A stretch of 33,238 nt of DNA from Dehalococcoidia bacterium (GTDB taxonomy: Bacteria > Chloroflexota > Dehalococcoidia > Lucifugimonadales > CAUZEB01). A model generated the notes under the pieces. It saw only the letters and a list, made by a program, of their open reading frames with translations. It had not been told where the DNA came from and made no database searches. The translations under genes were made by a program, and so were the position numbers. Of this stretch, positions 1 through 33,238 are shown one piece after another (position 1 is the stretch's first letter; every line of letters starts with the position of its first letter). Where the stretch lies: NCBI GenBank assembly GCA_963578655.1, contig CAUZEB010000003.1, positions 1 to 33,238 on the forward strand. Direction: 5' to 3'.

Positions 1-1166
1 GTCTTATGCAAAGCATCTTGCAATTTGCCTTTATTGACTCCATACGGTAGTACAGCAATCATCCTTTCAGCAACGCCTAATACACCATCATTTCTAGATT
101 CGACCGTGAGTGATCTATTTTTCACTGGTACGTCTAGAGTTTCAACAGATCTGTTGTTCCTGCCAGGTACGACCGTTCTTTCTATTTCGCCGTCATCATT
201 GATAATTCGGGTCTGAGGCGTGGAAGAAACTCCCCGCAATACTCTATCCACTACGTCGGCAACATCGGGATGAACTATTACTTTCGACCAACTTTGAATT
301 TCTACCAGAGTATCAAATGTCGGAGGAGCTCTTCTCTCCAAAACGCTCTTTTGAGTGCGTCGTCGACTGGCTTCGATATCGCCCAAGGTCACAGATTGAA
401 TCCCTCCTATTAAATCCGACAAGGTTGGGTTCATTATTAAGTTTTGAAGGGTATTACCATGTGCTGTTGCGACTAATTGCACACCACGTTCAGCTATAGT
501 TCTAGATGCGTCTGCATCCAACTCTGTCCCTATTTCATCAATGATAATAACTTCAGGCATGTGATTTTCTACCGCCTCTATCATCACTGAATGTTGATAC
601 TGCGGAGATTTGACCTGCATACGTCTCGCACGACCTATACCTGGATGGGGAACGTCGCCATCTCCAGCTATTTCATTTGACGTATCTACAATCATCACGC
701 GTTTATTCGCGTCATCTGCTAGGACACGGGCGACTTCCCGTAACATAGTAGTTTTCCCAACACCAGGCTTCCCCAATAATAATATACTTTTCCCAGACGC
801 TATAAGATCTTCAATAATTCTTACAGTTCCATACACGGCCCTACCAATTCGTAGTGTCAATCCGATAACGCGTCCGTTACGGTTGCGTATAGCAGAAATA
901 CGATGAAGGGTCCTTTCAATACCTGCCCTATTGTCTTCACCAAAGTCACCCACACGATCCATCACGTGTTGTATTTCTTCACTCGTGACCTCATTCGCAC
1001 TGAGTATAACAGTCTTATCTGAGAACCGAGCCTCAGGGAGCCTACCTAAGTCAAGGATGACTTCCAGTAGATCGCCTATATCTTCTCTGTTCCTAATCAC
1101 TCCCTGTATGTTAAGAGGTAGTTTGACAAGCAAAGCCTCTAAATCAATATCAATTCTGTCTTGCAA
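1..1166 (-). CDS. Ycf45/SpoIIIAA-like AAA+ ATPase (often R3H-fused); 3' end runs off the window
   Basis: Absent from the ORF track because no stop falls in the window. Manual minus-strand translation from TTG at 1166 (AGAAGGAG upstream) gives MQDRIDIDLEALL..DLLEVILDLGRLPEARF, Walker A LLGKPGVGKTT, VDTSNEIAGDGDVPHPGIG, EAVENHMPEVIIIDEIG and VATAHG. Confidence 0.88.
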   Translation of the reverse strand, partial: MQDRIDIDLEALLVKLPLNIQGVIRNREDIGDLLEVILDLGRLPEARFSDKTVILSANEVTSEEIQHVMDRVGDFGEDNRAGIERTLHRISAIRNRNGRVIGLTLRIGRAVYGTVRIIEDLIASGKSILLLGKPGVGKTTMLREVARVLADDANKRVMIVDTSNEIAGDGDVPHPGIGRARRMQVKSPQYQHSVMIEAVENHMPEVIIIDEIGTELDADASRTIAERGVQLVATAHGNTLQNLIMNPTLSDLIGGIQSVTLGDIEASRRRTQKSVLERRAPPTFDTLVEIQSWSKVIVHPDVADVVDRVLRGVSSTPQTRIINDDGEIERTVVPGRNNRSVETLDVPVKNRSLTVESRNDGVLGVAERMIAVLPYGVNKGKLQDALHK

Positions 1167-1476
1167 TTTTACGTTACGGTCTCCTTCTGTACCAATTATC
1201 TCTGTGCATAGACAATACGACCCGGTTGATTTGATTGGCGTATTATTTATGTGTCCAATTCCTCGTAGATATTCACAGACGCCGCATTCAATGATGAACT
1301 AAACCAAGATGACACTAAGCCTCACTTGCCTCGAATCATGCATCCCAGCAAAGTTTCCGAATTCACAATACTGATATGTGATAGGAGAAGCTGAAACTGC
1401 AGCTACCAGTGCGCAACGCCACGATACAGAATAAATCAATGCAGGTCACAAGTATATTTTAAAGCCGAACCCTGGT

Positions 1477-1500
1477 AAGAAACAAGCAAGAACTTCTTGC
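1477..1500 (-). terminator. possible intrinsic terminator downstream of pdxT
   Basis: Minus strand reads GCAAGA-AGT-TCTTGC followed by TTGTTTCTT, about 60 nt after the pdxT stop. The stem is short. Confidence 0.3.
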
Positions 1501-1562
1501 AAGAGTTCTACACGTATTACTTGACAAATCTTCCGAATCTAGACCCACTAACAGAGGAGTGA

Positions 1563-2153
1563 TTAACGATAACTAGTGTTTTCAACCATCTTAAGAAAGA
1601 ATTCGTGGATTCTGGTATCTTGCGTTAATTCTGGATGAAAGGACGTCGCGAGTAAAGCATTTTGCCTTACAGCAACAGGACGACCGTCATCCAATTCAGC
1701 CAATATTTCAACACCACTACCCACTCTATCAACAACAGGTGCCCTTATAAATACAGCAACGTAAGGATCATCACCCTTTATTCCTTCAATATCAAGTCCA
1801 GCTTCGAAACTGTCAACTTGCCTACCAAAAGCGTTACGACTAACGTCTATATCCATTAACTGAAGAGGCTCTGGCCGGTGATCTGATAAGCTCTTCGCTA
1901 AGACAATCATACCGGCACACGTACCCCACATAGGCAACCCATCCTTAGCTTTTTCAGCCAACGGAGTTCTGAAATCGTAGATGTCTATCAATTGAACTAT
2001 AGTAGTACTTTCGCCTCCTGGTATTATGAGGCCATCTATACTGTTCAATTGCCATGGAAGACGAATTTCCGGAGAATCAACGCCTATATCTCCAAGCATC
2101 CTACGATGTTCCAAAAAGTCGCCCTGAATGGCTAGAACACCAATCGAAGTCAC
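1563..2153 (-). CDS. pdxT: pyridoxal 5'-phosphate synthase glutaminase subunit PdxT
   Basis: Motifs GVLAIQGDF, IPGGESTT, WGTCAG (catalytic Cys), RNAFGRQVDSFE and FHPEL; adjacent to pdxS. Confidence 0.97.
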   Translation of the reverse strand: MTSIGVLAIQGDFLEHRRMLGDIGVDSPEIRLPWQLNSIDGLIIPGGESTTIVQLIDIYDFRTPLAEKAKDGLPMWGTCAGMIVLAKSLSDHRPEPLQLMDIDVSRNAFGRQVDSFEAGLDIEGIKGDDPYVAVFIRAPVVDRVGSGVEILAELDDGRPVAVRQNALLATSFHPELTQDTRIHEFFLKMVENTSYR

Positions 2154-2154
2154 C

Positions 2155-3054
2155 TTACCAACCTCTAACAGCTAATTTTTCTGATTCGGGCATAGTCCTC
2201 ACATCCAGGCCAGGCATAGCATCGCCAAGTCCTCTAGATACATCCGCGATAATATGAGGATCATTGTAGTGTGTAGTTGTTTTCACAATAGCCTGTGCCA
2301 TGATGTCAGGCCTTTGTGACTTAAATATACCAGACCCGACGAATACACCATCAACCCCTAGTTGCATCATCAAAGCAGCATCTGCAGGAGAGGCAATCCC
2401 ACCAGCTGCGAAATTAACGACAGGAAGCTTGCCCAACTCCTTTACTTCTTTAACTAGGTTATACGGAGCTCTTAGGTCTCTAGCAGTTGACATCAATTCA
2501 TCGTCTGACATATTCTGTATCCGGCGAATTTCCCCCATTACGGTTCTTGCATGCCGAACGGCTTCGACTATATTTCCAGTACCAGCTTCACCTTTGGTTC
2601 TAATCATAGCTGATCCTTCACCTATACGACGTAAGGCTTCCCCCAAATCACGACAGCCACATACAAATGGAACCTTAAAGTCATGTTTGTTAATATGATT
2701 ATTCTCATCTGCTGGAGTAAGCACTTCTGACTCATCAATATAGTCTACGCCTAAAGCCTCTAGAACCTGGGCCTCGACAAAATGTCCTATACGAGCCTTC
2801 GCCATTACCGGTATGGTTACCGCTTTTATTATTGCTGCGATCATAGTTGGGTCGGACATACGTGCCACTCCCCCATCTTTACGTATATCAGAAGGTACAC
2901 GTTCGAGCGCCATAACAGCACAAGCACCAGCATCTTCAGCTATTTTGGCTTGTTCGGCGGTAACAACATCCATTATAACGCCGCCCTTGAGCATTTGAGC
3001 TAATCCAGTTTTTACTCTCCATGTACCTGTCTCTGTCTTCGTATCTACAACCAT
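2155..3054 (-). CDS. pdxS: pyridoxal 5'-phosphate synthase lyase subunit PdxS
   Basis: Motifs [46 protein letters not shown] and C-terminal RGW; GGAGG RBS. Confidence 0.98.
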
Positions 3055-3129
3055 ATAACGCCTCCATTACCTTATTGTATTTTTTGCATTACTATCTTAA
3101 AGATAAGTAGTTAAACTACTATAAAATAC

Positions 3130-3178
3130 AAATGGTATAATGCAAGTACCACTTCTATGCATTTTAAAGGTACCACTT
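3130..3178. promoter_or_regulatory. putative PdxR operator (two direct repeats plus one inverted) overlapping an extended -10 for pdxR
   Basis: GTACCACTT at 3146-3154 and 3170-3178; inverted copy AAATGGTAT at 3130-3138 (7/9 match to AAGTGGTAC); perfect TG-n-TATAAT at 3133-3141. Confidence 0.65.
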
Positions 3179-3190
3179 AGAGGGATATTA

Positions 3191-4681
3191 ATGACCATGA
3201 AATCGAATACTATTTCTGTATTAAGTTTAAAACTACATCCTTCTGATTCTATCCCACTATATAGGCAACTCTACGAACAGCTTCGTAATATTATTCTTGA
3301 AGGCCAACTGCCACCCGGTACGAAGCTTCCCTCCACAAGAGCATTGTCAGATGAACTATCTATAGCACGAAATACCGTACTGAACGCATATGACCAACTT
3401 CTTGCTGAAGGGTACTTAAAAGGAAGAGTTGGTTCAGGAACATACGTAGCCTCTGAACTTCCAGACGCGTTACTTCAAGTCAGAGCAAATTCTAACCTTC
3501 CAGGGATTTTAAATAGGACCCCCAGAACTCTGTCAAGACAAGGTGATTTGGTATCTAGATCCTCAGTTAGCGAGCCGCACGACTTCGCTGTGCCTAAGGC
3601 GTTCCGCCCTGGACTTATGGCAATGAATGTATTCCCCTTCAAACTATGGGCACGTCTATGGGGACGCCAATGGAGAAGAAGGTCATTGGATTTGCTTGGC
3701 TACGGCGATCCTACAGGGTATAAGCCTCTTAGATTGATAACTGCTGAATATCTGAATGCAGCCAGGGGCATACGCTGTGATGCTGATCAAATCATTATCG
3801 TCGCTGGTTCACAGCAAGCATTGAGCATTGCAACGAGAGTGCTTTTAAACGAGGATGACGTGGTGTGGATGGAAGATCCAGGATATCCAGGAGCCTATGC
3901 AGCATTTAGAGGTGCTGGCGCACGAGTAATACCCGTACAGGTAGACCCGCAAGGCTTGAACATAGCCCACGGTGTCTCACTGGCTGATAATGCTAGACTC
4001 ATTTATGCTACACCCTCTCACCAATACCCGTTAGGTGTGACTATGACCCTCTCACGTCGACTTGAATTGTTAGATTGGTCTAGAAGATCTGATGCATGGA
4101 TATTAGAAGATGATTATGACAGCGAATTCCGTTACACAGGCATGCCTTTAGCAGCGTTGAAGGGACTAGACACGGAGGGGCGCGTGATTTACATCGGATC
4201 TTTCAGTAAAATGCTATTCCCCTCACTAAGACTGGGTTATATGGTGGTTCCTCCAGACCTAGTTGACACATTTGCGGCTACCCGAGCCTTAATAGACAGA
4301 GGCTCACCATCTCTTGACCAAGCCGTTTTAGCCGAATTTATATCGGAGGGTCATTTCGCTCGTTACGTCCGTCGAGCCCGTATGCTGTACGCCGAAAGAC
4401 AGGAAACCTTAGTTGAAGCCTCAGCTGAGAGACTAGGCGGCCTACTAGAAGTGCCTTCGTCTGATTCAGGCATGCATCTAGTAGGATGGCTACCAAAAGG
4501 ACTCGATGATTTAGTCGCCTATAAAAAAGCAGCACAGCACAATGTAGAAGCTCCCCCGTTATCAATTTACTATACAAAAACTCCAGACAGAGGAGGGCTA
4601 CTACTTGGATATACAGGGGTAAATACCTGTGAAATAAGGAATGGTGTTAACAGATTGGCTCTTGCACTTGAAAGTCCTTAG
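3191..4681 (+). CDS. pdxR: MocR/GabR-family (GntR HTH plus PLP aminotransferase fold) regulator, probable PdxR
   Basis: GntR HTH (PLYRQLY..GTKLPSTRALSDELSIARNTV..YDQL), then TPSHQYPLG, EDDYDSEFRY and GSFSK (PLP Lys). Divergent from pdxST. Start moved from 3140 to the ATG at 3191 because 3140 lies inside the promoter/operator. Confidence 0.9.
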   Translation: MTMKSNTISVLSLKLHPSDSIPLYRQLYEQLRNIILEGQLPPGTKLPSTRALSDELSIARNTVLNAYDQLLAEGYLKGRVGSGTYVASELPDALLQVRANSNLPGILNRTPRTLSRQGDLVSRSSVSEPHDFAVPKAFRPGLMAMNVFPFKLWARLWGRQWRRRSLDLLGYGDPTGYKPLRLITAEYLNAARGIRCDADQIIIVAGSQQALSIATRVLLNEDDVVWMEDPGYPGAYAAFRGAGARVIPVQVDPQGLNIAHGVSLADNARLIYATPSHQYPLGVTMTLSRRLELLDWSRRSDAWILEDDYDSEFRYTGMPLAALKGLDTEGRVIYIGSFSKMLFPSLRLGYMVVPPDLVDTFAATRALIDRGSPSLDQAVLAEFISEGHFARYVRRARMLYAERQETLVEASAERLGGLLEVPSSDSGMHLVGWLPKGLDDLVAYKKAAQHNVEAPPLSIYYTKTPDRGGLLLGYTGVNTCEIRNGVNRLALALESP

Positions 4682-5898
4682 GGATGCTTCGGATTCAAGG
4701 CTTTCGTGTGATCCAAACTGACTGGCGTATTAAGCTCAAACGGGCTTGAAAGGCCTAACTCTTTACCAATTTCACGCAACGCCGGAGCTACCTCTTCACC
4801 CAGCAATCTGATGCAGGTCATCGAATCCTCATGGTTAACCCTACCATGATTCGCATATAACGATAATATGGACGGACGCGTTTCTTCAAGCAGCACCTTG
4901 AGCTGTTTAATCACTTGATCAGGAGTCCCAGCAATAATACTTCCTGATGCCAACTCACTTTGATAAGTATCGTCTCTTTGCTGTGCCATGTCCCTACGTA
5001 ATTTTAGACGAGCTGCAGTAGAGCTATAGCCCGGCGGACTTATCCATTCAGGTTGACTAGCACCCATTCGCTCGCCACGCTGCATCCAGCGAAATTCTTC
5101 CCCACCCTTCAAGGCTTTCTCTTCTGTCTCAGCGACATGGCATCGAATCAAATATCCTCTTTGTTCCGGACCTGATTTGTAACCCATCCGACTAGCCGTC
5201 TCGTCATAAAGTTTCCAAATCGCTTTCGTGCTTTCTACAGTCGTATTGAGTGCCACATATGGGTAGCGATGTTCGGCAGCCCATACAATTGTCTCTAGAC
5301 TAGCCATTCCCGGAATCCATATCCTTGGATGGGGTTGCTGCAAGGGTAACGCCCACGGATTAACGACCCTAAGCTGATAATGATTTCCCTCCCACCTAAA
5401 AGGTCCTGGCTCAGACCAAATTTTCATAATGATATCATGTGATTCCTTGAATCGTTCTCTATTATATGCAGGATTGACATTGTTAGCGTATTGCTCTTGC
5501 CCTGCACCTCTAACAAATCCAGAGACGATACGTCCTCTGGATAACATGTCCAGCATAGCGATTTCCTCTGCTATCTGAATTGGATTATCTGTCACAGGTA
5601 AAGGATATCCGAGCAGCACTATCTTAATCTTCTCAGTCATACCGGCTAATACTGATGCGAATATATGAATCTTGGCTTGCATGCAGAGAGGTGTGTTATG
5701 GTGTTCATTAAGCATAATACCATCAAAGCCCACCTCCTCTGCATAAAGATATTCCTCAAGCCGCTCATTATACAACCTACTCCCCTCAATAGGATCAAAA
5801 AACTTATTGGAAAAAACGAGATTATTACGTCCGGCCTTTATTGCTTCCGTTTCAGGATATGTCGACATCGGTTGTTCGGTAAAGTACATCAGGAACAT
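4678..5898 (-). CDS. LLM (luciferase-like) class flavin-dependent oxidoreductase
   Basis: Motifs GFDGIMLNEHH, AEEIAMLDMLSRGR..GFVRG, PLQQPHPRIWIPG and IAGTPDQV. Confidence 0.92.
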   Translation of the reverse strand: MFLMYFTEQPMSTYPETEAIKAGRNNLVFSNKFFDPIEGSRLYNERLEEYLYAEEVGFDGIMLNEHHNTPLCMQAKIHIFASVLAGMTEKIKIVLLGYPLPVTDNPIQIAEEIAMLDMLSRGRIVSGFVRGAGQEQYANNVNPAYNRERFKESHDIIMKIWSEPGPFRWEGNHYQLRVVNPWALPLQQPHPRIWIPGMASLETIVWAAEHRYPYVALNTTVESTKAIWKLYDETASRMGYKSGPEQRGYLIRCHVAETEEKALKGGEEFRWMQRGERMGASQPEWISPPGYSSTAARLKLRRDMAQQRDDTYQSELASGSIIAGTPDQVIKQLKVLLEETRPSILSLYANHGRVNHEDSMTCIRLLGEEVAPALREIGKELGLSSPFELNTPVSLDHTKALNPKHP

Positions 5899-6440
5899 TT
5901 TACTTACCTTCCATATTCAGCTAAATGAACAAATAATTACAATCAACTAAACACGCAAACATTTTATTATCTCTGATTAGATAGACTGCTATGATATTCA
6001 TTCCACACTACCTGCAAACGAACTATATGGACTGCACGTCTACCTACTGCTCTTTCTTCAATCATTCGCTTAAAGAACGGACATCCGAACAAATTGCAAA
6101 GCACAAGTCAACTATCCGGGTCAAAGATCTCTGAGCACCGCTCTAAAGACTCACACTGAATAACTTTTAAAGGTTAGTCGCCTGTGCAAGGAAAATCAAA
6201 GTGAGGCGTTGTTTGGGCACAGGGATGCTAACACACACGCACGAATTTCTCAACGATTAACTGATACTCACATTCAAGTTTTTTATGATAAATTCTACAC
6301 GGACTCACTAACTTTTGACCACTGACACATAACCATTAAATTTACCATAAATGGCTGATTTAGTTTCGAATCTGGATTATAGCGTACGAGACAGATTATA
6401 GTGACGGTAAAATTCATACGATTACAAGATCACGATTAGT

Positions 6441-7280
6441 CTAAAGAGGCATAAACCAGTCAATGAATTCAGATGCAACACCCTCTTCACCTTCAAAGGT
6501 TATATAACCTCTTCGTACTGACCGCATAAAAGGCAAACGAGACGTAAGGAAAAGTATGTAATCATTCGTACTAACATGAAAGGTCACTGTGGCTTTATTA
6601 TCTGTACGAGAAATGATATTGAATCCCTCACCGTTGATAACAATATCATAGCAATCCTCTGGTGAATCAGTCAGATCGAATCTGTATATTATTGGTACTA
6701 CAAGCGGTGTAGATCCTCTAAACATCATGTTTAGCCACAATTTCATGGTTCTCTTAAGAAATGATTTCGCCTGTTTTGTCAGTTGCGCTTGTCTGTTAAA
6801 ACCATACGTGATATCCCACCCATGTAACGCCAATTCCAGAATGCGATGTTCGATAAGGCGGGAGATCGGCATAACTGAACGCGTATGCCAAACGGGATCG
6901 ACATATGACTCTGGATTAAGCGATGATATTAAAGTGTTTAGTCTCCGACATGAGGTATTAAATTCAGGGAAAACGTCTTCATGATATGCGATCCTAATTG
7001 AAGTGACCCGCTCGAGATATTCTTCGCCTTTTAGATGGTGATAACCCATAGGAGGTGAGGTTTGGCCCTTAAGAGCTCTTTCAATGCTTTGATAGTTAGC
7101 TTGCGATTCTAATATTAAGTGACTTACTACATCCGCTATTTTCCATAGTTCGCATGCACTACCATAACTACTGGCATTCCGCCACACCTCATCAGGCAAA
7201 GAATACAGATAACCAGCTAAATCATTGGACAAGCTTCTTACAAGCTGAATATTGGATTGTATTCCCGCTAAGTTAGTCAT
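6441..7280 (-). CDS. DinB-superfamily maleylpyruvate isomerase (MDMPI)-like protein with a C-terminal SCP2-like domain
   Basis: SACELWKIADVVSHL and ELALHGWDI metal-binding motifs; the C-terminus resembles SCP2 (YRFDLT..ATVTF..FLTSR..ITFEGE). Confidence 0.78.
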   Translation of the reverse strand: MTNLAGIQSNIQLVRSLSNDLAGYLYSLPDEVWRNASSYGSACELWKIADVVSHLILESQANYQSIERALKGQTSPPMGYHHLKGEEYLERVTSIRIAYHEDVFPEFNTSCRRLNTLISSLNPESYVDPVWHTRSVMPISRLIEHRILELALHGWDITYGFNRQAQLTKQAKSFLKRTMKLWLNMMFRGSTPLVVPIIYRFDLTDSPEDCYDIVINGEGFNIISRTDNKATVTFHVSTNDYILFLTSRLPFMRSVRRGYITFEGEEGVASEFIDWFMPL

Positions 7281-7375
7281 GTTTCAACTCTATTTTGACA
7301 GAGACACTCTCATAACTCATGATCCTTACACATTGCTATAACCTTTCAGGTGCACCGAATAAACTTATGTTGTAT

Positions 7376-8389
7376 TCAAAGCCCTTGATCAAAGAGAAAG
7401 GCCACGAGATCTGCGGTCCTGCAACTATACCCCCATTCATTATCGTACCAACCTACGACTTTTATCATGTTACCACCCATTGACATGGTGGATAAGCCGT
7501 CAATGATGCTACTATGAGGGTTCTGTTTATAATCGCTACTTACAAGAGGTTCTGTTGAATAATCTAAAATGCCTTTCAGGTAATCTGTAGACGCTCTCAA
7601 ATATGAGGAGTTGATATCTTCTACAGAAGCATTTTTACGTAAAATGGCTACAAAATCAGTTACAGAAACTGTAGACGTTGGTACTCTCAATGCCATTCCG
7701 TGAATCTTTCCATTTAATTCTGGCAAGACTAAACCCACGGCTTTGGCAGCACCTGTTGTTGTTGGAATAATATTCATAGCCGCGGCTCTGGCTCGTCGTA
7801 AATCAGAATGGCCCTGGTCTAAAATGTTTTGGTCATTTGTATAGGCATGGATGGTACTCATTAATCCACGTTCCACGCCAAATTCGTCATGAATAACTTT
7901 GACCATAGTAGCAAGACAATTTGTTGTACACGAGGCATTCGAAATAACGTTGTGCTTACCTGCATCATAATTATGTTCGTTTACACCAAGTACAATTGTT
8001 ATATCTTCCCCCTTTGCCGGGGCTGATATAATTACCTTCTTAGCACCACCACTCAGATGACCGGACGCTCGATCCGCGTCTGTGAAAAATCCCGTGGACT
8101 CTATCACTATATCAGCACCATGGTCACCCCATGGTAAGTTGGCGGGATCCCTATCCGACAAAACTTTTATACTGTTGCCATCTATAACAATGCGATTATC
8201 CTCTGCTTCAACTTTACCTGGATAGACCCCGTAATTAGTATCATATTTAAACATGTGGGCATTTGTCGATGTGTCAGTCAGATCATTTACAGCCACGACT
8301 TTCAATTTATTCGGATACCGCTCCATAATCGCTCGCAATACTTGGCGACCTATTCTTCCAAATCCGTTTATGCCTACGCCAGCTACCAT
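7376..8389 (-). CDS. gap: type I glyceraldehyde-3-phosphate dehydrogenase
   Basis: Motifs [33 protein letters not shown] and WYDNEWGYS. Confidence 0.98.
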
Positions 8390-8692
8390 CTTTACCTCTC
8401 CTTATAAGCCAAATCCTACTTCATATTTAGAGAATCAAATACATTCTATTTCTTTAGCGAACGAGTATGTACTCAAACCTCAGATAAATCATCGGTTTTC
8501 TATAGAGAACAAAAGAACCAAGTACTTAAATATCAATCTATTTTATACTGTGCTTCCACGTAGTCTCAAGTGACCACATGATTATGCCAATATGAATCCC
8601 ATCTCAACATCCATGACTGTTGGATTCTATTGGATTTCAATTAAAATGTGATTGGGTTTATCTGATGCAACTAACCACGTTAGAGAACTACA

Positions 8693-9985
8693 TTAAGAAT
8701 TATATTTATCGTAAATTTCCCGACCAGCAAATTCAGCCTTATATCCTAATTCGTGCTCTATCCTAAGCAATCGATTATACTTCGATGTACGTTCGCTACG
8801 AGCAGGTGCACCCGCTTTGATTTGTCCTGCATTGGTGCCAACTGCAAGGTCAGCAATTATAGTATCTTCGGTTTCACCAGACCGATGACTTATAATGACA
8901 CCCCAATCTGATGCTTTAGCTAATTTTATCGCTTCCAAGGTCTCTGTAATCGTGCCAATCTGATTCGGTTTTATCAAAACGGCATTGCTTGCATCCAAAT
9001 CAATTCCTTTTTGTATTAATGTTGTATTAGTAGTCAGCAAATCGTCCCCAACCAGTTGTACTCTTCGGCCTATTCTTTCTGTCAAAGACTTCCAGTTATC
9101 CCAATCTCCTTCAGCCATACCATCTTCTATACTTATGATAGGATATTTACTCGTCCACGATTCATACCGATCTATGAGTTCTTCTGGTGTATAGACGCTC
9201 TTCTCACTCTCAAGGTCGTAAGTACCATCTTCCATAACGAAAAACTCCGATGCAGCGACATCGAGAGCTATGAAACATTGTTTCCCAGGCACATACCCAG
9301 CTTTATCAATGGCATCTACTATAAGTTCTATAGCCTGTTCATTGGAAGAGAGATCAGGTGCGAAGCCTCCTTCATCACCCACAGAGGTACTTAGTTTCAA
9401 AGACACCAGAAGTTCCTTCAGAGAATGATATATCTCTACACCCGCTCTTAACGAATCCTTAAAATTATCGAAGGCGGCTGGAACGATCATAAATTCTTGG
9501 AAATCAATTGAGTTTGTAGCGTGTCTACCCCCATTTATAATGTTAAGCATTGGGACAGGCAGTACAAATCCGCCTTGATCATGAAATCGTAAGTATAGTG
9601 GTTGACGCTTATGATTTGCCACAGCGTGAGCAAATGCCATGGAAACACCAAGAATGGCATTTGCACCTAATTTATTTTTATTACTGCTGCCATCTAAATC
9701 TATAAGTTTCCTATCTAGCGATTCCTGATCTTTCAGCGAATATCCGACTACTTCTGATGCGATTATTGTATTTACGTTTTCTACAGCCCTGAGAACGCCC
9801 TGTCCTTGAAAACGTTTAGGGTCGCCGTCTCTTAATTCTAATGCTTCACTGGCACCAGTACTAGCCCCGGAAGGAACTAGAGCCGTTCCCTGCACTCCGT
9901 TTGAAAGACTCATGGTTACCTCTAAAGTAGGATTGCCACGGGAATCAAGCGCTTCTGTAGAGAAGAGTTTAGATACGACTTCCAA
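8693..9985 (-). CDS. eno: enolase (phosphopyruvate hydratase)
   Basis: Motifs DSRGNPT, VPSGASTG, GDEGGFAP, LIKPNQIGT and SHRSGETED. The ORF extends to 10009, but TTG at 9985 follows a GGAGGT RBS and is the more plausible start. Confidence 0.97.
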   Translation of the reverse strand: MEVVSKLFSTEALDSRGNPTLEVTMSLSNGVQGTALVPSGASTGASEALELRDGDPKRFQGQGVLRAVENVNTIIASEVVGYSLKDQESLDRKLIDLDGSSNKNKLGANAILGVSMAFAHAVANHKRQPLYLRFHDQGGFVLPVPMLNIINGGRHATNSIDFQEFMIVPAAFDNFKDSLRAGVEIYHSLKELLVSLKLSTSVGDEGGFAPDLSSNEQAIELIVDAIDKAGYVPGKQCFIALDVAASEFFVMEDGTYDLESEKSVYTPEELIDRYESWTSKYPIISIEDGMAEGDWDNWKSLTERIGRRVQLVGDDLLTTNTTLIQKGIDLDASNAVLIKPNQIGTITETLEAIKLAKASDWGVIISHRSGETEDTIIADLAVGTNAGQIKAGAPARSERTSKYNRLLRIEHELGYKAEFAGREIYDKYNS

Positions 9986-10018
9986 TATCAAACCTCCATA
10001 AGGAGACATTATGCTAAT

Positions 10019-10492
10019 TCAATCCCGTTGCCTAGCTGCATTTATCGCTTTATCAACAGCATCAACAGGGCCTGTAGCAACCTGAATAGCCTTCTCTTCC
10101 ACACCACTACGAAACATTTTCCAGGTCTCTAATCCGATCGTTGGAATATTTTCTGCCAACGCATGCCCAATCTCTGAAAGGGTACCAAAAGCGCCACCAA
10201 TAGCTATCACAGATCTTCCAGATTTTACAACTATAACATTACGTGCGTACTTCAATCCTGTACAAATCGGGTAATCTACCCATTGATTAGACTGATTGGG
10301 GTCATCTCCGGGCAATATTCCTATCGTGTTACCTCCCGTAGCTTTCGCTCCTTTACATACCGCCTCCATTACTCCACCCATACCTCCACAAACGATGGTA
10401 ACACCTCTCCTACCTAATTCCCTGCCAACATTCTCCGCGAGCGCATAAATATCAGGTTCAGGATTCCCGCTGCCGATCACCGAGATAATCAA
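10019..10492 (-). CDS. TIGR00725 family (LOG/SLOG-like Rossmann fold) protein
   Basis: Motifs ISVIGSG, VCGGMGGVMEA, TIGILPG, ARNVIVV and GGAFGTLSEIG; GGAGGTG RBS before TTG. Confidence 0.88.
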   Translation of the reverse strand: MIISVIGSGNPEPDIYALAENVGRELGRRGVTIVCGGMGGVMEAVCKGAKATGGNTIGILPGDDPNQSNQWVDYPICTGLKYARNVIVVKSGRSVIAIGGAFGTLSEIGHALAENIPTIGLETWKMFRSGVEEKAIQVATGPVDAVDKAINAARQRD

Positions 10493-10762
10493 TTTTTTTC
10501 CACCTCCACATAAACGACACGACTGGGGGGATTATAACACCATGATGGGAGGTATAAAGAGGTATAAAATGGATTCGAGTTGAACCGATAAAAAATCTGA
10601 GATCTCACGTATTCACGACGACCGGTCTTAAAGTCTAGAGAAAATTCGATTATTAGTAACAGTGTATGATAACGTGTATTCCCCTGGAATGTGTTGTCTT
10701 AACTAACTCTAATCCCGTATTTAACTTCTTATGGATTTATCCTGATGCTGGAGGACTAATAT

Positions 10763-11056
10763 TTGAATGTTGGAATTTACAAAGTCAAAATACGACTACC
10801 AGAGAACCAAACCTTGAAAGGTAAGCGAAGTACAATTAACTCACTTTGTCATCGCGTTAGAAACAAATTTAACGTTTCCATATCAGTGGTGGACAATCAA
10901 GATACCTGGCAATTAGCCACCGTAGGTATAAGTTACGTAAGTAATGATACACGACAAACCAATAAAGTACTCGATCACGTAGTCACCTTCCTTCAATCGG
11001 CTAGAGGTGACATTGATCTGGTTAGTTACGAACAGGAAACCCTCACGGGTTTTTAA
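10763..11056 (+). CDS. DUF503 (YlxP-like) protein
   Basis: LPENQTLKGKRS..RVRNKFNVSIS.VD.QDTWQ.A.VG pattern; GGAGG RBS. Confidence 0.88.
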   Translation: MNVGIYKVKIRLPENQTLKGKRSTINSLCHRVRNKFNVSISVVDNQDTWQLATVGISYVSNDTRQTNKVLDHVVTFLQSARGDIDLVSYEQETLTGF

Positions 11057-11143
11057 ACTTGATTTCAAGATCAGTAATTTCGCGATTTATTTATGGAAGA
11101 ACCGCGCAATATATAATCTCAATTCGCCTGATCCAGGAGCACC

Positions 11144-11524
11144 ATGATGCATCAAAACGAGGAAATACATAGAAACCAAGAACGCATCAAATTACTTTTA
11201 CATACAGAGGAAATTGCAATATTGATCACCTCTCTCAGTGCATTAAGATCAGAACTAGCGCTTGCTGATGAACAAATTAGGGAACTTCAAGTCCCAGAAA
11301 TAAAAATTCGCATCCCAGATAATCTGTTTCAAAGCTTAGATCCCATTATCGATTCCATATCTAGAAATGTAATGGAACAAAGTGAACGATATTTTGAGGA
11401 GAAGAAAGATTTAGAAGGGAAACAATTATTCCACTCTACAATGCACGAACGCTGGCAATGGCATTCCCAACTTATAGAGCTTATGCAATTGGTTCTGGCA
11501 GCAGCATATAGGGAAAACGGGTAA
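11144..11524 (+). CDS. hypothetical, predicted helical protein
   Basis: 126-aa ORF with an AGGAG RBS, protein-like composition and no competing gene; family not recognised. Confidence 0.7.
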   Translation: MMHQNEEIHRNQERIKLLLHTEEIAILITSLSALRSELALADEQIRELQVPEIKIRIPDNLFQSLDPIIDSISRNVMEQSERYFEEKKDLEGKQLFHSTMHERWQWHSQLIELMQLVLAAAYRENG

Positions 11525-11860
11525 CCCTACTAGTTAAGTTATCTTAGCCCACGTTCAGGCCACTTTTACAGATACTCGCTATCAACACTTTACTGTCACA
11601 TGTCTTTTACCCATAGGACCACTCCGTGTACCTGTTATCGTGTTACTAGGGTCTTATATATTTAATATCTCTAATATTTGCACGTTACGACATCACTATG
11701 AGCTTTTAGTTACTAAACTATAATCCAATTGACTCGTTGTAAAACTTATGATAAGTTCCAACCATAAGTAACAAAAAACCCCGTGTGTAATTCTTACATG
11801 CTCGGTCTGTGAAATTGTATTCAGTGTTACTGTATTACTACTAACTGAGGAGGGAATATT

Positions 11861-12148
11861 ATGGCTACTGGTGAAGGCAAATTTGAGGCAGAAATTATTT
11901 ATTGCGTCCCTTGAGCTCACCTCGGTACGGCGGTCTGGATGGCCTCCGAGATTTTCGCTGAAGGTGGAAAGGATGTTGCCCTGAAGATTACCCCTGGTAC
12001 TGCTGGAATACTACAGGTTTTTATAGACGGTGACAAAGTATATGATAAGGCAGAAGAGGACGGACAGTTCCCGACATTACCCCGCGTTAAGGAAATACGT
12101 GCTATTGTTAGGGAACGACTGGATTCTCTATCATTGAATGCTGATTGA
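11861..12148 (+). CDS. SelW/Rdx-family selenoprotein (CxxU; Sec at UGA 11912-11914), 95 aa
   Basis: GAGGAGG RBS, then ATG 11861: MATGEGKFEAEIYYCVP-U-AHLGTAVW, continuing in frame into track ORF 11939-12148. That ORF carries the Rdx-type C-terminus (GTAGILQVFIDGDKVYDK..GQFP). Confidence 0.88.
11921..11950 (+). promoter_or_regulatory. putative bacterial SECIS element
   Basis: CTCGG(11921-25)/CCGAG(11946-50) and GGC(11929-31)/GCC(11942-44) stems enclose GGTCTGG; the GGTCTG begins 18 nt after the UGA. Confidence 0.6.
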
Positions 12149-12172
12149 TTTTTTTGTTTTAACACGGATTTT

Positions 12173-12206
12173 AAAGCTCTAGGCTTAACCAGCCTAGAGC
12201 TTTTTT
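12173..12206 (+). terminator. intrinsic terminator after the selenoprotein gene
   Basis: AAAGCTCTAGGCT-TAACC-AGCCTAGAGCTTT is a perfect 13-bp inverted repeat running into T6. Confidence 0.9.
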
Positions 12207-12303
12207 ACTTGGATTCACCCCCATATCATAATATTTAAGAACCTCACATTTCTATCCTGATGTGAACTAAGCTTCAAATAAAAAGTCCCGGAGATGAGGT
12301 GAT

Positions 12304-14239
12304 GTGTTGGGCGCTTTAGATGGTATTACTATTCTGGAAATTACCGGTAATATGTCAGGTGCAATAGTTACCATGCTACTTTGTGATAACGGGGCTAGAG
12401 TCATACGTGTAGAAAACGACATACACACTAACGCGAGAAATACTCCAGAATATGCGGTTTGGGACAGGGGTAAAGAAAAGTTTCATTTGAATCTACATAA
12501 GGATTCTGAAGCCAATAAGCACGATTCATTAGACATATCCAGTTTTTTTACCAATTAGTGAAAAGTATCGATGTCTTGGTTACGGACTCGATGACACAGT
12601 GGCATTCGATGATGGATATCACCTACCATAAACTTTCAGTCATTAACCATCAATTAATCTATTGCTCCATATCTTCATATGGCGGAGAGAGGGCCCTACA
12701 ACATGACTTCTCGTTAGATGATCTAGTTATGGCTCGTACGGGCATTTTATCGTCACAACCTTTCTTCCGTCCAGGTCCTGTACATGTGATACATCCCTTG
12801 CCGAGTATAGGCGCATCCCTGTGGGCATCCATAGGGACCGTCGCTGCTCTATATGCTAGAGAGAAAACGGGGGTCGGAAGAAAAGTAGCAACTTCCCTTA
12901 TGGCTGAGAGTTTAATGTTCGCCCCAAAAACACTCGGGGAACACCTTTCAGATTTCTTTTCCCTAATTCACCCACAGATGGTGGACCTTTCTATAGCCTG
13001 TATGAATGTGCAGACGGTGAATGGATCCAGTTAGGTTATGTTCATGGAGGATTTATTGATATTGCGATATCAGTCATGAGTATAGCTCACTTAATTACAG
13101 AACCGAAATTTGGGGAAGGAAGAAATCCAGATTCCGAACACTCCAGACGAGTACTCTTTGAAATAGTCAGAGATGTCATAAAGACTAAGGCATTTAACGA
13201 ATGGGAAGACTTATTTGAAGATGCCGATGTCCCATTCGCCAAAGCATACACAACGGACGAAAGTATGGACAATCCCCAAGTTCGATTTAACAATATGGTA
13301 GTAACTGTAACAGATCACGAACTTGGGGATATGATGCAAATGGGCAACTCGATTAAATTTATCAAATCGCCCGGTGAAATCAAGAATGGGAAGCAAATTA
13401 GTCATTTACATAATAACCCGACTTTCGCCGAGTTATTGAAAAGCTTATCAATTAAAAACATCCCCAGTAGTACGACTAAAATGAGTAAGGAAGATCTACT
13501 GCCAACTTCCTTAGAAGGGGTTAAAGTTGTCGAACTAACAAATGTAATTGCAGGACCTATGGCAGGCAAAATCCTAGCAGATTTGGGGGCTAACTGTATC
13601 AAGATAGAACCTCATTATGGTGATATTTCGCGTGCAGGAGGATCTGAGTTCTTCATTCATCTAAATTCCAATAAACGTTCTATATGCTTGGATGCAAAGA
13701 CCAAATCAGGAAAATCTATAATACAGAAGTTAGTTTCGAAAGCAGATGTAATTCTAGATAACATGCGCCCCGGTGCGGGAGATCGTATGGGTGTTGGACA
13801 TGAATCCATGACCAAGCTCAATCCTAACATAACTGATACCCACGTCACAGGCTATGGATCATCGGGACCATATTCTTAAAGACCGGGTGTCGCGGCCCCT
13901 GGTGAAAGCTCTAACAGGATTGCATCGAGCCCAGAGCGGGACAGAGAATCCGCCGAATTTGGCAGTTATAACTCGAACGTCTGCTTACAGTTACTGCATG
14001 ACGTTGGAGTTCCTTGAGCACCAGTAACAACTAACTATGGGATAAAGTTTTTCTCTGACCCACAGGCAATCGCCAATAACATGATTATAGAACACAATCA
14101 CAGAAATTTCGGCAAACTTAAATTCTCACATAATTTAATAAATTTTGGAGCAACGAAAGAGATATATGCTAGGACAACCCCATTTCTTGGAGAGCATACC
14201 GCTGAGATCCTGAAGGAATTAGTGATTGACTATCGATGA
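12304..14239 (+). pseudogene. degraded double-domain CaiB/BaiF (family III) CoA-transferase
   Basis: Fragments ALDGITILE..DNGARVIRVE..WDRGK, YECADGEWIQL, LEGVKVVELTNVIAGP..LADLGA..KIEP..NSNKRS..DNMRPG and PFLGEHTAEILKEL. They are broken by frameshifts (about 12545, 12960, 13893), an in-frame TAA at 13877 and an apparent internal deletion. Confidence 0.82.
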
Positions 14240-14293
14240 CGCTATACTTGGCCTAAATACTGTAACCAATAGAAAGCAGAAAGTTAAATTTAA

Positions 14294-17173
14294 GTGGACA
14301 AAAAAGTGGCATCACACGAGGAAAATCAAGGTAACATTACCCCTTTAAAACTTCCACCTGTTTTAATTGCTATTGCAATCATTCTTGTAATAGCCTCACA
14401 AATACTTGTACATCATTTCGCGCCTGTTTTGGTAATAACGCCACTTGTAATCGCTACGGTAATTGTTTCACTGGTTGTTTCGGGAAAGAAGTATCGTAAA
14501 CTAGATAAAATTAATATCGTCCCATATCGCATTGCTTATCCTACATCTGACAACGCTAGAATACTGGAAAAAAAACTCGGATTGGTATTTATCTCCTTGG
14601 GTACTCTAGCACTAATTATTTCACTTACTTTCTTTTCGTTAGGACCTCCCCACATCTTAGGTTGGCTGTCCTACAGCACAGCCGTGGCATTTATTCTACT
14701 CAGTCTCCCAGCATTTGACGGAGGATGTACTAGATTCATTAGATGTATTTCACAGGGCAAAATTATCTCCATTAATCTTAAAGACATTCCGATTTGGATA
14801 GCATTAGGACTAATCCTATCTGTGGCTTTGGCCTTAAGACTTTACGAACTCCAAGAACTCCCAGCAGGGTTTTGGTATGACGAAGCCGCCAATTTAAGTA
14901 TCGCGCAGCAAATACAAGAAGATCCAAGTTCCACTCCAGTGTTCTCTAGAGTTATTCCAATATTTTATCTCGTCCCCACAGCCATCCTTATCAGTATATT
15001 AGACATCACACCATCTTCAATACGGCTTATAAGTGTCGCTTTCTCTATCTCTGGAATAGTTGTCTTATTTCTCCTGACACGATTCGTCTTGGGTACCTAC
15101 CCAGCGTTACTGTCGGCGTTGTTATTGGGAGTAATGAGATGGGATATTAACTTTAGTAGAATTGGTATGGTCCCGATAACAATGACCCTTACTACAAGCT
15201 TGGCAGCTTATCTCACCTTAAAGGCAATAGAGCGAGGACATATATCTGCATATGGATACGCTGGCGTAGCATTGGGTTTTGGATTTTGGTTTTACACCTC
15301 TTTCTACGTTTTCCCCATTGTAATCGGATGTATTTTTATTCATCATTTCGTCACTGAACGCCCCAGCCTAAGACCATTTATATCCAAAATAACCGTCATG
15401 CTCACAATCGCTCTATGTATTGCCGCTCCAGTCGCCCAATATGCTTTTCTTAACCCCGACTCTTTTTTCGCAAGGATCGAATCCACGAGTGTGTTTTCTG
15501 AGGTTCCCTTGAACGAAATTTTGAGTGATATTAAATCCGGATTTATGAAACATGCCCTTATGTTTCATTCAAAAGGAGACCTCAATCCACGACACAACCT
15601 ACCAGGATCTCCTATGCTCGACTTTCTTTCGGGAACCCTACTACTACTAGGGCTAATGATCACTATAGTGAAATGGAGAAATATAGGTCTATTCTGTCTC
15701 CCGGTGTGGCTTTTTATAATGATGGTCCCTGGCATATTTACCGTACCTGGGGAAGCTCCTCAAGCTCTTAGATCTATAGGTGTTACGCCAGCTATAGCTA
15801 TACTTATCACAATAGCGATTTACACCATTTGGATAACAGGGCGTTCATCTGAGTGGATCATTTTAAGGAAATCAACCCCTTTTGCCGTCATATTAATTCT
15901 GGGAGTTATTGCAACGAGTAATATTAATACCTATTTTCATACACAAGCTAATCATCCAGATGTATTCACATTATTTAGTACTGACGAAACGTTGATCGGT
16001 GAACACATGCTGAAATTACAGCAAGAGGGTTACAGCATGCTAGTTTCTGGTCAATTTCAATACAGTCTAAACAGATCTCTATTTGCAAATGAACCACGTG
16101 TCGGAGTGGTTAAAGGACCTGAGTCGATACCTATTCATACAAGCTCAGTTTGGCTAGGAGCTTCTATATATCTGGAGCCTCGAGAGAAAAATTTCTACGA
16201 ACTTCTAAACCTTTATTATCCTGAAGCACTATTTAAAGAAATTCGCCCGCCTAATGGAGGAGACATTTTATTCTATTCAGCAGTTATCAGCAGAGAACAA
16301 CTTGAAGCCAAGCAAGGGTTAATAGCCGAATATAGCCTAGCAGATAACTCTGTTAAAGAGATGATACAAAGCAACACAGGAGGCATTTGGCTTGCTGGTT
16401 TCAAATCGCAAGACATGCCTCTTAATCTTTTATGGAAGGGTTCTATACACATTAACACACCAGGTGAATACTCATTCATTCTGGAAGGAACGGCCGACAT
16501 TGATGTAATGCTAGACGGACGGAACATTCTGAATAAGCATCACGATGTCATACACATTAAGCCTGCTATCGGAATGCACTCAATACTCGTGACAGGACGT
16601 TTGGTTACTCGCAATGACGTTTTCAGGTTACTATGGCGCCCACCCAACGGTGAAGTAACAGCTATCCCGACCGAACATCTCTATCACGGAACGATTCGAC
16701 CGATGGGCTTATCCGGACGTTTTTACACGCTGCATGGAGATTCTACAGCCGCCCTGAACCTGACTACAACGAAAATTCCAGACGCCACTGTCTTAACGCC
16801 ATCCATGGATGCATTCTGGTACACCCCAGTAGTCTCGCATCCTTACATGGCAACATGGGATGGCTCGTTAAATGTGCTTGAAGAGGATACCTATACTTTT
16901 AAGGTTCATAGCACGGGAAAGGTAAGGTTGACGATAGACGGGTTCATTAACTTGGAACACCCTCCAACCAAGAGCATTGCATCAGAAAAAAGAGTGACTT
17001 TGAAATCGGGTCAGCACCGGATACGAGTAGATTACACGTCTATTACTCCACTATCTCGTTTTGAGATTTTATGGGCAAACTCGAACGAAGAATTAAAACC
17101 CATACCTATTGAACTACTGTCACCCAACGTAGACCACTTATTCAGCATAGTAGATAGTCGGACAAGAGATTAA
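14294..17173 (+). CDS. GT-C fold (ArnT/PMT_2, GT39/GT83-like) membrane glycosyltransferase with two C-terminal PA14-like domains
   Basis: Many hydrophobic segments, LRLYELQELPAGFWYDEA first-loop motif, SRIG and YTS motifs. PA14-like strands WKGSIHINTPGEYSF..VMLDG and WDGSLNVLEEDTYTF..LTIDG..GQHRIRVDY. Confidence 0.8.
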   Translation: MDKKVASHEENQGNITPLKLPPVLIAIAIILVIASQILVHHFAPVLVITPLVIATVIVSLVVSGKKYRKLDKINIVPYRIAYPTSDNARILEKKLGLVFISLGTLALIISLTFFSLGPPHILGWLSYSTAVAFILLSLPAFDGGCTRFIRCISQGKIISINLKDIPIWIALGLILSVALALRLYELQELPAGFWYDEAANLSIAQQIQEDPSSTPVFSRVIPIFYLVPTAILISILDITPSSIRLISVAFSISGIVVLFLLTRFVLGTYPALLSALLLGVMRWDINFSRIGMVPITMTLTTSLAAYLTLKAIERGHISAYGYAGVALGFGFWFYTSFYVFPIVIGCIFIHHFVTERPSLRPFISKITVMLTIALCIAAPVAQYAFLNPDSFFARIESTSVFSEVPLNEILSDIKSGFMKHALMFHSKGDLNPRHNLPGSPMLDFLSGTLLLLGLMITIVKWRNIGLFCLPVWLFIMMVPGIFTVPGEAPQALRSIGVTPAIAILITIAIYTIWITGRSSEWIILRKSTPFAVILILGVIATSNINTYFHTQANHPDVFTLFSTDETLIGEHMLKLQQEGYSMLVSGQFQYSLNRSLFANEPRVGVVKGPESIPIHTSSVWLGASIYLEPREKNFYELLNLYYPEALFKEIRPPNGGDILFYSAVISREQLEAKQGLIAEYSLADNSVKEMIQSNTGGIWLAGFKSQDMPLNLLWKGSIHINTPGEYSFILEGTADIDVMLDGRNILNKHHDVIHIKPAIGMHSILVTGRLVTRNDVFRLLWRPPNGEVTAIPTEHLYHGTIRPMGLSGRFYTLHGDSTAALNLTTTKIPDATVLTPSMDAFWYTPVVSHPYMATWDGSLNVLEEDTYTFKVHSTGKVRLTIDGFINLEHPPTKSIASEKRVTLKSGQHRIRVDYTSITPLSRFEILWANSNEELKPIPIELLSPNVDHLFSIVDSRTRD

Positions 17174-17592
17174 ACGGAGTGGGATCGTCCTTCATCATCC
17201 ACCTCATGCCCTGAAGGTGCTATCCCTTCCAAGTATTTGGTGTGATTGAAGGGATCTTGGATAGGAAAAAATCCCAATATTTGGGCATCAGATGCATCTT
17301 TATTTGTGAATCCATGGGGGACATTGGGAGGAACAACTATTGTATGATCCGCTCCTACCGAATAGGTTTCACCGTCTATTATAACTTCCAGAGTACCTTT
17401 TAGTACTACAATTAATTCGTCCGCTTCATGACTATGCAGCGGAGCGCCTGCTCCGGTTCCTATAGAACTAAGCGACATACTACTACTCGTAGTACCGTCT
17501 CCGTTTTTTGTAATGTCCCACTTTCTATAATTCGGTCTCCAGGGTGTTTCATCAGTATTATTATGATCGATTATTGGCAATGCCGTCACCAT
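17170..17592 (-). CDS. cupin domain protein
   Basis: Cupin motifs GAPLHSHEADELIVVLKG and VVPPNVPHGFTN. The track start at 17628 is probably too long; ATG 17592 or TTG 17580 is more likely. Confidence 0.88.
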   Translation of the reverse strand: MVTALPIIDHNNTDETPWRPNYRKWDITKNGDGTTSSSMSLSSIGTGAGAPLHSHEADELIVVLKGTLEVIIDGETYSVGADHTIVVPPNVPHGFTNKDASDAQILGFFPIQDPFNHTKYLEGIAPSGHEVDDEGRSHSV

Positions 17593-17756
17593 CCCAGTTA
17601 AACAACTGAATAGGATTATATCTATCAATTAAACCGTAATATTTTTTCTATACGCTGTCAATGTTTTGGTCTAATAATGATGATATGTTTCAGCTATGAT
17701 ATACTTCGCTCTACTTTCATTATACGCGGTTAAATACTTTACTTTTGGAGGTAGTG

Positions 17757-19337
17757 ATGTTCGACGTTATCATAGCTAATGGGACAATCGTTGATGGAAC
17801 AGGAGCGCCTAGTTTTCGATCCGACATTGGTATTACAGGGGAGCGTATAGTAGCTATAGGAGACTTATCACAGTCAGAGGCTAAGAGAACTATTTACGCC
17901 AAAGGTCTCGTGGTGGCCCCTGGATTTATCGATACTCATGCTCATTCTGACGGTGCCTTGCTAATGGACCCACAGCATGCCAATGGATTACGCCAAGGAG
18001 TCACCACAGAAATATTAGGCCAGGACGGCCTCTCCTATGCACCATTATCACAAAAAAATTACCGTATCTATCGTCGCTATCTTGCGGGTATCCTTGGAGA
18101 GCCCCCTGAGGATTTGGACATGAGCTCTGTCACCTCTTTCAGATCACACTACCATAAAAAGGTCGCTATAAACACAGCATACTGCGTGGCTCATGGAGCT
18201 GTTCGCCTTGAAACCCTCGGGTTTAAGGATCTCCCTTTGGTGGGAGATCCCCTAGAAAGGGCTAAAGATTTAATAAGGACTGGAATTGAACAGGGAGCAG
18301 TGGGATTCGCGACCGGCATGTCTTACCATCCCAATTCCTGGAGTGACACTACCGAGATGGTGGAACTATGTAAAGCGACTCAAGAAATGGATGGCGTATA
18401 TGTAACTCATCTCAGGGATGTGAACACAGATCGTGCCTTTGGGGGCGGAGGAGTTCCTGAGGCACTCGAAATCGGGAGACTGTCGGGTGTTAAAGTCCAC
18501 TTTTCTCATCACCGTACCCAACCAGGAACTGAAGGCAAAATTGCTGACAGGGTTAACTTGATAGACAAGGCAAAAGCCAACGGCGTTGACTGTACACTGG
18601 AGCTATATCCTTACCCAACCGGTAGTAGTTTTCCGGCCAGCTTCCTTCCCAGTTACGCACACGAAGGCGGCCCTGATGAAATGCTAAAAAGACTTAAGGA
18701 TCCCACAGAAAGGATACGGATAATAGAATACTTAGACGATTACACTAGGCGTCCATTAGACGAAGCAGTGTTCACGTACGTGCCCAGAAACAGTCACCTC
18801 GAAGGAATGACTTTGTATGATATAGCGCAAGAGAGAGGCGTCTCTATGGGTGAAACAATATGTGACATGCTTATAGAGGAGGACTTGCAAATTTGTTACC
18901 GAGGAGCCCCTCCACATAACATATCAGTATGGAGACAAATCAGCCAAGATTGTGTTGAGCTTCTATCAAGAGACGACTACATGGTAGGCAGCGATGCCAT
19001 ACCATTAGGTACCCTTCCACATCCTCGTGCATACGGATGCTTCCCTAGATTCATAGGTAGACTACGTCGAACATTTAACATTATTAGCCTAGAACAAATG
19101 GTCCAACGAATGACTCAAAACCCAGCTGTACGTTTCGGTATTACCAAGCGCGGAGTAATAAAGGAGGATTACTACGCCGATATCGTAATTTTTGATGCAG
19201 AGCATGTAATCGATAATGCAACATACGACGACCCCATTCAATTTCCGTCAGGCATACCATATGTTATTGTTAATGGCCAGATAGCTGTCGACGATGAAGT
19301 CTGTACCGGTGTATTGGCCGGTCAGGCTGTTCCTTAG
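17757..19337 (+). CDS. N-acyl-D-amino-acid deacylase (D-aminoacylase) family amidohydrolase
   Basis: Motifs FDVIIANGTIVDGTG, APGFIDTHAHSD, YVTHLRD, HFSHH, GSDA, PHPRAYGCFPR and ADIVIFD; GGAGGT RBS before ATG 17757. Confidence 0.9.
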   Translation: MFDVIIANGTIVDGTGAPSFRSDIGITGERIVAIGDLSQSEAKRTIYAKGLVVAPGFIDTHAHSDGALLMDPQHANGLRQGVTTEILGQDGLSYAPLSQKNYRIYRRYLAGILGEPPEDLDMSSVTSFRSHYHKKVAINTAYCVAHGAVRLETLGFKDLPLVGDPLERAKDLIRTGIEQGAVGFATGMSYHPNSWSDTTEMVELCKATQEMDGVYVTHLRDVNTDRAFGGGGVPEALEIGRLSGVKVHFSHHRTQPGTEGKIADRVNLIDKAKANGVDCTLELYPYPTGSSFPASFLPSYAHEGGPDEMLKRLKDPTERIRIIEYLDDYTRRPLDEAVFTYVPRNSHLEGMTLYDIAQERGVSMGETICDMLIEEDLQICYRGAPPHNISVWRQISQDCVELLSRDDYMVGSDAIPLGTLPHPRAYGCFPRFIGRLRRTFNIISLEQMVQRMTQNPAVRFGITKRGVIKEDYYADIVIFDAEHVIDNATYDDPIQFPSGIPYVIVNGQIAVDDEVCTGVLAGQAVP

Positions 19338-19359
19338 AACACAATAACGGTTCCTCAAA

Positions 19360-20097
19360 TTGGAATTTATCGATATCGGTCTTGCAGTATTAAGTAGCTT
19401 TCTAGGGGCGTTTGTATTTAGTACAGTAGGATTTGGCATAGGTATGACTAGTACGCCTGTGCTTCTTTTTGTTTTTGACCCCCAGACAGTTGTGGTGGTC
19501 GTAAACACAGTCTCTTTGGTTCTGTTTGTTCTTATCATTATTCAAACAAGATCGTCCCTGCCAATACGGCAAATCACGCCAATAGGCATATCAGGAGTCG
19601 TAGGCGTTCCGTTCGGAATATTTGTATTAGGTTGGGCTAATACGAGTATTCTTAGGCTGGGGATTACTATTTTAATTATTCTCCTCACGCTAGCTGTTGC
19701 TGTGAACACACAAAGTCCAATCCTAAATCGAAGATTCGCAGGTAATGTCATCGGATTTATAGTTGGAGTGCTTATCACATCGACTGGCGTGGGAGCCATT
19801 TTTTTAGTTTTGTTTCTACTCGCTCGTAATTGGTCAAAGAATGCCCTAAGAGGGGGATTATCTCTTTATTTCCTATTTCTGGAAGGGGCAGCTGTGTTAA
19901 GTTACCTGGCAACCGGCATGATGACATTTGAACGGGTAGTGCTGATCTCTATCTCTATAGTACCATCATTGGCGGGATTCGGACTCGCTTCTTTAGTGGT
20001 TAGTAGAATGAATGAAATCATGTTCCAACGAGTCGTCATATTCGTAATAATAGTCACTAGTCTTATCGTAATTGTTAGAGAAATAACCACTCTATGA
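19360..20097 (+). CDS. TauE/SafE (sulfite exporter) family membrane protein
   Basis: About 8 hydrophobic segments with GAFVFSTVGFGIG..TPVL and the repeat GFIVGVLITSTGVG. Confidence 0.8.
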   Translation: MEFIDIGLAVLSSFLGAFVFSTVGFGIGMTSTPVLLFVFDPQTVVVVVNTVSLVLFVLIIIQTRSSLPIRQITPIGISGVVGVPFGIFVLGWANTSILRLGITILIILLTLAVAVNTQSPILNRRFAGNVIGFIVGVLITSTGVGAIFLVLFLLARNWSKNALRGGLSLYFLFLEGAAVLSYLATGMMTFERVVLISISIVPSLAGFGLASLVVSRMNEIMFQRVVIFVIIVTSLIVIVREITTL

Positions 20098-20270
20098 AGA
20101 CACCTCTGTTCGATGACATACTGTAACGATTCTACACTCATTAAATAATGTACGGGTATTATTAACGCAAGGTGTTTCGGGTATATTCACTTTAAAACGC
20201 TCGTTGAATTCATGTCTAAGATTTTCCTCATCTCTGATATTACGACTCTCGTTTGAGTTTAGGAAGTTAT

Positions 20271-20308
20271 TTAACACTTATTTAACATTTTGGCAATATT
20301 TCAGAAAC
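20271..20308 (+). promoter_or_regulatory. GlnR(OmpR-type)-like tandem boxes upstream of glnA
   Basis: TTAAC-n6-TTAAC-n6-GCAAT-n6-GAAAC, exact 11-bp phasing. Confidence 0.5.
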
Positions 20309-20326
20309 ATCCTACATTAATAATAC

Positions 20327-20459
20327 TGTCACCGCTCTAGGAGTAAGCGGGGGCTCTAGTTTGTCTCGCTGACATTAAAGAAGTGGAAGGCAAGTAATAG
20401 AGACTCCATCTCTCTGATGTGGTTATCTAATTATGAACATGCTGTTTCTACTGCATGTT
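20327..20459 (+). ncRNA. candidate structured 5' leader of glnA
   Basis: Several complementary segments, some mutually exclusive (see findings). AACATGC/GCATGTT hairpin (20436-20459) abuts the AAGGAG RBS. Confidence 0.3.
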
Positions 20460-20473
20460 AAGGAGTGTATAAA

Positions 20474-21919
20474 ATGAGGCTTGGAAATCTCAGTGCAGAA
20501 CAAGTTATCGACCTGGCACAAAACATGGGAATACAGATGATTGATCTAAAGTTTGTGGACCTACCAGGAACGATGCAACATCTTTCTATTCCAACTATTG
20601 AATTAACACCAGAACTTTTTGAAGAAGGCACTGGTTTCGACGGCTCCAGTATTCGAGGGTTCCAAGCTATAAATGAAAGCGACATGCTGCTTTTGCCCGA
20701 TCCATCCACAGCCGTTCTAGACCCAACCTTTGAAATTCCCACTCTGAGTTTAATCTGTAATATCATTGATCCTTCGACCAGAGATGGATACGTCAGAGAT
20801 CCTCGTCGTATCGCTCAAAAAGCAGAACTTTACCTCAAGTCTACGGGTATAGGTGATTTGAGTTACTGGGGACCAGAAGTTGAGTTCTTCATATTCGATG
20901 AAGCTCGATTTGATCAAAATGCTCATAGCGGATATTACTTCGTGGATTCCGATGAAGGCATATGGAATTCTGGGTCTGAAACCGTTTTAAATAAAGATTC
21001 AAATAGAAACCTTGCGTATCGTCCTAGACTTAAGGGAGGGTATTTTCCTTCACCTCCTACAGACACCTTCACTGATATACGTTCAGAGGCTGTTCTCCTA
21101 ATGCAAGACTTTGGTATTCATGTCGAGAAACACCATCATGAAGTTGGCACGGCTGGACAAGGTGAAATTGATATACGTTACGACAGCCTAGTCAGTACGG
21201 CAGATAATGTTATGGTATACAAATATATAGTAAAAAACATCGCAAGAAAGCATGGAAAAGTAGCCACATTCATGCCGAAACCCATATTCGGTGACAACGG
21301 AACCGGAATGCATACCCACCAGAGTATTTGGAAAGATAACACTAACCTCTTCTACGGCCAGGGATACGCCAATATGAGTGACATGATGAAATATTATATT
21401 GGCGGTCTGCTCAAACATTCCCCTGCCCTGCTAGCCTTCTGCGCTCCAACCACCAATTCATACCGACGACTAGTACCAGGATATGAAGCTCCGGTGAATC
21501 TGGTCTATTCCGCACGTAATCGCAGCGCCTGCGCCAGGATTCCCATGTACTTCGATTCTCCAGCTTCGAAGAGAATAGAATACCGCTGTCCAGATCCTTC
21601 AGCCAATCCTTATTTGGCTTTTCCTGCCATGCTTATGGCAGGGATAGACGGAATAATCAACAAAATCGATCCCGGAGACCCAATGGATGTCGATTTATAC
21701 GAATTAAGCTCTGAAGAAGTCGCTAATGTCCCTAAGGTTCCAGGAAGTCTCGAAGACTCTCTAGATGCCCTAGAGAAAGACAATGAATTTTTAGTTCATG
21801 GGGGCGTTTTTACAGAAGACATAATCCAGACATGGCTGGATTATAAAAGAAACGTAGAAGTAAATGAAATGAGGCTACGTCCCCACCCATACGAATTCTA
21901 CATGTATTTCGATTCATGA
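20474..21919 (+). CDS. glnA: glutamine synthetase type I (GSI-beta)
   Basis: Motifs [48 protein letters not shown] and IEYRCPDP; carries the GSI-beta insertion and an adenylylation-type DLYEL. AAGGAG RBS before ATG 20474. Confidence 0.97.
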
Positions 21920-22001
21920 AATAACCACTAATTACTTTAATTAACAGGTATTGAATTGCCTAATTTAAAGGTAAATGTTATATCAACACGGGGGAATTCC
22001 G

Positions 22002-22970
22002 ATGGAATACGCATTTGGAACCCTTGCGCAAGGGGTATTTGCACAGCCGGATAATATATCCCTGATCGCTCTTAAAGGCGAAGAATTCGGATTTGAAATG
22101 ATGTGGGTAAACGATCACATAATCATGCCCTCCAGCATAAACTCGCGTTACCCTTACACTGAAGATGGTAAATTCAATGAATTTGGAGATTCAGGTGACT
22201 ATCTTGAACAACTAACAGTTTTAAGCTATTTAGCCTCCGAAACATCTACTGTCAAACTTCTAGCTTCTGTAATGGTAGTACCTTACCGCGATCCAATCTT
22301 GACTGCAAAGATACTTTCTTCTATAGATGTCCTATCAAAGGGACGTCTCTTGTTAGGGTGTGGAGCGGGCTGGATGCAAGAAGAATTCGAAGTATTAGAA
22401 CGTCCTCCTTATAAGGAACGAGGGTCTGTAACCGAAGAATATATCCGTATCTTTAAAAACTTATGGACTGAACAATCACCTTCTTTTGTTGGACAATACG
22501 CTTCTTATTCGGACATAGTATTCGAACCTAAACCGGTGCAAATACCACATCCACCAATATGGATTGGTGGAGAGAGTCGCGCAGCACGTGAACGAGTAGT
22601 AAGAGTAGGGAATGGTTGGTTCCCTATAATAGACAATCCACGATACCGACTTGATACACCAGAGCTTTTTACAAAAGGAGTCGAAAGTCTGAAAAGACTG
22701 TCTACTAACTATAATCGTGATCCTAAAACTGTGGAAATCGCATTCGCGGTTAATTTATATGACGATACACGAGCACACATTGGTGACGACGGTAGGCGTA
22801 AAGTCTTTACTGGTACTCATGAACAAATTGCTTCGGACATAATCGAATACAAAAATGCCGGGGCACAAGCCATGATGTTGGGATTCACCGTAGACAGACA
22901 GTCACCAAATGCAACTATCGAACAGATGCACAGATTCAGTGAATCTGTGCGTCCCTTGGTTGAAACTTAG
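22002..22970 (+). CDS. LLM class, probably F420-dependent, oxidoreductase (Rv2161c/TIGR03619-like)
   Basis: Motifs MWVNDHII..YPY, SVMVVPYRDP.LTAK..DVLSKGR..GCGAGWMQEEF and PKPVQIPHPPIWIGGES. Start probably ATG 22002 (track 21975). Confidence 0.88.
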   Translation: MEYAFGTLAQGVFAQPDNISLIALKGEEFGFEMMWVNDHIIMPSSINSRYPYTEDGKFNEFGDSGDYLEQLTVLSYLASETSTVKLLASVMVVPYRDPILTAKILSSIDVLSKGRLLLGCGAGWMQEEFEVLERPPYKERGSVTEEYIRIFKNLWTEQSPSFVGQYASYSDIVFEPKPVQIPHPPIWIGGESRAARERVVRVGNGWFPIIDNPRYRLDTPELFTKGVESLKRLSTNYNRDPKTVEIAFAVNLYDDTRAHIGDDGRRKVFTGTHEQIASDIIEYKNAGAQAMMLGFTVDRQSPNATIEQMHRFSESVRPLVET

Positions 22971-23036
22971 TACGAACAAAAATACTAACTTACAGCTCGT
23001 AAATTATTACAATTTAACTATGAATGGATTCGAGAC

Positions 23037-24374
23037 ATGTTAAACAGAGATACAGAAGCTATAGAATATGTACTGCATACAGCTAGGGAGAATGATGTCA
23101 AATTCATCCGACTATGGTTCACTAATATACTGGGTAATTTGAGAGGGTTCGCAATAACAGTTGAAGAATTGGAAAACACCTTAGTACGAGGTATGGGATT
23201 CGATGGGTCTTCTGTAGAGGGATTTGCTCGTTCAGACGAAAAGGATCTTTACGCGTTACCAGATCCTAACACATTTAACATTCTCCCTTGGAGACCAAAA
23301 ACTAATGCCGTCGGACGGATGTTTTGTGACATCGTCACACCTAATGAAAGATATTTTGAGGGTGACACGAGATATGTTCTCAAACGAAATTTAGAACGAG
23401 CAGCAAGCCTTGGATTTACTTACTACGTTGCACCCGAAATAGAGTACTTCTATTTCAAGAATGCCGATGGTACTGAAATGCTCGATCAGGGCGGATATTT
23501 TGATCAAGACGCTACAGATCTCTCTACAGACCTAAGGCGGGAAACCGTGTTGATGTTAGAGGAATTTGGTATACCAGTAGCATCGAGCCATCATGAGGTA
23601 GCCCCCAGTCAACATGAGATAGACTTAAAACATACAGATGCACTAACTATGGCAGATACTGTTATGGCATATAGATTGGTCGTCAAGGAGGTTGCCACCA
23701 AGCATGGCTATTATGCAACTTTTATGCCCAAACCAATTGCCGAAGTAAATGGTAATGGGATGCATGTCCACCAATCTTTGTTTAGAGGAGACCAAAACGC
23801 CTTCGTGGAACCAAATGATGCATACCAGCTATCCGATACGGCTAAGTATTTCATCGCAGGTCTTTTACATCATTCGCGTGAAATCACTGCTGTAACAAAT
23901 CAGTGGATCAACTCTTATAAACGTTTGGTTCCAAAGTTTGAAGCCCCTACATATGTCTCATGGGCCACAGTTAATAGATCTGACTTGATAAGAGTTCCCG
24001 CCTATAAGGCAGACCGCGAAATGTCCCGCCGTATCGAGTATCGTGCGCCAGATCCAGCATGTAATCCTTACCTTGCGTTTAGTGTTATGCTTGCAGCCGG
24101 GCTTGAAGGAATTGAAAAGAAATATGATCTACCGCCACCCGTTCAAACCAATGTTAATGAAATGAGTAACGAAGAACGTAGAACTCACGGAATAGAGGAA
24201 TTGCCTTCTAACTTGTGGGAAGCAATTCACATCACCGAACAAAGTAATCTAGTCCGGAATGCCTTAGGGGAACATGTCTTTAAGAGTTTTATAGAAAATA
24301 AGAAGATCGAATGGGAAATGTACCACTCCACTATAAGTGACTACGAGATCGCTAAATATTTGCCTATCCTCTAA
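23037..24374 (+). CDS. glnA: second glutamine synthetase-family protein (GSI-alpha/GlnA2-like; possibly a gamma-glutamyl ligase)
   Basis: Motifs FDGSSVEGF, HHEVAPSQHE, ATFMPKP..NGNGMHVH, NSYKRLVPKFEAP and RIEYRAPDP; 445 aa, lacks the GSI-beta insertion. Confidence 0.9.
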   Translation: MLNRDTEAIEYVLHTARENDVKFIRLWFTNILGNLRGFAITVEELENTLVRGMGFDGSSVEGFARSDEKDLYALPDPNTFNILPWRPKTNAVGRMFCDIVTPNERYFEGDTRYVLKRNLERAASLGFTYYVAPEIEYFYFKNADGTEMLDQGGYFDQDATDLSTDLRRETVLMLEEFGIPVASSHHEVAPSQHEIDLKHTDALTMADTVMAYRLVVKEVATKHGYYATFMPKPIAEVNGNGMHVHQSLFRGDQNAFVEPNDAYQLSDTAKYFIAGLLHHSREITAVTNQWINSYKRLVPKFEAPTYVSWATVNRSDLIRVPAYKADREMSRRIEYRAPDPACNPYLAFSVMLAAGLEGIEKKYDLPPPVQTNVNEMSNEERRTHGIEELPSNLWEAIHITEQSNLVRNALGEHVFKSFIENKKIEWEMYHSTISDYEIAKYLPIL

Positions 24375-24484
24375 ATCAGGGGTTATTATTTTACATCGTT
24401 CTCAAATATTTAGTGCTCGTTTTTAGCTAGAATCGTTTATAATACTGAAACTATAGATAAGTATCCAGAACATAAGGAGAACCG

Positions 24485-25510
24485 ATGACAAATCACAAAA
24501 TCTCGTATATAAGTGCAGCAAATCCGGAGACATCGGAAACAGATTTATTCGAAGAACAACTCACAGGTCTAGATTACGACATTGACGTCCATGTTTGCAC
24601 TAGTGCAGGTGAAATTATAGAAGCCGTTAAGGGTGCAGATGTGATTGTCAATCGTGGTGTAGCTATGCCCCGCGATATTATTGAGCAAATTGATTCCGCC
24701 CACTCTATCGTCAGTCTAGGTCATGGTTTTGACAGAATAGATCATTACGCCGCTACAGATAAGGGAATCATGGTAGTTAACTCTGCGGGTTTCTGTACAG
24801 AAGAGGTTGCCAACCACGCGATGATGATGCTATTAGCGTCCGCTAAGAAGCTAACTTTTCTCAATGAAACATTAAAGTCTGGTAATTGGGACAATGACAC
24901 TCGTAATAAAATAAATCCATTGGGTACTATTGACGGACAAACCTTAGGACTAGTCAGTTTCGGGAATATCGCGAGGGCAGTAGCTCGAAGGGCACAAGCA
25001 TTCGGACTAAGAGTGATTGCTTATGACCCGTATATACCATCCTGGATAGCCAAAGAGTACCGAGTAGAACTAGTTAGCACACTAAGAGACTTGGCTGAAA
25101 ACTCAGACTACGTCTCAGCTCACGTACCACTTAATAAAGAGACGGAAAAAATGATGGATTCAGAGTTCTTCAACGCCATGAAACCCAACGCCTATTTCAT
25201 AAACACGTGTCGTGGACGAACAGTTGATGAAAATGCCTTAATAGAAGCACTGCAAACTGGTAAAATAGCTGGAGCTGGCTTAGACGTATTTGCTGAAGAA
25301 CCAACTTCCAAAGACAATCCTCTTCTGAAAATGGACAACGTCATAGTGACACCCCACTCGGCAGGAACATCAGAGATATCATTTCAAACGGGATTCGCGA
25401 GAATGGGCCAAGAAACTGCCAATCTTATCAAGGGTCGATCACCTATGTCTCTAGTTAATCCGGAGGTACGATCAAGTATAGATATAAGACCTGCCGCTCG
25501 CCACGTATAA
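24485..25510 (+). CDS. D-isomer-specific 2-hydroxyacid dehydrogenase (CtBP/SerA-like)
   Basis: Motifs EEVANHA, IAYDPY, INTCRG, GAGLDVFAEEP and TPHSAG (Arg/Glu/His triad); AAGGAG RBS. Confidence 0.9.
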   Translation: MTNHKISYISAANPETSETDLFEEQLTGLDYDIDVHVCTSAGEIIEAVKGADVIVNRGVAMPRDIIEQIDSAHSIVSLGHGFDRIDHYAATDKGIMVVNSAGFCTEEVANHAMMMLLASAKKLTFLNETLKSGNWDNDTRNKINPLGTIDGQTLGLVSFGNIARAVARRAQAFGLRVIAYDPYIPSWIAKEYRVELVSTLRDLAENSDYVSAHVPLNKETEKMMDSEFFNAMKPNAYFINTCRGRTVDENALIEALQTGKIAGAGLDVFAEEPTSKDNPLLKMDNVIVTPHSAGTSEISFQTGFARMGQETANLIKGRSPMSLVNPEVRSSIDIRPAARHV

Positions 25511-25542
25511 TTGCTAGTGATGAGACTCATAAAGACTCACAT

Positions 25543-26313
25543 CTATTGGGACAAATATCCTCCGTCGGCCGCAAGCGCATGCCCCGTAACAAATGATGAC
25601 TCATCGGAGCACAGCCATATTACAACTTCTGCTATTTCTTCAGGGGTTCCCAATCGTCCAATAGGATGGCGCCGAATAACACGCTCCCTAAGCTTCTCGT
25701 CACCTTTGGATATGCGATCCATCATGGGAGTTTCTATATAACCGGGACACACTGCGTTAACCCTTATATTTGACTTAGCATATTCTAATGCAGCGGTTTT
25801 GGTAATACCAATTACACCATGCTTAGCAGCTACGTAAGAGCATGCACCAGGCATGCCAACCAATCCAGCTATGGAAGACGTGTTTACGATACATCCAAAT
25901 CCTTGTAGCAACATTTGTTTGATTTCGTATTTCATTGAAAGCCAAACGCTCTTTAGGTTTATATCAATAACTCTATCCCAATCGGCTTCGGAGTACTCAT
26001 GTATAAACTTATTATCAGCTTTATTCACACCTGCATTATTGAAACCATAATCAAGCCTACCGTACGTAGCAACAACTTTTTCAATGACATCTTGGCAACT
26101 CTGAGTTTTAGTCACGTCAGTCATAACAAAAATTGATTTGCCGCCATTTCCATTTATTTCTTTTACAGTTTCCTCGCCCTGTAGATCATCAATATCAGCG
26201 ACTACAACACTAGCTCCATGCGTAGCAAATGCTAATGCTGTACTTCGTCCAATACCAGAACTCCCACCGGTTACCAAGGCTACTTTACTATCAAATTCGA
26301 GAGCCAAAACCAC
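25543..26313 (-). CDS. classical SDR oxidoreductase, NAD(H)-type
   Basis: Motifs TGGSSGIG, VADI, NNAG, DINLK, SSIAG and YVAAK. Confidence 0.93.
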   Translation of the reverse strand: MVLALEFDSKVALVTGGSSGIGRSTALAFATHGASVVVADIDDLQGEETVKEINGNGGKSIFVMTDVTKTQSCQDVIEKVVATYGRLDYGFNNAGVNKADNKFIHEYSEADWDRVIDINLKSVWLSMKYEIKQMLLQGFGCIVNTSSIAGLVGMPGACSYVAAKHGVIGITKTAALEYAKSNIRVNAVCPGYIETPMMDRISKGDEKLRERVIRRHPIGRLGTPEEIAEVVIWLCSDESSFVTGHALAADGGYLSQ

Positions 26314-26391
26314 AATCCTCCAATTACTATCATCAATACATATTTAATCTCAGATACAGATATTCTAACTCTATATGGTCTCATTTTTCAT

Positions 26392-27159
26392 TTATTGACA
26401 GACAAAACCTCCATCCACGGACATGGCGTGACCTGTTACAAAAGAAGCACTATCAGAACAAAGCCAAACTGCAGGTGCTGCTATCTCCTCAGGACTGCAA
26501 AAACGTCCCATCGGTTCCTTATCTAAAAAGCGTTCCTTAAACCCAGGTAAACCTAATGCAATTCTTTCGGTCATGGGCGTATAAGCCCCACCGGGACAAA
26601 TAACATTAACCCTGATGCCATATTTGGCATTCTCTAATGCAGCGGTTTTTGTCAATCCTATTACACCATGCTTGCTGGCCGCGTATCCGGCCCCTGCTGC
26701 TATACTACCGACCAAACCTGCAATTGAAGAAGTGTTCACTATAGAACCACCGCCTTGTTTCAACATTTGGGGAATTTCATACTTCATACACAACCAAACA
26801 CCTTTCAGATTCACCCCTAGTACACTATCCCAAACTTGTTCCTCATATTGGTGAGTTGGTACACCCTGAGCACCTTCAATACCGGCATTATTAAACGCAC
26901 AATCGATTCTACCGAACTTAGCAATAGTTCCATCGACCATGTGCTTTACTTCAGAAGCCTTAGAAACGTCCGTTTGCAGAAAGACGGCTTCACCTCCCCT
27001 AGACTCAATTTCTGCAACAGTTTCAGTACCACTATAAGGATTAATATCAACGACCACGACTTTAGCACCCTTTTTTGAGAAAATCATACAGGCAGCCTTG
27101 CCTATGCCTGAACCTCCACCTGTCACAATTACTACTTTCTCTTCAAACTGATTCTCCAT
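26392..27159 (-). CDS. classical SDR oxidoreductase, NAD(H)-type
   Basis: Motifs TGGGSGIG, VVDI, NNAG, GVNLK, SSIAG and YAASK. Confidence 0.93.
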   Translation of the reverse strand: MENQFEEKVVIVTGGGSGIGKAACMIFSKKGAKVVVVDINPYSGTETVAEIESRGGEAVFLQTDVSKASEVKHMVDGTIAKFGRIDCAFNNAGIEGAQGVPTHQYEEQVWDSVLGVNLKGVWLCMKYEIPQMLKQGGGSIVNTSSIAGLVGSIAAGAGYAASKHGVIGLTKTAALENAKYGIRVNVICPGGAYTPMTERIALGLPGFKERFLDKEPMGRFCSPEEIAAPAVWLCSDSASFVTGHAMSVDGGFVCQ

Positions 27160-27189
27160 CCTTGTCTCCTTGGATGCATGATTTCAAAT

Positions 27190-28230
27190 CTATGGTATGG
27201 TTACCAATATTTTCCCAAAGAAATTTATGTCTTCCATCATCTTGTGAGCTTCAGCAACCTCCGCAAGGGGAAATGACCGATAAATGACACCACGTATCAC
27301 TCCTCTGCCAGCCAATTCAATTATCTGTCTTAGGTCTTCATTACGACCCATGAAAACACCGAATATAGTCTGATGTCTCAAAAATAACAATCCGATCTGT
27401 AGGTCAACTTTATAGCCGGACGTAGCACCGCATATACCATAACGACCGCCAACCGCCAGCGAAGATATAGCATCAGTCCAAAAATCCGTTCCCACGTGAT
27501 CTAGAACTACATCGACTCCTTTGCCATCGGTTAATTCTTTCACCCTCTTTGCTACATTCTCCACGTTATAATTAATAACTTCATCTGCACCCAAGTCTCT
27601 GGCCTTATTCATTTTGTCATCCGTACTGGTAGTGGTTATCACTCTAGCCCCGATAACATTCTTTGCCACCTGTATACCTGCTGTGCCAACTCCACTGGAC
27701 GCAGAAGGGATCAGTACAGTTTCCCAGGGTTTGAGAGCAGCTTTCCTAAGCATAATAGACCAGCATGGCAAAAAGACAGTTGGCATGGAAGCCGCCTGTT
27801 CATAACTCAAATTCCGTGGAAGCTGTACAACGTTAGACGCCTCTACCGAAACATATTCTGCATAGCCACCGTTAGTAGTTACACCCAACATGCCGGAGTT
27901 TACACATAATTCAGGTTCTCCCCTTATACAAAACGCACATTCACTGCAAATTATTCTGGGGTTAACAACCACACGGTCTCCTATGTCTACTCTGGAAACA
28001 TTCGTCCCAGTCTCTACAACTTCTCCCGCGACATCACTACCCAAGATATGAGGCCCATTAAAGTCGATTCTAGTACCTCTCTGGCCTGCTCTAGTAAAGA
28101 TGTCAAGACGGTTTAGAGCACAGGCTCTCACTTTTATTTTGACTTCGGTCGGCCCAGTATCGGGTTGGTCAACTTCATCGTATACCAGAGTTTCTGTTCC
28201 ACCGTGTTTTGTAATATATACTGCCTTCAC
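27190..28230 (-). CDS. MDR-family (zinc-binding ADH-like/quinone oxidoreductase-like) dehydrogenase
   Basis: MKAVYITKHGG start at GTG 28230 (AGGAAGG RBS); structural-Zn CSECAFC..C, GGYAEY, ASSGVG and FGKIL. Confidence 0.9.
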   Translation of the reverse strand: MKAVYITKHGGTETLVYDEVDQPDTGPTEVKIKVRACALNRLDIFTRAGQRGTRIDFNGPHILGSDVAGEVVETGTNVSRVDIGDRVVVNPRIICSECAFCIRGEPELCVNSGMLGVTTNGGYAEYVSVEASNVVQLPRNLSYEQAASMPTVFLPCWSIMLRKAALKPWETVLIPSASSGVGTAGIQVAKNVIGARVITTTSTDDKMNKARDLGADEVINYNVENVAKRVKELTDGKGVDVVLDHVGTDFWTDAISSLAVGGRYGICGATSGYKVDLQIGLLFLRHQTIFGVFMGRNEDLRQIIELAGRGVIRGVIYRSFPLAEVAEAHKMMEDINFFGKILVTIP

Positions 28231-28251
28231 TAAACTAGCCTTCCTACCCAA

Positions 28252-29205
28252 TCAGTCTACTAATGATTTAATATTTAATGCGAAATGCTCCATACGCGAT
28301 AAGGTGTTATCCAATTCGGTCTCACCAAACCTAAGCATTAGAGTGCGCACACCTAGTTCTTCAAAGACCTTTATATCATCCGATATTTCTGAGGGATTGC
28401 CCGTAAAACATCGTCGTTCACCGTCAGACAATAATTCCTTTTCTTCATTGTACCAACTAGCACTGTACGCTAAATCTATCGAGTCGGGATCACGTCCAAT
28501 CTTGTTTGCATTCTCCCGGACACGAGACAAACAACTAGAGAACTCTGTCGGAGTTCCGACCGGAAAACGTGGGTTGCTTCCAATTGGATACCAGGCATCT
28601 CCTAGTTCAGCAGCTCTTCTAAGAGCTGGCGGACTCTCCCCACCTATCCATATAGGCGGGTGCGGTTTTTGTATTGGCTTTGGTGCAAAAGTCACATCTG
28701 AGAAATTTGCGTATTTGCCTTGAAATCTTGGGTTCTCTTTCGTCCATAATTCTTTGAAGACTCTAATGTACTCATCGCTTACAGCGCCACGTTCACCATA
28801 GGGCGCAGTCCCTATAGCCGAGAATTCTTCCTGCATCCAACCTACTCCGCATCCAACAATCAAACGTCCCTCGGACAAGACATCAATCGTAGCTAAAATT
28901 TTAGCTGTTAAGACGGGGTTTCTATGAGGTAATACCATCACTGAAGTTAGTAGTCTGACCTTGGAGGTAATTGCTGATAGGAAGCTCAACTCCGCTAACT
29001 GCTCCATACATTCTCCAGATTCGCCACCGACAAAAGCTCCTGACTCGCTATAGGGATATATAGATTCTATTGACTTAGGCACAATAATATGATCACTAAC
29101 GGATAGGATATCGAATCCCAATTCTTCTCCCTTACGAGCAATTTTTCCGATATCACTTCTATTTGCCAGTGGACCTCTACTCGGTATAGTAAACCCATAT
29201 CTCAT
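28252..29205 (-). CDS. LLM class, probably F420-dependent, oxidoreductase
   Basis: Motifs VSDHII..YPY, SVMVLPHRNP.LTAK..DVLSEGR..GCGVGWMQEEF and PKPIQKPHPPIWIGGES; paralog of 22002-22970. Confidence 0.88.
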   Translation of the reverse strand: MRYGFTIPSRGPLANRSDIGKIARKGEELGFDILSVSDHIIVPKSIESIYPYSESGAFVGGESGECMEQLAELSFLSAITSKVRLLTSVMVLPHRNPVLTAKILATIDVLSEGRLIVGCGVGWMQEEFSAIGTAPYGERGAVSDEYIRVFKELWTKENPRFQGKYANFSDVTFAPKPIQKPHPPIWIGGESPPALRRAAELGDAWYPIGSNPRFPVGTPTEFSSCLSRVRENANKIGRDPDSIDLAYSASWYNEEKELLSDGERRCFTGNPSEISDDIKVFEELGVRTLMLRFGETELDNTLSRMEHFALNIKSLVD

Positions 29206-29622
29206 CAAACTACTCCTTACATCGCGATTCCGTGATCCTGTCTGAATATACTTTTTGGTAATCGGAAATATAGCTAGGAAATCTTCTGTGACTCATACAC
29301 TACAGAGCTAATGTAACGTTGATCAACAACCTGGATATCTGGTTCTGCCTACATATTGCTTCAACAGACAGATAATGTCCACCCCAATTCCGGACTTACC
29401 AAATTGACGCCCTGCCGAATTGGTGTCATACGGTCATAACACACGATAAGCATTCATTCCGACAAGTCTTGTTAATGCCCATATGGATAAGTGGAACTGA
29501 GATGATCTTGTAGGTTTAAGTTTTCGTAGTCAAGAGATGAAATTTCTAAGGTTTGCAATCACTTGCCTTTCCATGGCAAGATAGCAACAATAATACAAAA
29601 TTTACTGGTGGAGGTTTGAGTT

Positions 29623-30393
29623 ATGAGGATGAAAGGAAAGGTTGCTCTAATCACTGGAGCGGCTTCAGGACTTCAAGGCGAACTTATGGGATTCGGGGGA
29701 TCATCAGCTTGGATGATGGCCAAGGAAGGAGCAAAACTTGTCCTGACAGACATCAAAGAGGAAGTAGGTGTTCGCACGGTTGCACAAATGAGAGAACGTG
29801 GATTCGACGCAATATTCATGAAACTTGATGTGACAAACGAAAACGATTGGATCAATGCTATTGAGCAAACTGTGGCACAGTATGGCAAATTAGATGTGTT
29901 GGTCAATAACGCTGGGACGGGATCTCCATATACCGTAGAGGAAACAACAGAGGAAGAGTGGGACGAACAAATGGACGTGCACGCCAAGGGAACTTTCCTC
30001 GGAACAAAACATGCTATTCCAGAGATGCGTAAATCAGGTGGTGGATCAATAATCAACATCTCATCGATTAACGGATTAGTCGGGAGTCCTTCTTCTACCG
30101 CTTATCATGCTGCTAAAGGAGCCGTACGCCTCTTTACAAAGGCTGCTGCTGTGCAGTACGCCAAAGATAACATAAGAGTCAATTCTATCCATCCTGGATA
30201 TGTACTTACTCCATTGACCTTACAATCCTTCAGCAATGATGACGAAAGACAAATCAGGGTCAACAGGGTTCCTATGGACAGGTTAGGAACTGCGGACGAA
30301 ATCGGGTATGGAATACTATACCTTGCATCAGATGAATCCTCTTTTGTAACTGGTTCAGAACTCGTCATAGACGGAGGCATGACTGCACAATAG
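29623..30393 (+). CDS. SDR oxidoreductase, insertion/His variant, copy 1
   Basis: Motifs TGAAS-GLQGELM-GFG, NNAG, DVHAKG, ISSING and YHAAK. Confidence 0.93.
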   Translation: MRMKGKVALITGAASGLQGELMGFGGSSAWMMAKEGAKLVLTDIKEEVGVRTVAQMRERGFDAIFMKLDVTNENDWINAIEQTVAQYGKLDVLVNNAGTGSPYTVEETTEEEWDEQMDVHAKGTFLGTKHAIPEMRKSGGGSIINISSINGLVGSPSSTAYHAAKGAVRLFTKAAAVQYAKDNIRVNSIHPGYVLTPLTLQSFSNDDERQIRVNRVPMDRLGTADEIGYGILYLASDESSFVTGSELVIDGGMTAQ

Positions 30394-30647
30394 AACCTTG
30401 TTGTGAACAAACCTTAGGTATTAGAATGCTTGACACAAAGTTGATATGAAGTGTGCAACTTATAGCATTTAACCTACTGCTTTATGTAGATCACATGGGA
30501 TATTCGGTGATGAAAATGCTTTCGAAATATTCACAGAATCATGGTCTTGACTGCACTGATCAAAACTTTAAGCGGATATTTTGAACATGCACTTTTAAAC
30601 ATATGGCAGAAAATCGATCAGTTAATATATAGGAGAAATTTGATTAC

Positions 30648-31424
30648 ATGAGACTATCAGGGAAAGTGATACTGATTACAGCAGCGGCCCATGGCATCGA
30701 AGGAAAATTGATGGGCATAGGTGGCGCTACCGCCAGAGTATTGGCTAAAGAGGGAGCAAAATTAATTGTGACGGATATCAACGCAGATGCAGGTAAGCAA
30801 ACTTGCGCCGAAATCCGTAAAGAAGGCGGATATGCTACATATGAAACGCTTGATGTATCAAATAAGCAAGACTGGATCAAAACGATTAACAAAGCAATGA
30901 CTAGATTTGGAAGGCTGGATGTATTAGTAAACTGCGCAGGCGCGAGAGGAGGACAACAGTACGCCCTGGAAGACACACCTGTTGAGGACTGGGACAGACA
31001 AATGAACGACCATGCTAAGGCAGTTTTCCTAGGAACTAAGTATGTAATCCCACATATGAGAAAGATTGGCGGAGGATCTATAATTAACATCTCCTCTATA
31101 TACGGTATCGTGGCACCACCAACATCTCCAGCATATAGCGCAGCGAAAGGGGCAATCCGAATTTTCACGAAAGCTGCAGCTATTCAATACGCAGCCGATA
31201 AAATTAGAGTCAACTCAGTCCATCCGGGTTATGTCCATACAACACAAACCAACAAAATGATGTCGGACCCCGAAGTACGTCAATGGCTTTTGGATAGAAC
31301 CCCACTGGGGAGACTCGCTAAAGGAGAGGATATAGCCCACGGAATAGTGTACCTTGCATCAGACGAGTCCTCTTTCGTTACAGGATCAGAGCTAATCATT
31401 GACGGTGGAGTAACGGCTCAGTAA
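30648..31424 (+). CDS. SDR oxidoreductase, insertion/His variant, copy 2
   Basis: Motifs TAAAH-GIEGKLM-GIG, NCAG, NDHAKA, ISSIYG and YSAAK. Confidence 0.93.
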   Translation: MRLSGKVILITAAAHGIEGKLMGIGGATARVLAKEGAKLIVTDINADAGKQTCAEIRKEGGYATYETLDVSNKQDWIKTINKAMTRFGRLDVLVNCAGARGGQQYALEDTPVEDWDRQMNDHAKAVFLGTKYVIPHMRKIGGGSIINISSIYGIVAPPTSPAYSAAKGAIRIFTKAAAIQYAADKIRVNSVHPGYVHTTQTNKMMSDPEVRQWLLDRTPLGRLAKGEDIAHGIVYLASDESSFVTGSELIIDGGVTAQ

Positions 31425-31436
31425 TAAGAGGATATT

Positions 31437-32222
31437 ATGAGATTAGCAAATAAAGTCGCCTTGATTACCGGAAGTGCCAACGGAGCCTTAGATGATGTAA
31501 AAGGAATAGGAGGCGCCACAGCATGGATGTTCGCGAAAGAAGGAGCGAAGGTAGTATTGGCAGACATCAATGACGAAATGGGACAGAAAACTGCCTTACA
31601 GCTACGAAATATGGGATACGATTCAATCTATGTACATCTCAACGTCTCTAATGAACAAAACTGGATTAAGGCAATAAATAAGGCAGTACTAACTTACGGC
31701 AAACTGGATATTCTGGTAAACAGTGCTGGAACTATCGCTCCTTTCAGCGTTGAAGATACTACTTCAGAAGTCTGGGACGAGCAAATGAACGTACACGCCA
31801 AGGGGACTTTCCTCGGAACAAAGCACGCAATCCCAGCAATGCGTAAATCAGGCGGTGGGTCAATAATCAATATGTCATCGATTAACGGACTTGTCGCTGC
31901 AACAACCTCAACAGCGTACTGTGCCGCCAAAGGTGCGGTTCGAGTATTCTCCAAAGCAAGCGCTGTCCAATATGCAAAGGAAAATATTAGAGTGAATTCA
32001 GTACATCCTGGATATACAAAAACTCCACTGAATAGTTCTGCAAGTAAAATACCAGCAGGCATATCGCCAGAGGAAATCAAGAGGAGAATTATGACGGTTC
32101 CTTTAGGAAGAATGGCAACCTCAGACGAGATAGCGTATGGTATCCTGTTCTTGGCGTCTAACGAATCTTCTTTTATAACTGGATCCGAATTGGTCATTGA
32201 CGGGGGAGTGACCGCACAATAG
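31437..32222 (+). CDS. SDR oxidoreductase, insertion/His variant, copy 3
   Basis: Motifs TGSAN-GALDDVK-GIG, NSAG, NVHAKG, MSSING and YCAAK. Confidence 0.93.
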   Translation: MRLANKVALITGSANGALDDVKGIGGATAWMFAKEGAKVVLADINDEMGQKTALQLRNMGYDSIYVHLNVSNEQNWIKAINKAVLTYGKLDILVNSAGTIAPFSVEDTTSEVWDEQMNVHAKGTFLGTKHAIPAMRKSGGGSIINMSSINGLVAATTSTAYCAAKGAVRVFSKASAVQYAKENIRVNSVHPGYTKTPLNSSASKIPAGISPEEIKRRIMTVPLGRMATSDEIAYGILFLASNESSFITGSELVIDGGVTAQ

Positions 32223-32294
32223 CAAGCCCCCAACTATTTCCTCTGTTGAGTATGTTCCACCTAGGCCATAAATGATATTCTGGGAGAATTCTAA

Positions 32295-33083
32295 ATGAGA
32301 CTTAAAAACAAGGTTGCTCTTATAACTGGAGCGGCTATGGGGTTAAAAGAACGGAAAATGGGTATTGGTGGGGCTACCGCCTGGCTATTTGCGAAAGAAG
32401 GAGCCAGAGTCATGCTTAGCGATTACAATGAGGAGTTAGGCAAAGAAACTACTTCTCAAATACGTGAGTGCGGATACGACGCTAGGTTTATCTATTTAGA
32501 TGTTTCAGACGAGCAGAATTGGATAGATGTGATTCAAAAAACCGTATCTCTCTTCGGAAAAGTTGATATATTGATCAATAGTGCAGGTAATGTGATTTCC
32601 GCTAATATAGAAGATACGACAGTTGATATTTGGGACAAGTTGATGGCAATTCATGCCAAAGGTCCGTTCTTTGGTACCAAACATATTATTCCGGAAATGA
32701 AGAAGATAGGTGGTGGATCAATAGTCAACATATCCTCCATTAACGGGCTAACAGGTAGCGGAGCGAGTCCAGGTTATACTGCAGGGAAAGGTGCAGTTCG
32801 TATTTTTAGTAAAGCTGCTGCAATTCAATATGCAAAAGATGGTATCAGGGTGAACTCTGTTCATCCAGGCTATGTCGAGACACCCCTGAGTAGAAGTAGA
32901 GTGGGTAACTCAGGTGCTGATTCAGAAACTGAATTAGCCCGTAAGCGAATTGCTGAGACGCCCATGGGTCGAGAAGCAACGGCTACTGAATTGGCGTACG
33001 GTATACTTTACCTCGCTTCTGATGAATCCTCATTTGTTACGGGATCTGAGTTAGTAATCGATGGAGGATTCTACGCGCAATAA
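32295..33083 (+). CDS. SDR oxidoreductase, insertion/His variant, copy 4
   Basis: Motifs TGAAM-GLKERKM-GIG, NSAG, AIHAKG, ISSING and YTAGK. Confidence 0.93.
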   Translation: MRLKNKVALITGAAMGLKERKMGIGGATAWLFAKEGARVMLSDYNEELGKETTSQIRECGYDARFIYLDVSDEQNWIDVIQKTVSLFGKVDILINSAGNVISANIEDTTVDIWDKLMAIHAKGPFFGTKHIIPEMKKIGGGSIVNISSINGLTGSGASPGYTAGKGAVRIFSKAAAIQYAKDGIRVNSVHPGYVETPLSRSRVGNSGADSETELARKRIAETPMGREATATELAYGILYLASDESSFVTGSELVIDGGFYAQ

Positions 33084-33238
33084 TACTCTGAAAAACTAGT
33101 GTATTCATTCTTATCCACTGGGTCTCCACTGTCTTACACTACTCAAGGAATTTTCAGAACCCCTCTCTAGTAATTTCCCTTTGAAAAAGACATCGGAAAC
33201 TTTTCTTAGATCATTTATATTCTTTATAGGATCACCAT

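What the first reader, a model, noticed from the sequence alone, without database searches (positions are those of the whole stretch)
11861..12206. Hidden selenoprotein: SelW/Rdx-family gene with an in-frame CxxU UGA, truncated by the ORF caller
Seen: a strong GAGGAGG RBS precedes ATG 11861, and the frame reads ...EIYYC-V-P-TGA(11912)-AHLGTAVW straight into the 69-aa track ORF. The unit ends at a strong terminator. The 69-aa ORF alone lacks the redox motif and has no comparable RBS. Established: Rdx/SelW/SelT/SelH proteins carry CxxC or CxxU right after the first beta-strand and a G-x-F-E-V..G..SK..G-x-F-P C-terminus (here GILQV..GDKVYDK..GQFP). Inference: UGA is recoded as selenocysteine, giving a monocistronic 95-aa selenoprotein. 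That implies this organism, probably SAR202-like, has selA/selB/selC/selD and further unannotated selenoproteins.
Basis: partly seen in the sequence, partly recalled or inferred. Interest (0 to 1): 0.82.

Follow-up and report, generated by a model that had tools for sequence, protein, structure and literature searches.

The report
SelW-like selenoprotein gene, called too short
This is a real but ordinary gene for a small selenium-containing redox protein (SelW-like) of a marine Dehalococcoidia/SAR202-type bacterium, which gene finders cut short because its selenocysteine codon looks like a stop.

Summary
Window 11861-12148 (+) is one 95-codon gene with an in-frame UGA at 11912-11914 inside a C-V-P-U motif.

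- **Family:** read through, it matches Pfam Rdx (E 7e-12). Its predicted fold (pLDDT 92) matches solved bacterial SelW-related proteins and mouse SelW.
- **Machinery:** the same genome holds tRNA-Sec, selA, selB and selD. selD has its own active-site UGA, and two UGSC-family genes also carry in-frame UGA.
- **Relatives:** in the 30 best orthologous loci from related genomes, 29 keep TGA at the same column and 1 has TGC. The coding signature continues upstream of the UGA. All 30 have a Shine-Dalgarno-like word before a start codon upstream of the Sec/Cys codon.
- **SECIS:** a conserved hairpin with a G-containing apical loop starts 13 nt after the UGA, which fits a bacterial SECIS.
- **Reads:** contigs from an independent DNA run and from two metatranscriptomes carry the TGA unchanged.

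Prokaryotic SelW-like (CxxU) proteins have been described since 2005 as the most abundant marine selenoprotein family. Selenoprotein-rich Dehalococcoidia are catalogued, and this scan has reported the same thing on four other genomes. This is an annotation fix, not a discovery. The substrate is unknown, and Se incorporation has not been shown experimentally.

The parts
11847..11853 (+). Shine-Dalgarno sequence GAGGAGG, 7 nt before the start codon
   Evidence: Read directly. An SD-like word lies before a start codon upstream of the Sec/Cys codon in 30 of 30 orthologous loci.
11861..12148 (+). Whole coding sequence of the SelW-like (Rdx-family) selenoprotein: 95 codons plus stop TGA 12146-12148
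   Evidence: Translation; Pfam PF10262 at 45.8 bits, E 7.3e-12; orthologues in 46 of 61 related genomes, G000 included; AF2 model with pLDDT 92.1.
11903..11905 (+). Cys15 codon (TGC), the resolving cysteine of the CxxU motif
   Evidence: Invariant column C15 in alignment A2. It aligns with the first Cys of the CxxC motif in solved bacterial SelW-related proteins.
11912..11914 (+). In-frame UGA read as selenocysteine (residue 18)
   Evidence: TGA at the same column in 29 of 30 orthologous loci and TGC in 1. It aligns with the second Cys of CxxC in PDB homologues. It is unchanged in the contigs of runs X2, X5 and X8.
11928..11948 (+). SECIS-like hairpin: stem 11928-11935 / 11941-11948 with one C-U mismatch, and apical loop UGGAU at 11936-11940. 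The stem starts 13 nt after the UGA and the loop 21 nt after it.
   Evidence: Fold energy -10.5 kcal/mol, 92% of the ensemble, z -1.93. It is conserved in the 30 loci, with 5 of 8 pairs changed on both sides.
11939..11941 (+). Internal ATG (Met27), the false start of the 69-aa ORF; it lies in the loop and stem of the hairpin
   Evidence: Met27 is a nearly invariant internal residue.
12173..12203 (+). Intrinsic terminator: 13-bp stem, 5-nt loop, then a T run
   Evidence: The stem is conserved in the same-genus genome G001.

Best explanation
Window 11861-12148 (+) is a single-gene unit for a 95-residue SelW-like (Rdx-family) selenoprotein. Translation starts at ATG 11861, behind a strong Shine-Dalgarno sequence. 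UGA 11912 is not a stop. SelB carrying Sec-tRNA(Sec) is recruited by the hairpin at 11928-11948 (a bacterial SECIS within the coding sequence) and inserts selenocysteine at residue 18. Translation ends at UGA 12146, and transcription mostly ends at the terminator 12173-12203.

The product has a small thioredoxin-like fold (b1-a1-b2-b3-b4-a2), with the C15-V-P-U18 redox centre between strand 1 and helix 1. Inferred, not shown: Sec18 is the attacking nucleophile of a thiol/selenol-disulfide-type oxidoreductase. It would form a selenenylsulfide with Cys15 that a cellular thiol reductant reduces again. The substrate is unknown, as it is for the whole prokaryotic family.
For: **Family**
- Pfam Rdx scores 45.8 bits against a cut-off of 22.6, covering residues 11-84 and profile positions 3-73 of 74. 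The 69-aa ORF alone reaches 24.5 bits.
- A profile of the 30 orthologues hits six solved bacterial SelW-related proteins (E 2e-13 to 6e-11) and mouse SelW (E 0.003). C-V-P-U aligns with their C-x-x-C.
- The AF2 model has pLDDT 92.1 and pTM 0.82, with elements E8-15, H21-38, E39-46, E51-55, E58-62, H63-66 and H73-94.
- The top Foldseek matches are 2oka, 3dex, 2ojl, 2fa8, 2obk and 2p0g (TMq 0.64-0.73). Mouse SelW 2npb gives TMq 0.73.

**Recoding**
- The own genome holds tRNA-Sec at 70.8 bits (cut-off 47), which ARAGORN calls tRNA-SeC with anticodon TCA.
- It holds selA at 426 bits, selB at 350.8 bits and selD at 373 bits. selD has a TGA in ...SCAGUASK....
- Two UGSC-family genes each carry one in-frame TGA.
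- In the 30 best loci from related genomes, 29 read C-V-P-TGA and 1 reads C-V-P-TGC.
- In the 10 codons before the UGA, mean pairwise difference is 0.22 / 0.10 / 0.57 at codon positions 1 / 2 / 3. This is a coding signature.
- An SD-like word lies before a start codon upstream of the Sec/Cys codon in 30 of 30 loci.
- selB is over its cut-off in 53 of 61 related genomes. It is found in 38 of the 41 whose best match holds a TGA.

**SECIS**
- The hairpin folds at -10.5 kcal/mol.
- On the 30-sequence alignment, 77.9% of cells pair and 5 of 8 pairs show changes on both sides. The covariation score is 0.255 against 0.171 in shuffles (0 of 500 reach it), and at most 0.131 when partners are slid.
- One ortholog changes Met to Ile (ATT), which keeps the closing pair with GCA.

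**Reads**
- An independent DNA run (X2) covers 11755-12186 with 0 differences.
- RNA contigs X5 (11776-12400) and X8 (11783-12162), from two studies, show 0 differences.
- Loose ends of relatives' contigs read TGC-GTN-CCN-TGA.
Against: - No selenium incorporation, protein or peptide has been observed. Everything here is comparative.
- NCBIfam TIGR02174 (CXXU_selWTH) scores 31.6 bits, just under its cut-off of 34.2. The equivalog NF041051 scores 32.4 against 88.
- The hairpin lies in a conserved A-A/V-W-M-A peptide, and the one Cys-form ortholog (L031) keeps it too. Part of its conservation is therefore protein constraint.
- The 71-nt fold around it is no better than shuffles (z -0.18). The short hairpin reaches only z -1.93.
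- The structure tested was derived from these same sequences, which favours it.
- Rfam found nothing in the window at gathering thresholds.
- Three genomes with a TGA-bearing match showed no selB: G025 (81% complete), G029 (91%) and G034 (74%).
- The RNA runs are contigs, so they do not prove transcription. The X5 contig runs on through the terminator.
- The genome is a MAG that is 87% complete with 6.4% contamination. The machinery genes lie on other contigs.
Confidence: 0.95

Rival explanations
1. UGA 11912 is an ordinary stop. The real product is the 69-aa ORF from ATG 11939 (a truncated Rdx domain without a redox centre), with or without a 17-codon leader peptide upstream.
For: A standard ORF list gives exactly this ORF. 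Public protein collections hold 75 such 63-71-aa forms among 78 hits. The 69-aa piece alone just passes the Pfam cut-off (24.5 against 22.6 bits).
Against: - The 17 upstream codons are conserved as protein, with invariant I12, Y14, C15, V16 and P17. Third-position variation there is 0.57, against 0.10-0.22 at positions 1 and 2.
- They supply strand b1 and the redox motif of the fold.
- The SD-like word sits before the upstream start in 30 of 30 loci, but before the internal ATG in only 8 of 30.
- The internal ATG is buried in the hairpin.
- The truncated database forms are gene-caller output, not observed proteins.
Confidence: 0.02
2. The TGA is a sequencing or assembly error for TGC/TGT, so the gene is a plain Cys-form Rdx protein.
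For: The same contig carries two 1-nt deletions in T runs in the next gene, compared with the same-genus genome, so it may not be error-free. One ortholog (G053) really has TGC.
Against: - TGA is at the same column in 29 of 30 loci from different genomes.
- Contigs of an independent DNA run and two RNA runs cover the place with 0 differences.
- The suspected errors in the next gene are homopolymer indels, not substitutions.
Confidence: 0.005
3. The organism reads TGA as a sense codon throughout (Trp or Gly, as in NCBI tables 4 or 25), so residue 18 is not Sec.
For: Two database relatives are recorded with W at this position (P0004 and P0005), evidently called under such a code.
Against: - The gene itself ends at TGA 12146.
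- Three of the 21 open frames of at least 250 codons in the window close with TGA.
- The position aligns with the catalytic Cys of CxxC homologues.
- A dedicated tRNA-Sec and selB are present.
- Only one of 15 motif-bearing in-frame TGAs in the window looks like real coding sequence.
Confidence: 0.005
4. The gene is a decaying pseudogene whose nonsense mutation happens to fall in the active site.
For: The neighbouring CoA-transferase genes look broken.
Against: The same 'nonsense' codon is kept across an order-wide sample. Purifying selection acts on both sides of it. The start, SD and terminator are intact.
Confidence: 0.01

Closest known systems
Prokaryotic SelW-like selenoproteins (CxxU) of marine metagenomes (Zhang, Fomenko & Gladyshev 2005, PMC1088965; Zhang & Gladyshev 2008, PMC2398784; passages read)
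   Same: Same family (Pfam Rdx), same CxxU motif, and a SECIS hairpin inside the coding sequence just after the UGA with G in the apical loop. It comes from seawater bacteria. In GOS the family has 427 Sec forms against 56 Cys forms and is the most abundant marine selenoprotein family. Here Sec also dominates, with 29 of 30 loci.
   Different: Nothing in kind. This copy is assigned to a Dehalococcoidia/SAR202-type MAG, and its order-wide spread is documented here.
Cys-form bacterial SelW-related proteins with solved structures (2oka, 2fa8 Atu0228, 2ojl, 3dex, 2obk, 2p0g)
   Same: Same fold (TMq 0.64-0.73, rmsd 1.8-3.1 A, 24-34% identity). The redox motif is at the same place after strand 1.
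   Different: They carry C-x-x-C (for example C-T-Q-C) and no UGA. They are structural-genomics targets of unknown function.
Mammalian selenoprotein W (mouse SelW, 2npb)
   Same: Same b1-a1-b2-b3-b4-a2 thioredoxin-like fold (TMq 0.73) and the same CxxU motif position.
   Different: Identity is only 14%, and the profile E-value is 0.003. From my own knowledge, the eukaryotic SECIS lies in the 3' UTR and eukaryotic SelW binds glutathione and 14-3-3 proteins. Neither point was tested here.
NCBIfam TIGR02174 CXXU_selWTH and NF041051 SelTWH_Campy
   Same: These were the best NCBIfam hits, over residues 11-79.
   Different: Both score below their curated cut-offs (31.6 against 34.2, and 32.4 against 88), so NCBI's pipeline would not name this protein from these models.

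Membership tests
Rdx family (Pfam PF10262: SelW/SelT/SelH/Rdx12) | Match to the family HMM above the gathering score | tested here: met
   45.8 bits against 22.6, E 7.3e-12, profile positions 3-73 of 74. The genome-level search gives 38.3 bits with 1 TGA inside.
Rdx family (Pfam PF10262) | CxxC or CxxU redox motif directly after the first beta strand | tested here: met
   C15-V-P-U18 follows E8-15 in the model. It aligns with the CxxC motif of 2oka and 2fa8 and is invariant in 30 orthologues.
Rdx family (Pfam PF10262) | Thioredoxin-like b1-a1-b2-b3-b4-a2 fold | tested here: met
   Predicted only: pLDDT 92.1. Foldseek probability is 1.00 to SelW-related structures and to mouse SelW.
Bacterial selenoprotein (Sec recoding of UGA) | In-frame UGA at a column where homologues have Cys or a conserved UGA, with conservation on both sides | tested here: met
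   29 TGA and 1 TGC among 30 loci; Cys in PDB homologues; coding signature upstream.
Bacterial selenoprotein (Sec recoding of UGA) | Complete Sec machinery in the same genome (selC, selA, selB, selD) | tested here: met
   all over curated cut-offs. selA is cut by a contig end. The genome is a MAG with 6.4% contamination, so linkage to this contig is by binning only.
Bacterial selenoprotein (Sec recoding of UGA) | SECIS stem-loop immediately downstream of the UGA with a small apical loop containing G | tested here: inconclusive
   A hairpin lies at 11928-11948 with loop UGGAU. It is conserved and shows some compensatory changes. It overlaps a conserved peptide, is kept in the Cys form, and no dedicated SECIS program or SelB-binding test was available.
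Bacterial selenoprotein (Sec recoding of UGA) | Selenium actually incorporated at the UGA | not testable with these tools
   This needs 75Se labelling or mass spectrometry.
NCBIfam TIGR02174 CXXU_selWTH (subfamily model) | Score at or above the curated cut-off of 34.2 bits | tested here: not met
   31.6 bits. This is a near miss, so I file the protein under the broader Rdx/SelW-like family and not under this model.
NCBIfam NF041051 SelTWH_Campy (equivalog) | Score at or above 88 bits | tested here: not met
   32.4 bits. It is not a member of this equivalog.

The most novel reading that the evidence does not exclude
In SAR202-type Dehalococcoidia this one small protein may be a near-core gene in which Sec, not Cys, is fixed across the order. 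41 of the 46 genomes with a match hold a TGA in their best match. The SECIS stretch is the most conserved piece of nucleotide sequence in the gene. The SelW-like gene could therefore be one of the loads that keep the whole Sec machinery in these streamlined marine genomes, with conversion to Cys going together with loss of selB. The only example seen is G036, which is 97% complete, has a TGA-free ortholog and showed no selB.
Probability: 0.25. Interest if true: 0.3.

Novelty: new member of a known kind. Interest (0 to 1): 0.12.

Why it matters
The main value is as an annotation fix. The gene should be recorded as a 95-residue selenoprotein (transl_except Sec at 11912-11914), not as a 69-residue hypothetical protein.

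The same truncation affects most of its relatives in public protein collections. Of 78 hits, 75 are 63-71-aa fragments, and two more appear to read the UGA as Trp.

The finding also adds to the evidence that marine Dehalococcoidia/SAR202 depend on selenium. This genome holds at least four selenoprotein genes. That matters for trace-element budgets and for metaproteomic search databases. It does not open a new biological question.

Tried and rejected
- **Rfam scan:** the gathering-threshold scan of the whole window found no RNA family, so it gave no ready-made SECIS model match.
- **Long fold:** folding 71 nt around the UGA gave z -0.18, no better than shuffles. Only the short hairpin stands out.
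- **RNAalifold:** on its own it kept only the four apical pairs.
- **Promoter scan:** the sigma-70 scan of 11400-12400 found no site upstream of the gene. The 5' ends of the RNA contigs at 11776 and 11783 are only a weak hint of a transcript start.
- **Taxonomy from enolase:** searching with the neighbouring enolase returned 52-58% matches from many phyla and told nothing.
- **Other selenoproteins in the window:** a motif scan (CxxU, UxxC and similar, with open flanks) gave 15 places. Only 11912 looks like coding sequence.
- **Run X3:** it has no cover over most of the gene. I draw nothing from that.
- **Complex prediction:** none was run, because no binding claim is made.
- **Supplementary files:** the supplements of the cited papers were not opened. 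The family lists in them, including BSepDB's, may already contain this gene or its orthologues.

Full report
**Observation**

- GAGGAGG lies at 11847-11853, and ATG at 11861.
- Seventeen sense codons end in TGC-GTC-CCT, followed by TGA at 11912-11914.
- The same frame then runs on to TGA 12146-12148.

Read through, the product has 95 residues: MATGEGKFEAEIIYCVPUAHLGTAVWMASE...NAD. A standard ORF list reports only the 69-aa ORF 11939-12148. A 13-bp stem terminator with a T run lies at 12173-12203. It is the only terminator-like site in 11400-12400.

**Family**

- The read-through product matches Pfam Rdx (PF10262) at 45.8 bits, E 7.3e-12. The match covers residues 11-84 and profile positions 3-73 of 74.
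- The 69-aa ORF alone reaches only 24.5 bits and covers profile positions 22-73.
- NCBIfam's two related models are the best hits there, but both fall below their cut-offs: TIGR02174 at 31.6 against 34.2, and NF041051 at 32.4 against 88.
- A profile of 30 orthologues hits six solved bacterial SelW-related proteins (E 2e-13 to 6e-11), MIEN1 and mouse SelW (E 0.003). C-V-P-U lies on their C-x-x-C.
- An AlphaFold2 model built on that alignment has pLDDT 92.1 and pTM 0.82. It shows b1(8-15), a1(21-38), b2(39-46), b3(51-55), b4(58-62), a short helix at 63-66 and a2(73-94).
- Foldseek puts the same bacterial SelW-related structures first (TMq 0.64-0.73). Mouse SelW gives TMq 0.73. Ordinary thioredoxins follow far behind.

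**Sec machinery**

The window's genome (G000) has 1.95 Mb in 230 contigs and is 87% complete with 6.4% contamination. It contains the following.
- tRNA-Sec at 70.8 bits against a cut-off of 47. ARAGORN calls it tRNA-SeC with anticodon TCA.
- selA at 426 bits, cut by a contig end.
- selB at 350.8 bits.
- selD at 373 bits, with one in-frame TGA. It reads ...SCAGUASK.... From my own knowledge this is the active-site Cys/Sec position of SelD.
- Two UGSC-family genes, each with one in-frame TGA.

**Relatives**

A search of 61 genomes (G000, one of the same genus, and 59 of the same order) found a match in 46.
- Of 64 match rows, 51 hold at least one TGA and 13 hold none.
- The best match holds a TGA in 41 genomes and none in 5.
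- I examined the 30 best loci, which are the 30 the tool returned. 29 read C-V-P-TGA and 1 (G053) reads C-V-P-TGC at the same column. Conservation runs from about residue 8 to about residue 88.
- I did not check the position of the TGA in the weaker matches.
- In the ten codons before the UGA, mean pairwise difference is 0.22 / 0.10 / 0.57 at codon positions 1 / 2 / 3, so the upstream part is under protein-level selection. In the ten codons after it the figures are 0.21 / 0.29 / 0.37, so third positions are held back there.
- An SD-like word precedes a start codon upstream of the Sec/Cys codon in 30 of 30 loci. It precedes the internal ATG in 8 of 30.
- selB is over its cut-off in 53 of 61 of these genomes.
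- Of the 41 genomes with a TGA-bearing best match, 38 have selB. The exceptions are G025 (81% complete), G029 (91%) and G034 (74%).
- Of the five genomes with a TGA-free best match, four have selB. G036 (97% complete) does not.

**SECIS**

A hairpin lies at 11928-11948, beginning 13 nt after the UGA. It reads CGG-C-GGUC / UGGAU / GGCC-U-CCG.
- It folds at -10.5 kcal/mol and takes 92% of the ensemble. Its z-score is -1.93, and 7 of 200 shuffles fold as well.
- On the ungapped 30-sequence alignment, 77.9% of cells pair and 5 of 8 pairs have changes on both sides.
- The covariation score is 0.255, against 0.171 +/- 0.014 in shuffles (0 of 500 reach it), and at most 0.131 when partners are slid.
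- RNAalifold keeps the four apical pairs.
- Third-position pairs switch between G-C, A-U and C-G. One ortholog replaces Met by Ile (ATT) opposite GCA.
- The position and the small G-containing loop agree with the description of bacterial SECIS elements in PMC1088965 (passages read).

Several caveats apply.
- The stretch also encodes a conserved A-A/V-W-M-A peptide.
- The Cys-form ortholog keeps the hairpin.
- The structure tested was derived from these same sequences.
- The 71-nt fold is unremarkable.
- Rfam found nothing.

I therefore rate the SECIS as likely but not proven.

**Reads**

- Contigs of an independent seawater DNA run (X2) cover 11755-11918 and 11898-12186 with 0 differences.
- RNA-library contigs from two studies cover 11776-12400 (X5) and 11783-12162 (X8) with 0 differences.
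- Several contigs of relatives overlap only 11923-11976. Their loose ends read TGC-GTN-CCN-TGA.
- This excludes a sequencing error at the TGA. It also shows that the gene, UGA included, is present in RNA libraries.
- Contigs cannot prove transcription or transcript ends, and X5 runs on past the terminator.

**Other rivals**

A genome-wide sense reading of TGA is excluded for three reasons.
- The gene ends at TGA.
- TGA closes 3 of the 21 open frames of at least 250 codons in the window.
- No other in-frame TGA with a redox motif looks like coding sequence.

**Taxon**

Named records that hold orthologues are MAGs titled Dehalococcoidia (best 88% identity), SAR202 cluster (76% and 69%) and Chloroflexota/Chloroflexi. 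The sequencing runs that hold the stretch are labelled seawater metagenomes.

**What is known**

- SelW-like proteins with CxxU were reported as bacterial selenoproteins from the Sargasso Sea in 2005 (PMC1088965, passages).
- In the GOS data they were the most abundant marine selenoprotein family, with 427 Sec forms against 56 Cys homologues (PMC2398784, passages including Table 2).
- BSepDB (PMC13326102, passages) lists Dehalococcoidia MAGs with 46 and 49 selenoproteins. It describes truncated annotation at Sec-UGA as the usual error.
- Searches for 'SAR202' with 'selenocysteine' (3 papers, none on this topic by title), 'Chloroflexi' with 'selenoproteome' and 'Dehalococcoidia' with 'selenoprotein' found no paper devoted to this protein in this lineage.
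- In the protein collection, 75 of 78 relatives are 63-71-aa fragments, and JGI names five of them 'predicted Rdx family selenoprotein'.
- Of the three full-length entries, one has Cys and two have W at the Sec column. I infer that the W comes from a gene caller using a TGA=Trp code.
- This scan has already reported the same gene family, with the same verdict, on four other genomes.

**Verdict**

This is a genuine SelW-like selenoprotein gene with a probable in-frame SECIS, in a selenium-using marine Dehalococcoidia/SAR202-type bacterium. It is a new member of a well-known kind and an annotation fix. Its catalytic role as a selenol/thiol oxidoreductase is inferred from the motif and the fold. 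Its substrate is unknown.

Noticed in passing
window 12304-13879 (+): The CoA-transferase family III gene just downstream is split over three frames: 84 aa (profile 1-73), 158 aa (profile 85-212) and 267 aa. The same-genus genome G001 has one intact ORF of at least 458 aa here. Against G001, the window has 1-nt deletions in two T runs (alignment columns 404 and 819) and one 3-nt deletion. This is either a real pseudogene or homopolymer errors in the assembly.
   Followed up: partly
window 13076-14240 (+): The 267-aa piece carries the start of a second CoA_transf_3 domain (residues 146-267 on profile positions 1-129). After 13879 there are only short ORFs without a Pfam match. A second copy, tandem or fused, also seems to be broken.
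   Followed up: partly
G000 contig 115:134-1048 (L023); contig 1:40361-40798 (L157); contig 174:837-1271 (L158): There are three more selenoprotein genes in the same genome. selD has U in SCAGUASK, and two UGSC-family genes each carry one in-frame TGA.
   Followed up: partly
proteins P0004 and P0005: Two full-length database relatives have Trp at the Sec column (C-V-P-W). I take this to be a gene caller reading TGA as Trp. It is a second kind of mis-annotation, besides truncation.
   Followed up: no
window 11144-11524 (+) and 10763-11056 (+): A 126-aa ORF without any Pfam family sits between a DUF503 gene and the SelW-like gene. The same order (97 aa, 126 aa, SelW-like) is kept in the same-genus genome.
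   Followed up: no
window 11923-11976: In seawater DNA and RNA runs, many contigs of other lineages match the window only over this roughly 54-nt stretch, at 90-95% identity. This stretch is the SECIS hairpin and its flanks, and it is the most conserved nucleotide sequence of the gene.
   Followed up: partly
window 11776-11783: RNA-library contigs from two studies begin at 11776 and 11783, about 80 nt before the start codon, while DNA contigs run on upstream. This is a weak hint of a transcription start. The promoter scan found no sigma-70-like site there.
   Followed up: no
window 14294-17173 (+): A 959-aa protein has a PMT_2 glycosyltransferase domain (residues 230-381) and a C-terminal PA14 domain (residues 851-919).
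   Followed up: no

Follow-up and report, generated by a model that had tools for sequence, protein, structure and literature searches.

Four tandem SDR genes on the plus strand, at 29623-33083 of the window, by which we mean the whole analyzed stretch of 33,238 nucleotides from a marine Dehalococcoidia bacterium (genome of 1.95 Mb, 87% complete), are tandem paralogs of long standing that all belong to one large clade of classical SDRs. The clade is a so far undescribed large branch of a very common enzyme family, set apart by seven extra residues in the glycine-rich turn and by an unusual active-site His. Judged from their sequences, the four enzymes are most likely NAD-dependent alicyclic alcohol/ketone dehydrogenases, an assignment made because the NAD-site residues and Ser-Tyr-Lys are intact.

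The ORFs encode proteins of 256, 258, 261, and 262 amino acids, and the insert occupies residues 16-22 in every one of them. Paralog 1 (29623-30393) carries the insert GLQGELM at nucleotides 29668-29688, followed by GFGG, together with NNAGT, His120 (29980-29982), S148-Y161-K165, and Asp43 at the end of beta-2. Paralog 2 (30648-31424) carries GIEGKLM (30693-30713) and His122 (31011-31013), and in this protein Ala replaces the Gly of “TG” (TAAAHG) and NCAG replaces NNAG. Paralog 3 (31437-32222) has the divergent insert GALDDVK (31482-31502) and His120 (31794-31796), while paralog 4 (32295-33083) has another divergent insert, GLKERKM (32340-32360), with His120 (32652-32654) and YTAGK. The N-terminal motifs of paralogs 1 to 4 read TGAAS-GLQGELM-GFG, TAAAH-GIEGKLM-GIG, TGSAN-GALDDVK-GIG, and TGAAM-GLKERKM-GIG, so that the contiguous TGxxxGxG of classical SDRs is interrupted by seven residues in all four. 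The insert sequence is most divergent in paralogs 2-4, and paralog 1 represents the archetype of the clade in the window.

A sequence-only reading of this DNA had noted an insertion of exactly seven residues that separates TGxxx from GxG in the four plus-strand SDRs, and the ORFs and a MAFFT alignment agree on this point: when the six SDRs of the window are aligned, a gap-free insertion of seven columns appears in all four paralogs and a seven-column gap in both minus-strand SDRs. The placement of the insert is ambiguous by two residues (TGAAS|GLQGELM|GFG or TGAASGL|QGELMGF|G), but its length is not, and the same seven-residue gap opens in HMMER alignments to solved SDRs. The two minus-strand SDRs do serve as the internal control that had been suggested, as both are canonical classical SDRs with an uninterrupted motif, TGGSSGIG in that at 25543-26313 and TGGGSGIG in that at 26392-27159. 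Both have Asn at the tetrad position (in the contexts INLKS and VNLKG), and PRK06172 is the best NCBIfam model for each, with 359 bits for the former, above the cut-off of 336, and 331 bits for the latter. Because the insert occurs in four of the four tandem genes, while a regular expression search of the 1.95-Mb genome finds the uninterrupted motif in 19 of 23 SDR-like ORFs, the insertion is not a matter of chance.

Among the 120 best database matches of paralog 1 the insert is present in every one; the paralog is 93% identical to P0001, 83% to P0002, and 68-75% to the 118 further insert-bearing matches. When P0148 was used as the query, 88 of 89 further proteins had the seven-residue insert and the sole exception had one of eight residues, which gives a length of seven in 208 of the 209 database matches checked. 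A search with the back-translated motif led to a similar picture, with 117 of 120 matching genome stretches encoding an SDR N-terminus with the insert. The consensus of the insert in the clade is G-V-E-G-E-L-M, followed by an invariant GFGG. In an alignment with 214 insert-bearing rows, which were not de-duplicated and include many close kin, G16 is found in 203, G19 in 197, E or D at position 20 in 195, L21 in 202, and M22 in 209. The insert had been described as having an invariant first Gly and an otherwise variable sequence; the variability holds within the window only, and across the clade the insert is strongly conserved.

Textbook SDR active sites contain an Asn-Ser-Tyr-Lys tetrad, and in all four paralogs His replaces its Asn, a departure from the N-S-Y-K pattern of classical SDRs that marks the clade as a whole. 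His is found at this position in 209 of the 214 insert-bearing rows, compared with 1 of 128 canonical relatives, although the deep-branching insert-bearing proteins P0127, P0148, and P0172 have Asn, Asn, and Ser there. The clade also differs from the canonical relatives in T99, the Thr that follows NNAG (183/214 versus 0/128), and in A164 of YxAAK (191/214 versus 16/128). D69-V70 (the DV motif), NNAG, and S148-Y161-K165 are retained; Ser-Tyr-Lys is present in all four paralogs, and Ser, Tyr, and Lys occur in 214, 213, and 211 of the 214 rows, respectively. G26 and Asp43 are each found in all 214. That the insert goes together with His120, T99, and A164 is seen in one clade and amounts to essentially one evolutionary event, so that it does not demonstrate functional coupling. 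The Ala that replaces the Gly of “TG” in paralog 2 occurs in 2 of the 214 rows, and may weaken cofactor binding of that enzyme.

In a tree built without the insert columns, the insert-bearing sequences cluster, with three label changes against a mean of 24.7 after shuffling, and a tree constrained to hold them together has an AU p value of 0.93 and reaches a likelihood 74 lnL units above that of the free quick tree. A single origin of the insert is not rejected and would be compatible with the tree. The clustering, together with the shared signature residues, bears out the earlier proposal that these proteins form a distinct SDR subfamily. The clade is large and centered on Dehalococcoidia/SAR202-type genomes. 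A strict 32-nt motif was found in the genome of the window alone in a phylum-wide scan of 401 genomes, only 6 of which belong to the order of the window; the zero elsewhere is a result of this sampling and of the strict pattern, not of absence. A shorter motif has matches in 21 of 61 genomes of the order, some of them chance hits, given a stop codon in one of them and 1 match in the control. The gene is single in 75 of 78 loci, and tandem paralogs recur, with four copies in the window and in locus L019, three in L048, and pairs in genomes G402, G403, and G447. The dN/dS ratios of the four ortholog pairs between the window and L019 range from 0.066 to 0.107 (0.107, 0.085, and 0.073 for paralogs 2, 3, and 4), which indicates that all four genes are kept under purifying selection.

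With regard to family assignment, all four paralogs match PF13561 (196-218 bits) and PF00106 (164-183 bits) above the cut-offs of 27 and 26.6, with E values of 1e-48 to 1e-64, and the best PDB chains are classical SDRs that are 36-41% identical and have TM scores of 0.89-0.95. According to the rule of the SDR nomenclature literature, NAD preference goes with an acidic residue where beta-2 ends and with a glycine motif free of basic residues; the paralogs agree with this rule through the invariant Asp43 and through S, H, N, and M at position 15 of paralogs 1-4. The closest characterized relatives are secondary/alicyclic alcohol dehydrogenases of the cyclopentanol dehydrogenase, R-specific ADH, and 3alpha/20beta-HSD types. 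Lactobacillus R-specific ADH (1zjy/1nxq), L. fermentum glucose 1-dehydrogenase (8yav), ChKRED20 (5x8h), 3alpha,20beta-HSD (2hsd), and cyclopentanol dehydrogenase have the same fold and length class as the clade; Ser-Tyr-Lys, NNAG, the DV motif, and the Asp ending beta-2 are likewise shared with classical secondary-alcohol SDRs, and a C-terminal ...DGG.TAQ is common to the clade, 8yav, and 4ni5. These secondary-alcohol SDRs differ from the clade in having an uninterrupted TGxxxGxG, to which the clade adds seven residues. Of the 128 canonical relatives sampled, 118 have Asn rather than His in the tetrad. Public pipelines call members of the clade “glucose 1-dehydrogenase” or “cyclopentanol dehydrogenase” on no basis other than similarity. 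The former name, given by NCBI to P0065 and P0103, comes from the broad subfamily model NF005559 (PRK07231, glucose 1-dehydrogenase subfamily; cut-off of 215), which scores 237.7, 221.2, and 217.7 bits with paralogs 1-3 and falls short of the cut-off with paralog 4 (211.5 bits). A match to this model is no evidence of glucose oxidation. The latter is a JGI name carried by several homologs. A family model and one biochemical characterization would correct many annotations.

AlphaFold2 models of paralogs 1 and 3 have mean pLDDT values of 97.7 and 95.7, and residues 11-30 score 97-98 and 96-97, respectively, while the substrate loop of paralog 3 (residues 201-210) scores 58. DSSP assigns a strand to residues 7-10/11, coil up to residue 23, and a helix to residues 24-34. 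In the models the insert lies in a confidently predicted, ordered loop of 13 residues before helix alpha-A, which starts at the Phe of GFG, and the loop is not evidently a mobile flap. Solved structures were searched by phmmer with the whole protein and with its first 50 residues, by an N-terminal profile of 46 sequences, and by Foldseek with the model; none with the insert was seen, and every PDB alignment inspected had a seven-residue gap. Over the span of the N-terminal profile, each of the 60 best PDB chains falls short, 56 of them by exactly seven residues; 6f9q and 7quj are six shorter, 7krk five, and 5jc8_A two, the last judged by span length alone. The turn of 7krk (TGAAS-ER-GIG) is longer by two residues, not seven, and does not contain the G-x-x-G-E-L-M consensus. 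FabI-type enzymes have the motif G-x5-S-x-A, and these two cases indicate that the beta1-alphaA turn tolerates small length changes. A 30-residue query around the insert matched only repeats of the fungal beta-propeller lectin PVL (E values of 0.008-0.14), a chance likeness of “..D(I/V)VGFG..” that was dismissed, and a look-up in the ESM Atlas returned generic SDR clusters only. The earlier statement that no description of the insert was known still stands, in that no PDB entry, NCBIfam model, or paper describing it was found in our searches of PDB, NCBIfam, and the literature. Because G-h-x-G recurs, we also considered that the insert might have arisen through duplication of the neighboring GxGxxxA codons, an idea that was dropped, as no more than three of the seven positions match and the event lies too far back.

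The beta1-alphaA turn wraps around the pyrophosphate of the cofactor in every classical SDR and lies opposite the adenine ribose. For this reason the insert would most likely act as an additional fixed wall, or a cap, above the adenosine-ribose/pyrophosphate portion of NAD, a placement that follows from what is generally established for SDR structures and from the secondary structure assigned to the models. Such a cap would hold the cofactor in a closer fit and keep NADP out, with the enzyme otherwise working like any dehydrogenase that exchanges NAD(H). As the four paralogs differ mainly in the substrate-binding loop, which has 0, 0, 5, and 6 extra residues in paralogs 1-4 in the alignment, their substrates are probably different cyclic alcohols or ketones. 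We give an about even chance to this joint reading, in which the clade consists of NAD-dependent classical SDRs whose insert caps NAD, which exchange NAD(H) in the ordinary way, and whose paralogs have different substrates. The reading ignores the His in place of the tetrad Asn, which could mean an altered chemistry. In the available passages of Landry et al. (2017, PMC5395668), SAR202 SDR paralogs about 50% identical to cyclopentanol dehydrogenase or 3alpha/20beta-HSD are proposed to oxidize alicyclic alcohols ahead of Baeyer-Villiger monooxygenases, and an alicyclic dehydrogenase role would fit this proposal that such paralogs prime alicyclic compounds for Baeyer-Villiger/LLM monooxygenases. 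That expansion, whose 60 proteins may include members of the present clade, concerns the same kind of organism and of annotation, and the same passages mention neither an insertion nor the His. The link of the insert-bearing SDRs to LLM/BVMO pathways can be drawn only by analogy because the gene neighborhood is not conserved.

The sequence-only reading had suggested a flap that may lock the cofactor in place or serve as a dock for an electron carrier, and this is so far unsupported. If the clade were a true nicotinoprotein, the insert, an ordered substrate loop, and the His/Thr/Ala changes would trap NAD(H) permanently, and turnover would then require an external acceptor or a second substrate, through dismutation or transhydrogenation. 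The position of the insert in the dinucleotide-binding turn and its high conservation agree with this idea, and short loops shielding the adenosine part are reported, in the accessible parts of the sources, to make SDR and MDR enzymes retain NAD non-exchangeably (PMC5264612, PMC12985038). Mycofactocin-coupled SDRs (TIGR03971; for example carveol dehydrogenase, PDB 3PGX) likewise have a family-specific insertion at the NAD site, by which the adenosine part is buried and NAD can no longer be exchanged. According to the same passages, however, the known nicotinoprotein/mycofactocin loop has 10-20 residues and lies between beta-2 and alpha-2, elsewhere than the present insert, as had been correctly noted before, whereas the latter has 7 residues between beta-1 and alpha-A; in the alignment with the two minus-strand SDRs, the beta-2/alpha-2 region shows no length difference. 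A 2026 loop-grafting study, moreover, describes the nicotinoprotein loop as necessary but not sufficient, and hard to transplant (PMC12985038, in the passages available). Paralogs 1 and 4 score 183.9 and 156.5 bits with TIGR03971, under its cut-off of 300; paralogs 2 and 3 are also under it, and neither has this model among its 25 best. The maturase MftC (TIGR03962, cut-off of 265) reaches at best 32.9 bits in the 87% complete genome of the window and 57.5 bits in five other genomes that hold the clade, and similar generic radical-SAM matches to the model occur in 14 of 14 control genomes. Neither is there a conserved neighbor that could be a candidate carrier: clustering of 869 ORFs from 80 full loci gave a best cluster present in 19 of 78 loci. 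Permanent trapping of NAD(H) is, therefore, unlikely in our view. It is quite unlikely, too, that the clade represents a second, independently evolved kind of SDR nicotinoprotein, in which the seven-residue turn lid and the His-Ser-Tyr-Lys site would hold NAD(H) permanently without any mycofactocin system, the enzymes being redox-neutral isomerases/dismutases or passing electrons to a non-nicotinamide acceptor; if true, it would concern abundant Dehalococcoidia enzymes of ocean and soil.

The insert might instead be a surface element for protein-protein contact, through an altered oligomer interface, hetero-oligomers of the tandem paralogs, or docking of a partner, and the recurrence of tandem paralogs and the greater divergence of the insert in the extra paralogs 2-4 agree with such a role. 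The interfaces of classical SDR oligomers, however, are formed by helices alphaE/alphaF and alphaG/betaG and are not known to involve the beta1-alphaA turn, the gene occurs only once in most genomes, conserved partner genes were not found, and the changes that accompany the insert (G26, T99) fall in adjacent cofactor-site loops, all of which makes a contact role improbable. We regard it as similarly doubtful that the insert is a tolerated, clade-marking indel without functional consequence that was fixed once and inherited. The possible single origin speaks for this, as does the finding that most insert positions are changed in paralogs 2-4 in spite of overall purifying selection, but five of the seven positions are more than 90% conserved in the 214 rows, the length is nearly constant, both AlphaFold models are confident at the insert, and the site is the most length-conserved turn of the fold. 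Very improbable is a remodeled turn that binds another ligand or none, so that the cofactor would differ or the function would no longer be a redox one, as is the case for halohydrin dehalogenases. Those enzymes have a Ser-Tyr-Arg triad and have lost the nucleotide site, the glycine-rich motif having turned into an anion site, whereas the clade retains Asp43, D69-V70, NNAG, and S148-Y161-K165, with Lys rather than Arg at position 165. The replaced tetrad Asn would agree with such a change, and InDels in the beta1-loop-alpha1 element can, according to the available part of PMC9860332, switch coenzyme binding of Rossmann enzymes.

In this large natural clade both the glycine-rich turn and the tetrad Asn are altered while everything else is kept, which is a ready-made experiment on how turn length and the tetrad Asn bear on NAD affinity, cofactor exchange, and the proton relay. 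The clade is abundant among SAR202-type Dehalococcoidia, and for the SDR paralogs of these bacteria a role has been proposed in starting the oxidation of recalcitrant alicyclic dissolved organic matter.

Next to the tandem genes in the window lie two divergently oriented genes on the minus strand, one for a zinc-type MDR dehydrogenase (27190-28251) and one for an F420-dependent LLM-class oxidoreductase (28252-29208; TIGR03619, 235.7 bits against a cut-off of 166.9). These two genes are context only, as the neighborhood is not conserved with insert-bearing SDRs; a similar LLM gene is found near an insert-bearing SDR in 11 of 78 loci. In promoter and terminator scans of 29100-33238, sites were no more numerous than in shuffled sequences. 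The stretch at 29200-29604 has no cover in three seawater RNA libraries, and this uncovered part carries no evidential weight. Contigs of the same three libraries, which may also contain DNA and give neither transcript ends nor levels, cover parts of all four SDR genes with zero differing letters.

The four tandem ORFs on the plus strand at 29623-33083, which encode proteins of 256, 258, 261, and 262 aa (paralogs 1-4; 29623-30393, 30648-31424, 31437-32222, and 32295-33083), are classical SDRs by their matches to PF13561 (E 1e-58 to 1e-64) and PF00106 (E 1e-48 to 1e-54). Two further SDRs, on the minus strand at 25543-26313 and 26392-27159, have the canonical motifs TGGSSGIG and TGGGSGIG, and alignment against these controls confirmed the extra residues that the sequence-only reading had described in the cofactor turn: all four paralogs have exactly seven residues inserted between TGxxx and GxG (GLQGELM, GIEGKLM, GALDDVK, and GLKERKM, in order). 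MAFFT, given more sequences, shifts the gap downstream by two residues (TGAASGL/QGELMGF/G), and therefore the position of the insert is ambiguous by two residues while its length is not. A regular-expression scan of the genome that contains the window (1.95 Mb in 230 contigs, 41.8% G+C, 87% complete) found 23 SDR-like ORFs, 19 of which have the uninterrupted motif, and only paralogs 1-4 bear the insert. Chance does not account for this pattern.

The insert is a trait of a whole clade. It exists in all 120 best matches of paralog 1 (68-93% identity; length 256-257 aa in nearly every case), recognized by the regular expression in 61 of them and by reading the N-termini in the remaining 59, versus only six of the best 150 representatives in a library clustered at 50% identity (P0122, P0123, P0127, P0148, P0172, and P0237); the turn is canonical in most of the other representatives and two residues longer in a few. 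The clade is thus compact in sequence and rich in members. A search from the divergent representative P0148 returned mostly the same clade, and among 89 new proteins the insert is seven residues long in 88 and eight in one. When 214 insert-bearing and 128 canonical rows were aligned, without de-duplication and with many close kin among them, the insert (residues 16-22 in paralog 1 numbering) showed the clear consensus G-V-E-G-E-L-M, with Gly16 in 203, Val/Leu/Ile17 in 206, Gly19 in 197, Glu/Asp20 in 195, Leu21 in 202, and Met22 in 209 of the insert-bearing rows. It is directly followed by G23-F24-G25-G26, and Gly26, which is replaced by Ala, Arg, or Glu in canonical relatives, is found in all 214. 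The earlier description of the insert as variable after its first Gly holds inside the window, while the clear consensus contradicts it for the clade, and the description therefore applies to the window only. Within the window, paralog 1 represents the archetype, from which paralogs 2-4 are divergent copies.

Several residues outside the turn accompany the insert. The Asn of the N-S-Y-K tetrad (position 120) is His in 209/214 insert-bearing rows and in 1/128 canonical rows, 118 of which retain Asn; all four paralogs of the window have this His (29980-29982, 31011-31013, 31794-31796, and 32652-32654). Likewise, Thr occupies position 99, which follows NNAG, in 183/214 insert-bearing rows and in none of the 128 canonical rows, where Ile or Val is found; position 116 is Gln in 204/214 and mainly Val, Ile, or Leu in canonical SDRs; and position 164, just before the catalytic Lys (YxAAK), is Ala in 191/214 against 16/128, Ser or Thr being used instead. 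Because the clade probably arose once, these associations should be regarded as one historical event rather than as repeated co-evolution. The deep-branching insert-bearing proteins P0127, P0148, and P0172 have Asn, Asn, and Ser, respectively, at position 120, and thus the insert either predates the His or can occur independently of it. In a maximum-likelihood tree calculated with the insert columns from 53 rows that bear the insert and 30 canonical ones, all 53 fell into one well-supported group (SH-aLRT 98), inside which two long-branched canonical rows were also placed. Without the insert columns, the tree required 3 label changes versus a shuffled mean of 24.7, and none of 500 shuffles was as low. 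The tree constrained to keep the 53 rows together scored 74 lnL units above the free quick-search tree (AU p 0.93), and a single origin of the insert is therefore compatible with the data, not proven. The idea that these enzymes constitute a distinct SDR subfamily is supported, and is extended by the insert consensus, the tetrad-position His, and the distribution of the clade.

All 214 insert-bearing rows have an Asp (Asp43) where beta-2 ends, D69-V70 and N95, A97, and G98 of NNAG are near-invariant, and the catalytic residues Ser148, Tyr161, and Lys165 are conserved in 214, 213, and 211 rows, respectively. The clade thus retains all the residues with which classical SDRs bind NAD. AlphaFold2 models built with a 132-row alignment were obtained for paralog 1 (mean pLDDT 97.7, pTM 0.94) and paralog 3 (95.7, 0.94); both are very confident, and the sole weak region of the paralog 3 model is its lengthened substrate loop (residues 201-210, pLDDT 58). 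In both models, beta-1 runs to residue 10-11, an ordered, non-regular loop spans residues 11/12-23 (block means 96-98), and alpha-A begins at residue 24, the Phe/Ile of G-F/I-G. GFG in the models thus occupies the position that GxG has at the start of this helix in canonical SDRs, with a turn lengthened from about 6 to 13 residues. Foldseek assigned the classical SDR fold, with TM scores of 0.89-0.95 against NAD(P)-dependent keto-reductases and alcohol dehydrogenases. Paralogs 1-4 are thus classical SDRs with an intact NAD-type site and an intact Ser-Tyr-Lys set, and the clade as a whole has a conserved, ordered seven-residue extension of the glycine-rich turn together with His at the tetrad Asn position.

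No NCBIfam equivalog model scored over its cut-off for paralogs 1-4. The broad subfamily model NF005559 "glucose 1-dehydrogenase" did so for paralogs 1-3 only, which explains the public names of homologs. Among the alignments shown by sequence, profile, and Foldseek searches, no solved chain has the insert; chain 5jc8_A has a span only 2 residues below that of the profile, and the location of its extra residues is outside those alignments. A full-text literature search found no description of the insert motif, and one for His replacing the tetrad Asn found nothing related. The accessible text of Landry et al. 2017 (PMC5395668) reports 60 SAR202 SDR paralogs whose identity to cyclopentanol dehydrogenase and 3alpha/20beta-HSD is about 50%, proposes that these paralogs oxidize alicyclic alcohols upstream of Baeyer-Villiger monooxygenases, and contains no mention of the insert; a term search of the accessible text of Saw et al. 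2020 (PMC6946804) found no discussion of SDRs. The clade would be of interest for SDR enzymology and for work on SAR202 metabolism.

In SDRs, the pyrophosphate rests in the glycine-rich turn, and the residue preceding GxG points toward the adenine ribose and the pocket for the 2'-phosphate. Based on this general structure, the extension most likely acts as a fixed extra wall over the adenosine-ribose/pyrophosphate part of NAD, a reading whose chances we put at about even. Such a wall would make NAD binding tighter and more enclosed and would exclude NADP. Gly26 and Thr99 would sit in the two loops flanking the extension, and His120, Gln116, and Ala164 would reshape the active site at its proton-relay end.

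A stronger version of enclosure would be a true nicotinoprotein with trapped NAD(H). According to the available part of one report (PMC5264612), NAD is non-exchangeable in mycofactocin-coupled SDRs (TIGR03971) owing to a loop that covers and buries its adenosine part. The accessible portion of another describes this loop as 10-20 residues between beta-2 and alpha-2, whose deletion abolishes tight NAD binding and whose grafting into another SDR does not create it, and thus it is necessary, not sufficient (PMC12985038). The solvent-accessible area of NAD quoted there is about 82-94 square angstroms for typical SDRs, compared with about 11-25 for carveol dehydrogenases. The insert of the present clade is, in contrast, shorter and in another turn. 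Moreover, paralogs 1-4 all score under the TIGR03971 cut-off and lack extra length after beta-2, MftC is over its cut-off neither in the genome of the window nor in five other genomes holding the family, and no neighbor able to encode a carrier is conserved among 78 loci, where the commonest neighbor clusters occur at 19, 18, 16, and 15. No finding favors trapped NAD(H), which seems improbable, and the gene context lends no support to either a cofactor lock or a partner dock. That the insert is a protein-contact feature seems similarly doubtful, and we assign an equally low probability to its being a neutral marker. A changed ligand is conceivable because length changes in the beta1-loop-alpha1 element can matter, as exemplified in the accessible part of a study in which three-residue deletions there switched a Rossmann enzyme from NAD to SAM (PMC9860332). 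The retention of every other NAD-site residue in the clade argues against a change of cofactor, and we rate a changed ligand as very unlikely. The fixed wall over NAD remains our preferred reading.

A back-translated motif scan covering 185,579 species, each represented by a single genome, gave at least 120 matching stretches. Among the 120 listed, 117 encode the N-terminus of an insert-bearing SDR: 114 are labeled Chloroflexota (105 Dehalococcoidia), two are Pseudomonadota-labeled MAGs, and one is unlabeled. The strict motif matched only the genome of the window among 401 genomes drawn evenly from its phylum, just 6 of which belong to its order; a shorter motif matched 21/61 genomes of that order versus 1 for the control, some of the matches being due to chance. 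By these scans, the clade is concentrated in one very large Dehalococcoidia order and patchy within it. Of the 78 full-length loci, 75 have one copy, with archetypal single-copy proteins at, for example, L007 and L010; locus L019 has four, and L048/L049, which are one region, have three. In three genomes of the order (G402, G403, and G447), motif matches lie 800-870 nt apart on the same strand, which shows tandem pairs of the insert-bearing SDR gene in other families of the order as well; the window is thus not alone in having such duplications. An LLM oxidoreductase resembling that of the window accompanies 11/78 loci. At 16/78 loci, the opposite strand carries, about 1-3 kb away, a divergently oriented gene for a canonical SDR (motif TGAGRGMG), and this neighbor is confined to one subclade of Dehalococcoidia genomes. 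The stretch is present in seawater metagenomes of several studies, and contigs of three seawater RNA libraries cover parts of all four genes with no differing letter, which is no more than a hint of expression because such libraries can contain DNA.

The paralogs share 55-64% amino-acid identity, with synonymous sites saturated, and the four-gene array also exists on the related MAG contig L019, with dN/dS values against its orthologs of 0.066, 0.107, 0.085, and 0.073 for paralogs 1-4. The duplications are old, and purifying selection acts on all four copies. The tree with the insert columns supports a group of paralogs 1, 3, and 4 and leaves paralog 2 without supported placement; without those columns, no placement of the four is supported. 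Divergence between the copies is greatest in the substrate-binding loop that follows the PG motif; this loop is longer by 5 residues in paralog 3 (about 32040-32060) and by 6 in paralog 4 (about 32900-32925), with no extra residues in paralogs 1 and 2. Differences in the length of this loop are the usual mark of substrate diversification in SDRs. In paralog 2, the near-invariant Gly of "TG" is Ala12 (30681-30683; TAAAHG), shared among the 214 insert-bearing rows only by its L019 ortholog, and NCAG replaces NNAG; paralog 2 might bind NAD more weakly or serve as a non-catalytic subunit. In the ortholog of paralog 1 on L019, an in-frame TAA at about 1371-1373 takes the place of the Tyr codon found in the window (GYGIL*LASDESS), and the frame is unchanged past this point up to the normal end; the TAA reflects either a nonsense mutation or misassembly.

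Elsewhere in the window, two adjacent plus-strand ORFs at 12558-13879 both match CoA-transferase family III, in an unexpected profile order: that at 12558-13034 covers profile positions 85-212, and that at 13076-13879 covers positions 1-129 in its C-terminal part. Possible explanations are a pair of incomplete or rearranged genes, or one gene that continues into another. A luciferase-like monooxygenase gene (21975-22970) lies between two genes for glutamine synthetase (20465-21919 and 23037-24374). The LLM-class genes in the window, which include those at 4678-5898 and 28252-29208, number three, as is typical of SAR202-type genomes.
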